57,783 nucleotides of DNA from Candidatus Micrarchaeota archaeon (GTDB taxonomy: Archaea; Micrarchaeota; Micrarchaeia; Anstonellales; Anstonellaceae). Below the pieces are notes generated by a model. It saw nothing but the letters and a program-made list of their open reading frames with translations. It was not told where the DNA came from and ran no database searches. Position numbers and translations under genes: made by a program. The stretch covers positions 15,966-73,748 of the forward strand of contig JAOAJL010000004.1 of the NCBI GenBank assembly GCA_026414185.1. The letters run 5' to 3'. Shown piece by piece: positions 1 to 57,783 of this stretch (positions within the stretch are counted from its first letter, which is position 1; each line of letters starts with the position of its first letter).

Positions 1-146
1 GGGTTTTGGAAAAATGCGTGGGTTGGCGTACGGAGGAAAGAGCGAAAACCCGCTTTCAGTGTAGCGTGGGGGTTTTGGAAAAATGCGTGGGTTGGCGTAC
101 GGAGGAAAGAGCGAAAACCCGCTTTCAGTGTAGCGTGGGGGTTTTG
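1..146. repeat. 69-bp tandem direct repeat (2 exact copies plus 8-nt partial third) upstream of aglB
   Basis: GGGTTTTGGAAAAATGCGTGGGTTGGCGTACGGAGGAAAGAGCGAAAACCCGCTTTCAGTGTAGCGTGG at 1-69 and 70-138; GGGTTTTG again at 139-146. Confidence 0.95.
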
Positions 147-148
147 CA

Positions 149-3100
149 ATGGTGGCGTTTGAGTTCAACTTTGTATATCAGAACTTCTTGGTGTTAATAT
201 CGGCGCTGGTTCCCGGGCTTGCGGTGGGAATCCCCCTTTTGCGCAAGTCGGAGCTTTCCGTTTTGGAAAAGGTGCTCATTTCGTTCTTTCTTGGGCTCGT
301 CATAGTCCCCTCCATGCTTTTTTTTGAAGCCCTCGCAGGAGCGCAATTTTCGCTTTTCCTTGTGCTTGTGAACATATTCGTCGTGTGCGCGGCTGGGATT
401 TTTTGGGGCATGAAAGAGGGCGCGTTCCGCTTTGAGATTCCGAAGATTGACATTGATGCACTGCTTGAGCTGAAAGAGGCGCAGAGGCACCTTCCTTCTG
501 TCCTTTTGCTTTTGGCGGTGCTTGTCGCATTTTGGCTTCGCATCCAGACCTACTCGCCTATCTATGCAGAACTTGACCCGTATTGGTATGTTTATGGGAC
601 AGGGCAGATAATACGCGAGGGGTCTGTGCCGCCTCATGACGACACTGCCTGGTGGCCAGAGGCGAAGTCAAGCCATCGCGATGTCCCTTTGAAGATGTAT
701 CTTGAGGCGCACTGGTATGCGCTTTACACGGGCGGCGGTCCTTATAACAACTACCTTCTTTTTGTGACTTCCTCCTGGCTCCCCCCGATTGCCGCTGCGA
801 TGGCGTCGTTTGGCGCCTATCTCCTTTTCAGCGCCTATGCAGGAAGGAGGTATGGACTTTTTGCCGCCTATCTTCTGGCTTTTCTTCCCATAACGATGTT
901 CAAGATGCAGGCTGGCGTGAATGAAGCCGCGCCTTATGGAGTGATGGCGATATTTGTCAGCCTCGGGACTTTTGCGCTTGCGGCTGTGAAAAAAGACATG
1001 AACCTGGGAGTTGTTTCCTCAATCGCCTTTTTTGCGGGCATGGCAGGCTCAAATTACGCGCCTGTCGCCTCGCTGGCATTAGGGGGGTTTGTGGCGCTTC
1101 AGGCGCTTGATTACTTTGTGCGCGGCAAAAAAAACCACCAGTTTCTCATCCTCTGCGCTGTGGTTGCCGTCGGGATAATCCTTGGGAGGGTGGCTGAAAA
1201 TCTCTACACGGGCGGCATTTCAGGAGTGGTAGCCGGCTTGCTTTCAGGACCGATATTCATCATGGCAGGAGCCCTTGCCCTTGCTTATGGTGCCGAAAAG
1301 CTTGTGGAGGGCGGAATGCCGCAGAAAAGAAGGGCGGCTGCTGCCCTTGCCTGCTTGCTTGCCTTTCTGTTGGTCATCATAGTCCCAAGCCCGCTTGGGA
1401 AATTCGTCAAAAGCCAGCTTGGTGGCTACGTGGCTGCCGCGGATTTCAACGCTCCGCTTGAGCGCACTATCGCCGAACAAGGAAGGGCAGGGGCGAGCTT
1501 TGAGGGCGAAAGCTCTATTCTTGGCTGGGTGCCTGCCAGCCACGCGGATGCCGCAGTGCTCAAAAAAGACCCAGCAGCGTCCCTTGTTTTTTTCATAGCA
1601 GGCTTTGACCCTTCTTCCATGGGGAAGGCGATGGAGGGGGCAACTTTGCTTTCAAGCATAGGCTGGGTGTCTTCCGCCCTGTCCAACTTGTTTTTGGGAA
1701 TCTGCTTTTCTGCAATCTCAATTCCGCTGAATGTCGTGCTTGGCTTTTTGCGGTATTTCGCCCTTCTTCCCACAGAGGTGCCAGGCGAGCCTTCAACCAC
1801 CCTGCCAACCTACACCACCCCGTTTTCCATGCTGGCAAACGGCTCTCTTTCAGTTGCCACCTGGCTTTTCAACAGCCTCCTTGACACCCGCATAACTTCT
1901 GACTTGAAATCAGACTCTTTGGTGCTCTTTTTCCTTCTGACAGCAACTGTGGGGATGGTTGCGCGCCACTTCATACGCAGGGGGGAGGAACGCGACGAGC
2001 CCTCCATTGCCATCTTGCTTTTGCTTTTCATACTGCCGGTTTCGTACGTGGGGCTCAACAAGATAAAGTTCGGTCTTTTTGTTGGCTTGGGGGTCGCGGC
2101 GGCTGCAACCGCGGCAATCTTTGAGCTTGAGCTTGCGGCTGCGTGGCTTGCAAGAAAATACAGGGCGCTGCCCGAGGCGGATGTGCGCAAGATATTCACG
2201 GCGTTTCTTTGCATGATGGTGCTTGCGCAGGCATTCGGTCCTGCTGGCTATGCAAAATACGTCCTTCCGGTGTCTTTTTCCGTGCGCTACCAGGACGACC
2301 CCGTCGGGCTTGCGCCGAAGATGGAAATGCTATGCGAGCAGCTTCGGGCAAAAGGATACTATGACCCTGAAATATGCGCCGCGGGGATAGACCCCTCTTA
2401 TCCCGACACCATAAACAGGCAGTTCAACTCAAAGGTGTGCATGGTTTCGCAGCTTTCAATCTTTGACTTGGTTCCTGGCAACAGCAAGGCTGAGCAGAAT
2501 GCGGCGCTTGAGGCAAGGACAGGCGCTGGGTCAAGGTGCCACCGCCTCTCAGAATACTGGGTTGAAACGATGGAATGGATAAACCGCAACCTGGCGCCGG
2601 ATGACAGGGTAACCTCCTGGTGGGACTACGGCCATTGGATAAACTACTTCGGTGACAGGAAAGCCGTGCTGCGCAACGAGCATGTCTCAAGGGGAATGAT
2701 TGGCAGGATTGCGCACGACTACATAGATGGGAAGCCCGAGGATCTGATAAAAACCATGAACTACTACGACAGCCGGTATGTCCTTTTTGACGGCGAACTT
2801 ATTGACAGCGGAAACATGTTCGGGGGCAAGTATGGGGCGCTCAACTACCTTTCCTGCGCGCATGACCGCCAGACTTCCGTTCAGCAGTCTCCGGGAGAAT
2901 CTGACTGCGAGTGGCGCCACGCGCCAGAGCGGGTAGTCATACCGAAAGTCCTGCTTCCGCAGATAAGTTGCGTCATATCTGAAAGCCAGCAGACCACAGG
3001 CGTGTATGTCTATGTGGTTGATAAGTACGGCTCAATAGACCAGAACAAACCGGACTACTGCCTTGGCGAAGTTACGCTTTCCACCGGGGAGAGGATTTCG

Positions 3101-3451
3101 GCTCTTTACTATCTTGACAGGCGCGATGAGAACGGCGATCTTAAGCTGAACAAGGGGTTCTTGCGCCAGCTTTGGGATGGAAACGACGCCGCATCCTATG
3201 AGTTGGTCTACAACAACCTGCCTGTCTGGCCAGGCGCAAACGGAACATTTGTGGGTGGCATGGAGGATGCGAAAACTAAGTTCTACACATCAAACCTATA
3301 CCGCGGCTACTACCTGCGCCAGCTTGACGGATTTGACTTGGTATTCTCCTCTGCAAACGGCGAGGTGAAGATATACAAGATGAAGGATGAGTTCTGGAAG
3401 GGGAACAAGGAGGGCTATGTTGACCCTGTGGCTGCCGCCGCCACCCAATAG
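149..3451 (+). CDS. aglB: Oligosaccharyltransferase AglB (STT3 family), 1100 aa
   Basis: Polytopic N-terminal region; ELDPYWY, TIAEQ (TIXE) and SWWDYGHWI motifs; DK-like GGKYGAL; C-terminal FDLVFSS..VKIYK. Confidence 0.96.
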   Translation: MVAFEFNFVYQNFLVLISALVPGLAVGIPLLRKSELSVLEKVLISFFLGLVIVPSMLFFEALAGAQFSLFLVLVNIFVVCAAGIFWGMKEGAFRFEIPKIDIDALLELKEAQRHLPSVLLLLAVLVAFWLRIQTYSPIYAELDPYWYVYGTGQIIREGSVPPHDDTAWWPEAKSSHRDVPLKMYLEAHWYALYTGGGPYNNYLLFVTSSWLPPIAAAMASFGAYLLFSAYAGRRYGLFAAYLLAFLPITMFKMQAGVNEAAPYGVMAIFVSLGTFALAAVKKDMNLGVVSSIAFFAGMAGSNYAPVASLALGGFVALQALDYFVRGKKNHQFLILCAVVAVGIILGRVAENLYTGGISGVVAGLLSGPIFIMAGALALAYGAEKLVEGGMPQKRRAAAALACLLAFLLVIIVPSPLGKFVKSQLGGYVAAADFNAPLERTIAEQGRAGASFEGESSILGWVPASHADAAVLKKDPAASLVFFIAGFDPSSMGKAMEGATLLSSIGWVSSALSNLFLGICFSAISIPLNVVLGFLRYFALLPTEVPGEPSTTLPTYTTPFSMLANGSLSVATWLFNSLLDTRITSDLKSDSLVLFFLLTATVGMVARHFIRRGEERDEPSIAILLLLFILPVSYVGLNKIKFGLFVGLGVAAAATAAIFELELAAAWLARKYRALPEADVRKIFTAFLCMMVLAQAFGPAGYAKYVLPVSFSVRYQDDPVGLAPKMEMLCEQLRAKGYYDPEICAAGIDPSYPDTINRQFNSKVCMVSQLSIFDLVPGNSKAEQNAALEARTGAGSRCHRLSEYWVETMEWINRNLAPDDRVTSWWDYGHWINYFGDRKAVLRNEHVSRGMIGRIAHDYIDGKPEDLIKTMNYYDSRYVLFDGELIDSGNMFGGKYGALNYLSCAHDRQTSVQQSPGESDCEWRHAPERVVIPKVLLPQISCVISESQQTTGVYVYVVDKYGSIDQNKPDYCLGEVTLSTGERISALYYLDRRDENGDLKLNKGFLRQLWDGNDAASYELVYNNLPVWPGANGTFVGGMEDAKTKFYTSNLYRGYYLRQLDGFDLVFSSANGEVKIYKMKDEFWKGNKEGYVDPVAAAATQ

Positions 3452-3465
3452 CAGGTGGGATTAGG

Positions 3466-4839
3466 ATGGGGATGGGGCTTTTCGGAACAAATGGCGTGCG
3501 AGGGACGATTGACAAGCTCACGCCCATGCTTGCATTTGACCTTGCGGCGGCTTTCGCAAGCAGATGTGAAAAGGGCAAAATCGCCCTTGCGCGCGACATG
3601 CGGCTTACTTCCCCGCTTCTCCACTCAGCTGTTCTTGCGGGCATAATGTATGCCGGCAGGGACGCTGTTGATTTCGGATTGGTTTCCTCCCCGGTCGCTG
3701 AATATGCGCACCACAAGGCAGGGACAACCGGCTTGATAATCGTCACCGCCTCGCACAACCCTCCGGAGTGGAACGCCCTGAAATTTGTTGATGAAAACGG
3801 GGTTGCGATATCTGCGGAACGGGGCGAAGCGATAGAGAAGTCGGCTCTCTCAAAAGCTTATTACAAGGCGGACTGGATGGGGGTTGGCGGCTACGAGGAG
3901 AAATGTGGTGCCACTGAGCAACACGCAAAGGCTTGCCTTGAGGCTTTGGATGCCGAGAAGATAAGGAAAGGAAGGCTGAGGGTTGCCCTTGACTTTGGCA
4001 ACGGCACAAGCTCGCTTTCATCTTCGCTGTTCTCCTCGCTTGGCTGCGAGGTTATTGCTCTGAATGAGAAGCTTGACGGAAATTTCCCAGGCAGGCTCTC
4101 TGAGCCTTCTGAGCAGAATGTCCAGAGGCTGCTTGGGGTGGTGAGGGAAAATTCCTGCGACTTTGGGGTTGCCTGGGATGGCGACTCCGACAGGGTGATA
4201 TTCGTTGATGAGAATGGCAGGTGGATTGTGGGGGATAGAGGGTTTGCAATTTCCGCAAAGAGAGCTTGCCAAGAAGCCGCAGAGTCCGGCAAGAAGGACT
4301 TCTTCGTTGTCACCACGGTTGCAACAAGCCGCGCGGTTGAGGAATCGTGCGCGCCTTTTGGCGCGAAAACTATATACACGAAGGTCGGGGCGCCTTACCT
4401 GTCAGAGAAAATGAGGGAGCTTTCTGGCTTGGCGGTAAGCGGGGGGGAGGAGGTCGGCGGCATCATCTGGCCCTCCTTTTCGCTTGCCAAAGACGGCATA
4501 TTCGCAGCCGCGAAGATGTGCGAGCTTGTATGCGAAAGGAAGCTCAGCGAGCTTGTTTCCGAGCTGCCGCTTTATTACAACTCAAAGTCAAAGCCGCAGA
4601 TTTCTCCGGAAAGGAAGAGGGAGGCGCTTGAGGCTGCGAAAAAGCACGCGGAGGGGATGGAGGGCGGGCGCCTGACTCTCGTGGATGGAGTTCGTGTTGA
4701 CCTTGAGGATGGATGGGCGATTGTGCGGGCTTCTGGAACTGAAAATGCGCTCAGGATATTTGCTGAGGGAAAAACGCAGAAGAGGGCTGAGCAGCTGCGC
4801 AGGGAGTTTGAGGATGCGCTAAGCGGCATGATAGGCTAA
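3466..4839 (+). CDS. Phosphohexomutase (phosphoglucosamine mutase / phosphomannomutase family)
   Basis: LFGTNGVRG, TASHNP phosphoserine loop, DGDSDR metal loop, GGEEVGG, VRASGTE. Confidence 0.93.
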   Translation: MGMGLFGTNGVRGTIDKLTPMLAFDLAAAFASRCEKGKIALARDMRLTSPLLHSAVLAGIMYAGRDAVDFGLVSSPVAEYAHHKAGTTGLIIVTASHNPPEWNALKFVDENGVAISAERGEAIEKSALSKAYYKADWMGVGGYEEKCGATEQHAKACLEALDAEKIRKGRLRVALDFGNGTSSLSSSLFSSLGCEVIALNEKLDGNFPGRLSEPSEQNVQRLLGVVRENSCDFGVAWDGDSDRVIFVDENGRWIVGDRGFAISAKRACQEAAESGKKDFFVVTTVATSRAVEESCAPFGAKTIYTKVGAPYLSEKMRELSGLAVSGGEEVGGIIWPSFSLAKDGIFAAAKMCELVCERKLSELVSELPLYYNSKSKPQISPERKREALEAAKKHAEGMEGGRLTLVDGVRVDLEDGWAIVRASGTENALRIFAEGKTQKRAEQLRREFEDALSGMIG

Positions 4840-5747
4840 CTTCTGCTTTTGTAGTATTCTATAAGCCGCCTTATCCCTTCCTCAAGGGGAACTTTTGCCT
4901 TAAAGCCGAGCTTCTTTTCAGCCCTGCTTGTGTCTGCCTGCGTGCGGGCTACGTAGTTTTTTATCGTGTTTTGCCTGTAGAGCGGTGCGATTGAGGTGCC
5001 CAGCTTCTGGTTGAGGAGTGCAATCATCTCGTTTATGGACGTTTCCCTGCCGGTTCCTACGTTGAATATTCCGAACCTTATGCGGCTTTTGGCTGCCAGC
5101 AGGTTTGCATCCACCACATCCTCCACATAGGTAAAGTCCCTCGTCTGCTTCCCATCGCCGAAAACGACAGGTGCCTCCCCTTTCATCATCGCCCACAGAA
5201 ACTGCGAGACTAAGTTGGCATACTGCCTTTTGTATTCTTCACGCTCCCCGTAAACCGAAAAGTAGCGCAACCCTATTGAGCGCACGCCGTAGAGCCTGAA
5301 ATAAAGCTCCGCCAGCCTTTCCATCGCATAGCGCGCCTCTGTGTAGTAGTCGGTCACCTTTATCCTGGCGGTTTCCCTGTGCGGCGGCTCAATGCCGTTG
5401 TAAAGCGAGGAGGAGGAAGCGAAAACCAGCCTGCAGTCCTTTGCACGGCAATACTCAAGCACGGCAACCATGTCCTCAATCGCCTTAGCTGTAAGAAAGG
5501 GGTTGTCCTTGTACATTGGCGAGGAGGAGTATACGCCTTGGTGGAAGACCGCCTCCGGCTTTTGGCTTACCTGCGAAATCGCCCTGCTTTCGGCTTTTAT
5601 AAGCTGGATTTTTCCTGCAATGCCCGAAAGATTTCCCTCGTTTCCGGAAAAAAGATTGTCAATGACGACCAGTTTTTCTGCGCCAGAAGCAAGCCTGTGG
5701 GCTATGTGCGAGCCTATGAAGCCTGCCCCGCCTGTGATTACGTACAT
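4836..5747 (-). CDS. NAD-dependent nucleotide-sugar epimerase/dehydratase (extended SDR)
   Basis: TGGAGFIGSH, ASSSSLY, LRYFSVYG, RDFTYVEDVV; catalytic motif reads YTEAR rather than YxxxK. Confidence 0.9.
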   Translation of the reverse strand: MYVITGGAGFIGSHIAHRLASGAEKLVVIDNLFSGNEGNLSGIAGKIQLIKAESRAISQVSQKPEAVFHQGVYSSSPMYKDNPFLTAKAIEDMVAVLEYCRAKDCRLVFASSSSLYNGIEPPHRETARIKVTDYYTEARYAMERLAELYFRLYGVRSIGLRYFSVYGEREEYKRQYANLVSQFLWAMMKGEAPVVFGDGKQTRDFTYVEDVVDANLLAAKSRIRFGIFNVGTGRETSINEMIALLNQKLGTSIAPLYRQNTIKNYVARTQADTSRAEKKLGFKAKVPLEEGIRRLIEYYKSRS

Positions 5748-5804
5748 AAGAAAAACCTCCTGCGGATTAAAGGCAGCAGAGGTTTATGAAAGTTTGGGAT
5801 GGTT

Positions 5805-6128
5805 TCAGCAGCCAAGAAAGCCCCTGAAAAAAAGGTGCGTCGCATTCTGCTCTTTTTCAGCCTCCTTTTTTGCTATCTGCCCAAGAAGCTGCTGGGTTTT
5901 TTCCAGCTTCTGCGAGATTGGAAGGTTTTCCGCCATGCTGTTTTTTTGGAAATCCTCGTCAATAAGCCCCTTCCTTGCGAGTATGCTCAGCACTTTTGCG
6001 AAGCGGGTCAGCGAGCGGTTTGAATCCTCCGTTCCAATCTTTTTTATGAGGGATTGCGCCTGCAGCAGCATTTTGCTTTTGGTTTTCTTTTGCGGTTGTG
6101 TCATTCCATAATTTTCCATCTGAAACAC
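5805..6128 (-). CDS. Hypothetical protein (~100 aa, helical, Lys-rich)
   Basis: Only ORF filling the gap between epimerase and ACT gene; start uncertain (6128 GTG or a downstream ATG). Confidence 0.55.
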   Translation of the reverse strand: MFQMENYGMTQPQKKTKSKMLLQAQSLIKKIGTEDSNRSLTRFAKVLSILARKGLIDEDFQKNSMAENLPISQKLEKTQQLLGQIAKKEAEKEQNATHLFFRGFLGC

Positions 6129-6177
6129 CCCATTCTAATATGATAATGAACCTTTTTAAGCATTATTGTATAAAAAT

Positions 6178-6681
6178 ATGCATATGCTGCGCTATGTGGA
6201 GGAGTTTTTCGCAGGAAGGAGGGCGGCGCTGAAGGTAGTCGGCGCTTTTCTTCGGCTTGGAATAAGGGTTGATGAGGCAGGAAAGCTTTACTGCGAAAGC
6301 ATAGAGCTTGCCCCTGCCAAAGTCGCGCGCGCTCTTTCGGTGGATAGGCGGGTGGTGATTGAAACCGCAAGGGAAATCGCCTCTGACCCGCAGCTTTATC
6401 CTGTGTTTTCAGGGCTCCTTCCGATTGCCAACGTAGAGCGGGCGGCAAAATTTTTTGGGCACGATGTGATAGAGATAGGGGAAAACCCGTGCTCCATGGG
6501 GGTTGTGGCAAAAGTAACAGGCATCCTTGCCAAAAACAAAGTCAACATACGCCAGATAATAGCGGATGACCCTGACTTGTATCCTGAGCCAAGGCTGCGC
6601 ATCGTGATTGACGGGCGCTTGCCGCAAAAGGCGCTGCTTGAAGTGCGAAAGCTTGGGTTGCAATCCATATCCCTTAAATAG
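6178..6681 (+). CDS. ACT-domain protein, COG2150-like predicted regulator of amino-acid metabolism
   Basis: N-terminal helical part (ARALSVDRRVVIET) plus C-terminal ACT-like GVVAKVTGILAKNKVNIRQIIADDP; TTTTTAAG about 25 nt upstream. Confidence 0.8.
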   Translation: MHMLRYVEEFFAGRRAALKVVGAFLRLGIRVDEAGKLYCESIELAPAKVARALSVDRRVVIETAREIASDPQLYPVFSGLLPIANVERAAKFFGHDVIEIGENPCSMGVVAKVTGILAKNKVNIRQIIADDPDLYPEPRLRIVIDGRLPQKALLEVRKLGLQSISLK

Positions 6682-6712
6682 ACAAGGGGATACAGATTTG
6701 GGGTTGATTTCC

Positions 6713-7420
6713 ATGGTTAAGGCAATTGTCTTATGCGGAGGCAAGGGGACCAGGCTTCGCCCCTATACATACACCATACCGAAGCCTATGCTGCCGCTTG
6801 GCAAAAAGCCCATACTGGAATATGTCCTCTCCACGCTGAAAAACGCGGGCATAACCGAAGTCACCTTGACTGTCGGCTATCTCTACGAGCAGATTGTGGA
6901 TTACTTCGGGGACGGCAAGAGACTTGGGATGAAGCTCTCATATTCCATTGAAAAAAAAGAGCTTGGCACTGCAGGCTCCATTGCCCCGCTTTGCGGAAAG
7001 TTCAAGGAAACCTTCGTGGTGATGATGGGGGACCATCTTTCAAACATAGACATAGCGTCGCTTGTGAGGTTTCACAAGAGAGAGGGCGCAATAGCCACAG
7101 TTGCGCTAAACCGGAAGGGAGTGCCGCTTGAATACGGAGTTGCGGATGTGGAGGGAAGCCGCATAGTGCGCTTCCGGGAAAAGCCCATCGTGGAGAACCT
7201 TGTCAATTCAGGCGTCTATGCCTTTGAGCCCAGGATATTCCAGTACATCAAGGAGGGGGACGACTTTGCAAACGATGTTTTCCCGCTTCTTTTGCAAAAA
7301 AAGGAGAAGGTGTCCGGCTTTGTATTCACGGACTACTGGCTTGACATTGGAAGGACCACCGACTATGAGCACATAAACCAGCTTATTTCGGTTATTGATT
7401 TGACGAAGAAAATGCGCTGA
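6713..7420 (+). CDS. Sugar-phosphate nucleotidyltransferase (NTP_transferase family)
   Basis: AIVLCGGKGTRLRPYTYTIPKPMLP, ELGTAG, FREKP, YWLDIG; start moved from the ORF-track 6608 to ATG 6713. Confidence 0.92.
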   Translation: MVKAIVLCGGKGTRLRPYTYTIPKPMLPLGKKPILEYVLSTLKNAGITEVTLTVGYLYEQIVDYFGDGKRLGMKLSYSIEKKELGTAGSIAPLCGKFKETFVVMMGDHLSNIDIASLVRFHKREGAIATVALNRKGVPLEYGVADVEGSRIVRFREKPIVENLVNSGVYAFEPRIFQYIKEGDDFANDVFPLLLQKKEKVSGFVFTDYWLDIGRTTDYEHINQLISVIDLTKKMR

Positions 7421-7421
7421 A

Positions 7422-8345
7422 TCAGATAGCTTCAAGCCCTATTCCGCCCCTGCCTTCTGGGCAAAGAAGGCTCCGCAAGCCCTCTTCAAGGGAAACGGAG
7501 GGGCAGTAGCCAATCTTTTGGCGGGCAAGAGAGATGTCCGCGCATGAGCGGGCGATATCCCCTGCCTTAGGCTCCCGAAAGACTGGCTGGGTTTTCTTGC
7601 CGGCTATCCTGACCATAAGCTCAACAAGCTCAATAAGAGAGGTTTCTTTCCCCGAGCCGATGTTGAGCGGAAAGCCAAATCCATCGCAGTGCAACGCAAG
7701 CTCAAACGCCCTGGCAACGTCGCTTATATGGACAAAGTCTCTTGTCTGCCTGCCGCTTCCGAAGATTTCCGGCTGGCGCCCTTCCGAGAATGCCTCTGCG
7801 AATTTTGCCACCACTCCTGCGTAGGGACTTGATGGCCGCTGCCCTTCTCCATAGACATTGAAAAGCCGAAGGGCAACGTTTTTCATGCCATAAAGGGAGT
7901 TGTAAAGAAGGACATAGCGCTCTGCGGTGAGCTTGGAAAGCCCGTAGGGGGAAAGCGGCGCCGTGGGATGCGACTCGGCTATCGGAATTTCCTTTGGGTT
8001 TCCATAAACTGCGGCGGAAGAGGAGTAGAGGACCTTTTCCACGCCTGCCTTCCTTGCCGCCTCCAGCACGTTGAGCGTGCCGCCCGCGTTCACCTGAAAG
8101 TCCGAGAACGGGTCGGCAATTGAGCCTTGCACGTCCACAAGGGCGGCAAGGTGGATTACCGCCTCAGCCCCTGCGAAAAGGCGATGCATGCGCGGAAAGT
8201 CAAGCACGGATGCTCTGACAAACTCCGCTGTGGTGCCTGGAGGTGGCGGGGCGATGTCTATTATCCTCACTGGATAGCCCTCCTCGCAGAGAAGGGAGCA
8301 GAGGCGCGAGCCTATGAAGCCGGAGCCGCCTGTGATTACTATCAT
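7422..8345 (-). CDS. UDP-glucose 4-epimerase-like SDR
   Basis: TGGSGFIGS, SSSAAVYG, SPYGLSK (YxxxK), LRLFNVYG, RDFVHISD. Confidence 0.92.
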   Translation of the reverse strand: MIVITGGSGFIGSRLCSLLCEEGYPVRIIDIAPPPPGTTAEFVRASVLDFPRMHRLFAGAEAVIHLAALVDVQGSIADPFSDFQVNAGGTLNVLEAARKAGVEKVLYSSSAAVYGNPKEIPIAESHPTAPLSPYGLSKLTAERYVLLYNSLYGMKNVALRLFNVYGEGQRPSSPYAGVVAKFAEAFSEGRQPEIFGSGRQTRDFVHISDVARAFELALHCDGFGFPLNIGSGKETSLIELVELMVRIAGKKTQPVFREPKAGDIARSCADISLARQKIGYCPSVSLEEGLRSLLCPEGRGGIGLEAI

Positions 8346-8354
8346 CTGATTACC

Positions 8355-9341
8355 TCATCCCAACGCCTTCCCATAAAGCAGTATCGCCGCCAATGCGCAC
8401 AGCATCTCCATCGCGATAAAGGTCAGGACAAGCTTCTGCTCCGAAACTCCGTTGTATTGCTTCATCACAAGCTGTGCAAAGCCGCGCACCTTGCCTTCAA
8501 GCGGATAGAGCTTGCCCTTGGCGCCTATCTCCCCCCACCATTTTGTTGAGGGAAAGCCGTTTTTCGCTTTTATGAAAAAGTCAACCACATAAGGCACCAC
8601 CAGTATCGCCCCTGCCGACTCCAGATTCCCAAGTATGACTGCCACCGCAAGAGCCGCGCCTATTGACAGGTTGCCTATGTCGCCTGTGAAAACCCGCGCT
8701 GGATACCAGTTGAAGCGCAGGAAGGCTGCAAGAGCTCCAAGCATTGCGGCTGAGATAAGAGCCATCTCCACTGAGCCGTGCTGGAAGGCAAGAACCAGAG
8801 TGGTTGCGAAAATGACGCTGCCCATCCCCGCCTCCATGCCGTTGAAGCCCGCCAGCATGTTGGTGAGGTTGGCTGCGACAGTCACGCCAAGAGGTATGAG
8901 CAGAACCACATACACTATCCCGAAATCAACAGCCCCGATGAAGGGCAGGGAGACAACCGTGCTTCCTGCCGCAGAAACCGCAACAAGCGGAAGCGCAGCT
9001 GCCATCGGCAAGACCGCCTTCACCGCCTGCCGCATGGAGAAAAGGTCGTCATAAGTCCCGATAAGCGCTATTATCATCATGGTCAGCATGGCGGCAAGCA
9101 CCTCTATGAGCTTGAACTGGAAGCCCAGGAAGGTCTGCATGGCTATGGCAAGAAGGAGTGCGCCGACTGCGCCCATCACAATCCCAAGCCCGCCCATCTC
9201 CGCAACCTCGGGGTTGCCGACTTTGTTCATATCTTTGCCGACTATCCCGCCAAGGCGGAGCTTCCTTATCAGGAACGGCAGGGAAAGAGAAGTTGTCAGA
9301 AAGGCGCAAAGGAGGACTGCTGCTATGTAGACAACATCCAT
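8355..9341 (-). CDS. UDP-GlcNAc:dolichyl-phosphate GlcNAc-1-phosphotransferase (GPT/AglH, MraY-WecA family)
   Basis: GKDMNK, AEMGG, GTYDD, NLTNMLAGFNGMEAG, RFNWYPARVFTGDIG; ATG overlaps the upstream TGA (TGATG). Confidence 0.9.
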   Translation of the reverse strand: MDVVYIAAVLLCAFLTTSLSLPFLIRKLRLGGIVGKDMNKVGNPEVAEMGGLGIVMGAVGALLLAIAMQTFLGFQFKLIEVLAAMLTMMIIALIGTYDDLFSMRQAVKAVLPMAAALPLVAVSAAGSTVVSLPFIGAVDFGIVYVVLLIPLGVTVAANLTNMLAGFNGMEAGMGSVIFATTLVLAFQHGSVEMALISAAMLGALAAFLRFNWYPARVFTGDIGNLSIGAALAVAVILGNLESAGAILVVPYVVDFFIKAKNGFPSTKWWGEIGAKGKLYPLEGKVRGFAQLVMKQYNGVSEQKLVLTFIAMEMLCALAAILLYGKALG

Positions 9342-11035
9342 CAAACCACCTTGTAAACATCTGAGGAGCCGTGCGAAAAGACATTGGAGAGCTCCCCTGC
9401 CAGCCCCGCGTATATCTTTATGAAATACGGGATGGGAGCGCCTTCTTCAATGACAATAAGCCTGTTGTCCTTGTCAGAGAAACTCCTGTGCGGCTTGAGA
9501 AGAATCATCGCCGAAAGCGGGATGGATGCGTATGCCTGCCCTGCGGAGTTGAGAAGCACCCCGTCTTTGAGCGACAGGTTTCCATCCTCAGAAAGCTCGC
9601 GCAGAAGGAGCCTTCCTGATGGGGAATAAAAAAGGGCAGCAGACCTTCCCTGCGAAGTCAAAGTGGCGCTGTAGCGGTATGACTCAAAGCCTCCTTGCGT
9701 TGAGAATTCCCCTCTGTCAAGGTCGGAAAGGGAGAGGATGATGTGGGTCCCCGGCGGAAGCCTTGGGCTTCCTGAAATGAGGTAGCTTGCGAGCTTGTCC
9801 GGATTTTCTATTTTTGCGCCTTGAAGGTAAAATTCGGCGGCATCGGCGTGAGAGAGGAGGGCGGCTGACTGCACGCGTAAGCCAGAGAGGAACGACAGCG
9901 ACGAGGAGAGGTCGTAATCAAGGTAGGGAAGGGGCGGAAACAGAAGGTAGTAAGAGAATAGGGCTACGCAGAAAAGAGCGAAAAGAAGGATGGCAAAAAA
10001 GGGCGCAATCCGGTATTCATACAAATGGAGAAGGAGCGGGGCAAGGGCTGCCAAAATGGCGGAAAGTAGGGCAGCCTTGATTCCAAGGCTGTGTATTGAA
10101 ATCCCAAGCAGGATGAAAAATGCCATCGTGAATGCCGCTGAAAGATGCACCTTTCTTTGGTGCTTGCCGTATAGCGCCTGGCTTGCGCCGTCTGAGGCAG
10201 GCAGAAGAAGAAGCAAGCCGGAGGCAAGGGGGGAGAAAAGAAGCGCAAGCAAGCCGGAGGCAATAAGCATGGCGTGCTCAAGCCTGCCTTGCCCAAAGGC
10301 AAAGCAGACTCCTGCCACTGAAGCTGCGGCAAGGAGGAAGCAGGCTTGGCTTAAGCCAGAAGAAAAGCCGGAAAGCGAAGGCTGCAGCGGAGCATGGAAA
10401 GAAAACGAAAGGAGCGCTGCCGCGGCGGAAAGAAGGAGGAAGGCTCCAGCCCGCTTTTCTTTTTTGGCGTGCGCAGAGACGGCAAATGAAAAAGCGAACA
10501 GGGATGCTGAAAGCCCGGCTGTAAAGTCGCAATATGCCGCAATAAAGGCAAGGATTGCGCACAGCAGGAAAATGGCTGGGCTGTGAAGCTGGAGGAAGAA
10601 GCCAAAAAGTAAGATGAACAGGGAAAGCGGAAGCATGGCAAGCAGCTGGGACGAATAGGCGCCAGGCGAGGATGCCAACGCCGCCGGGCCTGCCGCGAAG
10701 AGCAAAACCGCAAGCACCGCTGGGAGTGGTGCGGCGCCGGAAGCCCTGCACGCAAGATAAAGCGCCACCGCGCTTAGGGAAAGCACAATTGGCGCAAGCC
10801 AAAGAAGGGCGGTTGCGATGGAGGCGGCATCGCCAGCCAAGCCAAGCGCCCTGATGAGGAACGCTGCGAAGAGAATGTGCGGCTGCGCCTGCTTTCCTTC
10901 CAGCGCTCCTTCAATCTTTATGGCGCTTTCAAATTCCGGCAGGGTGGATTTTGGGGGGTAGAGCATGAAGCCTGCACACAGGGCAAAGACAAGCAAGGCG
11001 GGGTAGATGTCTTTCGCATCAGGCTTGAATTCCAT
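9341..11035 (-). CDS. Degenerate AglB/STT3 paralogue lacking catalytic motifs, 564 aa
   Basis: Polytopic N-terminal region; C-terminal blocks align by eye to aglB in this window (SHADAAEFY vs SWWDYGHWI; EDGNLSLKDGVL vs ENGDLKLNKGFL; NVFSHGSSDVYKV vs LVFSSANGEVKIYKM). Confidence 0.7.
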   Translation of the reverse strand: MEFKPDAKDIYPALLVFALCAGFMLYPPKSTLPEFESAIKIEGALEGKQAQPHILFAAFLIRALGLAGDAASIATALLWLAPIVLSLSAVALYLACRASGAAPLPAVLAVLLFAAGPAALASSPGAYSSQLLAMLPLSLFILLFGFFLQLHSPAIFLLCAILAFIAAYCDFTAGLSASLFAFSFAVSAHAKKEKRAGAFLLLSAAAALLSFSFHAPLQPSLSGFSSGLSQACFLLAAASVAGVCFAFGQGRLEHAMLIASGLLALLFSPLASGLLLLLPASDGASQALYGKHQRKVHLSAAFTMAFFILLGISIHSLGIKAALLSAILAALAPLLLHLYEYRIAPFFAILLFALFCVALFSYYLLFPPLPYLDYDLSSSLSFLSGLRVQSAALLSHADAAEFYLQGAKIENPDKLASYLISGSPRLPPGTHIILSLSDLDRGEFSTQGGFESYRYSATLTSQGRSAALFYSPSGRLLLRELSEDGNLSLKDGVLLNSAGQAYASIPLSAMILLKPHRSFSDKDNRLIVIEEGAPIPYFIKIYAGLAGELSNVFSHGSSDVYKVV

Positions 11036-11062
11036 AAGACCTCCTCTTTGTCAGCCCAGTTT

Positions 11063-12346
11063 TTATTTGCTGTGCCCGCTGGATTTCAGAAGCTCGGCAG
11101 CGCGCTTTGAAGATATGTTTTTTTCATCAACCATAATCTTGGCAATCTTTTCTATCTGCGCACCTTTTGCGCCTGCCGCGATTGCTATGTTTTTGGCGTG
11201 AAGCTCCATGTGCCCGCGCTGTATGCCCTCTGTGGAAAGGGCGCGCAGCGCCGCGAAATTCTGCGCAAGCCCGACGCTTGCCATTATGCAGGCAAGCTCC
11301 CCTGCGGACTTGACCCCGAGTATTGCGAGGGCAACTTGCGCAGTGGGAAGGGAGCGGATTGCCCCGCCGACAGTCCCCACTGCAAGAGGAAGCTCAATTG
11401 AGCCTTGCAAGTCGCCGTTTGGAAGCTTTTTGTAATTTGTCAGGGGCAGGTACCTGCCGCTTATCGCCGCATAGGCATGCGCCCCAGCTTCCACTGCCCT
11501 CCAGTCGTTGCCTGTTGCCAGCGCCACGGCGTCTATGCCGTTCATTATGCCCTTGTTGTGCGTGGCGCAGCGGAATATGTCCGAGTGGGCGAATGCCCAT
11601 GCATCAAGCACGCCTTCAACCGCATCCTCCCCTATTGTCTCCTTTTTCCAGACGGCAGTGGCTCTGGCAAGCCTGCTTGCCGCAAGATTTGAGATTATCC
11701 TCAGGCGCACCTTCCCGCCGGCAAGCTGGCGGAGCTTCGGAGCCACCCCCTCAAGTATGGTATTGACGGTGTTTGCGCCCATGGAGTCACGCACGTCTAT
11801 GTGGAACTCCGCTATCACCATCCCGCCGCGGGGCGTTTCAATGGCTCTTGCGCAAAAGCCCCTCAGCCCGCCTCCGTAGGATGCGATGTTCTCCGCGAAC
11901 GGGGCGGCTGCTGAAAGTATCTCTGTCTTGGCACAATTCAGCTCCTCAGCCGCCTTTTTTGCATCTCCCAGCCCGACAAGCTGTATCTGCCCTATCATAA
12001 TCGGCGGGTCTGCGGATGCGAAAAATCCGCCGCTGTCCCTGCAAAGCTTCGCGGCGTTGCTTGCAGCGGCTACGACAGAGGGCTCCTCTATGCTCATGGG
12101 CACGAGAACCTCCCTGCCGTTGACTATGAAATTGGTGGCAATGGCAAAGGGAAGGGGATGGAAGCCAAGCACGTTCTCTATGATGCGGTTTGCTGTGTCA
12201 AACGCAAGCGGCGAATCCGAGGCAAGCACCTGCGCCTGCTCTTTTGAAAGGGAGCAGAACTTTTTCACAAGCCTTATCTTCTCTTTGCGCCCAAGCTTGT
12301 AAAAGCCGGACAGCGCTGATGATTTTTTCAGAGCCATCAGAATCAC
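11063..12346 (-). CDS. mvaA: Hydroxymethylglutaryl-CoA reductase, class II
   Basis: IENVLG, EEPSVVAA, DSMGANTVN, THNKGIMNG, GHMELHAKN; alternative ATG at 12337. Confidence 0.93.
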   Translation of the reverse strand: MILMALKKSSALSGFYKLGRKEKIRLVKKFCSLSKEQAQVLASDSPLAFDTANRIIENVLGFHPLPFAIATNFIVNGREVLVPMSIEEPSVVAAASNAAKLCRDSGGFFASADPPIMIGQIQLVGLGDAKKAAEELNCAKTEILSAAAPFAENIASYGGGLRGFCARAIETPRGGMVIAEFHIDVRDSMGANTVNTILEGVAPKLRQLAGGKVRLRIISNLAASRLARATAVWKKETIGEDAVEGVLDAWAFAHSDIFRCATHNKGIMNGIDAVALATGNDWRAVEAGAHAYAAISGRYLPLTNYKKLPNGDLQGSIELPLAVGTVGGAIRSLPTAQVALAILGVKSAGELACIMASVGLAQNFAALRALSTEGIQRGHMELHAKNIAIAAGAKGAQIEKIAKIMVDEKNISSKRAAELLKSSGHSK

Positions 12347-13206
12347 TTTCCAGCCGCCTCAATCAGGCAGATGAGCTTGTAGGCAAGCCGAGCGGCAAGG
12401 AAATCGGAGATGCGGTTGCCTGGAATGGGGCAAAGCTCCACCACGTCAAAGCCAACGATTTTCTTTCTTGCCGCAACTTCCGAAAGCAGCTCCGCAGCCT
12501 GCTTGTAGCGCAATCCACCCGGCTCAGGGGTGCCGACAGCAGGGCATTCTGAGGGGTCAAAGGCGTCCAGGTCTACCGTGACATACACCTCGCCTTTCAG
12601 CCTCTTCACAACCGCCGAGGCTTCAAATTCAGATCCGAAAACATCAAGCCCGCCCTTTCTTATCAGCTGCGCCTCCTCCTCCGAGTAGCTTCTCACCCCA
12701 ACCGAAACCGCGTGGAAGGCTTCGCGGCAGCGGCGCATCACGCAGGCGTGGTTGAACTTTGTCCCTTCATACTCGTCCCGCATGTCCGCGTGGGCATCAA
12801 GGTGCAGCACTGAGATGCCTTTTGCGCGGCTGGCAAATGCGTTGAACGCGCCTATTGAGACTGAGTGCTCGCCCCCAAGCAGGATTGGGATTCTCTTTTC
12901 TCTCAGCACCGCCTCCACCGCCTCTTTCACATAGGCGCAGTTTTTCTCAGGCGAGCCCCGATGGACCTCAAGCTCCCCGAAGGTGTAGATTCCGCAGCCT
13001 GAAAAGTCTCGCTGCAGCTGGATGTCGTATGTTTCCACCTGCCTGCTTGCCTCTATTATCGCCTGCGGTCCGCTGCGCATGCCCACTCCGTAGCTTGCGG
13101 TTGAGTCATATGGGCAGGAGAGGACGACGTATTTGCTTTTCGCATAGTCATTTGGCACTCCCAGAAACGTCATCGGGACTCCTGCGTGGAATATTTCAAG
13201 AGCCAT
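12343..13206 (-). CDS. speB: Agmatinase (ureohydrolase family)
   Basis: GGEHS, DAHAD, DLDAFDP, GTPEPGG, DVVE. Confidence 0.9.
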   Translation of the reverse strand: MALEIFHAGVPMTFLGVPNDYAKSKYVVLSCPYDSTASYGVGMRSGPQAIIEASRQVETYDIQLQRDFSGCGIYTFGELEVHRGSPEKNCAYVKEAVEAVLREKRIPILLGGEHSVSIGAFNAFASRAKGISVLHLDAHADMRDEYEGTKFNHACVMRRCREAFHAVSVGVRSYSEEEAQLIRKGGLDVFGSEFEASAVVKRLKGEVYVTVDLDAFDPSECPAVGTPEPGGLRYKQAAELLSEVAARKKIVGFDVVELCPIPGNRISDFLAARLAYKLICLIEAAGK

Positions 13207-13276
13207 GCTACTACCCACACCGAAGAGGAGAGTGGGTGAATACACCTTTTAAAACTACCCGCCGCCAAATCCACAC

Positions 13277-14149
13277 ATGAAAACCGCCCTTTTGGCATAC
13301 GGGCGCCTTTTCCGCATAGAGCACGCGCTGATGCTTGCTGTTGCAGTGCTTTTTGGAGAGCTTGTTGCGGCAGACTCCTTTGCCTTGCCCCTGCCTGCGC
13401 CAGAAACAATCCTCCTTTCGCTTGCAGTGCCAATCTTTCTTGAGATGGCGTCATTTGCTCTGAATGATTTTTTGGACATTGAAACTGACAGGGAAAACCG
13501 AAGAAAAGACAGGCCGCTTGTGAGCGGGGAGATTTCCCCAAGGCAGGCTCTTGCCGCCTCGGCGCTCTGCTATGCCGCAGGGCTTGCCGCAGCAGCCCCC
13601 TTGCCGACCCTTGCCTTCCAGCTCGCCTTGGTTTTCGCCCTCGCCTCAATACTTTACAGCTGGAAGCTCAAGGACATGATGCTTGTTGGCAACCTTTACA
13701 TTGCCGCCTCAATGGCAGTGCCCTTTGTCTTTGGCAATATCGTGGTTTCTTCGCGGCTTGATGCGCCCGTTCTGGCAGTGGCGGCAGGGGCTTTTGTTTC
13801 CGGCTTGGGAAGGGAAATTGTGAAGTCCGCCGAGGATTTGGAGGGGGATGTGAAGCGCAGGAAAAGCAGGACGCTGCCTGCTGTTGTCGGCAAAAAAAAT
13901 GCCTGCTTTCTTGCGGCGCTCCTTTACTTTTTGCTTGCTCCGCTTTCCCTGCTTCCGTTTTATTTCGGGCTCAGGGCGAATATCCTTTCTGCCGGGCTTG
14001 TGATTGTTGCCGCAGCAGCATTCTTTGCCATTGGGATTTCGGTTGCCAGGAACCAGGCGGGAGAGGGGCTTGAATCCGCAAGGAAAAGCTCCCTTCTTGC
14101 CGCGGGGGTCGGGCTTGCCGGCTATTGGGCAAGCCTGCTTCAAATTTAA
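13277..14149 (+). CDS. UbiA prenyltransferase, probable digeranylgeranylglyceryl-phosphate synthase (DGGGPS)
   Basis: NDFLDIETDRENRRKDRPLVSG and REIVKSAEDLEGD Asp-rich motifs; polytopic. Confidence 0.85.
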   Translation: MKTALLAYGRLFRIEHALMLAVAVLFGELVAADSFALPLPAPETILLSLAVPIFLEMASFALNDFLDIETDRENRRKDRPLVSGEISPRQALAASALCYAAGLAAAAPLPTLAFQLALVFALASILYSWKLKDMMLVGNLYIAASMAVPFVFGNIVVSSRLDAPVLAVAAGAFVSGLGREIVKSAEDLEGDVKRRKSRTLPAVVGKKNACFLAALLYFLLAPLSLLPFYFGLRANILSAGLVIVAAAAFFAIGISVARNQAGEGLESARKSSLLAAGVGLAGYWASLLQI

Positions 14150-14173
14150 ACATTCCCACCCAATTGCGTTGCG

Positions 14174-15055
14174 GTGAGGTGGATGGAAGCGATAGTTTCA
14201 ACAGACTTGCCCCTGAAGCGCTTTTCAAAAGGCAAGGTGCGCGAAACCTATGAGTTGCCCGATGGCAACCTGCTGATGGTTGCGACCGATCGCCTTTCTG
14301 CCTTTGACGTCGTTTTTTCCGAGGGCATACCCTACAAGGGAATCGTGCTTACAGAGCTGTCTCTTTTCTGGTTTGAAAAGCTCAGTGGCATTGTGGAAAA
14401 CCACCTCATCTCCTCAAGGGTGCCTGCTGGCTTGCCGGATTACCTCAAAAGAAGGAGCATGGTGGTCAAAAAGGCAAAGCCCATCAAGCTTGAGTGCGTG
14501 GTGCGCGGATACCTGGCTGGAAGCGGGCTGAAGGAATACAACGAGAAAGGGACTGTGTGCGGCATACCCCTTCCGCCCGGCTTGAAAAACTCAAGCAAGC
14601 TTCCGCAGCCCCTTTTTACCCCAAGCACCAAGGCGGATGTCGGGCACGACATAAACGTGGATGAGAAAGAGGGGCAGAGGATAGTGGGCAAGGAAACCTA
14701 CGAGCGCATCAAGGAGCTTTCCCTCAGGATATACACCACTGCCGCGGAGTATGCCGCAAAGCGCGGCGTGATACTGGCAGACACGAAGTTTGAATTCGGG
14801 CTTTATGACGGCAAGATAATCCTGATTGACGAGGTGCTCACGCCGGACTCCTCAAGATACTGGCCTGCGGACAGATACGAGGTTGGAAAAAATCAGCCCT
14901 CCTACGACAAGCAGTATGTCCGCGACTACCTTGAGGGGATTGGCTGGGACAAAAAGCCGCCAGCCCCGCGCCTTCCGCCCGAGGTGGTGGCAAAGACAAC
15001 CGAGAAATACATTGAGGCTTATGAGAAAATCACGGGCAAGAAGTTCAAAAGGTAA
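14174..15055 (+). CDS. purC: SAICAR synthetase
   Basis: [59 protein letters not shown]. Confidence 0.96.
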
Positions 15056-15069
15056 AGGGGGTGGTTTGG

Positions 15070-15492
15070 ATGGTGGATGTGCTGATAATGCTTGGAAGCG
15101 AGTCTGATATGGCGATAGCCGAGAAGGCGAAAAAGGCGCTTGACGAGCTTGGGATACCAAACGAGATAAAGGTGGCATCCGCGCACAGAGCTCCTGAGCT
15201 TGTGGATAAAATAGTTAGGGAGTCGGATGCGAAGGTGTTCATAGGGATTGCCGGGCTGTCGGCTGCCCTCCCCGGCGTTATCGCATCAAAGACGAAAAAG
15301 CCTGTGATTGGCGTTCCTGTGGATGTGAAGCTTGGCGGGCTGGACGCGCTTTTGTCCATCGCGCAGATACCCTCAGGGGTTCCTGTTGCCGCCGTAGGAA
15401 TTGACAATGGGAAGAATGCCGCCCTTCTTGCCGCAAGGATACTTGCTTTGAGCGACAGGAAGCTTGCTGAAAAGCTTGAGAAAGGCAAGTGA
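15070..15492 (+). CDS. purE: AIR carboxylase / N5-CAIR mutase
   Basis: [40 protein letters not shown]. Confidence 0.93.
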
Positions 15493-15505
15493 ATGCGTGA
15501 GGCAG

Positions 15506-16099
15506 ATGACTCGCAAAGGCGAAACCAATCCAATACACCTGCCGCCTCTGCTGCGCGGCTGCAGGCGCGGCCCGCAGGTGATGCTGCCAAAAGACATCGG
15601 GATAATTCTTGCTTACTGCGGGGTGGGGAAAAACTCTGTTGTTGTTGATGCGGGCGCAGGAAGTGGATGGCTTGCAATTGCCCTTGCCAATGTATGCAGG
15701 CGTGTCGTATCATATGAATGGCGCGAGGAGTTTGCGCAATTGGCGGAAAAGAACGCCAAGCGGGCTGGCGTGTCGGATTCCCTTGAGGTAAAAAGAAAGG
15801 ACGTCTTTGATGGGATTGACGAGCGCGATGTGGATTTGGTAACGCTGGACATGGCGGACTCGGACAAGGTCGTGCCGCATGCGCACGCTGCTTTGCGAAA
15901 AGGCGGCATGGTTTTTGGCTATCTTCCGCATGTGGAGCAGGCAAGAAAGTTTTTTGAGGCGTGCCAAGCCGCCGGTTTTTCGGATGTGCGGATGCTGGAG
16001 TGCATTGTGAGGGATTACCTCGTGCGGCAGGCAGGGGTGCGGCCTCAAAACACAGGGCTTGTCCACACAGGATATATTGTTTTTGCGACCAAGAAATAA
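15506..16099 (+). CDS. trmI: tRNA (adenine-N1)-methyltransferase TrmI/Gcd14 family, short N-terminus
   Basis: RGPQVMLPKDI, VVDAGAGSG, SYEWREEF, LDMADS, VRPQ..GLVHTGYI. Confidence 0.88.
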   Translation: MTRKGETNPIHLPPLLRGCRRGPQVMLPKDIGIILAYCGVGKNSVVVDAGAGSGWLAIALANVCRRVVSYEWREEFAQLAEKNAKRAGVSDSLEVKRKDVFDGIDERDVDLVTLDMADSDKVVPHAHAALRKGGMVFGYLPHVEQARKFFEACQAAGFSDVRMLECIVRDYLVRQAGVRPQNTGLVHTGYIVFATKK

Positions 16100-16118
16100 A
16101 TCCGGGAGGTGTGTTTGG

Positions 16119-17105
16119 ATGAAGGAACTTGTTTTGGCACTTTTGATTTCGGCGGCGCTGCTTTTGGCAGGGTGCGCGGGGGGAAGCCAGCAACCTCCCT
16201 CCCAGCAGCAACCGCAGCAGGAGACGCCGAAAGCACCTGCGCCGCAGGAGAAGAAAGAAACTTCGCCCCCCTCCCTGCCGCCTTCCGAGGGGGAAAGCAA
16301 GCCCGCGGAGCAGTCGCCTCAGCCTGCCGTTGAGTCTGATACTTGCACAGTCGGTTTCCAAAAGGATGCCTCAAATGTTTATCTTGTGATGGTAGATGCG
16401 CAGACCTCAAAGGAAATTACTGTGAGCTGCCCGACAGGCACGCCAGCGGAAAGGAGAGGCACCCTTTACTTCTGCGAAAGGCTGGACTTTCCCGGGCAGG
16501 CGGTGGCTTACATAGACGGAAAGAAGTGCGGGGCTGCCTCGTTTGTGCGCGGAGCGTATGAAACAAAGGGCAGCTCCAAGATATTCTGCACCATCTTTCT
16601 TTCGCAGACTAGGCTTACTGCCGGGCAGAGCACTGAAACAACCATACAGACCTCAACGGGAGAAAAGGAAGTCCTGCTTGAATACACCTGCGGAAGCGAG
16701 ATAAAAAGGCAGAAGCGAAGCGGGCTTGTGAGAGACGGGGCGATATGCACCTACAGCAAGCCCGGCACTTTTGTGGTGGAGGCAAAAATTGACGGGGAGG
16801 TATGCGACTCCAAGCTCATTGAGGTGTTCGCAAAGCCGAAAGACTGCTTTGTGCTGCCGACTGTGTTCTCAAAGGAAGGGGACTACTACGTGTATAAGGC
16901 GAAGGTTGCGGCGCGCGGCTACTCAGGCAACGACGAGATTTCCTACCGCTGCTACGACAACCTGTTTGGCATAAAGGTGCGCGACATACCAAACTCCACC
17001 GACTTCATAAAGGAAATTGAGTGCCGTGGCAAAAGCGGGCCTTTGAGCCAGCCTGTCAAGGTGCGCATCGGTGCGGATGAGTGCGGCTACATCCTGCCAC
17101 AGTGA
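16119..17105 (+). CDS. Putative lipoprotein with Pro/Gln/Glu linker and three 4-Cys beta-rich domains
   Basis: MKELVLALLISAALLLAGC lipobox-like signal; low-complexity linker; three repeats ending IDGKKC, IDGEVC and IGADEC. Confidence 0.75.
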   Translation: MKELVLALLISAALLLAGCAGGSQQPPSQQQPQQETPKAPAPQEKKETSPPSLPPSEGESKPAEQSPQPAVESDTCTVGFQKDASNVYLVMVDAQTSKEITVSCPTGTPAERRGTLYFCERLDFPGQAVAYIDGKKCGAASFVRGAYETKGSSKIFCTIFLSQTRLTAGQSTETTIQTSTGEKEVLLEYTCGSEIKRQKRSGLVRDGAICTYSKPGTFVVEAKIDGEVCDSKLIEVFAKPKDCFVLPTVFSKEGDYYVYKAKVAARGYSGNDEISYRCYDNLFGIKVRDIPNSTDFIKEIECRGKSGPLSQPVKVRIGADECGYILPQ

Positions 17106-17128
17106 AAGTCGCCAGAGAAATTAAAAAC

Positions 17129-17509
17129 ATGGGCAGCAAAATAAGGGGCATGAGGCTCTTGCTTGCCGTTGTTTTCTTGCTTGCCGCCGCCCAGCTTTCA
17201 TATTCTGGAAAGCCCGCTCCCCCACCCAGTCAGCAGGCTTCTCCTCTTCAAGATGTCAACGAGGCGGTATTTGCGCTTTGCAATGCCCTCAAATCCCTCC
17301 TTCCAGTAGTTGCGATGCTTATGATAGTGTTCGGAGCGGTGGTTTATGCCGCTGGGCAGATAATGGGGGCGGAAACAAGGGCAAGGGCAAACGTCTGGGC
17401 AACTGCGGCAGTCACGGGCGCGCTTGTTGCCATGCTGATTGCAACGGTCGCTCCAGCAGTTCTTTCAATGATGGTTCCTGGCGTTCAGTGCGACGTATTC
17501 GCTCCGTAA
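17129..17509 (+). CDS. VirB2/TrbC-like (T4SS-type) pilin, copy 1
   Basis: Signal-like N-terminus, short linker, then two hydrophobic helices joined by a basic loop (GAETRARANVW); 48/67 identical to the 57386 paralogue by manual alignment. Confidence 0.7.
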   Translation: MGSKIRGMRLLLAVVFLLAAAQLSYSGKPAPPPSQQASPLQDVNEAVFALCNALKSLLPVVAMLMIVFGAVVYAAGQIMGAETRARANVWATAAVTGALVAMLIATVAPAVLSMMVPGVQCDVFAP

Positions 17510-17530
17510 GAATATATAGGGGGTGGGAGC

Positions 17531-20155
17531 ATGGGTGTAGGAAGAAGCGAGATAGTTCTGATGGCAGTGGCGGCGATTCTTCTGCTTTCTGCGTTTTCGT
17601 TTGCAGAGCAATCCCAGCCGCTTTCCACTGCGGCAATAACCTCAAAGCCGACCTCCGCTGTTTTTGTGCCAAAGGAAACTTCGGCAAAAATAAGGAAGGC
17701 GGATGTTGACTGGAAAGATGCGAGGATAGGCTACAACAATACCAGCCGCAATTTCACGGTGGTGATAAGCGCCTATGCTTTCAACAATTCAACAGGCAGG
17801 CTCTACAAGACAGGGACTGCAAACAACACAAGCGTCATTGTGGTTTACCAGGGAAGCGCGGCTGACAGATACAACCTTGTTGTGATAACTGGACCGCTGA
17901 AAACTGGCAAGACTTACGGCTCCTCAGCCACTCTCAGACGCGGGGAGGAGGCTCCGATTGCTGTGGAGCCTGACAAGAACTATGTGGTTAGAAAATGGGA
18001 AGTTTTGATGGGCGAATGCACGGTGAAGAACCCCTATGCGCCTTCTACGGAAGTGGCTATTTTTTCCTCTGACAAAAGAACATGCGTGGTTGAAGCACAG
18101 ATGGGCAGCCTTCTTGACAGATACACGGGGGTTGCGACCTCTGGCGCTGAAGGAAAAGCGGTTTCCACCGGCACTGCGGGCGGAAAAGCAAATGCAGTCT
18201 GCACCGCTGCAAAGCCGGTATGCCCTGAAGGCACGCTTCTTGAAATTTCATCAGACCAGTTTGGTTGCCCGATTTACAACTGCAAAAAAACAGGGGCGGG
18301 TTGTCCAGTAGTAAAGCCCGACTGCCCACCAGGGAGCGTCTTGACGGAAGCTTACTCCCCTGACAAAGCGTCTGGCTGCGCAGCTTACGAATGCAGGAAG
18401 CTTTCCTGCCCGATAGCTTCAAGCGCCGCCCCTGGAGGCGTCAATATCTGGGAGGACTGCTCACTTTACGGCGGTGTTAAGCCCCCGCAGTGGATTGACG
18501 AGCTTGGATGCGTGCATGCCTGCCTGGAAACGAAGAAAACCTGCCCGACAAGCCAGCCGATACTTGAAGATTGCTCGGTCTTCGCAGGCGCGGTGCCTGC
18601 TGAGCCGTGGCTTGATGAAAATGGCTGCCTTCACAAGTGCAAAGGCTCTCCGCTTTGCACAGCAAAAAGCCAGCCTGTTTTGGTAGACTGCGGCAAAATC
18701 ACAACGACGGTAAGCTGGCTCAACCAAAAGACCGGATGCTGGGAGGCATGCAAGCCCCCCGCTGTCTGCCCGATTGATGGTGTTATCGCGGATATTGATT
18801 GCGGAACTTCGCCGGGCATTGGAATTCAGACTAAGTATGTTGATGAGCAGGGATGCGTGCATGTGTGCAAGCCTGCCGCCGCAGTATGCCCTGTGAAGGG
18901 CGGGATAATTTATGACATTGACTGCTCTTCAACTGCGGCTGCTGCAGTGGTGCCTGAATACACTGACAAGGACGGCTGCATCCACAAGTGCAAAAAGCAG
19001 ACCGTATCTGGCTGCGATACCAAAACCATAATTGAAGTGGACTGCTCTATGATGGGCAGGGTGGCAGCCCAGCCTTGGAAAGGAGAGGATGGCTGCCTCT
19101 ACAAATGCTCTTCCTCAAAATCCTGCCCGACGAAGGCTGTGAAGTATGTGGATTGCGCGGCTTATGGAGCGGTTATGCCCGAAAAGTGGGTTGGAGAGGA
19201 TGGGTGCACATATGCCTGCCTGGCAAAAGAGAAGAAATGCCCAAATGCGCAAGACCCGACGTATGTGGATTGCGCGGCAAGCACAAACCTGCCTTCGTAT
19301 ATTGATGAGAACGGCTGCACCTACCTCTGCAAAAAGACGCCTGTGTGCTCCCAGAAGGGAGTTCGGCTTGTGGACTGCTCTGCTGGAATTTCAGGAAAGG
19401 AGGGTGTTTGGGTTGGAGAGGATGGGTGCGCTTACGCATGCAAGAAAGCGCTTGTCTGTCTCTCCAGGGGTCTAAATTATGTGGACTGCCCGGACATCTT
19501 GCCCGAAGGATTCAGCTGGACTGATGATTCCGGATGCAAGTTTGCCTGCAGGAAAAAGGCGCTGTGTGCATCAGCTATGCCGGTGGTAAAGACGGACTGC
19601 CCGCCGACATCGCCGGCAAGCTATGTTGATGCCCAGATTGGTTGCACGGTGATTTGCAGGAATGTGGCGGAAGCTTTTGTCCCAAAAAACCAGACCAATC
19701 AAAGCAAGCCCGACTTGGTGATAAGCCAGATTTCAATCCCAGCCACAGTGACTGTCAATGTCCGCGTTTATGGAAGCATAACGACTAAAAACGTCGGTCA
19801 AGGGCATGCCGGCAATTCCACGACCGCCTATTACATAAACGGCGCTTTCGTCAACAGCATTCCAGTTCCGCCTTTGCCGCCAGGGGCCTCAAGCACGGGC
19901 AACGCAAGCTTCGTGTGCCTGCGCGCAGGGACTTATGCATTTAGCGCCAAGGCTGACTATTTGGGGGCAATCTTAGAGGAGAACGAGACCAACAACGAAA
20001 AGAACGTGACTTTCAGCTGCGTTCTTTCAAGCGGACAGGTGCAGACATCGCCTGTCGGCTCGGAAAGCATAGTTGCCTCCATGGCGGACACCTCAGGCAA
20101 TCTTTATGCCAAGGTGATGGGCATTTTAGGAGTGCATCTGGAAAGCTACAGGTAG
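17531..20155 (+). CDS. Secreted Cys-rich repeat protein with C-terminal CARDB-like domain, 874 aa
   Basis: Signal peptide; 13 four-Cys repeats; PDLVISQI...NVGQGHAG...ADYLGAILEENETNN CARDB-like motifs. Confidence 0.85.
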   Translation: MGVGRSEIVLMAVAAILLLSAFSFAEQSQPLSTAAITSKPTSAVFVPKETSAKIRKADVDWKDARIGYNNTSRNFTVVISAYAFNNSTGRLYKTGTANNTSVIVVYQGSAADRYNLVVITGPLKTGKTYGSSATLRRGEEAPIAVEPDKNYVVRKWEVLMGECTVKNPYAPSTEVAIFSSDKRTCVVEAQMGSLLDRYTGVATSGAEGKAVSTGTAGGKANAVCTAAKPVCPEGTLLEISSDQFGCPIYNCKKTGAGCPVVKPDCPPGSVLTEAYSPDKASGCAAYECRKLSCPIASSAAPGGVNIWEDCSLYGGVKPPQWIDELGCVHACLETKKTCPTSQPILEDCSVFAGAVPAEPWLDENGCLHKCKGSPLCTAKSQPVLVDCGKITTTVSWLNQKTGCWEACKPPAVCPIDGVIADIDCGTSPGIGIQTKYVDEQGCVHVCKPAAAVCPVKGGIIYDIDCSSTAAAAVVPEYTDKDGCIHKCKKQTVSGCDTKTIIEVDCSMMGRVAAQPWKGEDGCLYKCSSSKSCPTKAVKYVDCAAYGAVMPEKWVGEDGCTYACLAKEKKCPNAQDPTYVDCAASTNLPSYIDENGCTYLCKKTPVCSQKGVRLVDCSAGISGKEGVWVGEDGCAYACKKALVCLSRGLNYVDCPDILPEGFSWTDDSGCKFACRKKALCASAMPVVKTDCPPTSPASYVDAQIGCTVICRNVAEAFVPKNQTNQSKPDLVISQISIPATVTVNVRVYGSITTKNVGQGHAGNSTTAYYINGAFVNSIPVPPLPPGASSTGNASFVCLRAGTYAFSAKADYLGAILEENETNNEKNVTFSCVLSSGQVQTSPVGSESIVASMADTSGNLYAKVMGILGVHLESYR
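18200..19657 (+). repeat. 13 tandem protein repeats, consensus C-x(5-16)-(D)C-x(10-17)-GC-x3/4-C
   Basis: Units such as CPTKAVKYVDCAAYGAVMPEKWVGEDGCTYAC; the nucleotide block TGGGTTGGAGAGGATGGGTGC recurs in two units. Confidence 0.9.
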
Positions 20156-20157
20156 GA

Positions 20158-20212
20158 TGGGCGCGCGGAGCAGTGCCCCGCCGCTGCCCGCTTTTCTTCT
20201 TTTCTTTCTTTC
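20158..20212 (+). terminator. GC-rich stem followed by pyrimidine tract after the Cys-rich gene
   Basis: GGGCGCGCGG...CCGCCGCTGCCC then CTTTTCTTCTTTTCTTTCTTT. Confidence 0.5.
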
Positions 20213-20280
20213 GCAGGCAGCACAAGCCTTAAAATGATGAAGGACAATATCCCAACCTCGTCGCTCAAAAGGTGGTTCTG

Positions 20281-20769
20281 ATGACGAAGATTACCATACC
20301 TGCAATCGTGGAAGGCGGAAAGGCAACAGCCGGGCCACCGCTTGGCCCAGCCCTCGGCCCGCTTGGAGTGAATATAGCGGGCATAATAGACGAGATAAAC
20401 CGCCAAACCCGCGATTTTGCCGGCTTAAAAGTCCCTGTGAAAGTGATTGTGGATAAAGCGACGAAAAAATTTGAGGTTGAGGTTGGAAGCCCCTCAACAG
20501 GCGAGCTTCTGAAAAAGGAGGCTGGGGCTGAAAAGGGAAGAAAGGGAGGTCCTGAGGACCCAAAGACAATCGGCAACCTAAAATTTGAGCAGGTTGTCAA
20601 GGTTGCGAAGATGAAAAGCGGCAGCTCGCTTGTGCGGAACTTGAAGCAGGGTGTAAAGGAGGTTCTTGGCACCTGCGTTTCGCTCGGGATAACGGTTGAA
20701 GGCAAGGATGCGCGGCAGATAAGAAAGGCGGTTGATGCCGGCGAGTACGACAGCCTGCTTTTGGGATGA
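20281..20769 (+). CDS. rpl11: 50S ribosomal protein L11 (uL11)
   Basis: GGKATAGPPLGPALGPLGVN, GLKVPVKV, KEVLGTCVSLG. Confidence 0.97.
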   Translation: MTKITIPAIVEGGKATAGPPLGPALGPLGVNIAGIIDEINRQTRDFAGLKVPVKVIVDKATKKFEVEVGSPSTGELLKKEAGAEKGRKGGPEDPKTIGNLKFEQVVKVAKMKSGSSLVRNLKQGVKEVLGTCVSLGITVEGKDARQIRKAVDAGEYDSLLLG

Positions 20770-20824
20770 GGGGGTTGGCTTTTCTTGGCTAAACCCTTTT
20801 ATATCCTATTTCTGTTCTTTTCCC

Positions 20825-22459
20825 ATGCGCCTGTCTTTTGCGGTTCTCTTGGTTTTCGCTTTTGCCTGCTGCCCAAGCTGGGGCAGGATTATCTGGAGTG
20901 CTTCTGCCACCGACGCTATTATAGGGGCGCCTGTTGTTTTTGGCTCGAAGGCGATTTATGCCTCCTATGATGGCTGGGTTTATGCTGTAAGTGCGGACAG
21001 CGGAACAGTCCTATGGACGTTTAACGCAAAGGAAAAGATAGAGATTGAGCCGCAGCCCATAGACTCTTCTGTCGTGGCTGTTGTGGCTGGAGACGAGCTT
21101 CTTTTCCTAAACAGCGCCTCTGGCTTGCTTTCCGGCAAGGCAAGCCTCAAATCCAAGCCGCTTTGGCTTGGAGGGGGCGAGGGCAGGGCTTTTGTCGCAT
21201 TCAACGGCACTGTTGAGGCTTACGACAAGGACGGCAGGCTTGCGTGGAGGGAGGAGGTTGGGGGGCTGCCTGGGGCGATAGGGTATGGCAGGGGATTTGT
21301 GAGCCTCACCGCTGGGGGAAAACTCTATAGCCTTTCTGCGAAAAACGGCGCGAGGCGCTGGGAGCCTGTGGAGGCTGAAGACTCATTTACATCAAGGCCT
21401 GTGGAATACGACGGCAGCATATACTTCGGGGCAAGCGATGGCAAGGTTTATGCGGTTGATGCGGCAAGCGGAAGGATAAGATGGACGTATCAGACTGGCG
21501 GCTGGGCGGCTGGCAGCCCAGCCATTTCCTCATCCTCAATCTACATAGGCTCTTTGGACGGCACCCTCTATGCGCTTTCCACCAGCGGAAGCCTCCGCTG
21601 GAAATTTCCTACAGGTGGGGCAATCCATACCAAGCCAGAGCTTTATTCATCAGCAGGAAGCCTGGTTGCCGTCTTTGGAAGCGAGGATGGCAAGGTTTAC
21701 GGAGTGGAAACTGCCAGTGGTTCTGAGAAGTGGTCCTATTCTGCCAACGGCAAACCCTCCTCGGCTGTTTATTACAAAGACTACTTCATCTTTTCCACAA
21801 GCAGAGGCAGGATTTATGCGCTTTCGCCCTCCCCGATTTGCAGCTTCAGTGTGCCCAAAAGCGGCGATGTTGTGGGAAATTGGCTTGTGGATTTTGAAGG
21901 CAGCGCAAGCTCGGAATACGCCATGCGCAGCGTGGAGGTGAGGCTTGAGGGGGCAGGATGGGTCAGAGCCAACGGAACTGAAAGATGGCACGCCGTGCTT
22001 GACATGCGCCAGGCGCAAGAAGGGGCGGTCAACATCCAGTGCCGCGCCAGCGATGAAAGCGGGAAGGCTGAAACTGACGATTATTCATTCATCACTCTTA
22101 TCAAATCCGAAAGCGCACCATTAAGAAAGATGTTCATTGTGGCGCCTCCCCAGGTAGGGCAGAATGAGAGCTTCATCCTCTCAGTTCAGGATGAGTATGG
22201 GCGACAGTTGCGCGGTGTGCTTTTGAAGCTTGACGCGGATGAAGTAAAGGGGGACAGCCCGTTTTCCGTTGTCCTCGGAAAAAGCGGGCTTGTCAAGATA
22301 GGGGCTGAAAAGGACGGCTTTGAAAGCTCCCCGATAACAGTACGTGCAACAGGGGGTTCTGAAATTGTCGTTGTGGCTGTCTTTTTGCTTTTGGTTCTTG
22401 CGGCTGCCTTTTACTTTTTCGGCTGGAAAAGGCTGAAGGGGCTCGTTGAAAAGAAATAA
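20825..22459 (+). CDS. Surface PQQ-like (BamB-type) beta-propeller protein with Ig-like domains and C-terminal TM anchor
   Basis: Signal peptide; repeated YxxxxDGxxYAxxxxxGxxxW blades; C-terminal hydrophobic helix plus basic tail KRLKGLVEKK. Confidence 0.82.
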   Translation: MRLSFAVLLVFAFACCPSWGRIIWSASATDAIIGAPVVFGSKAIYASYDGWVYAVSADSGTVLWTFNAKEKIEIEPQPIDSSVVAVVAGDELLFLNSASGLLSGKASLKSKPLWLGGGEGRAFVAFNGTVEAYDKDGRLAWREEVGGLPGAIGYGRGFVSLTAGGKLYSLSAKNGARRWEPVEAEDSFTSRPVEYDGSIYFGASDGKVYAVDAASGRIRWTYQTGGWAAGSPAISSSSIYIGSLDGTLYALSTSGSLRWKFPTGGAIHTKPELYSSAGSLVAVFGSEDGKVYGVETASGSEKWSYSANGKPSSAVYYKDYFIFSTSRGRIYALSPSPICSFSVPKSGDVVGNWLVDFEGSASSEYAMRSVEVRLEGAGWVRANGTERWHAVLDMRQAQEGAVNIQCRASDESGKAETDDYSFITLIKSESAPLRKMFIVAPPQVGQNESFILSVQDEYGRQLRGVLLKLDADEVKGDSPFSVVLGKSGLVKIGAEKDGFESSPITVRATGGSEIVVVAVFLLLVLAAAFYFFGWKRLKGLVEKK

Positions 22460-22485
22460 CACTTTTTACCACAAAGCTTAAATAG

Positions 22486-23175
22486 GTGAAGCACCAGGAA
22501 TATACCATGGCAAAGCGCTTTCTTAATCATCACCAGCTTTCCCTTTTTGGTCAGACGGGAAAGCAGCCTGAGCCTGCCGTATTTCCAAGTAAGGAAGTCC
22601 TGGCTGAGGGCACTGCAAAAGTGCTGACTTACAAGGCATGGTCCTGCAAATTCCGCAAGAGGCTGGAGGATGACGGCAGCTTGCCTGAAAAGATAAAAAA
22701 CAGCGCTCAGTACAGCGAGCTTGTCCGCCAGCTTGAAGAAACCGTGCAGTTCTACCGCAAGCGCGCCCTTGAGAATGTGTCCTACCTTCGCCATTATGGA
22801 GGGGCGGACAGGATCTACCGGACTCTGCTTTCCCTTGATGTCAGAAAGCGCGCCATCGGGGCTGCGGCGGAGGAGTTGGACAAGGCTTCAGGTAGCCTCA
22901 TGAAAAGCGTTTCTGTTGATGGAGGGGATGCAAGCGAGAAGCAGGCTGCAGGATATGTCAGGACTCAGTGCACAATCATCAACCATGCCTGCACGATGCT
23001 TGTCTTTCTTGAAGAAAGAAGGTTTCTTGAAGCCATGAAACTTTACAACGAAAAGATAACAAATGAGAAAGACAGGGCGCGCTCGGCAAGATTCATGAAA
23101 AATGATGTGAAGCTTGATTCGGCTGTGAGGTCTTTCATGGCGGCCTGCCTTGACGATAGGATGCTGGGCGGCTAG
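22486..23175 (+). CDS. Hypothetical protein (helical, 229 aa)
   Basis: Long ORF filling the gap; no recognisable motif; start 22486 GTG or 22507 ATG. Confidence 0.65.
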   Translation: MKHQEYTMAKRFLNHHQLSLFGQTGKQPEPAVFPSKEVLAEGTAKVLTYKAWSCKFRKRLEDDGSLPEKIKNSAQYSELVRQLEETVQFYRKRALENVSYLRHYGGADRIYRTLLSLDVRKRAIGAAAEELDKASGSLMKSVSVDGGDASEKQAAGYVRTQCTIINHACTMLVFLEERRFLEAMKLYNEKITNEKDRARSARFMKNDVKLDSAVRSFMAACLDDRMLGG

Positions 23176-23182
23176 GGCGGTC

Positions 23183-23641
23183 CTAGCCCTGCTTTGTTTC
23201 TTCCGCTTTTTGGAACACCTTTATCGTGTTTGCCTTTATGGTGACGGGTATTGGGACGGCAACTTCTGTCAGCTCAACTGTCACCTCGTCCTTGTTGGCG
23301 TCTATCTTTATTACGCGCGCCTTTTCGCCCTTGAAAGGACCGGACACAAGCTCCACTATGTCGCCTTTTGAGATGGAAAAGACGGCTGGCTTTGCAGCCT
23401 CAATCATGCCGTCTATCTCTTTTAGCTCCATCGGCTTTTTCAGCACGCCTTTTATGTGCGGGATGCGCAAGCCCGCCTGCCTGACTGAAACCTCGTCCTC
23501 GCCCTCAACAAGAAGATATCCCTTCAGGTCCTCAAAGTAGGCAATTGACCATATCTTCAAGCCCTCCTTCTTGACCTTCTTGGAGAGCATGTCAAGCACT
23601 ACCTTTTCCTGCCCAGCCGTCACGCGATAAACGTATATCAT
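23183..23641 (-). CDS. spt5: Transcription elongation factor Spt5 (NusG homologue)
   Basis: YRVTAGQEKVV NGN domain, LKGYLLVE, KOW motif GDIVELVSGPFKGEKARV. Confidence 0.95.
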   Translation of the reverse strand: MIYVYRVTAGQEKVVLDMLSKKVKKEGLKIWSIAYFEDLKGYLLVEGEDEVSVRQAGLRIPHIKGVLKKPMELKEIDGMIEAAKPAVFSISKGDIVELVSGPFKGEKARVIKIDANKDEVTVELTEVAVPIPVTIKANTIKVFQKAEETKQG

Positions 23642-23657
23642 ATGGCACACCGGTCCT

Positions 23658-23831
23658 TTAAGCCGCTTCAAGCAGGCTCATGATGAATGAAATAAGGGCG
23701 CCGACAAGCCCGATCAATATTATGCCCGCGCCGGTTATCTTGACTATCTTTTCGTATTCTTTCTGCCTTGGGCGCGAGGCGACATTAAGCACGCGAACAG
23801 ACTGTTTGATGAAGGCTCCGATGTCCGCCAT
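23658..23831 (-). CDS. secE: Protein translocase subunit SecE / Sec61-gamma
   Basis: RVLNVASRPRQKEYEKIVKITGAGIILIGLVG; canonical position between ftsZ and spt5. Confidence 0.9.
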   Translation of the reverse strand: MADIGAFIKQSVRVLNVASRPRQKEYEKIVKITGAGIILIGLVGALISFIMSLLEAA

Positions 23832-23841
23832 GAAATCAACC

Positions 23842-24951
23842 TCAGCCAAGAAGGTCCAAGTCAAGCTCCGCACCCACCTCGGATGGCGATGGCGCCTGCT
23901 GGAAGAAATTCCTCAGCTCATACTGGGGAAACTTGGCGCCTGCAAGCACGCAGAGCACCTTTATGGAAGATTTCTTTGCCGACTTCTCTATCCTTGCGCC
24001 CCATATTATGTGTGAGGCAGGGTCTATCCGCTTGCTCACCTCGCTTACTATAAGCTCCGCCTCTTTCAGCGTCATATCCTCTCCGCCTGTGACGTTGATG
24101 AGGGCGCGGTTTGCCGATGAAACATCCACGTCAAGCAGGGGCGAATTCATCGCGGTATCCACCGCTATCAGCGCCCTCTGGTCGGGCTTTGCCTCCACTG
24201 AGGCTTCGCCCAAGCCTACAACCGCGCACCCTGCGCCGGAGAGTATCGTGCGCAGGTCTGCGAAATCCAGATTGACAAGCCCTGCCTTCGTCACAAGCTC
24301 GGCAATTCCCTTGACCGCGCCCGCAAGAACCTCGTCAGAGACCTTGAATGCGGTGTTCAGCGGCAGGTCAGGGACGATGGAAAGCAGCTTGTCGTTTGGA
24401 ATGACTATCACCGTGTCGGCGTGCTTTTTGAGCTTGTCCAAGCCCTCAAGCGCATTTTGCATCCTGACTTTTCCTTCCGAGGCAAAGGGGAGCGTCACGA
24501 CTGCGATTGTTAGGGCGCCTGCGGATTTTGCCTGCTCGGCGATTATGTGGGCGGAGCCCGTGCCTGTCCCGCCACCAAGCCCGCAGGTTATGAAGACCAT
24601 CATTGCGTCGGCTATTGCGGATTTTATCTCCTCTGCGGATTCCTTTGCCGCCGCCTCGCCAAGCGAAGGGTTGCTTCCCGCCCCCATGCCGCGAGTGGTC
24701 TTTTTGCCAAGCAGAATCTTCCTGTCAGCGCGCATTTTCACAAGATGCTGCACGTCGGTATTCATTGCTATCAGCTTGACCCCCTCTATCTGCATTTCAT
24801 ACATCCTGGTCATGGTGTTGCATCCGCTTCCGCCGGCTCCGACAACGTATATCTTCGGCCTGCTCTGCTCTATGAATTTCAAAAGCTCGGCATCTTCGGG
24901 AGAGACTGCCACCCCTTCGGGCAGTTCGGAGTCAATGCTGTCAAGCCCCAT
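23842..24951 (-). CDS. ftsZ: Cell division protein FtsZ (FtsZ1-like)
   Basis: VGAGGSGCN, GAGSNP, GLGGGTGTG, NLDFAD T7 loop; next to secE-spt5. Confidence 0.97.
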   Translation of the reverse strand: MGLDSIDSELPEGVAVSPEDAELLKFIEQSRPKIYVVGAGGSGCNTMTRMYEMQIEGVKLIAMNTDVQHLVKMRADRKILLGKKTTRGMGAGSNPSLGEAAAKESAEEIKSAIADAMMVFITCGLGGGTGTGSAHIIAEQAKSAGALTIAVVTLPFASEGKVRMQNALEGLDKLKKHADTVIVIPNDKLLSIVPDLPLNTAFKVSDEVLAGAVKGIAELVTKAGLVNLDFADLRTILSGAGCAVVGLGEASVEAKPDQRALIAVDTAMNSPLLDVDVSSANRALINVTGGEDMTLKEAELIVSEVSKRIDPASHIIWGARIEKSAKKSSIKVLCVLAGAKFPQYELRNFFQQAPSPSEVGAELDLDLLG

Positions 24952-25068
24952 AACCACACATCTTCGCTTTCCTTGCACATGCTAAGGGTTTTTTTATTTC
25001 ACGTCGGATATGCGTGGGAAAATTTATAATTGGCGTGGATTGCGGGCGGCTGCAGCCGCCTGCGCCTG

Positions 25069-26619
25069 CTACTGTATGCTGGAAAGCACCGTCTTTTCAA
25101 GGTCCACTGCCGCCCAGCCCTCAAGCGCCTTTATCGCAAAGGAAAGCTTGGCTTCTGAGTTTGAGCGTATTTCAAAAAGAACGTCGCCTTTTCTCACCTG
25201 GTCGCCGCGCTCGCAGAGCAAAAGAACCCCTGCTGCCTTGTCGTTCGGCGCGCCTGCCGCGCGCGCTATCTTTGAAATCATCTTGTTGTCTATGTGGAAA
25301 ATCCTGCCATCCTTTTCTGCCCTCACCTCGTATTTGTAGCTTGCCTGCGGTATGTCCGACAGCTTGATGTTTGGCTTGCCGCCCTGCAGCTCAACAATCT
25401 CCCTGAATTTCGCAAGCGCCTTGCCGGATTTGAGGATTTGCTCCGCCACCTGCGTCCCCCTGCCCTTTTTCACCTTTCCTGAGAGCTCCAAAAGCGCGCC
25501 TGCAAGCTGGCAGGATTTGTCCCGCAGGTCAGCAGGCCCTGCGTTGTTGAGCACGGAGAGAACGTCGTTGCATTCAAGGGCAGGACCGATGCCCTTGCCC
25601 ACCGGCTCGCTTCCGTCCGTCACCAAAACCTCTATCTTCATGCCAAGGCGCTTTCCTATGTTTATGAACTCCCTGCCCAAGTCAGCCGCATCCGCCTTGT
25701 CCGCTATCTTTGCCCCCCTGCCTATGGGGATGTCTATTATGACATACTGCGCACCCACGCTTTTCTTTTTCGCAAGTATAGAGGCGAGCAGGACGCCGCG
25801 CGGGTCAAGCGAAAGCGGATTTCTTATCTTGATGAGCTTGTCGTCTGCGGAGGCGAGGCGCAGCGAGCCGCCCCAGACAACGCAGCCTTTTGCTTTCAGC
25901 ACCACCTGGCGCATCTGCTCTATGTCAAGCGAAACGTCACAGAGAACCTCCATCGTGTCGGCGGTTCCGGCGGCAGAGGTGATTGAGCGGCTGGAGGTCT
26001 TGGGTATGTAAAGCCCGGCTGCCGCAACTATTGGCACTATAAGCATGGTTGTCCGGTTGCCTGCCACCCCACCTATGCAGTGCTTGTCGCAAATCGGGCT
26101 TTTGCCCAGGTTGAGGGTTTCGCCTGTTGAAACAAGGGCGGATGTCAGGGCGGCAACCTCATCCTCGTTCATGCCCCTGATGTAGACGGATGTTATGAAG
26201 GAGGCAAGCTCGGCTTCGGAAAGCCTATTTTCCATCAGCTCGCGCATTATTGTTTCTATCTCCGAGGCGGAAAGCGTGTGCCCATCCATCTTTTTCTTTA
26301 TGAATTCTATTGAAGCAGGCCTCTGCATGTGAATTATCTCAATCTGGTCGCCATCCTCTGCTGAAAGCTCGGCTGAGACTTCTGCGAAAAGCCCCACCTC
26401 TCCCCTGCTGACAAGGTCGCCTGACAGGTCTATTATAGCGATTGTTTCTTTCTGCCCGCGCCGCAGGATAACCCTGTGGGAGGCATAAAGGTCGTTTTCG
26501 TGCGCCTCGGCTTCATTTAGGACTACTATTTTGCCGCCTGCCACCAGGTCAAAGAGCTTGGCGCGGCAGAGGTATTTTTTGTATTTCCACACCTCGTCTT
26601 TTTTCTGAAGCGCGCCCAT
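25069..26619 (-). CDS. AMP phosphorylase (archaeal thymidine-phosphorylase family)
   Basis: N-terminal extra barrel-like domain; DKHCIGGVAGNRTT, KTSSRSITSAAGTADTMEVL, SILAKKKSVG, GIGPALE. Confidence 0.92.
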   Translation of the reverse strand: MGALQKKDEVWKYKKYLCRAKLFDLVAGGKIVVLNEAEAHENDLYASHRVILRRGQKETIAIIDLSGDLVSRGEVGLFAEVSAELSAEDGDQIEIIHMQRPASIEFIKKKMDGHTLSASEIETIMRELMENRLSEAELASFITSVYIRGMNEDEVAALTSALVSTGETLNLGKSPICDKHCIGGVAGNRTTMLIVPIVAAAGLYIPKTSSRSITSAAGTADTMEVLCDVSLDIEQMRQVVLKAKGCVVWGGSLRLASADDKLIKIRNPLSLDPRGVLLASILAKKKSVGAQYVIIDIPIGRGAKIADKADAADLGREFINIGKRLGMKIEVLVTDGSEPVGKGIGPALECNDVLSVLNNAGPADLRDKSCQLAGALLELSGKVKKGRGTQVAEQILKSGKALAKFREIVELQGGKPNIKLSDIPQASYKYEVRAEKDGRIFHIDNKMISKIARAAGAPNDKAAGVLLLCERGDQVRKGDVLFEIRSNSEAKLSFAIKALEGWAAVDLEKTVLSSIQ

Positions 26620-26744
26620 AACAAAAGCTAGCCCTTGTGAAGTTTAAAAAGCAGATTGGCGCACGCTGAAAGGCAGGTGGTTGTGGGTTGGCAGGAGGAA
26701 GGAGATGATAAGAGCCCGCTTTCAGAATGTCGTGTTGGTTCTTA

Positions 26745-26860
26745 TGTCAGCAGCAATGCGCCTTCCCGCGCGAAGCGCAGTAGAAGCAGCATCGTGGGAG
26801 GGCTTAACTTCCGAGTTCGGAATGGGTTCGGGTGTTTCCCCTCCCCTATGGCCGCTGACA
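26745..26860 (-). rRNA. rrf: 5S rRNA, stand-alone
   Basis: Minus strand TGTCAGCGGCCATAGGGGAGGGGAAACACCCGAACCCATTCCGAACTCGGAAGTTAAGCCC...GCTGCTGACA; ends pair to form helix I; conserved CCGAAC. Confidence 0.96.
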
Positions 26861-26894
26861 GGCAGTATGTAATGAGAACTCTTTTTAATTGTTT

Positions 26895-27677
26895 CTAAAT
26901 ACGCCTCAGCAGAGCCTCTTCAATTGCCAGTCTTGTCCGTTCTATCTCTTCTTGCGCTGCATTGCATATGAGAATGTGGATTGTCTTTATGCGCCCTGCG
27001 ATGGAGAGGGGCGCATTTTTTTTGTAGAAGTCAAATATCGCATCAATTACGCTTTTGATTTTGACGTGCGGCGCAATGCGGTCTTTGTTGTTGCCAAGAA
27101 CCGAGGTGGCGATTGACACGTCCTCCTGGCGCGTGTTGTAAAGCAGGGCGGCTGCGGTGAAGATGTCGTATGTCACTTTTTGGAAGAAAGAAAGGCAGAA
27201 GGCGGTGTTTTTGCTGAGCGGCACTTTGCCCCTCTGGCGCCATGTCAGAGGATGCAGGATGTAAAACTGCCCGCTTTCTGCCGGGCTTTCAAAAACAAGC
27301 ACATCGCCTAAGGATGCATCCCCCTGCTTGTTTTTTCGCTTTGCATACTCCGTTGTGATGTCCCTTCCGTCCCTCACCACCATTATAGGCTCGGTGAGCG
27401 GCACAAAGCTTGTTGGCTTCTGCTGCACCCGGATTTTTGCCTCTATGTCAAGTGCGCTTTTGTGGGCTGTCTGAATCAGAAGCAGCGGCTCTGCGCAGAA
27501 TTTCATTTTCATGAATTCCGTAAAACGGGGAATCCCCACCCCGCTACTGAATGACTGCTGCGGTGCAAGAGTGTTGCCTATTTCGCCGCTTTGTTTGATT
27601 TGCGCCATGTGTCCAATAAGATAACAATGTGTATTTAAACCCATCGCAAGGCAAGCGATTTTAAACGCCGCAAGCAA
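26895..27677 (-). CDS. Hypothetical protein (up to 260 aa)
   Basis: Long ORF between 5S and GT4; no motif; true start probably downstream of 27677. Confidence 0.6.
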   Translation of the reverse strand: MLAAFKIACLAMGLNTHCYLIGHMAQIKQSGEIGNTLAPQQSFSSGVGIPRFTEFMKMKFCAEPLLLIQTAHKSALDIEAKIRVQQKPTSFVPLTEPIMVVRDGRDITTEYAKRKNKQGDASLGDVLVFESPAESGQFYILHPLTWRQRGKVPLSKNTAFCLSFFQKVTYDIFTAAALLYNTRQEDVSIATSVLGNNKDRIAPHVKIKSVIDAIFDFYKKNAPLSIAGRIKTIHILICNAAQEEIERTRLAIEEALLRRI

Positions 27678-27686
27678 AGTCTGTGC

Positions 27687-28802
27687 ATGGAAGTTGCGCT
27701 TTTCACCGACTCGTACCTGCCGCTGAGGGACGGAGTGGTCTCCTCAATCCTCAACCTGCGCAAGGGGCTTGGCAGGAAAGGCTGGAAGATGCACATCTTC
27801 GCCCCTTCGCTTCCCCATCAAAAGCCAGAGCGGCGCGTCTATCGCTACCCTTCGGTAAGCTTTCCGCCTTATCCTGATTACCATGCGGCGCTGCTTCCCG
27901 CCCGCCATCCGCCGGAAGCGCTCAGGGCGCGCGTTGCGCTTGTGCATTCCAAGGCGATGGTGAATATGGGGCTTGCCGCCCTCTCCTATGCAAAGAGGAA
28001 AAACCTGCCTGCGATGGCTTCGCTTGAAACCCTAATTCCCGACGGCGTCCATTACGTCCTTCCGATAAAGGAGCTTCACAGGTTAGGAAAGGCGGTAGGC
28101 TGGGCGTATCTTCGCTGGTTTTACTCAAAATTTGACCTTGTGAGCGCTCCTTCGCGCCACGCGCAGGCGCTTATGGCTGAAAACGGCATAGAGGCGGTTC
28201 TTCTTCCTTCGCCTGTGGATACCAGTCGGTTCAAGCCGACAGGCAGGGGCGGGAAAATAAGGAAGGAGCTTGGGCTTGAGGGCAAGAAGATAGTCCTCTC
28301 AGTTGGCAGGCTGGTGAGAGAAAAAAACTATTCCCTTCTTTTGAGTGCCGCCAAGCACATGCGGGATGAGAGAGTGGTGTTTTTAGCAGTTGGCAGGGGA
28401 CCCTATCTTGACGCGTTTAAGAAAGAAGTGCAGCGCGCCGGGCTTTCAGGAAGCTTTCATTTCGCGGGTTTTGTGCCCGACAATATTCTTGCAGACTATT
28501 ACAACGCTGCAGACTGCTTTGTCTTTCCCTCTTCATTTGAAACCCAGGGGCTTTCTGCCCTTGAAGCCCTCTCCTGCGGCAAGCCAGTCTGCGCGCTGGA
28601 TGACACCCCGATGTCCGAATTCATAATTGAGGGCAGGAACGGCTATGTGTTTTCGGATGCGGAGGAATGCGCGGAAAAGCTTTCAGCCTGCCTTGAAAAC
28701 GCAGGCAGAATGGCGGCTTGCGCGCGACGAACCGCCCTTGCCTACTCAATCCCAAGATGCACCTCCCTCCTGCTGAGGTGCTACAGGACGCTTTTGCAAT
28801 AG
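27687..28802 (+). CDS. Glycosyltransferase family 4 (GT-B)
   Basis: VALFTDSYLPLRDGVVSS, LSVGRLVREKN, FPSSFETQGLSALEALSCGKPV. Confidence 0.92.
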   Translation: MEVALFTDSYLPLRDGVVSSILNLRKGLGRKGWKMHIFAPSLPHQKPERRVYRYPSVSFPPYPDYHAALLPARHPPEALRARVALVHSKAMVNMGLAALSYAKRKNLPAMASLETLIPDGVHYVLPIKELHRLGKAVGWAYLRWFYSKFDLVSAPSRHAQALMAENGIEAVLLPSPVDTSRFKPTGRGGKIRKELGLEGKKIVLSVGRLVREKNYSLLLSAAKHMRDERVVFLAVGRGPYLDAFKKEVQRAGLSGSFHFAGFVPDNILADYYNAADCFVFPSSFETQGLSALEALSCGKPVCALDDTPMSEFIIEGRNGYVFSDAEECAEKLSACLENAGRMAACARRTALAYSIPRCTSLLLRCYRTLLQ

Positions 28803-28827
28803 GCTTTCCTCGAAGGGCGGACAAACC

Positions 28828-28836
28828 CTTTTAAGC
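28828..28836 (+). promoter_or_regulatory. TATA-like box for the ATPase operon
   Basis: AAACCCTTTTAAG about 30 nt upstream of ATG 28865, consistent with a leaderless or short-leader transcript. Confidence 0.5.
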
Positions 28837-28864
28837 ACGCTTGGCGAATCAGTCTTGTGAGAGC

Positions 28865-29674
28865 ATGGTGGATGCGAAGTATTTTGCTTACGGTGCAGGT
28901 GCGCTTGCCCTCTTGGGCGCGATGGGCTGCTTTGTGGGGCAGGGCAATGCGATAGTTTCGTTCATATCCGGCCTGCTTTGCCTCATAGGAGCCATAGGCG
29001 CGGTGGCGCTTTTCAAATACGGCTATCTTCTCATCCCCCTTCTTACCCAGAGAGCGAAGATAGTGCAGATAATGGAGGGCGGCTACGAGATTCCGCCTTC
29101 AAATGACGTCATTCTCAAAAATGTCGGCGGGGTTTATTACGCAAGCAAATTCTTGGGGGTCAGGATTTTTGAGTCCGCCTCAGAAAAATCAGTGGAGGAA
29201 AACGTGGTCTATTCGGAATACTTTGAGCGCGCCATATCATCAGTAAAATACGTGACGAAGTTCGCCATAATGGTCTACATGAAGGACATAACGGACTACC
29301 GCAACCGGATAGAGACCAAGCATGCTGAGGCGCAGCTTAGGCTTGCGCGCGAGAGGGACAAGCCGGACCCTGATGTGCTCAAGCTTGACAGGTTTGAAAA
29401 GGAGGTTGCAATGTGGGAGGCGCAGATAAACAAGCTCACCCGCGGGATAAAGCCGATGGGCTGCGTCTCATACGTGATGACGACTGCTGTGGGCGTCAGC
29501 AAGGAAGCGGCGATGGCAGCCGCAACTGCGCAGGCAAATGAGCTGAAAGCCACCATCGCCAATGCGCTCAATGTCCAGGTTGAGCTGCTCAGCGGCGATG
29601 AGATGCTGCGCTGCTTCCAGTGGGAAACCGCCATTCCGCCCACGCCGCAGGAGCTTGAGCAGGCGCTGCTGTAG
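28865..29674 (+). CDS. Two-TM protein with TraC/VirB4 N-terminal-like domain
   Basis: N-terminal TM hairpin; VILKNVGGVYYASKFLGV..SVEENVVYSEYFERAISSV..DITDYRNRI; ends ANELKATIANALNVQVELLSGDEML. Confidence 0.6.
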   Translation: MVDAKYFAYGAGALALLGAMGCFVGQGNAIVSFISGLLCLIGAIGAVALFKYGYLLIPLLTQRAKIVQIMEGGYEIPPSNDVILKNVGGVYYASKFLGVRIFESASEKSVEENVVYSEYFERAISSVKYVTKFAIMVYMKDITDYRNRIETKHAEAQLRLARERDKPDPDVLKLDRFEKEVAMWEAQINKLTRGIKPMGCVSYVMTTAVGVSKEAAMAAATAQANELKATIANALNVQVELLSGDEMLRCFQWETAIPPTPQELEQALL

Positions 29675-29720
29675 GGCAGCAGGCGCTAGCCCGACACGCA
29701 AGCGGAAAGGAAGTGTCTGT

Positions 29721-31331
29721 ATGGGAAGGCTGAAGCTTTCGGAGCTTGACAACATTGACCTTGCGAGGCGCAACATATTCGTCAGACCGCCCGAGCCGCC
29801 GGATGACGTGCTGATGTCCGACCCGACAAACTCAATCTACATCGGAAGGACAAAGATATTCCACGTCCCGTTTTACTGGACCTATCAGAAGACCACCAAC
29901 CCGCATATCTGCGTGGTGGGGATAACGGGTTCTGGGAAATCCTACTTTGTGAAAACCTTCCTCACCCGAGCAAGCTATGTGTGGGGGACAAACGCGTTCA
30001 TAATAGACTGGGCTGGGGAGTACAAGGACTGGGTGAAGCAGGTGGGTGGAAAGGTCATCTCATTGGGACGAGGCTCTTCAATCAACCTGCTTGACACGGC
30101 TGGCATGAAGCCCAATGACCGAATAAAGCAGGTTATGAGGACCCTGGACATGCTGACGGACATAGGGCGCTACCCAGAGCAGCGCCGCCTGACCGAGCTT
30201 GCTATTGAAAAGGCGTATGTCAACAACAAATTCAAGCTTGACTCAAAACTCCAGGTTGACGGGCTGGGAAGGCCGCTGCGCCCGCCCACCCTCAAAGACG
30301 TCCAGAAGATACTTGAGGACATGAGCGAGGCTGGAACCTATGAGTTCCCCGCCGAGCTTGAAAATGCGATTTACCGCATAAGGCAGTTCACACGCGAAGG
30401 CGAGGACTTCTTCGCCCAGCAATCCACCATAGACCTTGAAAAGCTGACCAAGGCAGGGCTTGTGGACCTTGACATCTCCGGCCTTCCAGATGAGACTTTC
30501 AGGGGGCTTGCGGCGCTTTCCATGCTCCAGTTCATAAAGGAGAAGATGAGGGAGGAGGGCTGGTCCTCAACAAAAGGGCTCAAGCTTCTTGTAGTGCTTG
30601 ACGAAGCCTGGAAGGTTGCCAAAGACGACAATTCCGATGCGGTGATGATTGTGCGCGAGGGAAGGAAATACCAGTTCGGGCTTATTGTGGCGTCGCAGAA
30701 CCCAACGGACATCTCTGAGGCGATTTTCTCAAACGTGGGAACCACCTTCATCCTGCGCGTGAAGTTTGAGAGGTTTTTGGACTATCTGCAGTCCACGCTG
30801 AATTTCTCCGACTACATGAGGGAGGGCATCGCCAAGCTTGGAGTCGGACAGGCGGCGGTGAACATGGCTTTCCAGACAAATGTGGATTTTCCGGAAACGT
30901 TCTTGCTTGAGAAGATAGACGGAGAGGAGCCGATGCAGGAGTTCTTCCTTGACTTGGACAAGGTGCTGACGAAAGAGGAGCTTGCCATGGAGGGCGCTGT
31001 GCGCTCGGCAAGCTTTGAAAAAGACGAGCTCAAAAAGAAGCTGAGAAGCTATGGCATGGGGGAGGAGCAGTCGGATGAGATAGTCGGGCTGTTTGCAAAG
31101 AAAGGAAGGCGGATGGAAATCTCCGCCTTTGTGGTGCTGCTTTCGCGCTATGGCATAGCCCGCGTGAATATCTCAAGCTTCCTGAAAGATTTGGGACTTG
31201 ACGACAACTTGGTGATAAACGTGCTTGCGAAGGCAGATGAGCTTGAATTGGAGCTTTCCGATACGGACATAACGGAATACATACTGCAGGCAGAGGCTGC
31301 TGCGGCTGGGCAGGCGGAAGGCGCCTCTTGA
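29721..31331 (+). CDS. VirB4/HerA/TraG-like (DUF87) P-loop ATPase with helical C-terminal domain, 536 aa
   Basis: Walker A GITGSGKS, IIDWAGEY, Walker B VVLDEAW, REGRKYQFGLIVASQNP; start moved from 29562 to ATG 29721. Confidence 0.88.
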   Translation: MGRLKLSELDNIDLARRNIFVRPPEPPDDVLMSDPTNSIYIGRTKIFHVPFYWTYQKTTNPHICVVGITGSGKSYFVKTFLTRASYVWGTNAFIIDWAGEYKDWVKQVGGKVISLGRGSSINLLDTAGMKPNDRIKQVMRTLDMLTDIGRYPEQRRLTELAIEKAYVNNKFKLDSKLQVDGLGRPLRPPTLKDVQKILEDMSEAGTYEFPAELENAIYRIRQFTREGEDFFAQQSTIDLEKLTKAGLVDLDISGLPDETFRGLAALSMLQFIKEKMREEGWSSTKGLKLLVVLDEAWKVAKDDNSDAVMIVREGRKYQFGLIVASQNPTDISEAIFSNVGTTFILRVKFERFLDYLQSTLNFSDYMREGIAKLGVGQAAVNMAFQTNVDFPETFLLEKIDGEEPMQEFFLDLDKVLTKEELAMEGAVRSASFEKDELKKKLRSYGMGEEQSDEIVGLFAKKGRRMEISAFVVLLSRYGIARVNISSFLKDLGLDDNLVINVLAKADELELELSDTDITEYILQAEAAAAGQAEGAS

Positions 31332-31356
31332 AAAACCAAAAACAGCGGTGGAAGGA

Positions 31357-31656
31357 ATGGCAAAGACGCTTTTCTTTGAAAAGGAGGAGCTTGGGCGCAA
31401 GCTGCGCACCTGCGGCTTGGATGAGCTGCATGTCGCAGAAATCAGCAGGGTATTTGAGAAAAACAACAAGCACATAGATGTGGTGAGCTTTGTCATCATG
31501 CTTGAGCGGTATGGGGTGCAGAGGGCGGACATCTCCTCTTTTTTGCACGACATCGGGGTGGACGAGCCCACGCTCATCAACATATTCTCAAAGGCGGACT
31601 TCACAAGGCTTGGCATGGGAAACCGGGAGATTACGCAGGTTGTGTTGGCTGACTGA
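31357..31656 (+). CDS. Stand-alone paralogue of the ATPase C-terminal domain, 99 aa
   Basis: 34/75 identical, ungapped, to the ATPase segment FEKDEL...KAD (manual count). Confidence 0.88.
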   Translation: MAKTLFFEKEELGRKLRTCGLDELHVAEISRVFEKNNKHIDVVSFVIMLERYGVQRADISSFLHDIGVDEPTLINIFSKADFTRLGMGNREITQVVLAD

Positions 31657-31681
31657 AAATTGTTGGATGGAGGGATTTGGC

Positions 31682-32086
31682 ATGGCGAAGGTCTGTATAA
31701 TATGCGAAAAGGAGACGGATGGCAGCGCGGTGGCGGATGACTTTGTCATCCGGACAATAAGGGCTGTCAAGCAGAGGTTCGGGATTGCGAAGAACAACAT
31801 CCTTGTGGTCTGCTCCTCATGCATGGAGGAGCACCGCAAAAGGCGCGAAAGGTATGAGCGGAACCTTGTGATGCACGTCTTAGTTGCCGCAATCATCCTC
31901 TTTGCCTTTGTGCTTTTGCCGGTTTTCACCACCGGCTTTTCGGTCTCGGCGCTGGTTCTGGGCATCCTGCTTGCCGCAATCATCATCGGGCTTTCAATAT
32001 TCTCCCATCATCCCAAGCTTGCGCCCGAAACGCAAAAGCCCAAGCCCGAGGAAAAGAAAGGACAGCGCGGCAGGAAAAGGAAGTGA
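31682..32086 (+). CDS. Zn-finger (CxxC...CxxC) two-TM membrane protein with basic tail
   Basis: CIICEK and CSSCMEE, two hydrophobic helices, KKGQRGRKRK C-terminus. Confidence 0.78.
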   Translation: MAKVCIICEKETDGSAVADDFVIRTIRAVKQRFGIAKNNILVVCSSCMEEHRKRRERYERNLVMHVLVAAIILFAFVLLPVFTTGFSVSALVLGILLAAIIIGLSIFSHHPKLAPETQKPKPEEKKGQRGRKRK

Positions 32087-32092
32087 TTTTGA

Positions 32093-32881
32093 ATGGTGGA
32101 AATAAAGCTGCCTGAGGGCATGAGGCAGGCGGGGGGGCAAAAGCCGCCCCCTGCCCCACCGCAGCCGCAACCTACATCCCCCATTGTTGGCGGGTTTCGC
32201 ATAGCGGCAAAAAGAAAATGCACCATTGAGGAGCTTTCGCAGAGGTTTGCGGAGCTTTCCTTCCTTCAGCTGACCGTTGAAAAGGATGCGCTTGCCGCGC
32301 TCAACGTGGAGTCGCGCGACATCCAGAAAAACCCCTATCTTTTTTCAATCATCTATTTCAAGCCCGATTGCGTTGAGGCGCTTTATACCTGCCTGCCAAA
32401 CATGAGCCCGAAAAAGCGCCGCATAGACGTGCTGCGCCAGTTCCTCAACCTTCTGACGATAGTGGAGGACTGCTACCAAGTGGAGATGAAGCAGATTTAC
32501 CAGCTTCTTGAAGCCTCAGTGGCGGACATGACTGAATATGTTTCGCTTGACTACGACCGGCTTTTTTCCCTCTATGACAATCTCAAAAGCGAGGTTGCAG
32601 CTCTGCAAAAGAAGGTAAAGGACCTCACGGATGGAAACGCTGCGCTTTCAAAAGAAAACTACGAGCTGAAAAGCAAAAATGACGAGCTTGTGCTTAAAAT
32701 CCGCGGGCTTGAAACCTTCAGCGACTCGGTGCTTGCCCTAAAAATACAGGAGTGGCTTTCAGAACACAAGGGCGAGATAAACATAGCCGATTTCTCCAAG
32801 GTTTACAACGTGCCTGAAACGCGCGTTGAGCAGATGCTCAACAAGCTTGTGACAGAGGGTTATCTTGAAATTAAGGGCTGA
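32093..32881 (+). CDS. Hypothetical protein: Pro-rich N-terminus, alpha/beta domain, coiled coil, C-terminal winged-helix-like domain
   Basis: Heptad-rich LKSEVAALQKKVKDLTDGNAALSKENYELK; C-terminal EINIADFSKVYNVPETRVEQMLNKLVTEGYL. Confidence 0.75.
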   Translation: MVEIKLPEGMRQAGGQKPPPAPPQPQPTSPIVGGFRIAAKRKCTIEELSQRFAELSFLQLTVEKDALAALNVESRDIQKNPYLFSIIYFKPDCVEALYTCLPNMSPKKRRIDVLRQFLNLLTIVEDCYQVEMKQIYQLLEASVADMTEYVSLDYDRLFSLYDNLKSEVAALQKKVKDLTDGNAALSKENYELKSKNDELVLKIRGLETFSDSVLALKIQEWLSEHKGEINIADFSKVYNVPETRVEQMLNKLVTEGYLEIKG

Positions 32882-32904
32882 GGCTGCTCTTTGCGGGTTT
32901 GACT

Positions 32905-35505
32905 ATGGCTGAGGAAAGAGGCGGGCTTGCCCGGCTGAAAATAGCAAAAAAGGCATATGTCTTTGATGTGCGCAAGAAGTATTCTTTGAGCAGAACCTTC
33001 CAGCTGAAAAAAAGCCCCCAAACCCCGCAGGAGCAGCTGAAAGAAGCCGTCGGCAGCCTTTTTGAAAGAAAGAAAAAGCCGGAAGGGCAGCAGGAGGCTG
33101 CGCAGCCCGTTTCGCCTTCCGTTTCACCCCCCGATGCGGTTGCCTCTGCCATAAAAACAGCCGCCTTTGTCGCACTGCTGTTCGTTGTCGGAGGGTTCAT
33201 TTTTTTGTGGATGCAGCTTTCTGCGGCAGGCACGGGCGGCTCCCCGCCCCAAAGACCTGAAGTGTTCTCTGGCTCCTACGACTACTTTGTTTCTGATGCG
33301 GAAATCCTATCAGTGGCGCAGGAGGACAGGATAGGGCGCTCCTTTTTTTTGCTTGTTGAATATTGGGCTGAAAACCTAAGCAGCCTCAATTTCAGCGCTT
33401 CCATCTACCCGACGGCGCCGACGACCCAGGTCTTCCTTCTTGACTATGCGCGGGAAGGCGACGACTGCTACCCTGCCTTCAGGAAGAGCCTTTTTGAGGG
33501 GATGCCGCAGTCAGGCTTTGCGATAAGCGAAATTGAGGTATGGGAGCTTGCCGCGCTGCCGGAAGGGGCGACTGTGATTGTCCCGACCGGATATCTGCCG
33601 CAGGAACTTTTGGGAATCGGCTCAAACTTTGATTATGCGGGGCTTTTGAACAGGGGCGTGAACATAATCTACATCGGCTACCCCTTTGACAGCCTTGCGA
33701 TAGACAGGAGAGGCCAGACTGTTCCGGTGAAGCACTACGCGCTTTCATTTACGAAGGTGCGCGCAGACTCCACGGATGGCTTTCGGCTCTATGACCCGCA
33801 GTATGTCGCAAGCCCGCAGGCGACAGGGGATAGCCGTCTTTTTTCAGGGCATCAGCTTTACGGCTCTGTCTCAGTGGTAAAGGGCGCCAAGGGGGCGATG
33901 CTTTTTTTGCCGCAGACGCTTGATGGCGGATGGCGCGGGGACGGGAAGGCGGCTGCCGAGGACATCATAAGGCTTGTCCGCGAAGCCCTTTGGATGAGCC
34001 CTCTTGCGCAGACGACGCTTCCGGCTGAAGTTGTCGGGGAAGGGAAGGAGCGCAGGATTTCCATCTTCAGCCCGCCTTTTGATGCGGATGGAGGCTATGT
34101 TGAACTTTCCGCGGATGCCAAGGACATGAACGGGATTGGAAGAAGAGGCGTCCAGACCGTAAAGCTATTCAAGACCCAGCGGGGGGAGATGATTCCGCGC
34201 GACCCAAAGACAGTTCCGTTTTACCTCTCAGGGCAGAAGACGAGACTGAACATAAAGCTTGCAGAGCCAACATCCACCCCTGTTGAGCTTTTCATAAGGA
34301 TGTACAAGGATGGAAACCTCTTGCAGGAAGAGAAGCTGGAGCTTGGGCTTACAAATCCGCAGACTGAAAAACCCAAGGATTTCCAGGTCAACGCAGAGCC
34401 AGGAAGATATGTTGTTCATGTGGAGGACAGGGCAGGCAGGGTTTATGCGGCTTGCCAGCTTGACGTCATAGACTTGGACATTGAGCTTTTGGACAGGCCG
34501 GACTGGGGCAGGGGGAAATTCAGGTTTTTCCTTTCTGCCGCAGGGGAGACTGTTTCGCCGCGTTTCTTGACGGTTTCCCTTGACGGGAAGGGGGAGAAGA
34601 AGTATTCGCCAGGCGATTATACCTACGAGGACAAAAAGACGCTTTTGCTCTATGAGCATCCCTATGAGATAAAGCCTGGGAACCACACATTCACTTTCAG
34701 CGCAGGAGAATGGAGCAAGCAGTTTGTCGCAACATACAGACCATCAAGAAACTTTTGGGACAACCCCCTTGTGCTATTCCTCGGCTTCATCTCGCTGGCT
34801 GTCTTTGGCATAGGCTACTTCCTGCGCAAGCCTGAAAAGATGCGCTACGGGCTGGACATACCGGACTTTCCTCCTCTCTCAACCATAAAAATACCGGTCA
34901 AAAGGCAGACTGTCTTGGATATCTTTGAAAGCGTGAATGCAAGCTACGCATGGCAGTACATGCCGCTTAGGCTTGATGAGCTGAAAAATGGGTTCAGACG
35001 GCTTACTTATAACGGGAAGCCGATTTTGGTCGGCGACTTTAACCTTGAACGGATACTCTCCCGCCTTCGCGATGAGGGGTTGGTGAAAGAGGAGCTTGGC
35101 TACTGGGGCAAAACGCAATGGGAAAAGGAAAGCGGCAGGAGCATCAGGTACCTTGCCATGTACAGGATAATGCGCAACGTGTTTGTGAATAACGCGCTGA
35201 GGTTCTCCAAGCTCGGGGCGATGCCCGACTGTGATGTGAAAGTCATAGCTGGCAAGGACGAAATTTACTTCCATATAATGGAGCAGCCGTATGAGCCCAT
35301 AATCCACAAGGCGCTTGCCACCGCAAAGAAAGGGACAACCATGATGGTTTTCAAAAATGAAGAGGAGCGCGACTCCTTTGCCAATTCTCTGACTTCCTCC
35401 TCCAAGCTTGCGGTTGCCCTGAAAATGGAAATCCAAAACGGCAACATCCTCCTGGTGCAGGTGAAAAACGAGATTTCCGCCTTCCTCAAGCAGATTATAA
35501 AGTAA
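32905..35505 (+). CDS. Large two-TM membrane protein with big extracytoplasmic region and cytoplasmic C-terminal domain, 866 aa
   Basis: TM TAAFVALLFVVGGFIFLW, about 510 aa beta-rich region, TM PLVLFLGFISLAVFGIGYFL, then wHTH-like LERILSRLRDEGLVKEELGYWG. Confidence 0.8.
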   Translation: MAEERGGLARLKIAKKAYVFDVRKKYSLSRTFQLKKSPQTPQEQLKEAVGSLFERKKKPEGQQEAAQPVSPSVSPPDAVASAIKTAAFVALLFVVGGFIFLWMQLSAAGTGGSPPQRPEVFSGSYDYFVSDAEILSVAQEDRIGRSFFLLVEYWAENLSSLNFSASIYPTAPTTQVFLLDYAREGDDCYPAFRKSLFEGMPQSGFAISEIEVWELAALPEGATVIVPTGYLPQELLGIGSNFDYAGLLNRGVNIIYIGYPFDSLAIDRRGQTVPVKHYALSFTKVRADSTDGFRLYDPQYVASPQATGDSRLFSGHQLYGSVSVVKGAKGAMLFLPQTLDGGWRGDGKAAAEDIIRLVREALWMSPLAQTTLPAEVVGEGKERRISIFSPPFDADGGYVELSADAKDMNGIGRRGVQTVKLFKTQRGEMIPRDPKTVPFYLSGQKTRLNIKLAEPTSTPVELFIRMYKDGNLLQEEKLELGLTNPQTEKPKDFQVNAEPGRYVVHVEDRAGRVYAACQLDVIDLDIELLDRPDWGRGKFRFFLSAAGETVSPRFLTVSLDGKGEKKYSPGDYTYEDKKTLLLYEHPYEIKPGNHTFTFSAGEWSKQFVATYRPSRNFWDNPLVLFLGFISLAVFGIGYFLRKPEKMRYGLDIPDFPPLSTIKIPVKRQTVLDIFESVNASYAWQYMPLRLDELKNGFRRLTYNGKPILVGDFNLERILSRLRDEGLVKEELGYWGKTQWEKESGRSIRYLAMYRIMRNVFVNNALRFSKLGAMPDCDVKVIAGKDEIYFHIMEQPYEPIIHKALATAKKGTTMMVFKNEEERDSFANSLTSSSKLAVALKMEIQNGNILLVQVKNEISAFLKQIIK

Positions 35506-35576
35506 ACCGCCTTGGCCATAGCCGCACTTAACTTAACCTTATAAAGCTCCCAATCCAACTCAAAACGGGAGTGCGC

Positions 35577-36758
35577 ATGCGGGTGGCAATGCTGGGGTGG
35601 GAATTCCCGCCTTTTGTTTCAGGCGGGCTTGGTGTGCACTGCTTTGAGCTTACGCGCGCTCTTTGCGCAAGAGGGGTGGAGATAGACTTCTTCATGCCGG
35701 TTTCAGGAAAGGAAATCTCCTCCCCCATCCCAAACCTGAGGATAATAGAGGTGGCAAAGACCCAGCTTCGCCCCTATCTTTTCTTCTCAAAGTCTGGCCA
35801 GAGGGCAACCTATGGGCAGAACCTCATAAACGCTGTCAACGAATACTCCGCAAAGTGCGCAGAGACGGTCGCCGAATACGCAAGGCAGCGCCGCTACGAT
35901 CTTATCCACGCGCACGACTGGATGACTGCCAGAGCGGCTTCTGCGCTGAAAAAATCCCTCCTTCTTCCCCTTGTGCAGACATTCCACTCCACTGAGTTTG
36001 ACCGCACAAGCTGGCCGTGGGACTACATACTTGACATAGAGCGCGCAGCAGCGGCAAACGCAGACCTCATAATCGCGGTAAGCAGGCGCACCAAGGCGCA
36101 GGTGATGAGGCTCGGGGCTGACGAGCGCAAGATACGCGTTGTTTATAACGGCGTGGATATGAGAAGGTTTGCCTCAGCGCAGATTGACGGGCAGGCCGCC
36201 GATGATTTCAAGCGCAACCGCAGAGTAGTCCTTTTTTTGGGTAGGCTGACTGAGCAGAAGGGGCCCGTGCAGTTCCTTCACGCCGCAGCAAAGGTCCTCT
36301 CCAAGGACAAAAACGTGCTTTTCTTGGTGGCTGGCAAAGGCGAGCTTCTGCCCCTTCTCATCAACATGAGCCTGCAGCTTGGCATCTCTGAAAACGTCAG
36401 ATTCTTGGGCTATCTTTCAGAGGAGGACCAGCGCAGGATATACAAGCTTGCGGATGTCTATGTGATGCCATCAACCTCAGAGCCGTTTGGGATAACCGCC
36501 CTTGAGGCGATGAGCTGCGGCGTGCCAGTCATAATCAGCAAGACCTCCGGGGTGGCGGAGATAGCGAAATCCGCAATAAAGGTTGACTTTTGGGACATAA
36601 ACGCAATGGCGGCTAAGATACTTGCGGTGCTTTATCTGAAGCCTCTGGCAAAAACCATGGGAAAGATGGCATCGGGGGAGGCGGCTGGGCTGAGCTGGGA
36701 GAAAACTGCGGAAGAAACGCTCAAGGTATATAATGAGGCGCTTGCAGCAAGGGGATGA
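35577..36758 (+). CDS. Glycosyltransferase family 4, glycogen-synthase-like
   Basis: MLGWEFPPFVSGGLG, HAHDWMT, FLGRLTEQKG, PSTSEPFGITALEAM; next to GH57. Confidence 0.9.
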   Translation: MRVAMLGWEFPPFVSGGLGVHCFELTRALCARGVEIDFFMPVSGKEISSPIPNLRIIEVAKTQLRPYLFFSKSGQRATYGQNLINAVNEYSAKCAETVAEYARQRRYDLIHAHDWMTARAASALKKSLLLPLVQTFHSTEFDRTSWPWDYILDIERAAAANADLIIAVSRRTKAQVMRLGADERKIRVVYNGVDMRRFASAQIDGQAADDFKRNRRVVLFLGRLTEQKGPVQFLHAAAKVLSKDKNVLFLVAGKGELLPLLINMSLQLGISENVRFLGYLSEEDQRRIYKLADVYVMPSTSEPFGITALEAMSCGVPVIISKTSGVAEIAKSAIKVDFWDINAMAAKILAVLYLKPLAKTMGKMASGEAAGLSWEKTAEETLKVYNEALAARG

Positions 36759-36816
36759 GAAGTCCTCCTGGCGCAAGCGATATATAGCCGCAGCCGCATA
36801 ATCCTTCTTGGTCGTG

Positions 36817-38004
36817 ATGGAGATTTGCATTTATTTCCAGGTCCACCAGCCCATGCGGCTTGCGCCCTACTCCATATTCGGCGAAAGCGCCAGGGGAGGC
36901 GATGGCTACTTTGATGACGAGCTTAACAGCCAGATAATGCGCAAGGTGGCATCAAAGTGCTACATTCCCGCAAACTCGCTTATGCTCTCTCTTCTTGAAA
37001 AGCACCCAGAATTCCGCGTCTCTTACTCGCTGACCGGCGTTTTCTTGGAGCAGTGCAGGCAGTTTGCCCCGGAGGTGCTTGAAAGCTTCGCTGCGCTTGC
37101 GCGCACAGGCAGGGCGGAGTTCCTCTCGGAAACCTATTACCATTCCCTTGCCTACCTCTTTGCAGACAAGGACGAGTTCATAGCGCAGGTGGAGCTTCAC
37201 CAAAAGGCGATAGCCGAATTTGCGCAAACCTCGCCTGTCTTCCGCAACACAGAGGCGATGTTCTCAAACGACATTGCCTACCTTGTGGAGCGGCTGGGCT
37301 ACAGCGGGATACTTGCCGAGGGGCTTGAGCACATACTCGGCTGGCGCTCGCCGAACTACCTTTACGGCGTGCGCGGTTGCGAGAGGATAAAGGCTCTTTT
37401 GCGCCACTACAAGCTCTCCGACGACATCGGCTACCGCTTCTCCGCAAAATGGTGGAGCGAATACCCGCTGACTGCCGACAAGTATGCGCGCTGGCTTTCG
37501 CAGCTGCAAGGCGACTGCGTCAATATTTTCATGGACTATGAAACCTTCGGCGAGCACCACTGGGAGGACACGGGCATATTCAAGTTCCTGGAGGCGCTTC
37601 CTGCCGAGGTTGAGAAATATCCGCACCTGAGGTTCTCCACCCCCTCTGAACTTGTCCTTAAGTTCCCTGCCCGCGACGAGATAGACGTGCCGCAGGTGAT
37701 TTCATGGGCAGACATGGAGAGGGACACCTCCGCCTGGCTTGGCAATGACATGCAGAAAGATGCGTTTAGCCTTCTGGAATCCCTCGGCCCTGCGGTCAAG
37801 GAAACCAAGGATGCACAGCTTATCCGCACCTGGCGCATGCTTGGCAACTCGGACCACTTCTACTACATGTGCACAAAATCTCTTTCAGACCAGGACGTGC
37901 ACAACTACTTTTCTCCCTATGACTCCCCCTTTGACGCCTACATAAACTACATGAACATCCTGCGCGACTTTCAGGAAAAGCTGGCTGACGCCAAAAGGCG
38001 CTGA
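36817..38004 (+). CDS. Glycoside hydrolase family 57 (alpha-amylase)
   Basis: FQVHQP, LSETYYHS, FRNTE (nucleophile), FMDYETFGEH, SDHFYYM. Confidence 0.93.
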   Translation: MEICIYFQVHQPMRLAPYSIFGESARGGDGYFDDELNSQIMRKVASKCYIPANSLMLSLLEKHPEFRVSYSLTGVFLEQCRQFAPEVLESFAALARTGRAEFLSETYYHSLAYLFADKDEFIAQVELHQKAIAEFAQTSPVFRNTEAMFSNDIAYLVERLGYSGILAEGLEHILGWRSPNYLYGVRGCERIKALLRHYKLSDDIGYRFSAKWWSEYPLTADKYARWLSQLQGDCVNIFMDYETFGEHHWEDTGIFKFLEALPAEVEKYPHLRFSTPSELVLKFPARDEIDVPQVISWADMERDTSAWLGNDMQKDAFSLLESLGPAVKETKDAQLIRTWRMLGNSDHFYYMCTKSLSDQDVHNYFSPYDSPFDAYINYMNILRDFQEKLADAKRR

Positions 38005-38010
38005 ATAGAG

Positions 38011-38973
38011 CTAAAGGCGGTAGTAAGACTCAAGTCCGTCTTCCCTGCCGGCTGCGCTTCTCACGCTGAGCTTTGAGCCGCACAGGGTGAATGTCAGCTT
38101 AGGCGGCGTGGCGAATGGAATCTCATAGGTGAAGACAAGCTGGGAAGTGGGGCTTTTCATCTCCAAAAAAAGCGAAACCTCCTCCACCTTCGGCTTTATC
38201 TCATAACGCCCGTCCTGCGAGCCGAATGAGACCATCTCGGAGTCAAGCTTCCCAAAGTCAAGCCCGGCTGCGTAAAACATGCGCCAGATAAGCGGCTTTT
38301 GGTTTTCAGAAAGCTGCCTTCGCAGAAGCTCCGGGCGGATGCGAATGGAAATCTCCGCAAGCGTTATTATGGCGCCCCCTTGCACAAGCTGATATTCTAT
38401 GGGATGCGCGGAGGGCGATAGCGCCCCCAAGTCTTTGTCTTTGCGGTAGGTCTTGAAAAGGCAGTAGGTCCCTATGTCCTTGCCTTCAAAATACAGGATA
38501 TTCCGCTCTTCGTCGTGCTTTTCTAAGGAAAGCGTGCCTTCTGGCGGCAGGGTTTGGGCTATGAAATGCGAAACCGCGGCAACGGTTGAAAATTGCACGC
38601 CGTCAAGAAGCATCCTGCAGTAGAAACTTTTGTCCTGAAGCTGCTGGAAAAAATGCTCTGATTTGGCATTCTCAAGCCAGCTGTGCAGCTTCTGCGCCTC
38701 TGCGGCAAGGCGGAAAGCCTCTTCCTCCTTCTGCGTCTCCTCGCAGGCGAAAACGAGCTTTTTGAGCTTCTCCTGCGTTAGAAGAAGGGAGGCAAGAGCC
38801 TCCTTTTTTTCGCTGTCTTTCCTCTCCGTAAGCAGAAGCCCCTTTTCCCCAGCAAGCACAAACTGCCTTTTTGCCCCCTCAATGCCTTTTTTGAGGCGCG
38901 AAAATTCCTTAGTTGAGGCGTCAAGGATTCTCCTTGCGTGCCAAGCCGCCTCCTCAAGCTGCCTGCTTGCCAT
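38011..38973 (-). CDS. Hypothetical protein with N-terminal coiled coil
   Basis: 320-aa ORF filling the gap; heptad-rich N-terminal ~100 aa. Confidence 0.65.
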   Translation of the reverse strand: MASRQLEEAAWHARRILDASTKEFSRLKKGIEGAKRQFVLAGEKGLLLTERKDSEKKEALASLLLTQEKLKKLVFACEETQKEEEAFRLAAEAQKLHSWLENAKSEHFFQQLQDKSFYCRMLLDGVQFSTVAAVSHFIAQTLPPEGTLSLEKHDEERNILYFEGKDIGTYCLFKTYRKDKDLGALSPSAHPIEYQLVQGGAIITLAEISIRIRPELLRRQLSENQKPLIWRMFYAAGLDFGKLDSEMVSFGSQDGRYEIKPKVEEVSLFLEMKSPTSQLVFTYEIPFATPPKLTFTLCGSKLSVRSAAGREDGLESYYRL

Positions 38974-39095
38974 GGAGGTATTATGCCGCACTGCATTTTT
39001 AAACTTAGCTCTTTACCACTAAAAACCACAACTGGAAGTTTGGGTTGAGGCAAGCCCTGCATTAGATATATAATCCTCATTTCCATTTTTCGTTT

Positions 39096-41801
39096 ATGGC
39101 GTCTTTGGATGGAGGGGAAGTGCGCGGCATGGGCAGGCAGAAGATGCTTGCCACAGTCCAGATGCTCCGGACTGACGAGTCGCTTGGCGGCGCCATACTG
39201 GTTTTCCTTGGGACCCTCTCCCTGCTTCTGTCATTTCCCTTTTACCCCATTTACCTGTCCCCAATCCTGGCTGGGATTTGCGGGGCTGTCGCCTACCGCC
39301 AGCCGCCGCTTGGCACGATAATAGGGATGTTTTTTGCTTTTCCTGCTATTGCCTACCAGGCGCCTGTTCTTGCCTGGGTCTTCACCATCGTCCTTGCAAT
39401 CGCGCTGTTTGAAGCCTGGGAGCACTGGAGCACCATGTCTTTTCTGGAGCTTGCGGTGCTTGCCCCTTTCGCCCCCTTCCCATTCTCCTTCTTTTCGGGC
39501 TTTCTTTTTCTTGCCCTTGGAATTGCCGCGATGAAGTTTGGAAGCAAGCACTCCTTTGCGGTTTCCCTGCCAGCCATACTGGTTGTCCTTCTGCTTTCAA
39601 CCCTCTGGCTCTCTCCAAACTCATCATTCATAACGATAAGAAACGACTACAAGGGGGCATACGGGCCTGCGCTTGAAGAGCTCCAGAACAACAACAAGCC
39701 AGAAGTTGGGCTGGCTGAGCTTCCGATGGCATCGTCGGAGGCAGTCGGCTCCTTTTTTGACATCCAAAACGCCATGAAGGTGGCAGGGGCGCTCTCAAAG
39801 ATATGGGAGAACATTGCGAGGCTTCTTTTTTCTGACTACGCCCTTGTCCAGCTTGCGGTTTGGGCTGCCGCGCTTTTCCTTGTGGGCTTTCTGCCTGCTC
39901 GGATTGAGCATCCCTACAAGCAGACCATCTCTTCCGCTTCCCTCTTTCTTGTCCCAATCGTGAATTCCTTTGCCGCGCCTGCCTTCAACAACCCCTTTGA
40001 CCCGGCATCATTTGTCTATTGCGCCCTCTCGGTAGCCGCAATCGGCATCCTTGAATCGCAGGGGGTGAAGCTGTCCGGCGAGCGGCAGGCGATAAGGCGC
40101 GAAAAGCAAAAGTCATTCGGGAAATTCGGGGTGCAGGACTTGGGCGACTCTGAGGGAGTGGATTCGCTTTCCGATGTCGGCGGTTATGAGGATGTGAAAA
40201 ACGAGCTTCGCGAGGCGATTGTGGCGCCTTTGCAAAAGCGCGAGCTTGCCTACACCTACGGGATAAAGCCGCCAACAGGCATCCTGCTTTTTGGTCCGCC
40301 AGGCACGGGAAAGACCATGCTTATGAAGGCGCTTGCCAAGGAGCTTAACATCGGCTTTTACTACGTCAAGTGCTCGGATTTGCTCTCTGAGTGGTACGGG
40401 GAGAGCGAAAAGAATGTCGCGGAGGTCTTTGCAATCGCGCGCAAGAACGCCCCCTGCGTGCTGTTCTTTGACGAGATAGACTCTATCGGCAAGAAGCGCG
40501 ACGCCTACACCACGGATGATGTCGCGCCACGCATCATGAGCGTGATTCTGGAGGAGCTTGACGGATTTAAGGAGAAGAAAAAAACCGTGATAACGATAGG
40601 CGCCACCAACGCCCCGGACCAGCTGGACCCAGCCCTTATGCGCCCGGGCAGGATGGACAAGATAATATACATGCCGCTGCCTGACTTTGAGGCAAGAAAG
40701 GCGATATTCAAGGTCCATCTCTCCAAGCTGCCAACCGAAAAGGACATTGACTTTGGCAAGCTCGCCTCCATGACCGAGCGCTACTCAGGGGCGGATATAA
40801 AAAACATCTGCACGGAGGCAAGCCGCTTGGCTGCGCGCGATGCGCTGAAGGCAGACGTTGTCGTGCCGGTTTCCATGCGGCACATAATCAGCGTGATAAG
40901 GAAGATGAAGCCCTCGGTTTCCATTGACCAGCTTGAAACCTACAACAAGTTCAGAATGGACTACGAGCGAAGAAGCGAGGCAGAGGAGAAAAAGCCGGAT
41001 GAAAAAGGGGTGCGCTGGGAGGACGTGGCTGGCTTGGACGAGGTGCGGAAGGTGCTTCTTGAGGCAATTGAAATCCCACTTCTCCATGAGGATTTGATGG
41101 CTGAGATGGATGTGAAGCCCTCAAAAGGGCTGCTGCTTTTCGGACCGCCTGGGTGCGGAAAGACGATGATTGTGAAGGCGGCGGCAAATGAGCTTAACGC
41201 AAACTTCCTAACAATAACCGGCTCCGAGCTTATGCGCGGCCGCGAGCGGGACCCGCGGGCGTATGTGAAGGAGGTTTTCAACAGGGCTCGCGAGTCCGCC
41301 CCTGCCCTTGTCTTCATTGACGAGGTTGAGGCGCTTGCTCCCAACCGCGATGAATACCGCGGCGGCATATTGACCGAGCTTTTGCAGGAGCTTGACGGGG
41401 TAAAGGAGCTGAAAAATGTGATGATAATAGGGGCGACAAACAAGCCATCTGCGCTTGACCCAGCCATACTGCGCCCGGGGCGGTTTGACAAGATAATATA
41501 TATCCCGCCGCCTGACGAGCCTGCAAGAAGGCAGATATTCACCACGAACCTGGCAAAGTTCCTCAAGAACGTGGATGTGGACAGGCTTGCCAAGGCAACC
41601 GAGGGCTACTCAGGTGCGGACATCGCCTCAATCTGCCAGGAGGTTAAGATGCAGCTTGTCCGCGACAGGCTCAAAGGAGCCCCCTCCACCCTAACGACCG
41701 AGGCGGTGCTTCGGGTTATTTCCTCCCGGCGCCCCTCAATAACCCAGCGCGACTTGCGCGAGTATTTTGCATTCATGCAGGAGTATGGGGAGAGAAAGTA
41801 G
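39096..41801 (+). CDS. Tandem AAA+ ATPase (CDC48/p97-like D1-D2) fused to an N-terminal polytopic membrane domain, 901 aa
   Basis: About 9-10 hydrophobic helices in the first ~325 aa; GPPGTGKT / FFDEID / ALMRPGRMD and GPPGCGKT / FIDEVE / AILRPGRFD. Confidence 0.92.
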   Translation: MASLDGGEVRGMGRQKMLATVQMLRTDESLGGAILVFLGTLSLLLSFPFYPIYLSPILAGICGAVAYRQPPLGTIIGMFFAFPAIAYQAPVLAWVFTIVLAIALFEAWEHWSTMSFLELAVLAPFAPFPFSFFSGFLFLALGIAAMKFGSKHSFAVSLPAILVVLLLSTLWLSPNSSFITIRNDYKGAYGPALEELQNNNKPEVGLAELPMASSEAVGSFFDIQNAMKVAGALSKIWENIARLLFSDYALVQLAVWAAALFLVGFLPARIEHPYKQTISSASLFLVPIVNSFAAPAFNNPFDPASFVYCALSVAAIGILESQGVKLSGERQAIRREKQKSFGKFGVQDLGDSEGVDSLSDVGGYEDVKNELREAIVAPLQKRELAYTYGIKPPTGILLFGPPGTGKTMLMKALAKELNIGFYYVKCSDLLSEWYGESEKNVAEVFAIARKNAPCVLFFDEIDSIGKKRDAYTTDDVAPRIMSVILEELDGFKEKKKTVITIGATNAPDQLDPALMRPGRMDKIIYMPLPDFEARKAIFKVHLSKLPTEKDIDFGKLASMTERYSGADIKNICTEASRLAARDALKADVVVPVSMRHIISVIRKMKPSVSIDQLETYNKFRMDYERRSEAEEKKPDEKGVRWEDVAGLDEVRKVLLEAIEIPLLHEDLMAEMDVKPSKGLLLFGPPGCGKTMIVKAAANELNANFLTITGSELMRGRERDPRAYVKEVFNRARESAPALVFIDEVEALAPNRDEYRGGILTELLQELDGVKELKNVMIIGATNKPSALDPAILRPGRFDKIIYIPPPDEPARRQIFTTNLAKFLKNVDVDRLAKATEGYSGADIASICQEVKMQLVRDRLKGAPSTLTTEAVLRVISSRRPSITQRDLREYFAFMQEYGERK

Positions 41802-41937
41802 GCGCATCTGCCGCCACATGCCCATTTCAATTATCAAGAAGCGCAAGAGATTTTATGCAACAAAAGAGCAATACGCCAACATGCAGAATGGGGTTGCCCA
41901 TGCTTCAAAACCTATTTAGCCTCAAATTGCGACTAAA

Positions 41938-42035
41938 ATTCGTCAAAACCTGTGATTTTGTAAAGCGAATTGACGAATATATATGTTTTTTTTATAAACA
42001 AATCTTTTAAAGATTAGAGAAAGCTTTTAAATATA
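41938..42035 (+). promoter_or_regulatory. S-layer gene promoter region: BRE-TATA plus two palindromes
   Basis: GAGAAAGCTTTTAAATA at 42017-42033; AATCTTT-T-AAAGATT at 42001-42015; ATTCGTCAA...TTGACGAAT at 41938-41946 and 41970-41978. Confidence 0.6.
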
Positions 42036-42195
42036 CTTCAAGACAGCCTATCCGTCTCCTATGAGAGGCGCGTGGCGAAGCGCCAAGAGGGGAAAGAAAG
42101 GACATGGAATGAAAGGAAAGAATAAAGGGCAAAAAATGAATGTCGTCGCTAAGATTTTTTGCCATGCCCTAAAAGACGACATTTGAGGTGAATAA

Positions 42196-45030
42196 ATGAA
42201 AGGGATAAACGTGAGGAAAATCGCGGCCATTGCTGGCGCGGGAATCCTCGCCTTTGGCGCCATCGCGGCGGCTGACGTGGTTTACGGCAGCACGCAGCTG
42301 GTGGACCAGAACGGACAGCCAACGGTGAAGATTTACGTGGGCAGCAAGGCGGCAGTTTCCGACGGTGTTGCTGCAGCCAACATCGCCGCGAAAATTGCCA
42401 ACGAGGCGTACAAGAGCTCAACGCTCACAGCCTCGCTCAGCGGGACTCCGACCTGCACAGTAGGCGCAGGCGTGAGTGGCACCGGAACCTGCTCCATTAT
42501 TGAGAGCAGCAAGAAGGTGACCCTTGAAGTGACGCTCCCGGGAACGATTGCGGGAACGCACACCTTCAAGACGCTGATAACAGACACGATAGACAGAATG
42601 CTGCAGAACCGCGTCTCCACGACTCCTGACGACGTGTACAATGAGAGCATGTCAGTGTCTGACACGACCGGCACGAGGCCCTCGCCACTGCGTGGAACCG
42701 GAGCGACAAACGCCCAAAAGCAGCTTCTTTACAAGATTGGCTCCGGTGAGTTCTCCGCATTTGCGGACTACTCTGTGGTGGATACGCAGGCAGCTGGCAC
42801 CTCCTACACCGAGGAGCAGAGCTTCTGGGTAGGAAGCACCTACTCCCCGCAAGGAGTAAGGTATGACTCCATAGAAAAGGATGTCACCGTAAACAAGTAC
42901 TCTGCCCTGGTATACAGCTTGAGGTTCCTTGGCAACGACTTTGGAATACCGGTCTGCACAGGCGACCTGAACTCCTCTGCGTCCGATGACTGGACTTCAT
43001 GCGGCTCTGAGTCCAACTCAATGACGGAGAAGCACCGCGTGAAGATAAAGTTCATGGGAAGCGAGTGGATAATCTCCGAGATGAGAGACCCCAACGTCGC
43101 AAACCCCAGCCTGACTGCGGTTGTGAACGGAGGGCAGATTAAGCTTGCCAAGGAGTCCAAGTACGGCATCATCAATGTCGGGCAGGTCCTTGATGCGGGA
43201 ACCTTCAAGATACGCCTGGCTGACATATCGGTTGCAGTGGGAGCGGAGAACAAGCACCCTGCAATCATAGACATCCTTGATGCCAACGAGGCGGTCGTGG
43301 GACAGATTCAGGTTGACCCCGGCACCACCTACACCTTCACGCAAAGCGGGACTGGCAACAGCGTGAAAATCCACGTGTACAAGACTGCGCCTGGATTCAC
43401 CCTGAATGCCAAGTGGGCTGAGATGGCTATCTACTCTGACGAGATAACCCTCAAGGACGGAAGCCGCTACAACCTTGTTTCCACAACCGACACTGACAAG
43501 GACTACAAGGTGTCGCTTCTGTGGAAGAACCGCGACTTCCCGGGAGGATCCAACCCCTCTGCCGCGTCCAACAAGACCGACTCGCTGCGCGAGATTGTCA
43601 TCTACAGGACGGACAACTTTGAGAAGGCAAAGGCTGGCGACTCTGTCGGCTTCCTAAAGAGCAAGCCCACCTTCAAGGTGACCTACCAGGGTCTTGACCT
43701 GACGGATGACGACTATGTGCCTCTGACGCTTGAGTCTCTTGGCCCAGACACCTACAGCGTTCAGATAAACGGAGGCGCTGCGGGTGAAACTGCGGCGTGC
43801 GCATCAGGCACATACGGCGAACGCGCAAACGCCCGCTGGATTAAAATCTACGCAGGCGGAAGCCAGCTTCTTGGAGGTGCAGGCAGCATCATAGCAGGCG
43901 GCTACATGCTGGACACCGTCTACTACGACCCGATTGGGCTTGTTCTCCTTAGTGGCACTGCTGGACAGGAGACCTGGACTGGTGGTTGGGGTAACGGCTC
44001 TGCCCTTACGCCATCCTATGCGGCTAACTGGACCAACTGGTCCATACGCTCGCCCAAGGTCTTCTGGAAGGTGCCTGGAAGGGACTGCTACAACTGGGCA
44101 AACGTGACAAGCTCCAGCGCCCTGACCAGCATGGTGAGGTTTGACACGGCAGGAGACAACTCCGCGGCGCAGGGTGCGCTGTTCTTCGTAGGAATGGGCA
44201 CGCCCAACCCGTACAACGTGACAAACTTCAGCATAGACGCAAGCACCTACACTGGTGCAATCGTGCTGCAGGAGGATGCAGGCAAGGTCAACACAGTGTC
44301 CAACAACCTTGTCTACACTGCCTGGCCGATTGTGACTGACGCCACGACAGTGGGCTCAGGCGCAATCAGGCTCCAGCCGACCTCGTCCACCACGCAGAGA
44401 GTCTACTACAAGGGGCTTTCTGTTGGTGAGTGGGCAACTGCACAGTCTGTTGACCTGAAGTTCGTCTCCGAGCGCGGCAGCCAGTTCACCGGCGTGTCTT
44501 CCACCTCGGCGTCTGCCAAGATTGCCAAGAAGGTCGGCCTGGCACAGTTCCAGTTCGCCCTTGCGGACACTGCGGCTGCGTCCACCGGCGAGGAGTATGT
44601 CCTCGGCGTTGGAGACACCAAGGTCTTCGGCGGAGTGACTGTGAAGGTGAAGGCGATTGATGCAACTGCGGGAAGCTGCTCGGTCCTCGGACCTGGCGGA
44701 ACTCCTGCCTGCACGGTCAACACCGGCTCAGTCAGCGCCGTGATCCAGCCCAACAATGCCGCAACCGTTGAGGTTTCCGAGCCCTACAAGCTCACCAGCA
44801 ACATGGTGATGCTTGACAGCGCAGGAGCCTCTGCCGGCGTGGCAATCCTCGTTGGAGGCCCAGAAGTCAACACCCTGACTGCCGATGCCCTCAAGGGCAG
44901 CGAGGTGGACTTCAACGTGGAGTCGGTTGTTGTCAAGGAGATTGGCAACAAGATAGTGGTGGCTGGAAAGACTGCCCAGGACACGATGACTGCTGCAGAG
45001 CAGTTCATTGCTGGCATCAAGAGGCAGTAA
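42196..45030 (+). CDS. S-layer protein (Methanococcales-type S_layer_N/C), 944 aa
   Basis: MKGINVRKIAAIAGAG signal; VGSKAAVSDGVAAANIA N-terminal motif; ILVGGPEVNTL and IVVAGKTAQDTMTAAEQF C-terminal motifs; several N-x-S/T sequons; RBS GAGGTGA; C-rich third codon positions. Confidence 0.9.
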   Translation: MKGINVRKIAAIAGAGILAFGAIAAADVVYGSTQLVDQNGQPTVKIYVGSKAAVSDGVAAANIAAKIANEAYKSSTLTASLSGTPTCTVGAGVSGTGTCSIIESSKKVTLEVTLPGTIAGTHTFKTLITDTIDRMLQNRVSTTPDDVYNESMSVSDTTGTRPSPLRGTGATNAQKQLLYKIGSGEFSAFADYSVVDTQAAGTSYTEEQSFWVGSTYSPQGVRYDSIEKDVTVNKYSALVYSLRFLGNDFGIPVCTGDLNSSASDDWTSCGSESNSMTEKHRVKIKFMGSEWIISEMRDPNVANPSLTAVVNGGQIKLAKESKYGIINVGQVLDAGTFKIRLADISVAVGAENKHPAIIDILDANEAVVGQIQVDPGTTYTFTQSGTGNSVKIHVYKTAPGFTLNAKWAEMAIYSDEITLKDGSRYNLVSTTDTDKDYKVSLLWKNRDFPGGSNPSAASNKTDSLREIVIYRTDNFEKAKAGDSVGFLKSKPTFKVTYQGLDLTDDDYVPLTLESLGPDTYSVQINGGAAGETAACASGTYGERANARWIKIYAGGSQLLGGAGSIIAGGYMLDTVYYDPIGLVLLSGTAGQETWTGGWGNGSALTPSYAANWTNWSIRSPKVFWKVPGRDCYNWANVTSSSALTSMVRFDTAGDNSAAQGALFFVGMGTPNPYNVTNFSIDASTYTGAIVLQEDAGKVNTVSNNLVYTAWPIVTDATTVGSGAIRLQPTSSTTQRVYYKGLSVGEWATAQSVDLKFVSERGSQFTGVSSTSASAKIAKKVGLAQFQFALADTAAASTGEEYVLGVGDTKVFGGVTVKVKAIDATAGSCSVLGPGGTPACTVNTGSVSAVIQPNNAATVEVSEPYKLTSNMVMLDSAGASAGVAILVGGPEVNTLTADALKGSEVDFNVESVVVKEIGNKIVVAGKTAQDTMTAAEQFIAGIKRQ

Positions 45031-45044
45031 AGGCGTCCGGCAAA

Positions 45045-45096
45045 TTCGGGGCGAAAGCCCCGAACCCCCTTTTTTTGTTTTTTTTTCTTGTTTTTT
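45045..45096 (+). terminator. Hairpin plus long T tract after the S-layer gene
   Basis: TTCGGGGC-GAAA-GCCCCGAA followed by CCCCTTTTTTTGTTTTTTTTTCTTGTTTTTT. Confidence 0.85.
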
Positions 45097-45212
45097 ACCG
45101 CCCGCAGACTTACAAAGGATAGGGGCTTTCCTTTACTTACACTATTATAAACTGTGGGTGGGAAAAAAGGATGTTTTCCGCAAAGGCGACCTTGCGGGAA
45201 AAGGTGGTGCTG

Positions 45213-47312
45213 ATGAGGAATTGCCTGTTCATTCTTGCGTTGTTAGCGCTCTTGCCTGCTTCTTTCCCCTCATTTTCCATCAACCCCTATCTTTATGCTT
45301 CCGAGTCCTCCGCGAAAGTTGATGCCATCACCTTCCAGCACGGCGAGCAGACTGCGAGGCTTTACAAGATTGACGGGCAGGAGGCACTGCTGACTCTTGA
45401 GGATCAGCTTGTTGAAAAAAAGGAGGACATCTCTGCGATAATGACTGAGTATTACAGGCGCGAGTACTACCCTTCGGCAGAGGAGCTTGCAGAGATTAAG
45501 GCGCAGGCAGACAGCTTCAACAGAAGCAGGAACAGCATGACGCAATATGGTCCTGCTGAAAAGACATGCCGCGCAGGAGGAACCTTCCTTGATTACAAGC
45601 CCTGCAATGACCTTCACTCATGCACGGCGACCGCATCGCTTGTCTGCTACGTGACTGGTGCGGAGGGTTGCGTTGTGGATGTGCTTGCCACCTACATACT
45701 TGACTACAAGCAGGGGATAGACGCCCTTGATGCTGCCTACTCCAAGTTTGACTCTGCCTACAAGTCATTTTCTCCCCAAAGCCTTTCTTATGCCCTTGAC
45801 CAGATGGATGCTGCATTCTCAGAGATGAAAGCCGCTGCCGACAGAGTGGCGCAAAACAAGCTGAGGTTTCCGGAGAGAGGCGCATCTGCCTGCCGAGACT
45901 GCCTTGGGGTCTGCCCAGAGCCGAAATTTGACTATGCCGCAATCAGCTTGGGAAAGGAAAAGGTGGCAAAGCTGAAAGCCAAGGCTGCGCCTTATGCGAC
46001 CTTGCAGCAGACGATAGACCGGCTTGCGATTTCAACGCAGGAGAGGATAAAATACAGGGAAGGCGAGGAGAAGGCGCTTGTGTTTGCGCCGAAGTTCCGG
46101 GCTTCGCGTGAGAAGTTTGGCGGGCTAAAATCGCAGGCTATTGAGGCAAAGGCGCTTGTTTCGGACACGGATTTCGTTTCTGCCGCAAACTCTTTTCTGG
46201 ACAAGGAGCAGCAGCTTGAGCAGAAGCTTGAATTGCGGGACTTTGCAGGCTTTGACGCCCTCCTTTCGTCCTATGAGGCGGCAGGCAGGAACCTGCAGGC
46301 GATGATAAACAACTCCACGGCGGCATACAGGGTGGCTGCCGAGGCGCAGGATGAGGCAAACGACAGGATAATAGAGGCAAGCTGGCAGGTTAACAGGCTG
46401 AGCGAGGCTTCGGTAAGCTCCTACAACAGCCTTGCGACGAGGAAAAGCGCTGTTGATTCCTCGTTCAAGCCGCCGCTTTCAAGCGCTCAGTATGCCGAGC
46501 TTGCGAAAAAATACTCCCAGCTTGCAGAAGATGCCGAAGCATACATACAGGCGTCAGGCTCGGTCCAAAGCTCCATTTTCACCCTTGGCAACCGCTTCGG
46601 CAAGGCAAGCGTTGACGGGGCGATGGCGCTTGCGTCAAGCATGATGCCGGTTTCCTTCAAAACAAGGCAGATGATGGCAAAATATGCCCCGCCCCTGCTG
46701 CTTGCCGTGGTGGACCTGGCTATCCTGATTGTGGTGCTTGCAGTCTCAGCCGGCTTGTTTTACTACACGCACGGCTTTTTCAGAAGCAGGCTGTTCATTT
46801 CAGGCTGGGCAATCAGCCTTATTGGGCTTATTGTCCTTATGCTCATAGGCTCGGTCGGCTTTTATTCCATAGTGCTTTCAACGGAGAGATTCACCTCTTT
46901 TTCTGATTTCATGGAGACGGTGAAGGCTGCGGACAAGGTTGCGGTGATAGTGGAGGAGCCTTCAACAAATCCCTCTGCCGCTGCGGCGATGAGGCAGTGC
47001 GCGCAGCAGATTGAGGCGCAGATGAAGGCGCGGGGCAAGCAGACGCTAAAATACTACCTTTCGGGCGGAAGCTGCACCGTGATAACGCCCAGGCTTGGGG
47101 CAAACAACACCACGGCATACGACACGCGGCAAAGCGCAGGGGTTTCCTGCCTTGACAGCATGCCTGACATACCTGTCTTTGACTTGCAGTATTCTGACGA
47201 GAACAAGGCGCCGGTCTTCACCACTGTCGGCGCAAAGCAGGCGATATTCAAAAACACCGAGGCGGTATACGCGAGAAAGCCGCAGTGCACGCCTGCCGAT
47301 GTCCTCGGCTGA
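45213..47312 (+). CDS. Secreted/membrane protein: Cys-rich head, long helical stalk, TM hairpin, 4-Cys C-terminal domain
   Basis: Signal peptide MRNCLFILALLALLPAS; long Ala/Glu/Lys/Gln-rich helices; two TM segments near aa 510-570. Confidence 0.8.
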   Translation: MRNCLFILALLALLPASFPSFSINPYLYASESSAKVDAITFQHGEQTARLYKIDGQEALLTLEDQLVEKKEDISAIMTEYYRREYYPSAEELAEIKAQADSFNRSRNSMTQYGPAEKTCRAGGTFLDYKPCNDLHSCTATASLVCYVTGAEGCVVDVLATYILDYKQGIDALDAAYSKFDSAYKSFSPQSLSYALDQMDAAFSEMKAAADRVAQNKLRFPERGASACRDCLGVCPEPKFDYAAISLGKEKVAKLKAKAAPYATLQQTIDRLAISTQERIKYREGEEKALVFAPKFRASREKFGGLKSQAIEAKALVSDTDFVSAANSFLDKEQQLEQKLELRDFAGFDALLSSYEAAGRNLQAMINNSTAAYRVAAEAQDEANDRIIEASWQVNRLSEASVSSYNSLATRKSAVDSSFKPPLSSAQYAELAKKYSQLAEDAEAYIQASGSVQSSIFTLGNRFGKASVDGAMALASSMMPVSFKTRQMMAKYAPPLLLAVVDLAILIVVLAVSAGLFYYTHGFFRSRLFISGWAISLIGLIVLMLIGSVGFYSIVLSTERFTSFSDFMETVKAADKVAVIVEEPSTNPSAAAAMRQCAQQIEAQMKARGKQTLKYYLSGGSCTVITPRLGANNTTAYDTRQSAGVSCLDSMPDIPVFDLQYSDENKAPVFTTVGAKQAIFKNTEAVYARKPQCTPADVLG

Positions 47313-47330
47313 GGCGGGGGTTTGGGACGA

Positions 47331-47822
47331 ATGGCGCTTTCAGAGAAGGACAGGCAGGTCGCATTTGCCCTGCTGGCTCTGCTTTCAGCCGCCATGGCGG
47401 CTTATGTGCTTCTGACTCTTCCTGCGCAGGACAAGGAGGCGAGTGTTGAGGAGTTTGCCTCGGCGGTGCTTTCATCCAAAACAGCCGGCATCCTCATGGA
47501 CGCGCGCGGATTGAGCGCGCAGGATGCGAGGATCGTCTATCAGTGTGGCACGGACATAGCCTCAGGAAGCCTCTTTGGCATGCGGCGGCTCCAGATTATC
47601 GGCTGCGAATCGGACGAGAAGTGCCTTTCTGCCTTCTCCGATTCCAACTCAACCGAGAAGATGACTTATTTTCAGGCAAGAAAGGCGCTTGAAAAAATCC
47701 CCTACATCCAGATAAGGAAGGGGAATTCGCCGGCGAGGTTTTTTGAGAGGCATGCGGAGATTGAGATTGACGAGGGCTATGGGCGGGAGTGCAGGCTGAA
47801 TGTGGCGCTGACAAGGCAGTGA
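47331..47822 (+). CDS. Single-TM protein, apparent paralogue of the upstream gene's C-terminal domain
   Basis: FASAVLSSKTAGILMD...VYQCGTDI vs FMETVKAADKVAVIVE...MRQCAQQI; four Cys in similar order. Confidence 0.7.
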   Translation: MALSEKDRQVAFALLALLSAAMAAYVLLTLPAQDKEASVEEFASAVLSSKTAGILMDARGLSAQDARIVYQCGTDIASGSLFGMRRLQIIGCESDEKCLSAFSDSNSTEKMTYFQARKALEKIPYIQIRKGNSPARFFERHAEIEIDEGYGRECRLNVALTRQ

Positions 47823-47862
47823 GGCGGGCGTTTTTTTAATCTTTCAGAGCCAGACTTAGCTT

Positions 47863-48927
47863 ATGGACAAGGAGGAAAAGATAGCGCTTGTGATGCGCAA
47901 GCCCTCCTGCGAGGTGGTGACCGAGGCGGAGCTTGCGGCTCTTTTTGAGACCAAGCCCCACCCATCGCATTACATAGGCTTTGAGATATCAGGCAAGCTT
48001 CACCTCGGAAGCGGGCTTGTGACCGCCCTCAAGCTGCGCGACTTTGTGCAGGCTGGCATAAAGCCCACCATTTTCCTTGCTGACTATCATGCCTGGATAA
48101 ACGGTAAGCTTGGCGGGGATTTGGAAAGGATACAGGAGGTTGCGAGGGGTTATTTCAAGTCCGCCTTCATCTCGCTTGGGCTTGAGGAGGGGGAAATCCG
48201 CTATGTGCTTGCCTCCGAGCTATACGATGGGGAATACTGGAAGGAGGTTTTGCGGATAAGCAAGGACACGACGATTGCGCGCATGCTTCGCTGCACAACC
48301 ATCATGGGCAGGACGGAAAAGGAGGCGGCTGACTGCGCCTCCGTGCTTTACCCTGCCATGCAGGTCGCGGACATAAGGATGCTGGGGGTTGACATAGCCC
48401 ATGCCGGCATGGACCAGCGAAAAGTGCACATGCTTGCGCGCGAGATTGCGCAGAGGCACTCTTGGAAAAAGCCCGTCGCGCTTCACCATCGTCTTCTGAT
48501 GGGCTTGCAAGGGCCTCAAAGGATGGGCTTTGAGCAGAACGCTTCGGAGGATGTCGCGGTTTCCTCAAAGATGAGCAAGAGCAAGCCGGAGACCTGCATC
48601 TTCATCCACGACACGGAAGAGGAGATAGCGCGCAAGCTCAGGGGGGCTTACTGCCCTGAAAGAGTAGCCCAGGACAACCCTGTGCTTGAAATGTGCCAGC
48701 AGCTCATAATGCGCGACGGCAAGACGCCCCTGAGAGTTGAAAGGAGCGCGAAGTTCGGCGGGGATGTGGAGTTTTGGACATACGGCGAGCTTGAGGAATC
48801 CTACAAGGCAGGCAAGCTCCACCCGGCTGATTTGAAGGGCGCGGTCGCAGCCTGGCTTTGCAAGGCGCTTGAGCCTTCCAGAAAGTATTTTGAGAGGCAC
48901 CCCGAGCTTCTTGCGCAGATTGCATAA
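47863..48927 (+). CDS. tyrS: Tyrosine--tRNA ligase, archaeal/eukaryal type
   Basis: YIGFEISGKLHLGSG, FLADYHAWIN, LYPAMQVAD, AGMDQRKV, KMSKS. Confidence 0.96.
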   Translation: MDKEEKIALVMRKPSCEVVTEAELAALFETKPHPSHYIGFEISGKLHLGSGLVTALKLRDFVQAGIKPTIFLADYHAWINGKLGGDLERIQEVARGYFKSAFISLGLEEGEIRYVLASELYDGEYWKEVLRISKDTTIARMLRCTTIMGRTEKEAADCASVLYPAMQVADIRMLGVDIAHAGMDQRKVHMLAREIAQRHSWKKPVALHHRLLMGLQGPQRMGFEQNASEDVAVSSKMSKSKPETCIFIHDTEEEIARKLRGAYCPERVAQDNPVLEMCQQLIMRDGKTPLRVERSAKFGGDVEFWTYGELEESYKAGKLHPADLKGAVAAWLCKALEPSRKYFERHPELLAQIA

Positions 48928-48981
48928 GGCAGAGGAAGGGGCTTTTTTATCCTTTCCCTTCGCTTTAAGGGCGGGAGAGGA

Positions 48982-50760
48982 ATGGGTTGGAAGAAGGGTG
49001 CGGCGGCACTGCTTGTCATAGCCGTCGCTTTTTGCTCACTTCTGCATGCCGCATGCCCGACAGCCAGCCGGCAGATATACCTTGCCGCGGTGACTGGTGA
49101 GGAAAGCGGGGGCGTTTTCAGGCTTGAGGTGGAAATACGTCCGGGAAGCGGAACCATCTACACTGCCATAAGCCCAAAGACAGGCTTTCTGACGCAGGAG
49201 TCAGAGCAGGCGGCTGTGGAGTATGCCTTCAAAAGCACAGGGGCGCAGTTGGCGGAGTGCGATGTCCTTTTCCGGCTGGCAGGCCCTTTTGGGGAGAATG
49301 TCGTTGACGGGCCTTCTGCTGGCGGGGCTATGGCGGTTGCTCTTCGGGCGGCGATTCTCAACAGGAGCATAAGGCAGGATGTTGTCATTACCGGCACCAT
49401 CTCCCCAGGGGGCAAGATAGGTCCTGTCGGCGGAATAATGGAAAAAGCCCTCGGAGCCGCAGAGGCGGGTGCGCGCTACTTCCTTGCGCCCAAGCTGCAG
49501 CTTCATGAAGCCCTCCTGATTTCCTCGCTTGCAAAAACAAAGGAATTTTATGCGATAGAAGTTGGGGACATATCGGAGGCTGAGGAGGTCCTCTTTTCGG
49601 ACTACTCGCAGAACTTCAGCTCCAGGTTTGTGCCGCAGTCATCCCCACTGCCAAAAAACCTTCCCCCGATAAGCCAGGATGCAGCTCTTGCGCGCTTTGG
49701 CAAAATTTCCAAGAAAGTGGTTGACGAGCTTGAAGCAAAGAAAAAGGCGCTTTTTCCCGAAGGCGGACAAAGCCCGCAGCTTTCGCAGATGCGCCAGTAT
49801 TTTGATGATGAGATAGCAAAGTACAGGAAGCTGCTTGGGCTTGGCTACTACTTCACAGCCGCCAACTCGGCATTTCTCCTCTCCATAGACGCGGAATATG
49901 TCAAGATGGGGGATGCGGCTGGGCTTGATTTTGCAGGAAGCGTTGAGGAGGTGGGCAGGTGCATAGCAAGCCTCAAGCCGCCCAAAAAAACCCACGAGAA
50001 TTTCCACTGGGCTGTTGGGTCGGACTTGCGCAGGATATGGGCGCAAAAGAGGATGAATGAGAGCCTTGAAAGGCAGGATGCGCAGGGGCACTACACGACA
50101 ATCCGCGACCTTCTTTATTCTTATAGCTGGTGCGGCATCTCGCGCGAGCTTGCCTCAGAGGCGGATTCCATAGGGGGCAGGCAAGCCGACGAATCCGTCC
50201 TTGTGCAGCTTGCCTCAAAGAAGATTTCCGAGGCTGAGGAGAGGCTGGCGCATGCACCAAAGCTTGACTACGACGCCCTGTGGCATCTTGAAGCTGCGCT
50301 TGCGGCAAACCAAAGCGGCAGATACGGCGCGGCGATATACGATGCGACCTATGCGAAGGCGATGCAGGAGGCGTCCTCTGAAAGCAACGTAAGCGCCTCT
50401 GCGCAGAGGCTTGTCTTGGCAGACAGGAAAAGCCTGTGGGGCAAGATATACCAGGGGCAAGGCGTCTTCCTTTATTATCAGGCAAAGGAAAGCGGGTTTG
50501 ATTTGACTGATGCCTACCGCGTGCTGAAATATGCCTCTGAGCTTGACAGGTCCGCCCAGGAGATGGACAGGGAGCTTGCGGCGCAGCTTGTGCAGAAGGA
50601 GGCGGCGGCTGTCGCTGAGGCTGGCGGGCAAAGCCCAGCTGCGAAAGAATATGTTCCTATTGAGCAGGACTACCCGCTTCTTCTCTTTCTTACATTTTCA
50701 GTTGTGGCTTTCGCACTTGGGGTGGGCTATCGTCTTGCTTTAAGGATGAAAAAGGGCTGA
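48982..50760 (+). CDS. Secreted, membrane-anchored Lon-like Ser-Lys protease without ATPase (COG1750-like)
   Basis: Signal peptide; VDGPSAGGAM catalytic Ser motif; TGTISPGGKIGPVGGIMEK; C-terminal TM plus basic tail. Confidence 0.85.
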   Translation: MGWKKGAAALLVIAVAFCSLLHAACPTASRQIYLAAVTGEESGGVFRLEVEIRPGSGTIYTAISPKTGFLTQESEQAAVEYAFKSTGAQLAECDVLFRLAGPFGENVVDGPSAGGAMAVALRAAILNRSIRQDVVITGTISPGGKIGPVGGIMEKALGAAEAGARYFLAPKLQLHEALLISSLAKTKEFYAIEVGDISEAEEVLFSDYSQNFSSRFVPQSSPLPKNLPPISQDAALARFGKISKKVVDELEAKKKALFPEGGQSPQLSQMRQYFDDEIAKYRKLLGLGYYFTAANSAFLLSIDAEYVKMGDAAGLDFAGSVEEVGRCIASLKPPKKTHENFHWAVGSDLRRIWAQKRMNESLERQDAQGHYTTIRDLLYSYSWCGISRELASEADSIGGRQADESVLVQLASKKISEAEERLAHAPKLDYDALWHLEAALAANQSGRYGAAIYDATYAKAMQEASSESNVSASAQRLVLADRKSLWGKIYQGQGVFLYYQAKESGFDLTDAYRVLKYASELDRSAQEMDRELAAQLVQKEAAAVAEAGGQSPAAKEYVPIEQDYPLLLFLTFSVVAFALGVGYRLALRMKKG

Positions 50761-50770
50761 GGGGGATTTT

Positions 50771-52009
50771 ATGGAACCAATCATAAGGCGCGCAAAAATG
50801 CTTGCGCAGGAGCATCCGTCTGTCAGCAAGGTGGCGCTTGCCTATTCAGGCGGGCTTGACTCTGCGGTGATAGGCAAGCTTCTTTTGGAAGCCGGCTTTG
50901 AGGTGCTTCCGGTTGTCATCAACCTGGGGCAGCAGTCGGACCTTGGCAGAGTGGAGAAGAACGCAAAGGCGATTTTTGGGCAGTGCCGCCTTTATGACGC
51001 GCGGGAGAATTTCGTGATGAATGTGGGCAGGGGAATAAAGGCTTCCTGCCGGGCGTTGGGGGGCGTGAATGCGGGCGGGCTTTCCCGACCTTCAATGGCA
51101 TACGCACTTGCCCAAGTTGCAAGGGAAAGCGGCTGCCAGGCGATAGCCCACGGCGCATCCGGAATGGGAAACGACCATCTGACCATGGAAAACTCCCTGC
51201 GCGTGCTTGCGCCCGAAATGAGAATAATCGCGCCGGTGCGAGATTTGGACTTGAGAAGGGACGAGGCGCTGTCGTTTGCGGCTGAAAAAAAGCTTCCGAC
51301 GAATTTGAAGCGCGCCCTCTCCTTTTCCGCAGATGAGAACCTTTGGTGCAGGACCCTGCGGCAAGGGGCAGCCCTTGAAATCTCCGCGCCCCTGCCGGAA
51401 GAGGCTTACAAATGGACCGTTTCGCCTCAAAAGGCGCCCGAGAAGGGCGCTGAGGTGGAGGTTGAATTCCTCAACGGCTTGCCTGTCCGAGCCAAGATTG
51501 GCGGCAAAGAGGAGAAGGGACTACTTTCCATCATAGAGGCTCTGAACGAAGTTGGCGGAAAGCACGGGATTGGCAGACTTGATTTTGTCACAGACAGGGT
51601 GGTGGGGCTGAAAGTGCATGAGGCGTATGAATGCCCTGCCGCGCTTATCCTGCTTGCCGCTCATGAGGAGCTTGAGGCGCTTGTGCTCACCACCAGGGAG
51701 CTTGAAGCAAAGCACTACATTGATGCGCTGTGGAACAGGCTTGTTTATGACGGCGGATGGTATACGCGGCTGCGAAGGGCGCTTGATGCGTTCATAGATG
51801 AAACGCAGAGGGCGGTTGACGGCAGCGTTGAGCTCTCGCTTTACAAGGGAAGCATAAGGGTGAAAGGAAGGAAAAGCAGGCACGCGCTTTATGACGCGCG
51901 GCTTTCCTCGCGCGACAGCAGTGGCGTGTTCACGCAGAAGGAAAGCAGAAGCTTTGCCAAGCTTTACTGCCTGCAAGACGTAATCGCGTATATGATGGAG
52001 CTTGATTAG
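50771..52009 (+). CDS. argG: Argininosuccinate synthase family protein (divergent)
   Basis: LAYSGGLDS PP-loop, HGASGMGND, SADENLW, YECPAA, LYKGS. Confidence 0.85.
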   Translation: MEPIIRRAKMLAQEHPSVSKVALAYSGGLDSAVIGKLLLEAGFEVLPVVINLGQQSDLGRVEKNAKAIFGQCRLYDARENFVMNVGRGIKASCRALGGVNAGGLSRPSMAYALAQVARESGCQAIAHGASGMGNDHLTMENSLRVLAPEMRIIAPVRDLDLRRDEALSFAAEKKLPTNLKRALSFSADENLWCRTLRQGAALEISAPLPEEAYKWTVSPQKAPEKGAEVEVEFLNGLPVRAKIGGKEEKGLLSIIEALNEVGGKHGIGRLDFVTDRVVGLKVHEAYECPAALILLAAHEELEALVLTTRELEAKHYIDALWNRLVYDGGWYTRLRRALDAFIDETQRAVDGSVELSLYKGSIRVKGRKSRHALYDARLSSRDSSGVFTQKESRSFAKLYCLQDVIAYMMELD

Positions 52010-52092
52010 CGCGCGGGAGAAGTGCTTTAAAGCCTTCTGTCAGTCAATAGCGCAACCTGTTTTGCTGGCAGACGCAAAGAGAGGTGGTTGGC

Positions 52093-52764
52093 ATGGATGG
52101 GAAGCACAAAAGCAGGAATGTCCATATCGGAAGGGAGACGGAAGAGAAAGGCAGGGGGAAGGTGCCAAAGAAAGAGGAAACGGCTGGCAATGTGCATGAG
52201 ATGGAAATTCAGAGGGCGTATCAGAGGCTTGTGGAGGGCAACAAGCGCTTTGTTGAAGGAAAGCTCGCGGCGCAGGATGTCATAAGGCAAAGGCAGGAAA
52301 CTGCCAGCGGGCAGAAGCCCTATGCGGCATTCGCCTACTGCGCTGACTCGCGCGTGCCTATTGAGCTGATATTTGATGCCGGCATCGGAGAGCTTTTTGG
52401 CGCTGGCAGGATGGCAGGCAACATAGTGGACAGCGGGGTTGCAGGCTCGTTTGAGTATGCCTATGGGCACCTTGGCACCAGGCTTCTTGTCGTGCTCGGG
52501 CACAGCTCGTGCGGTGCTGTGAATGCCGCCTGCAAGACTGAAAAGGCGGATGGCAATGTTGACTACATAGTCAAGAGGCTTCAGCCCGCAGTAAAGGCTG
52601 GGGAGAAGGACCCGGCCAGAGTGGTCAGGGAGAATGTCAAGCTCCAGATTGAGCAGCTTCGCAGCCTAAGCCCCCTTCTTGCCTCTGCTGAGAAAGAGGG
52701 GAAGCTTAAGATAGTTGGCGCAATCTACGACATTGAAAGCGGAAAAGTGGATTTCCTTGCCTGA
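52093..52764 (+). CDS. Beta-class carbonic anhydrase
   Basis: CADSRVP and HSSCGA zinc ligands; GAIYDIESGKV; N-terminal extent uncertain. Confidence 0.92.
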   Translation: MDGKHKSRNVHIGRETEEKGRGKVPKKEETAGNVHEMEIQRAYQRLVEGNKRFVEGKLAAQDVIRQRQETASGQKPYAAFAYCADSRVPIELIFDAGIGELFGAGRMAGNIVDSGVAGSFEYAYGHLGTRLLVVLGHSSCGAVNAACKTEKADGNVDYIVKRLQPAVKAGEKDPARVVRENVKLQIEQLRSLSPLLASAEKEGKLKIVGAIYDIESGKVDFLA

Positions 52765-52812
52765 CAGGGCTGGAAGCTATAAATAGCCATTAGCGCAAGC
52801 TTTAGCACTGAT

Positions 52813-54027
52813 GTGGTTCGTTTGGAAGAGCACACGAAACTCAAATACGAGCTCAAAAAGCAGCTTAACGCGCTACGCGAGATGAAGGGGAGCGGAACCG
52901 AGCTTATAAGCGTATACATACCTGCGGGGCAGGCAATCTCCGAAACGTCAAACAAACTGCGCGAGGAGGCTGGGCAGGCGTCAAACATCAAAAGCAAAAG
53001 CACGCGCAAGAATGTGACCGATGCCCTTGAGAGAATAATACACCACTTAAAAACCTACGGCAACAAGGCTCCGGACTCCGGGGTCGCGATATTCTGCGGC
53101 AACATAAGCGACAATCCTGCCAAGACGGATATTGCGCTTTTCACCGTCTTTCCGCCGGAGCCGATAACGGTTTCTCTTTACAGGTGCGACTCGCGCTTTT
53201 TCCTTGAGCCCCTTGAGCGCCAGCTTGCTGTTGGCGAAAGCTACGGCATTGTTGTGATGGATGGCAGGGAAGCCACCCTTGCCGAGCTGCGCGGCACGCA
53301 GGTCCGCATTTTGCACCGCCTCAACTCCACCGCCCATGCGAAAATAAGGAAGGGCGGCCAGTCTGCGCGCAGATACGAGCGCCTCATTGAGGAGTCAATT
53401 GAGCTTTACTACAAGCGCATAGGCGAGGCGATGGACCGCTATTTCCTCAACAACGTCAAGGGAGTGGTGGTCGGCGGTCCAGGACCTGCGAAGGACAACT
53501 TTGTCAAGATGTCCCCCTTCAATTACCAGATAAAGCTTCTTGGGGTGGTGGATACCGGCTATACGGATGAATACGGTGTGCGGGAGGTAATTGCGAAGGC
53601 GGAGGAGATTCTCGCCAAGCAGGAGGCTGTGGTGGAAAAACAGCTTGTTGAAAAATTCATCAAGGAAGTGGTATCCGGGGGCTTGGCAACTTATGGGGAG
53701 GCTGAGGTGCGCAAGGCGATTGAAAGCCGCCAGGCATCAAAGCTCCTCATTTCAGAGGGGCTCACCTACAAGAGGGCAAAGCTTGTGGACACCACGACAG
53801 GCGAGGTGCAATGGGTGACTGCCAAAAGCCCCCTTGAGCTTGAAGAGAGGATTAAGGCTGTGGGGGGAACGGTAAGGGTGGAGGAGCAAAAGCCCCTCAT
53901 TGACGATTTGATTGACCTTGCGGCACAGCGCGGGGTGGAGGTGGCTGTCATTTCCCCGGACACTGCAGAGGGGGCGCAGTTTTTGGGAAGCTTCTATGGC
54001 ATAGGGGCTTTCCTGCGCTACAAGTAG
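52813..54027 (+). CDS. prf1: Peptide chain release factor aRF1
   Basis: SNIKS, YRCDSRF, KGGQSARRY, GIGAFLRY. Confidence 0.96.
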   Translation: MVRLEEHTKLKYELKKQLNALREMKGSGTELISVYIPAGQAISETSNKLREEAGQASNIKSKSTRKNVTDALERIIHHLKTYGNKAPDSGVAIFCGNISDNPAKTDIALFTVFPPEPITVSLYRCDSRFFLEPLERQLAVGESYGIVVMDGREATLAELRGTQVRILHRLNSTAHAKIRKGGQSARRYERLIEESIELYYKRIGEAMDRYFLNNVKGVVVGGPGPAKDNFVKMSPFNYQIKLLGVVDTGYTDEYGVREVIAKAEEILAKQEAVVEKQLVEKFIKEVVSGGLATYGEAEVRKAIESRQASKLLISEGLTYKRAKLVDTTTGEVQWVTAKSPLELEERIKAVGGTVRVEEQKPLIDDLIDLAAQRGVEVAVISPDTAEGAQFLGSFYGIGAFLRYK

Positions 54028-54029
54028 CC

Positions 54030-54380
54030 TCATTGCTTTTCGTTTTGGAGTTTGTAGTCCCTGAGGAATCTGCGTATTTCTGCTTCCAGGCGCACGCTCG
54101 CAGTGCGCACTTCAATCCTGTCCGCGTCTGAAGAGATGGAGGCTCCGTTGAATTTCGGCTTTTTCTCTTTGAAGCTCAAACTCCCGTAGGAAACAAATTC
54201 CTTCTTGCCGTTTATCTGCCTGCTTCCCGCATAAGGCAGCTTGAGGCGTTTTGACAGGAAGCGCTCAAGGGATGCCCTTGCCTCCTGGATGGGCATGGGA
54301 AGCCCAAGCTCCTTTCCATTCAGGATTAGCTTTGCACCGCCCATGTCAAGCACCTCCTCATTTGTCTGCCACAATGCCAC
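54030..54380 (-). CDS. Hypothetical protein
   Basis: 116-aa ORF; alternative start at 54344 (MGGAK). Confidence 0.55.
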   Translation of the reverse strand: MALWQTNEEVLDMGGAKLILNGKELGLPMPIQEARASLERFLSKRLKLPYAGSRQINGKKEFVSYGSLSFKEKKPKFNGASISSDADRIEVRTASVRLEAEIRRFLRDYKLQNEKQ

Positions 54381-54798
54381 AAAAAGCTGGCTTTCTGAGG
54401 ATTGGCTCGGTGAGTGGAAACTGGCTTTTAATCGCCTTTAAAATCTCGGTCTCTATGATGCGACGATTGCCAAGCCCGCAGTCGTTTATCTTGAAGACCA
54501 CTGTTTGCTCATCCAGCCTGCGGATGTCTATGTCAAGCAAGCCCTCTTCCCTTGGGACCAAGAACTTTATTTTTATGGAGTCGGCAGGAGAGCAGACGCC
54601 GTTTTTGAGCGGCTTTGCCTGGACATCCTCTCTGTAGATTTGCGGCAGGCTGGTGCGGATTTTTTTTGCAAGCCCGGCCAATGATTCTGGCGTGATTTTC
54701 ATGTGCCTTGAAAAGAACATTATGCTGGCGCAAGAGCCATCTGCGCTGCCTTGCGTGGCATCGGTGCTAAACCTTATGCTAAGCGTCTTTCCACCCAC
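54358..54798 (-). CDS. Hypothetical protein
   Basis: 146-aa ORF co-oriented downstream of ftsZ2. Confidence 0.55.
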   Translation of the reverse strand: MGGKTLSIRFSTDATQGSADGSCASIMFFSRHMKITPESLAGLAKKIRTSLPQIYREDVQAKPLKNGVCSPADSIKIKFLVPREEGLLDIDIRRLDEQTVVFKINDCGLGNRRIIETEILKAIKSQFPLTEPILRKPAFCGIVADK

Positions 54799-54858
54799 GG
54801 CATCGCCTTGCTTTTGCTAAGTGTTGCGAAGATGTTTTAAATGTTCTTGTTTTGCCGC

Positions 54859-55815
54859 CTATCTTTTCCCAAGGCGATATGGCTCTGATATGCCCGTATA
54901 GATGCAGATTGCCTCAAGCCTCTTTTCGTAGCCCTCTTCTATCCTTGCCCCGTAGATGACGTTGGCGTCCTCGGCAACGTTTTCTGTGAGAAGCTCGCCT
55001 GCTCTGTTGGCATCGCCTAAAAGAAGGTCGGGGCCGCCGGTCAGGTGGACAAGCACCCCCTTTGCGCCCGAGATGTCAATGTCCAAAAGGCGGTTTTTCA
55101 GCACGGCGTTTGGAAGCTCCTCAACCCTGTCATAGCCGGATGCCTCGCCAACGCAGATTGCGGATATCCCGCCGTTTTGCGCAACTGCCTTGAGGTCCAT
55201 GTAGTCAAGATTGAGAAGCGATGGCTCAAGCAAGGTCTTGGAAATGCCGCCTATCGCCTTTGCAAAAAGCTCGTCAAGCACCTCAAAGGACTTCTCAATC
55301 GGCAGCCTGCCTGCGTAATCTACCAGCCTATTGTTGTCAATAAGCACCACCGTGTCGGCGTGCTTCTTCATCTCCGAAATCCCCTCGCGCGCCTTCCCCA
55401 TCCTGCCCCGCTCTATCGCGAATGGGTAGGTGCAAAAAGCAATCGTGATGGCTCCTTTTTCTCTTGCGATGCGGGAAATCACCGGAGTTGCGCCCGTTCC
55501 TGTCCCGCCGCCCATGCCGCATGCCAGAAAGACGATGTCCTTCCCATCCAGAAGCTCGGCTATCGCCTTCCTGCTTGACTCTGCACACTTTGCCGCAACC
55601 TCAGGATAGCCGCCTGCGCCAAGCCCCTTTGTCACCGAGTAGCCAAGAAGGCATTTTTTCGCTCCATCTCCGACGAGGTTGAGGTGCTTTTTGTCGGTGT
55701 TGAACGCAATCAGCTCTGCCTTTGAAACTCCCATGCGAAGCAGGCGGTTTATTGTGTTGCAGCCTGCGCCGCCAACGCCGCATACTGCAATTGAAGGCTT
55801 GCCCTCCTCGTCCAT
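54859..55815 (-). CDS. ftsZ: Second FtsZ (FtsZ2-like), 318 aa
   Basis: [31 protein letters not shown]. Confidence 0.93.
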
Positions 55816-55876
55816 GCTCCCACCGGAAAAGCAAGGGGCAACAAACTATTTTAAACTGCCCCAAAGATAACTATTC

Positions 55877-56141
55877 GGCAGGATAGGCAGGGAGAGTAGG
55901 GGCCTCCCGTCCCGCAAATCCCCTTTTGGCGGTGCCGAATGTCCGGCGAAGTCATCTGAGAGGCAGCAAGGCTCGCGCTTCAAGCGTAGATGCTTTGCCT
56001 TGCCGGACGGTTCATTGTGCCAACCGGGTCAGGCCGGAAGGAGCAGCCCTACGCATTCTGTTCCGTGCTGGCAAGCACCAAAGCGGAGCGGCGGTGCGAA
56101 CCACCTTGATGCTTTTCTTTTGGCGCGCCGGAAATCCTGCC
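55877..56141 (+). ncRNA. ffs: Signal recognition particle (7S) RNA
   Basis: Helix 8 GGGTCAGGCCGGAAGGAGCAGCCC at 56026-56049; end pairing GGCAGGAT (55877) / ATCCTGCC (56134); TCCGGCG (55942) / CGCCGGA (56126); TTTTAAA 22-28 nt upstream. Confidence 0.88.
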
Positions 56142-56149
56142 ATGGAGGC

Positions 56150-56202
56150 GCAGCAGGGCTTCTGCTGCCTTTTTTCTTGGAAAACAAAAAAGGGGAAAAA
56201 AA
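56150..56202. terminator. Bidirectional terminator between SRP RNA and the Yip1-like gene
   Basis: GCAGCAG-GGCTT-CTGCTGC plus T tract on the plus strand; A tracts downstream give T tracts on the minus strand. Confidence 0.6.
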
Positions 56203-56220
56203 GGCGGGCTGGGGGCTGAC

Positions 56221-56901
56221 TTAGAAGAAGTAGCCGCTTCCCATAGAGCCAAGCATCGCTCTCCCAAACAGCGCTAAGGCAAAAGCCATGGCAATCAGCG
56301 CCAAAATTGCGACCACAAGCGGCAGGAGGACCACTACCAACGCCTTTATGTCGGAAATGCCGTGCACTTCTTTTATCAGCAAGTAAAAGCAGTAGATGGA
56401 GTAAAGGGAAATCAGAACTATGACAAGCCAGAAGAGAATGCCTATGCATGGAATTCCTGAAAGCACTGTGAAGGGAAATGCAACCAGGGCATAGCCGCCC
56501 AAGATGAGGCTTAAGGCGAGGGTTTGCTCCATGAAGCTGCCTTTGCCCCCGAGTATCTTTGCCAATATCCAGTGGATTGCTGAGGCGATAAAACCGCCCA
56601 CCAGATAAAAAAGCGGGACCAGCGCAATGCCTAAAAGCCTGATGCCAAATGCCAGTGGGTTCAGCCCGAACAGTCCCATAAGAAAGGATGCCAGAAAACT
56701 CAGCAAGCCAGCAAGCACAAGATGGATCGCTATCGGGACTGCGCTTGCCTCTTTCTTGTTTTGGGAATAGCCTTCAAGCGGATGGAAAAACGTATACACC
56801 CAAGCCCTCGGCTGCGGAATTGGGATGGCAGATGCTACCTGCATGTATATCCTTTCCACAGAAGCAAAAGCAGATTCCCCTTCTTTTTTCCCAGCCACCA
56901 A
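56221..56901 (-). CDS. Yip1-domain membrane protein
   Basis: FFHPLEGY start motif, LAKILGGKGSF, LIKEVHGIS; about 5 TM helices; GTG start with GAGGTGG RBS. Confidence 0.75.
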   Translation of the reverse strand: MVAGKKEGESAFASVERIYMQVASAIPIPQPRAWVYTFFHPLEGYSQNKKEASAVPIAIHLVLAGLLSFLASFLMGLFGLNPLAFGIRLLGIALVPLFYLVGGFIASAIHWILAKILGGKGSFMEQTLALSLILGGYALVAFPFTVLSGIPCIGILFWLVIVLISLYSIYCFYLLIKEVHGISDIKALVVVLLPLVVAILALIAMAFALALFGRAMLGSMGSGYFF

Positions 56902-56999
56902 ACCACCTCTGGAAAACCAATCTCTGTGAAGTTTAATAACTATATCAGTACGTCAGGGTGGCAAAAGGAAAAGCCAGGACGCCAAGATGCGCCAACTCT

Positions 57000-57137
57000 T
57001 CATTTTTTGGAAACTTTTTCAGAGTAGCACTTTTCGCAGAAGCTGTGCATGAAGCCCATCTTGTCTATGTGCTGCTTCTGGCTTGCGCGGGTAAGCTCTG
57101 CCCCGCATATTTCGCATGAAAGGTAATTGTTGTACAT
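57000..57137 (-). CDS. Small Zn-finger protein, 45 aa
   Basis: MYNNYLSCEICGAELTRASQKQHIDKMGFMHSFCEKCYSEKVSKK (CxxC-x22-CxxC). Confidence 0.55.
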   Translation of the reverse strand: MYNNYLSCEICGAELTRASQKQHIDKMGFMHSFCEKCYSEKVSKK

Positions 57138-57226
57138 TCTCTCACCTTCTTGTGCGCTGGCGCCGCCGCAGCATTGCTTGCTCGGCAAAGAAATAAAAGG
57201 GTGCATTCGCCCTAAACGCAAGGAAA

Positions 57227-57312
57227 GCTGGGGTCGCATAACCCGGTATTGCGGCAGGTTGCTAACCTGTTGGGGGGAAACCCCCGTGCGAGTTCAAATC
57301 TCGCCCCCGGCA
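57227..57312 (+). tRNA. tRNA-Ser (GCT), intronless, long variable arm
   Basis: GCTGGGG/CCCCGGC acceptor stem; GCAGG-TTGCTAA-CCTGT anticodon arm; GGGGG-GAAA-CCCCC-type variable arm; GCGAG-TTCAAAT-CTCGC T arm. Confidence 0.95.
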
Positions 57313-57385
57313 TGCCAAAACAGTCCGGCAAGAAAGACAGCATTAAAAAGAGTTTGCAGAAATTTTTAGAGAAAAGAGTGATTTT

Positions 57386-57733
57386 ATGGGAAAGGCTGCG
57401 GCGGCTGTGCTTTTGCTTGTTTCCTTGGCTTTTGCCAGCACTCCCCAATCAACGATGGTGCTTTCAAGCGTCCATTATGCCATGTCCGCGTTTTGCAAGT
57501 CCCTAGTCAGCTTGCTTCCTGTTGCGGCGATGATGATGATCGTGCTGGCAGGAGTGATTTACGCCGCTGGGCAGATGATGGGAGCGGAAACAAGGGCAAG
57601 GGCAAACGTGTGGGCAACTGCGGCGCTGACAGGGGCGCTCATTGGGATACTGATATATGTGGTTGCGCCTGCGGTTATCGGCATGATGCTTTATCCTGAC
57701 AACCCAGAACAGATTAAGCTTAACTGCCAATGA
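57386..57733 (+). CDS. VirB2/TrbC-like pilin, copy 2
   Basis: Signal peptide, then FCKSLVSLLPVAAMMMIVLAGVIYAAGQMMGAETRARANVWATAALTGALIG; C-terminal Cys. Confidence 0.7.
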   Translation: MGKAAAAVLLLVSLAFASTPQSTMVLSSVHYAMSAFCKSLVSLLPVAAMMMIVLAGVIYAAGQMMGAETRARANVWATAALTGALIGILIYVVAPAVIGMMLYPDNPEQIKLNCQ

Positions 57734-57783
57734 AGAAAGCCATAGCGGGTATTTTTAAGATGATTTGGAGTTTTTTTAGCAAA
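57730..57783 (+). CDS. Partial CDS coupled to pilin 2 (MKKAIAGIFKMIWSFFSK...), truncated by the window end
   Basis: ATGA overlap with the pilin stop; frame open to the last base. Confidence 0.45.
   Translation, partial: MKKAIAGIFKMIWSFFSK

Follow-up and report, generated by a model that had tools for sequence, protein, structure and literature searches.

A tandem AAA ATPase with a polytopic membrane domain: a possible membrane-integral unfoldase of Micrarchaeota

The locus and its gene order

The window, that is, the whole stretch of 57,783 nt of Micrarchaeota DNA analyzed here, belongs to a metagenome-type assembly of 35 contigs that is 87% complete. It contains on the forward strand an ORF combining a membrane domain with two AAA modules, hereafter abbreviated as D1 and D2, which is followed by the genes for an S-layer protein and two membrane proteins. 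The features of this region are as follows.

39065-39074, + strand: TATA-like box GATATATAAT, about 27 nt before the ATG at 39096 (read from the sequence)
39096-41801, + strand: whole ORF of 901 aa, consisting of membrane domain, D1 and D2 (ORF and family searches)
41986-42036, + strand: run of eight T (41986-41993) and box TTTTAAATATA (42026-42036) in the 395-nt spacer (read from the sequence)
42196-45030, + strand: gene for an S-layer protein of 944 aa (PF05124, E 1.7e-15; TIGR01564)
45171-47312, + strand: 713-aa membrane protein, conserved third gene of the cluster (sequence and comparison of loci)
47322-47822, + strand: 166-aa protein with one TM helix, conserved as fourth gene of the cluster (sequence and comparison of loci)

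The public gene call for an identical protein begins at M12 (nt 39129, giving 890 aa), which leaves an uncertainty of 11 codons in the true start of the ATPase ORF; the position of GATATATAAT fits a leaderless start at 39096 and suggests a transcript with no leader or a short one. The divergent gene lying upstream (38011-38991) has neither a Pfam match nor a homologue in 40 related loci, and was rejected on these grounds as a part of the system.

The S-layer gene adjoins the ATPase gene, as the original prediction had it, and occupies the same position directly after it in 18 of 40 diverse loci, which belong to 10 families and include homologues whose membrane domain shares as little as 36% identity. 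The usual order in these loci is ATPase, S-layer protein, a protein of about 700 aa and one of about 160 aa. The S-layer protein of the window bears an ordinary N-terminal signal-like sequence, and the 713-aa protein consists of a signal or TM segment, a long helical ectodomain, a TM hairpin at about residues 515-575 and a C-terminal domain. The adjacency is missing from the remaining 22 loci, including those of whole families that keep both genes; families without it retain the gene for the ~700-aa protein elsewhere in the genome, and lineages lacking the S-layer link vary in the genes that surround the ATPase gene. The spacer carries a terminator-like T-run and a TATA- or promoter-like box, TTTTAAATATA, suggesting that the S-layer gene has its own promoter. 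An obligatory operon with the S-layer gene was rejected on the combined basis of the 22 loci, the separately located ~700-aa homologues and these spacer elements. Because the adjacency is patchy and the spacer has elements of its own, the link between ATPase and S-layer gene may reflect inherited gene order rather than function.

AAA modules and membrane domain

Pfam searches with the 901-aa protein retrieved two AAA modules of PF00004 (E 1e-82; best stretch at residues 396-528, second at about 679-810) together with two AAA_lid_3 domains. The parts of the protein are listed below in their order along the gene.

39174-40067, + strand: polytopic membrane domain, residues 27-324, 9-10 TM helices (hydropathy, AlphaFold, alignment)
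39609-39839, + strand: long acidic loop with short helices, residues 172-248 (AlphaFold secondary structure)
40068-40160, + strand: basic linker, residues 325-355, with a helix at 329-338 and a conserved K-x-F-x-K-F-G motif (alignment, model)
40161-40973, + strand: D1, residues 356-626, with lid and Vps4_C-like tail KPSVS...Y..F..DYERR (family searches)
40293-40316, + strand: D1 Walker A GPPGTGKT, residues 400-407 (63-64 of 64 homologues at every position)
40386-40409, + strand: D1 pore loop 1 SEWYGESE, W433-Y434-G435 (alignment)
40458-40475, + strand: D1 Walker B VLFFDE, residues 455-460 (motif reading, 64-member alignment)
41016-41798, + strand: D2, residues 641-901, with lid and tail RRPSIT...Y..F..EYGERK (family searches, alignment)
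41142-41165, + strand: D2 Walker A GPPGCGKT, residues 683-690 (motif reading, 64-member alignment)
41226-41261, + strand: D2 pore-loop-1 position ELMRGRERDPRA, basic and variable, with no aromatic-hydrophobic-Gly motif (64-homologue alignment)
41307-41324, + strand: D2 Walker B LVFIDE, residues 738-743, with D742 and E743 in 64 of 64 homologues
41784-41798, + strand: conserved C-terminus YGERK, which is not an HbYX proteasome-docking motif (alignment)

Both modules possess the P-loop, Walker A and B, sensor-1 Asn and SRH with two Arg fingers that characterize the classical AAA family (PF00004), the SRH arginines lying within PGRMD (517-521) of D1 and PGRFD (794-798) of D2. In D1 and D2 alike, hardly any variation is seen in the Walker motifs, the sensor-1 residues (N505, N782) or the Arg fingers (R516/R519, R793/R796), each position being kept in 62-64 of 64 homologues; the two modules, which are 43% identical to each other, are predicted to be competent for ATP hydrolysis. 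The intact motifs and the Pfam matches bear out the original view of two complete AAA modules placed after some 325 aa of polytopic membrane domain. Pfam and NCBIfam searches detected no Cdc48 N-domain or any other family in residues 1-347 and no protease domain in the protein, in agreement with the absences noted initially.

The two rings differ in their pore loops. The aromatic-hydrophobic-Gly motif is present in D1 of 52 of the 64 homologues versus none of 64 for D2, which establishes that the asymmetry first read from this single protein, with an aromatic loop in D1 and its loss in D2, is real and family-wide. The D1 loop follows the pattern S-x-[WYF]-[YVF]-G-E throughout the family, with G435 in 64/64 and the strict motif missing from 12 members; many lineages show a semi-conserved K-x-G-Y in the D2 loop that could represent a non-canonical grip. 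Inteins of homologues are inserted in the D1 pore loop, between E436 and S437, and at a second site immediately before C454, ahead of the D1 Walker B, and this indicates that the pore loop and Walker B of D1 are highly constrained sites. To our knowledge, the aromatic pore loop grips the polypeptide in all AAA translocases that have been studied. It is well supported that the protein is a classical AAA motor of two rings, directly tethered to a membrane domain that is large and conserved, and that D1 is the ring gripping the substrate.

Hydropathy analysis of the membrane domain finds 7-9 hydrophobic segments within residues 27-324, and its AlphaFold model (pLDDT 83, pTM 0.77) comprises nine long helices, an N-terminal amphipathic helix and a loop of about 75 residues at 172-248. 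If helix 90-125 crosses the membrane twice, the distribution of K+R in 64 homologues fits 10 passes with the N- and the C-terminus in the cytoplasm; otherwise it fits 9. The initial count of about 10 TM helices is acceptable on this evidence, with 9 as the alternative. In the topology deduced from K+R/D+E counts and from the C-terminus having to be cytoplasmic, the acidic loop 172-248 is predicted to be extracytoplasmic. The full monomer model has a pTM of 0.43 and linkers with pLDDT below 50, as at residues 338-352; its inter-domain geometry is to be regarded as unreliable, and the linker 325-355 tethering D1 to the membrane domain is probably flexible.

Alignment of the membrane domain shows a mean column identity of 52% and 21 invariant positions (among them Y50, A66, A84, Y87, Q88, W94, L117, P124, F125, G149, S150, W171, P191, Q252, W256, L260 and Q276), with conserved polar residues inside the helices (Q88, Q252, Q276 and E106) and no invariant Cys or His among the homologues. 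Judged from the alignment, such conservation is far beyond the needs of a simple anchor. Pfam searches with the domain alone and with 26 homologues at E<=1 returned nothing above noise (DUF1003, E 0.17), PDB sequences yielded 0 matches to a profile of the domain, and the Foldseek comparison proposed at the outset as a check found no fold match in the PDB (best E 0.85, TM <=0.21). Derlin, rhomboid and Hrd1 likewise show no sequence or fold similarity to the domain in Pfam and in Foldseek against PDB. Two further candidates were discarded: an exosortase or archaeosortase, considered because of the S-layer neighbour, for which there is no Pfam match at E<=1 in 26 homologues and no invariant Cys or His to form the Cys/Arg/His catalytic triad of EpsH-type domains; and an internal repeat, since hhalign between thirds of the domain gave probabilities <1%.

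A domain that is the most lineage-specific yet strongly conserved part of the protein, and carries polar residues within its helices, might itself be a transporter or an enzyme, acting for example on lipids or other host-derived molecules, with the AAA rings powering or regulating it instead of unfolding proteins. Such a role would suit the dependence of Micrarchaeota on their hosts (PMC8975820). It is nevertheless very unlikely, given that the domain resembles no transporter or enzyme family in sequence or fold and contains no repeat of the kind common in transporters, and that the protein-gripping pore loop and the intein sites of D1 favour the threading of a polypeptide. Moreover, we know of no AAA protein of the classical clade that drives small-molecule transport.

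Distribution, ancestry and candidate mechanism

Of 301 genomes sampled from the phylum, 236 carry the membrane domain, as do 103 of 129 genera; it is nearly always present as a single copy within a frame of about 900 aa. Since the window derives from a metagenome-type assembly, we considered that a membrane-protein gene might have been joined to a CDC48 gene by chimeric assembly or a mis-called fusion, one of the two outcomes that would have undone the original prediction. This explanation is refuted by the uninterrupted ~900-aa frame in more than 200 independent genomes, complete single-contig ones included, and there is a separate canonical CDC48 in the same genome; its probability is negligible. 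Only 72 representatives among 1.84 billion proteins match the membrane-domain profile, and the matches with a source name are essentially all from Micrarchaeota, the exceptions being one weak partial match in Thermoplasmata and one locus labelled 'ainarchaeum'.

A canonical CDC48 accompanies the membrane AAA in the present genome and in 16 of 16 related genomes examined, and each of these 16 genomes encodes three classical AAA proteins. In a tree of single modules, which was built without PAN, FtsH or Vps4 outgroups and leaves the deep branching order unresolved, CDC48-D1 and CDC48-D2 cluster together (100/95) apart from both membrane-AAA clades. The membrane AAA consequently appears as a separate, ancient paralogue of CDC48. 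The best stretches of both modules align to CDC48-D2 rather than CDC48-D1; yet recent copying of CDC48-D2 was rejected as their origin, because both fall outside the well-supported clade of CDC48-D1 and CDC48-D2. Forms with a single AAA module (619-627 aa) nest inside the D1 clade, which indicates that D2 is dispensable in some lineages and led us to reject the single-AAA form as ancestral. Several representatives of about 650 aa are probably truncated, their cluster mates having about 920 aa. The gene is kept in most genomes of a phylum with drastically reduced genomes, and this retention argues for an important function.

Taken together, the data are compatible with an integral membrane protein that acts as a type-II unfoldase of the classical AAA family and is specific to Micrarchaeota, a reading that we regard as having an even chance of being correct. 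It probably works by pulling other proteins from the cell membrane or across it. The mechanism we favour, with equally balanced confidence, is that of a protease-less unfoldase embedded in the membrane, or dislocase, threading its substrate through D1; we infer both this function and its direction. The oligomeric state, the course of threading and any pore in the membrane domain would all follow the example of other AAA proteins. As in classical AAA proteins, the assembly would be a hexamer with 54-60 TM helices in a ring and the entry face of D1 directly below the membrane. The substrate would be engaged at or within the membrane domain, whether it is itself a membrane protein or a chain that has passed through this domain to the cytoplasmic face, and the staircase of W433-Y434 in D1 would then thread it towards the cytoplasm in the D1-to-D2 direction of Cdc48/VAT. 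D2 would serve as a second ATPase ring adding force, or stabilizing and regulating the hexamer, without a canonical grip. Because there is neither a protease domain nor an HbYX tail, substrates would be released or remodelled rather than fed directly to the 20S proteasome; the role of proteasomal ATPase is already filled in this genome, which has genes for a 20S proteasome and for a CDC48 with the C-terminus ...SMYR. The conserved gene order suggests that clients may include components of the cell envelope, such as the S-layer protein, the pair of membrane proteins whose genes follow, or both.

The same Cdc48/p97-like cassette, joined to the membrane domain by a flexible linker, could alternatively act as a general segregase, with the polytopic domain only localizing the ATPase and recruiting adaptors, and the motor disassembling complexes at the cytoplasmic face in the manner of NSF or of Cdc48 with its adaptors, without any conduit. 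Division, secretion or pilus machinery would be possible clients; the variable gene context outside the S-layer-linked lineages fits this option, and with three classical AAA proteins in each tiny genome (16 genomes) one could serve membrane-proximal tasks. We consider it rather unlikely, since a mere anchor needs no 9-10 helices with 21 invariant positions, polar helix residues and 52% mean identity, and known tethered AAA proteins make do with one or two helices.

In 18 of 40 loci the gene immediately precedes those for the S-layer protein and two membrane proteins of the envelope, which could also point to transport in the opposite direction. Archaea lack SecA, and an outward translocase or insertase would compensate for this, the motor taking up the S-layer protein, or its partners, in the cytoplasm and pushing them through the membrane-domain ring so that they enter or cross the membrane; Bcs1 provides the precedent of a membrane-fused AAA able to export a protein. 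How the S-layer protein of Micrarchaeum is anchored is an open question (doi 10.1101/2021.04.28.441871, PMC8975820). Classical AAA proteins, however, thread from the N-terminal to the C-terminal face, which here means from membrane to cytoplasm, and the ring that would receive the substrate, D2, has no canonical pore loop in 64/64 homologues and is lost in some lineages. With the signal-like sequence of the S-layer protein, the lack of a Bcs1_N domain and the absence of the adjacency from many families also speaking against it, export appears distinctly unlikely.

Dislocation towards the cytoplasm can be extended to a retrotranslocon or import machine made of a single archaeal polypeptide, in which six membrane domains (54-60 helices) would form a protein-conducting assembly under the S-layer and D1 would pull polypeptides into the cytoplasm. 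Candidate substrates would be envelope proteins recycled or remodelled at sites of host contact or division, or proteins derived from the host. This extension is speculative and, in our estimate, improbable. If the membrane domain does form a conduit, no simpler retrotranslocation machine would be known, and the protein would be a tractable system for studying how an AAA motor is coupled to a membrane channel. That the gene so often neighbours the S-layer gene bears on a still open question about the sole Micrarchaeon in culture, namely how its S-layer is anchored and remodelled during host contact.

Comparison with known AAA systems

Membrane-protein extraction is usually performed by single-ring AAA proteins with one or two anchor helices, such as FtsH and Msp1, or by the soluble double-ring Cdc48/p97 recruited to Derlin/Hrd1; Bcs1, too, has one ring and no more than 1-2 TM helices. 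The second outcome that would have undermined the original prediction, a characterized family with the architecture described here, was not found in Pfam, NCBIfam, PDB sequences, PDB folds and the literature searched, where no paper describing the membrane-AAA family came to light. The fusion in one chain of a double-ring motor with a large membrane domain whose fold is unlike any in the PDB is new relative to these families and literature. In databases, 'AAA family ATPase' and 'VCP-like ATPase' are the only names given to the homologous proteins, and the family and its membrane domain therefore deserve a definition of their own.

Cdc48/p97/VAT proteins are the best matches of the ATPase cassette in both sequence (E ~1e-116 to 1e-122) and fold (E 5e-37, ~35% identity over ~580 columns). 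They share with it the D1-D2 arrangement of tandem classical modules with lids, Walker A/B, sensor-1 and double Arg fingers and, by analogy, probably the hexamer that threads a polypeptide from D1 to D2. In the Micrarchaeota protein, however, the double-psi-barrel N-domain is replaced by a polytopic membrane domain of 325 aa, the HbYX tail is missing, and the pore-loop asymmetry is reversed with respect to human p97, D1 being aromatic and D2 not. Both modules lie nearer to CDC48-D2 than to CDC48-D1, yet form their own clades outside the two. Against TIGR01243, the model for Cdc48/p97/VAT, the protein scores 520 bits versus a cut-off of 802.65, which places it outside that family and argues against orthology with CDC48. 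It also lies outside the proteasomal ATPases (PAN, and CDC48/AMA with HbYX), having the family C-terminus ...EYGERK, no OB or coiled-coil domain and scores below the cut-offs of the PAN models.

FtsH/Yme1/Afg3 proteins similarly hold an AAA ring directly below the membrane by N-terminal TM helices and pull membrane-protein substrates into the pore with an aromatic loop; among known systems they come closest to the mechanism proposed here. FtsH combines a single AAA ring with one or two TM helices, which as a pair flank a periplasmic domain, and with a C-terminal M41 zinc protease, versus two rings, 9-10 helices and no protease here; the Micrarchaeota protein scores 412 bits against TIGR01241 (cut-off 600) and has no match to peptidase_M41. 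Msp1/ATAD1 and Bcs1 are likewise protease-less AAA proteins anchored in the membrane, the former extracting and the latter translocating proteins, but each has only one TM helix and one AAA ring. Bcs1 additionally has a specific N-domain and forms heptamers; Bcs1_N matched neither the protein nor 26 homologues, and no Msp1-type domain was detected in the protein, which differs in architecture from Msp1/ATAD1 and has its best sequence matches among Cdc48-type proteins, not the meiotic clade.

Among archaeal proteins, MBA1 and MBA2 of Sulfolobales are the one group named 'membrane-bound AAA', reportedly described by Serek-Heuberger et al. in 2009. According to PMC3493965, they are membrane-attached, lack a folded N-domain and constitute a lineage-restricted cluster apart from CDC48, PAN, AMA and Vps4, features in which the present family resembles them. 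The MBA proteins are anchored by one TM helix in a short extension at the N-terminus and are not known outside Sulfolobales; judged by this description, the polytopic domain would set the Micrarchaeota family apart.

The p97-Derlin/Hrd1 system of the eukaryotic ER also couples a polytopic membrane component to a double-ring Cdc48 motor, an analogy that is functional only. Its components are distinct proteins, held together through adaptors and ubiquitin, whereas those of Micrarchaeota form one polypeptide; should the retrotranslocon reading prove true, the membrane AAA would be a prokaryotic, ubiquitin-independent counterpart of p97-Derlin/Hrd1 and a part of the symbiotic lifestyle of Micrarchaeota.

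A polytopic domain fused to tandem AAA modules

A 901-aa protein is indeed encoded by the ORF at 39096-41801 (+), on DNA that is archaeal, with archaeal SRP RNA and 5S rRNA present, from a 0.96-Mb genome that is 87% complete. Pfam identifies two complete classical AAA modules in it (PF00004, E 1e-82), hereafter D1 and D2, together with two AAA_lid_3 domains, while residues 1-347 match no family; the top-ranked NCBIfam models are CDC48, PAN, FtsH and CdvC, each under its curated cut-off. The original prediction of two AAA modules with Walker motifs and arginine fingers, placed behind a polytopic membrane domain and lacking a protease domain, is thus borne out by Pfam, by hydropathy, by AlphaFold helices within residues 27-324 and by the following motifs.

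Catalytic motifs of the 901-aa protein
Residues 400-407 (D1) and 683-690 (D2): Walker A
Residues 455-460 (D1) and 738-743 (D2): Walker B
Within residues 517-521 (D1) and 794-798 (D2): SRH arginines

By hydropathy, the stretch from residue 27 to residue 324 contains seven to nine hydrophobic segments. The alignment of the membrane domain has a mean column identity of 52% and 21 invariant positions, including polar and aromatic residues within helices (Y50, Y87, Q88, W94, Q252, W256 and Q276), and the AlphaFold model computed with the same alignment is confident (pLDDT 83, pTM 0.77), with nine long helices after an amphipathic one at the N-terminus and a loop of about 75 residues (172-248). The domain has no internal repeat. 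Foldseek, the check proposed for this domain, found no relative in the PDB (best E 0.85, TM <=0.21); its profile did not match any PDB sequence, and Pfam at E<=1 returned only noise for 26 members. The domain is undescribed, conserved and polytopic. Since the AAA modules must be cytoplasmic, loop 172-248 is predicted to face outside. Lysine and arginine are enriched in the N-terminal tail, in loops 66-72, 147-153 and 268-275 and beyond residue 322, and almost absent from the remaining short loops, a pattern that fits 10 passes, placing both termini inside, provided that helix 90-125 spans the membrane twice, or nine passes with the N-terminus outside if it does so once.

Searching with the membrane domain alone retrieved 61 proteins, nearly all of which share both the architecture and the length of about 900 aa, even at membrane-domain identities as low as 36%, and every organism-named match belongs to Micrarchaeota lineages. 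A profile built from 26 membrane domains found only 72 matches among 1.84 billion representative proteins; within the phylum, 236 of the 301 genomes sampled gave a match (138 of the 176 of high quality; 103 of 129 genera), the domain being almost always single-copy and within an open frame of 900-960 aa. Scanning of named genomes yielded 48 loci, assigned to Micrarchaeota, Micrarchaeia, Anstonellaceae, Burarchaeum and Fermentimicrarchaeum, except for a few labelled merely 'archaeon' and one labelled 'ainarchaeum'. Because the fusion is conserved across so many related genomes, the possibility of an assembly chimera is refuted. No description of the membrane AAA was found in the literature searched on Micrarchaeota or DPANN dealing with AAA, Cdc48, S-layer or transmembrane proteins.

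Catalytic cassette, pore loops and inteins

For motif conservation, 64 full-length members drawn from many families were scored. The Walker A and B motifs, the sensor-1 Asn and both arginine fingers are retained in 62-64 of 64 at each position, in D1 and D2 alike, with the catalytic Lys, the Asp-Glu pair and the arginine fingers present in all 64; on this near-invariance, both rings should bind and hydrolyse ATP. The pore loops are asymmetric, as originally proposed: the aromatic-hydrophobic-Gly motif occurs in 52/64 members in D1, where G435 is invariant (64/64), and in none of the 64 in D2. In the clade of the window protein, D2 has a basic loop of variable sequence (ELMRGRERDPRAY); outside that clade the loop follows a loose K-x-G-Y pattern. 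The canonical substrate-gripping loop is thus confined to the membrane-proximal ring. A transporter or enzyme driven by the AAA rings is disfavoured, given this protein-gripping loop and the lack of any similarity of the membrane domain in the Pfam and PDB searches.

Inteins are typically inserted at highly constrained sites. The homologues show two intein sites, both of which fit D1 being the working ring: one within the D1 pore loop, separating E436 from S437, and one at the Walker-B strand of D1, immediately ahead of C454. Intein-bearing homologues are P0032, P0033, P0034, P0039, P0041, P0042, P0049, P0050, P0069 and P0071, the last (1912 aa) being occupied at both sites. These inteins are large and contain LAGLIDADG domains; of the open frames with the membrane domain in genomes of the phylum, about 12 have ~1360-1450 aa and one has 1958 aa.

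Relation to CDC48 and single-ring forms

D1 and D2 share 43% identity and a common tail, [KR]PS[VI][ST]...Y..F...ER, and each aligns most closely with the D2 half of p97/VAT. The best structural matches of the full-length model are p97/CDC48 chains (E 5e-37, ~35% identity over ~580 columns). Its domains are well folded, but with low-confidence linkers (338-352 and 629-636) and a pTM of 0.43 the model does not fix their arrangement. Two other classical AAA proteins are encoded in the same genome.

Other classical AAA proteins of the genome
L001 376-2559 (contig 28): canonical CDC48, C-terminus ...SMYR (HbYX-like)
L004 712-2367 (contig 1): TPR-repeat and single-AAA protein, 551 aa

This CDC48 (727 aa) has the N-domain and aromatic pore loops in both rings. 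As it ends in SMYR, and the genome has two 20S proteasome subunit genes and no AAA match of PAN strength was found in it, CDC48 is probably the proteasomal ATPase of the organism. The same three classical AAA proteins were present in 16/16 diverse genomes examined, the third of the phylum being a single-AAA homologue of the TPR protein with ~540-590 aa.

An IQ-TREE phylogeny of 90 AAA modules, which did not include other AAA clades as outgroups, resolved four clades: family D1 (94/88), family D2, CDC48-D1 (100/99) and CDC48-D2 (99/95). The two CDC48 clades join each other (100/95) apart from those of the family, the deeper order not being resolved, a topology that identifies the membrane AAA as an old, separate paralogue. 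That it could be the Cdc48 of the organism is ruled out by these separate clades and by the true CDC48 in the same genome. In one single-contig 1.2-Mb genome, the CDC48 match (G238:C1:1056249-1058417) carries seven in-frame stops (3 TGA, 1 TAG, 3 TAA), the sign perhaps of a pseudogene or of poor sequence quality; in that genome the gene for the membrane AAA is intact.

A 619-aa single-AAA form (P0101 cluster, Anstonellaceae) nests within the family-D1 clade, which indicates that its D2 was lost secondarily, judging from the tree. Another form of 627 aa belongs to the window's own family (L021, a related locus, 10127-12010 (-)), and is still followed by the S-layer gene. These forms are natural experiments that show D2 to be dispensable.

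Genomic neighbourhood and possible function

Genes surrounding the ATPase gene in the window
35571-38004: GT4/starch-synthase-like glycosyltransferase and GH57 glycoside hydrolase, directly upstream
38011-38991 (-): orphan ORF, 326 aa, divergent orientation
42196-45030: S-layer protein, 944 aa (PF05124, TIGR01564), directly after the ATPase gene
After the S-layer gene: 713-aa protein with signal/TM, long helical ectodomain, TM hairpin (~515-575) and C-terminal domain
After the 713-aa protein gene: 166-aa single-TM protein
48982-50760: 592-aa ORF with a Lon_C proteolytic domain near the N-terminus (residues 42-172) and no AAA module

The adjacency to an S-layer gene noted originally holds, and this gene forms with the following two a conserved envelope cluster (42196-47822), found in the same order near homologues with 36-62% membrane-domain identity. 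Using HMMs built for the analysis, we surveyed 40 loci of different families. In 18, representing 10 families, the ATPase gene is immediately followed by the S-layer gene and in most cases then by the genes for the 713-aa and 166-aa proteins. No neighbour is conserved in the remaining 22 loci, among them every sampled member of five families; in four of these five a homologue of the 713-aa protein is kept elsewhere in the genome. Within the 395-nt spacer between the ATPase and S-layer genes lie a T8 run and a TATA-like box; a separate TATA-like box precedes the ATPase gene by 27 nt. The linkage of the two genes is thus old and common without being obligatory, and probably does not amount to an operon.

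One candidate for a stalk or anchor of the S-layer is the 713-aa protein. Profile comparison suggests that the 166-aa protein resembles part of it, a likeness not seen by plain BLAST (E 6.6); the HMM of the 166-aa protein gave 30 matches in 16 loci, about two ORFs per locus. The S-layer protein of Ca. Micrarchaeum harzensis has been described with its anchoring given as unknown, in papers that do not mention the ATPase (doi 10.1101/2021.04.28.441871, PMC8975820).

Synteny of the GT4/GH57 pair with the ATPase gene extends to the related loci L014 and L015 and to 6/40 others. The 326-aa ORF, unmatched in Pfam and NCBIfam and without a homologue among 40 related loci, is an orphan or very fast-evolving gene; L015 has a 348-aa ORF at the equivalent position. 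A gene similar to the 592-aa ORF occupies the equivalent position in L015 and three other loci.

By analogy with the classical AAA translocases that have been studied, the membrane AAA would assemble as a hexamer in which D1, the ring turned to the membrane domain, threads polypeptide in the direction of the cytoplasm, with D2 helping or stabilising. Since both a protease domain and an HbYX tail are absent, it would act as an extractor or remodeller, not as a protease or proteasome cap. A rival reading is a tethered segregase, whose membrane domain would form no conduit. Ring polarity and the degenerate D2 loop argue against another, a Bcs1-like translocase moving envelope proteins outward. 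The dislocase or translocase originally proposed is supported in part, by the double-ring motor and the membrane domain; its suggested link to the envelope has gene order as its one basis.

The family is a phylum-wide, single-copy protein combining a novel conserved polytopic domain with two hydrolysis-competent Cdc48-like AAA modules. The sole named archaeal 'membrane-bound AAA' group, as presented in a paper citing it (PMC3493965), is MBA of the Sulfolobales. With its undescribed membrane domain, the protein would represent a new form of membrane-embedded type-II AAA unfoldase, a function we infer by analogy with the classical AAA translocases.

Follow-up and report, generated by a model that had tools for sequence, protein, structure and literature searches.

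The closest described relative of the protein reported here is argininosuccinate synthase (ArgG, EC 6.3.4.5; TIGR00032), for which residue-level data are available from the human enzyme ASS1. In that enzyme, citrulline is contacted by Tyr87, Asn123, Arg127, Ser189, Glu191, Glu270 and Tyr282, aspartate by Thr119, Asn123 and Asp124, and ATP by the P-loop together with Arg95, Gly117, Thr119, Asp124, Ser180 and Asp182 (PMC13289927). Its active sites are compound, since arm residues 375-378 of one subunit, Met377 included, complete the site of the neighbouring subunit (PMC13289927). A deep mutational scan based on yeast growth relative to wild type gave values of 0.04 for K121M (amorphic), 0.02 for K121T, 0.02 for E191K (amorphic, and ClinVar pathogenic), 0.26 for T119S (hypomorphic), 0.74 for T17S and 0.24-0.30 for Y87F/C/S, while the R127Q/L/W, E191Q and E270Q variants of the human enzyme were inactive in vitro (PMC13289927).

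The ArgG fold is also found outside arginine biosynthesis. ArtA (PDB 9leh/9lei; Zeng et al., ACS Catal 2025) is an ArgG-like nitrile synthetase, a bacterial natural-product enzyme (as cited in PMC13060819). As summarized there, it is likewise a PP-loop enzyme and adenylates a different oxygen (carboxylate or amide), which shows that the ArgG scaffold can be redirected to other adenylation chemistry. The protein studied here matches ArtA at 24% identity (82 bits, E = 3e-22, residues 20-353), well below its matches to canonical ArgG. In this comparison of sequence and fold, nothing points to nitrile synthesis by the Micrarchaeota protein, whose aspartate subsite is retained. NCBI has likewise split an ArgG-like family from true ArgG (NF038212, argG_rel, argininosuccinate synthase-related protein), and our protein lies outside it, scoring 169.5 bits against a cut-off of 425.

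A different kind of precedent is offered by HisZ/HisG, Ctu2-Ncs2/Ctu1-Ncs6 and the trypanosomatid prozymes, in which a duplicate has been kept with an active copy after losing its substrate site. Altered paralogue subunits of this kind usually show a degenerate nucleotide or catalytic motif; for example, the PP-loop motif decays in Ctu2/Ncs2. The protein described below differs from them, because its PP-loop and catalytic core are strictly kept. We found no paper in the literature on this Micrarchaeota ArgG paralogue.

The gene lies in a window of 57,783 nucleotides, the whole stretch of DNA that was analysed, from the genome (G000) of a small, symbiotic micrarchaeote, 0.96 Mb in size and 87% complete. 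Its start lies 10 nt past the stop codon of the preceding gene, and the start call is right, since 412-aa homologues match it from their first residue onwards. The gene and its diagnostic segments are listed below, with substitutions given in human ASS1 numbering and residue ranges in that of the paralogue.

50771..52009, + strand: open reading frame of the ArgG paralogue (P0001), 412 aa, defined by its coordinates, Pfam PF00764 and PF20979, the AlphaFold2 model and Foldseek.
50840..50866, + strand: AYSGGLDSA (residues 24-32), the PP-loop; the ATP-pyrophosphatase motif is retained, with the substitution T17S; across the family S26, G27 and G28 do not vary, and conservation of L29, D30 and S31 is at least 90%.
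51053..51091, + strand: ALGGVNAGGLSRP, residues 95-107, the Tyr87 loop in remodelled form; neither canonical Tyr remains, one residue is deleted, and Arg95 (R106) is kept.
51149..51190, + strand: HGASGMGNDHLTME, residues 127-140; G117, N123 and D124 kept, with T119S, K121M, Q125H, R127T and F128M.
51320..51367, + strand: SFSADENLWCRTLRQG, residues 184-199; S180 and D182 kept, E191 replaced by R197, followed by the family-specific Q198.
51572..51631, + strand: GRLDFVTDRVVGLKVHEAYE, including FVTDR and KVHEAYE, residues 268-287; E270T (D, E, V and others in the family), S278V, Y282 kept; position R272 is K in the family but still R in the query.
51752..51778, + strand: GGWYTRLRR, residues 328-336; canonical Pro329 replaced by R333, and R335 98% conserved.
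51875..51916, + strand: C-terminal arm SRHALYDARLSSRD, residues 369-382; family-specific R377 and R381, the latter aligned with human Met377.

Pfam detected both ArgG domains in the product (PF00764, 5.9e-34; PF20979, 6.6e-66), and an AlphaFold2 model built with 74 homologues reached a mean pLDDT of 94.5. Foldseek aligned this model with the ArgG structures 1vl2, 4u7j, 2nz2 and 1kh1 at TM 0.85-0.9, C-terminal arm included, with 30-36% identity in the structural alignment (36% to 4u7j). The predicted structure shows that the full ArgG fold is kept, with the N-terminal HUP domain, the synthetase domain and the oligomerisation helix. The SGGxDS motif and the Rossmann-like HUP domain place the protein in the N-type ATP pyrophosphatase (PP-loop) superfamily; weak cross-matches were seen to the ThiI, MnmA, LarE and QueC models, Foldseek also matched the model to LarE, GMP synthetase and TtuA, and the ESM Atlas returned only generic PP-loop families for P0001, with scores of at most 0.80. 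Among the ArgG family models, the protein passes TIGR00032 (328.6 bits, cut-off 268.2) and NF001770 (348.2 bits, cut-off 334) and fails NF010392 (348.1 against 512).

The paralogue shares the two-domain fold and oligomerisation arm of canonical ArgG, and it descends directly from the Thermus/Mycobacterium/archaeal subtype with the NLWGRSIE motif. It keeps the PP-loop, Arg95, Gly117, Asn123, Asp124, Arg157, Ser180 and Asp182. It differs from canonical ArgG in lacking Y87, K121, R127, E191 and E270, in its short, Gly-rich Tyr87 loop, in the new arginines 197, 333, 377 and 381, in its basic character and in coexisting with a true ArgG.

These differences were followed at 17 diagnostic positions of human ASS1 (T17, Y87, T119, K121, N123, D124, Q125, R127, S180, S189, E191, E270, R272, S278, R279, Y282 and P329). 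Canonical ArgGs (60 aligned, with 17 Micrarchaeota ArgGs among those compared) read TYTKNDQRSSEERSRYP at these positions with almost no exceptions. The paralogue clade (n = 87) departs from this systematically at 10 or more of the 17, with the pattern S, hydrophobic, S, non-Lys, N, D, H/Q, R or T/V/I/N, S, x, R, x, K, x, R/H, Y, R, and the query itself reads S, V, S, M, N, D, H, T, S, T, R, T, R, V, H, Y, R. The signature sets the paralogues apart from every canonical ArgG compared. Y87, K121, R127, E191 and E270, invariant in 60/60 canonical ArgGs, are V, M, T, R and T in the query. In place of the canonical Y-E-G-x-Y-P-L-S-T-A-L-S-R-P, the family has the shorter Tyr87-loop motif G-x-x-N-x-G-G-[IL]-S-R-P, with an entropy at the Y87 position of 2.72 bits against 0 in canonical ArgG.

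A preliminary description made from the DNA letters had reported altered substrate-binding motifs around a retained SGGLDS and GND. Every motif that it quoted is present where it was placed, with SGGLDS at residues 26-31 and N134 and D135 in position. Its list of departures from canonical ArgG holds in that the departures are systematic; as to the stretches given there as VENR and KSRG, VENR/VEDR and KSRG/KSRE both occur as alternatives in canonical ArgGs and represent normal subtype variation. The variant residues themselves, whose occurrence in verified synthases would have spoken for ordinary activity, were seen in none of the canonical ArgGs compared. The most diagnostic changes had been passed over, namely E191 to R (R197), P329 to R (R333) and arm M/Y377 to R (R381), as had the one-residue deletion and Gly-rich remodelling of the Tyr87 loop.

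Sorted by ligand, the substitutions fall unevenly over the active site. The ATP-contact residues Arg95, Gly117, Ser180 and Asp182 and the PP-loop are present in the query and nearly invariant across the paralogue family, and the aspartate contacts are kept as S130 (Thr119), N134 (Asn123), D135 (Asp124) and R163 (Arg157). The citrulline-contact set (Tyr87, Arg127, Ser189, Glu191, Glu270 and Tyr282, with the essential Lys121) is retained in all 60 canonical sequences, whereas the query has V99, T138, T195 (the S189 position), R197, T274 and M132, with only Tyr282 (Y286) kept. If the human data transfer, a protein with K121M, E191R, R127T, E270T and Y87V cannot be a working argininosuccinate synthase; here we infer from human ASS1 to an archaeal protein at about 30% identity. 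The query is an outlier within its own family at T274, R276 and H283, where most other members have [DE]-D-K and K-[IV]-R-E as the consensus.

Conservation within the family follows the same division. Mean column entropy in the paralogue family is 0.52 bits at the ATP site, 0.39 at the aspartate site and 1.60 at the citrulline site, with 1.43 over the whole protein; the corresponding values in canonical ArgG are 0.24, 0.15 and 0.02 bits. Thus, the nucleotide and aspartate subsites are still selected, while the part of the pocket that holds the amino-acid head of citrulline drifts, the positions both lost and drifting being Y87, K121, R127, S189 and E270. Other residues have become fixed in the family: R197, K276, R333, R335, R377, R381 and R393 are paralogue-specific and conserved. 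Arg occupies the E191 position (R197) in 83/87 paralogues, where Glu is found in 60/60 canonical ArgGs; Lys occupies the Arg272 position (K276) in 84/87, with the query retaining R; R333 has a frequency of 1.00 in paralogues, against 0.98 for Pro in canonical ArgG; and the arm arginines R377 and R381 are present in 86/87 and 83/87 paralogues, respectively. By alignment to human ASS1, the arm with R377 and R381 would reach the mouth of the neighbouring subunit's active site, the spatial grouping of the new arginines being drawn from alignment to the published human ASS1 descriptions and not from measured distances. The family is also basic overall, with a median pI of 9.05, a net charge of +7 and 31 Arg, against pI 5.7-7.1 and net charges of -6 to 0 in canonical ArgGs.

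The genome of the window has its own arginine pathway. A second argG on another contig (C12) scores 493 bits to TIGR00032 and carries every canonical motif (AYSGGLDTS, YLLGTALARP, HGATGKGNDQVRFE, MHISHEAG and VENRFVGIKSRGLYE); argH is also encoded, and argF adjoins carB. The canonical argG, argH, argF and carB together fully cover the ornithine-to-arginine route without the paralogue. The purine genes purA (503 bits), purB and purC and the pyrimidine gene pyrG are present as well. None of these genes lies inside the window, in line with the earlier remark that argH and argF are not nearby; both are on other contigs. The canonical argG and argH that the same description had advised looking for are thus in the genome, the former with its motifs intact, and together with the human null alleles and a conserved, selected paralogue family they support its proposal of changed specificity or repurposing.

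The closest relatives of the query form about 75 protein clusters (90% identity), which are full-length and 44-68% identical to it. Among the clusters with a taxon name, all are from Micrarchaeota, and the named records say 'argininosuccinate synthase'. Ordinary ArgGs come below this family block, at about 40% identity. When the family profile was compared with 1.84 billion representative proteins, only seven scored above 400 bits, followed by canonical ArgG. Within the order of the window's genome, signatures were checked in 81 genomes, of which 18 carry the paralogue, about 19 have canonical ArgG only and 44 have neither. Canonical ArgG accompanies the paralogue in 17 of the 18, the exception (G003) being 75% complete, and three members of the window's own genus (G032, G062 and G078) lack the paralogue with the flanking genes in place. 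This distribution, nearly always together with an ArgG in the genome, indicates an accessory gene that never replaces ArgG in these samples.

Lateral acquisition of the ArgG and ArgH of Micrarchaeota has been reported independently (PMC8407392). In our maximum-likelihood tree, the paralogue clade (99% SH-aLRT) is sister to a canonical type-A ArgG that other Micrarchaeota (genus g13) carry in single copy, and the canonical ArgG of the window's own genome belongs to a separate type-B clade with 100% support. A phylum sample of 251 genomes contained four (G107, G228, G210 and G233), from three families other than that of the window, with a paralogue-like copy starting 0-2 nt after a canonical type-A argG. 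These tandem pairs, which share with the window's paralogue the Lon-like protease gene in front, indicate that the paralogue arose within Micrarchaeota by tandem duplication of an argG of archaeal type (type A). Early divergence can be seen in the downstream copies of G107 and G228 (Y87L, K121I, E191K, R272K and S278I/V); that of G210 is changed only at T17S and Y87H. In 4/4 pairs the second gene encodes the more basic protein, by 4-8 charges. In the window's lineage the canonical tandem partner is gone: paralogue carriers of this order lack a canonical type-A copy alongside and encode a type-B argG at another place in the genome. The Arg127 position has been lost additionally in the window's genus. 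The likely history is thus a tandem duplication of type-A argG, followed by stepwise remodelling of the downstream copy.

The neighbourhood gives no metabolic hint. Neighbours in the window include aRF1, FtsZ, an S-layer protein and a Cdc48-type ATPase, which, together with the source names of the nearest homologues (Micrarchaeota, Anstonellaceae), assign the window to Micrarchaeota. The Lon-like membrane protease, the beta-carbonic anhydrase and aRF1 are conserved backbone genes that are present without the paralogue too. A coupling to the upstream Lon-like protease was rejected, because it is a core gene found in 73/81 genomes of the order; the protease looks extracytoplasmic, with a signal/TM segment, a GPSAGG motif and a C-terminal TM segment. 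The adjacent beta-carbonic anhydrase is a weak clue, as the gene stays where the paralogue is absent and was not seen beside the tandem pairs. An open reading frame of 419 aa fills the slot in genus-mates that lack the paralogue, and it was rejected as an analogue since it coexists with the paralogue in two genomes (G071 and G038); it matched no Pfam family and gave no ESM Atlas result.

Several metabolic roles were considered as well. An alternative adenylosuccinate synthetase was rejected because purA, purB and purC are present, and an aspartate-dependent UMP-to-CMP route because pyrG is present. Electrostatically, a link to the LysW carrier has its attraction, and in one relative (G035) the LysW cluster is complete, with an embedded OTC. 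The genome of the window has an orphan LysW-like open reading frame of 50 aa, but a search of this genome for LysX with TIGR02144 yielded CarB cross-matches only, and tblastn with the relative's LysX/Y/Z/J/K found nothing in it. The LysW-like open reading frame, moreover, occurs in genus-mates without the paralogue too, and the link is not supported.

Despite its database name, the paralogue very probably does not make argininosuccinate, as judged from its residues; either it ligates a new substrate, or it has been repurposed as a subunit, perhaps one without catalysis. Our best reading, to which we give about an even chance, is that it is a lineage-specific repurposed ArgG, namely an active ATP-dependent PP-loop ligase with a changed, probably anionic, acceptor. 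Such an enzyme would still bind ATP and would most likely adenylate a carbonyl or carboxyl oxygen, with aspartate, or an amine like it, joined on through its amino group. The acceptor would have no free alpha-amino group and might be anionic, larger than citrulline, or extended to the pocket mouth, as suggested by the loss of the Glu191 and Glu270 contacts, the replacement of Glu191, Pro329 and Met377 by Arg, and the basic surface. It is unlikely, though conceivable, that the ligase, still using ATP and aspartate, acts on an acidic macromolecular or phosphorylated acceptor (for instance a LysW-type amino-group carrier protein, at one of its residues or at its C-terminal carboxylate) or on a small anionic ureido or carboxy compound. 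Several observations speak against the changed-acceptor ligase. The variation of the family at K121, R127, S189 and E270 is unusual for a pocket with one ligand and would fit a non-catalytic role too, the equivalog cut-offs of TIGR00032 and NF001770 are still passed, and the neighbouring genes offer no metabolic pointer. The near-constant company of canonical ArgG, and the translational coupling to it in basal lineages, would suit a partner subunit.

The drift of the old citrulline-contact positions would also be expected of a partner subunit, that is, a regulatory or scaffolding member of a hetero-tetramer with canonical ArgG that binds ATP, does not turn over citrulline and reaches into the canonical active site with its arm. 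The 0-2 nt spacing behind canonical argG in four genomes of three families is consistent with translational coupling of this kind, the paralogue stands without canonical ArgG only in the 75% complete genome among those searched, the charges of the basic paralogue and its acidic tandem partner are complementary, and the active site of ASS is compound (PMC13289927), with family-specific R377 and R381 in the paralogue's arm. However, the PP-loop, Arg95, Gly117, Ser180, Asp182, Arg157 and Asn123/Asp124 are nearly invariant, and the new, near-invariant R197, K276 and R333 are in the paralogue's own pocket. Moreover, the paralogue outlasted the exchange of its type-A partner for a type-B ArgG that is unlinked and shares only about 33% identity with it, and canonical ArgG works alone in the three same-genus genomes that lack the paralogue. 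We regard a partner subunit as the main rival reading, though a somewhat unlikely one. A second argininosuccinate synthase isozyme, binding citrulline through compensating residues, would account for the scores above TIGR00032 and NF001770, the full fold with its retained ureido and aspartate contacts (Ser180, Asn123 and Asp124), and the confinement of the paralogue to genomes with the arginine pathway. Yet all five residues that are invariant in the 60 canonical ArgGs are changed, K121M, K121T and E191K leave at most 4% function in human ASS1, the citrulline-site positions are not conserved even inside the paralogue family, and a second isozyme would be redundant beside the canonical ArgG of the same 1-Mb genome; an isozyme is thus very unlikely. 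As for a decaying, functionless duplicate heading for loss, the absence from three same-genus genomes and an amino-acid divergence two to three times faster than that of the canonical copy (dN 1.8-3.2 times higher in the same genome pairs) could be read in its favour. It is largely refuted and hardly credible, considering that full-length open reading frames are intact across about 75 clusters, that the family alignment of 48 sequences (A2) has 43 invariant columns and another 55 with conservation of at least 90%, some of them paralogue-specific and not conserved in canonical ArgG, and that the AlphaFold2 model is of high confidence. The dN/dS of the paralogue is at most 0.13-0.29 (dS being saturated), and a value no higher than about 0.3 indicates purifying selection rather than decay.

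Public annotation very probably mislabels a conserved, repurposed paralogue, which, by its sequence signature, is not the housekeeping ArgG. Since equivalog cut-offs are passed and records are named 'argininosuccinate synthase', a gene whose product very probably makes no argininosuccinate can be counted in when the pathways of DPANN archaea are reconstructed. In evolutionary terms, the locus is a stepwise example of duplication, disappearance of the canonical partner in the presence of another ArgG lineage, and then repurposing, with intermediates in living lineages. The paralogue is kept in genomes of about 1 Mb, which keep little that is unused. With its ATP and aspartate sites kept and the rest rebuilt, it offers a tractable candidate either for an aspartate-dependent ligation of a new kind or for a pseudo-subunit of ArgG, which would be the first; a LysW-type or small anionic acceptor, if true, would represent a reaction class undescribed for the ArgG scaffold, in DPANN archaea.

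The Lon-like gene, which lies directly upstream of the diverged ArgG-like paralogue, indicates where the argG tandem originally lay; in that tandem, seen in other Micrarchaeota families, canonical type-A argG is followed after 0-2 nt by a paralogue-like copy. It is core in the order, being present in 73 of the 81 genomes. The protein begins with a signal/TM segment, continues with an S16 protease domain of Lon type carrying GPSAGG and then about 400 residues that match no known family, and ends in a C-terminal TM anchor. The window genes considered here are as follows:

12343-13245, minus strand, arginase-family protein (PF00491, 1.4e-66)
14174-15055, purC
48982-50760, plus strand, Lon-like protein, 592 aa, S16 domain (GPSAGG)
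52084-52764, plus strand, beta-carbonic anhydrase, directly 3' of the paralogue
52813-54027, aRF1, 404 aa

In three genus-mates without the paralogue, an ORF of 419-447 aa takes up the position that follows the Lon-like gene:

L053:6788-8047, minus strand
L055:6734-7993, minus strand
L054:6793-8136, minus strand

This ORF has no Pfam family, and its N-terminal motif, GCSDARD or CSDSR, recalls the CxDxR of beta-carbonic anhydrase. A search of the 81 order genomes found it in ten, and not in the window's own genome.

The beta-carbonic anhydrase gene directly follows the paralogue at several f1-family loci as well as in one f12 genome (L028), and it keeps its position in one genome lacking the paralogue. 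In the genus-mate G032, aRF1 (L054:3425-6169, minus strand) is enlarged to 914 aa by a large in-frame insertion that resembles an intein containing a homing-endonuclease domain.

The window's arginase-family protein is probably an agmatinase; its gene lies 38 kb from the paralogue and adjoins genes for HMG-CoA reductase and UbiA prenyltransferase. LysW-related genes were located in a relative of the same family and in the window's own genome, G000:

L069 (G035:C12:21000-34846), complete LysW-mediated Lys/Arg cluster
G000:C33:30749-30898 (L068:1501-1653), minus strand, orphan LysW-like zinc-ribbon ORF, 50 aa

The former encodes homocitrate synthase, HacA/B, HICDH, three LysW, two LysX, LysY, LysZ, LysJ, and LysK, and within it an ornithine carbamoyltransferase gene sits between LysX and the second LysW; the tail of the third LysW is unusual, reading SEEGTE rather than EDWGE. 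The orphan ORF terminates in ...VKEE and is conserved in all 12 genus genomes searched, and LysX/Y/Z/J/K were not found in G000.

Finally, non-canonical active-site signatures occur in many other ArgG-fold lineages (P0122-P0266, representatives of the global protein set), including a recurrent TYTANDQRSTGGTGRFP type and another reading T-H-x-W/R-N-N...E-E-E...H. These signatures suggest that several uncharacterised ArgG-like families exist besides the Micrarchaeota paralogue family.
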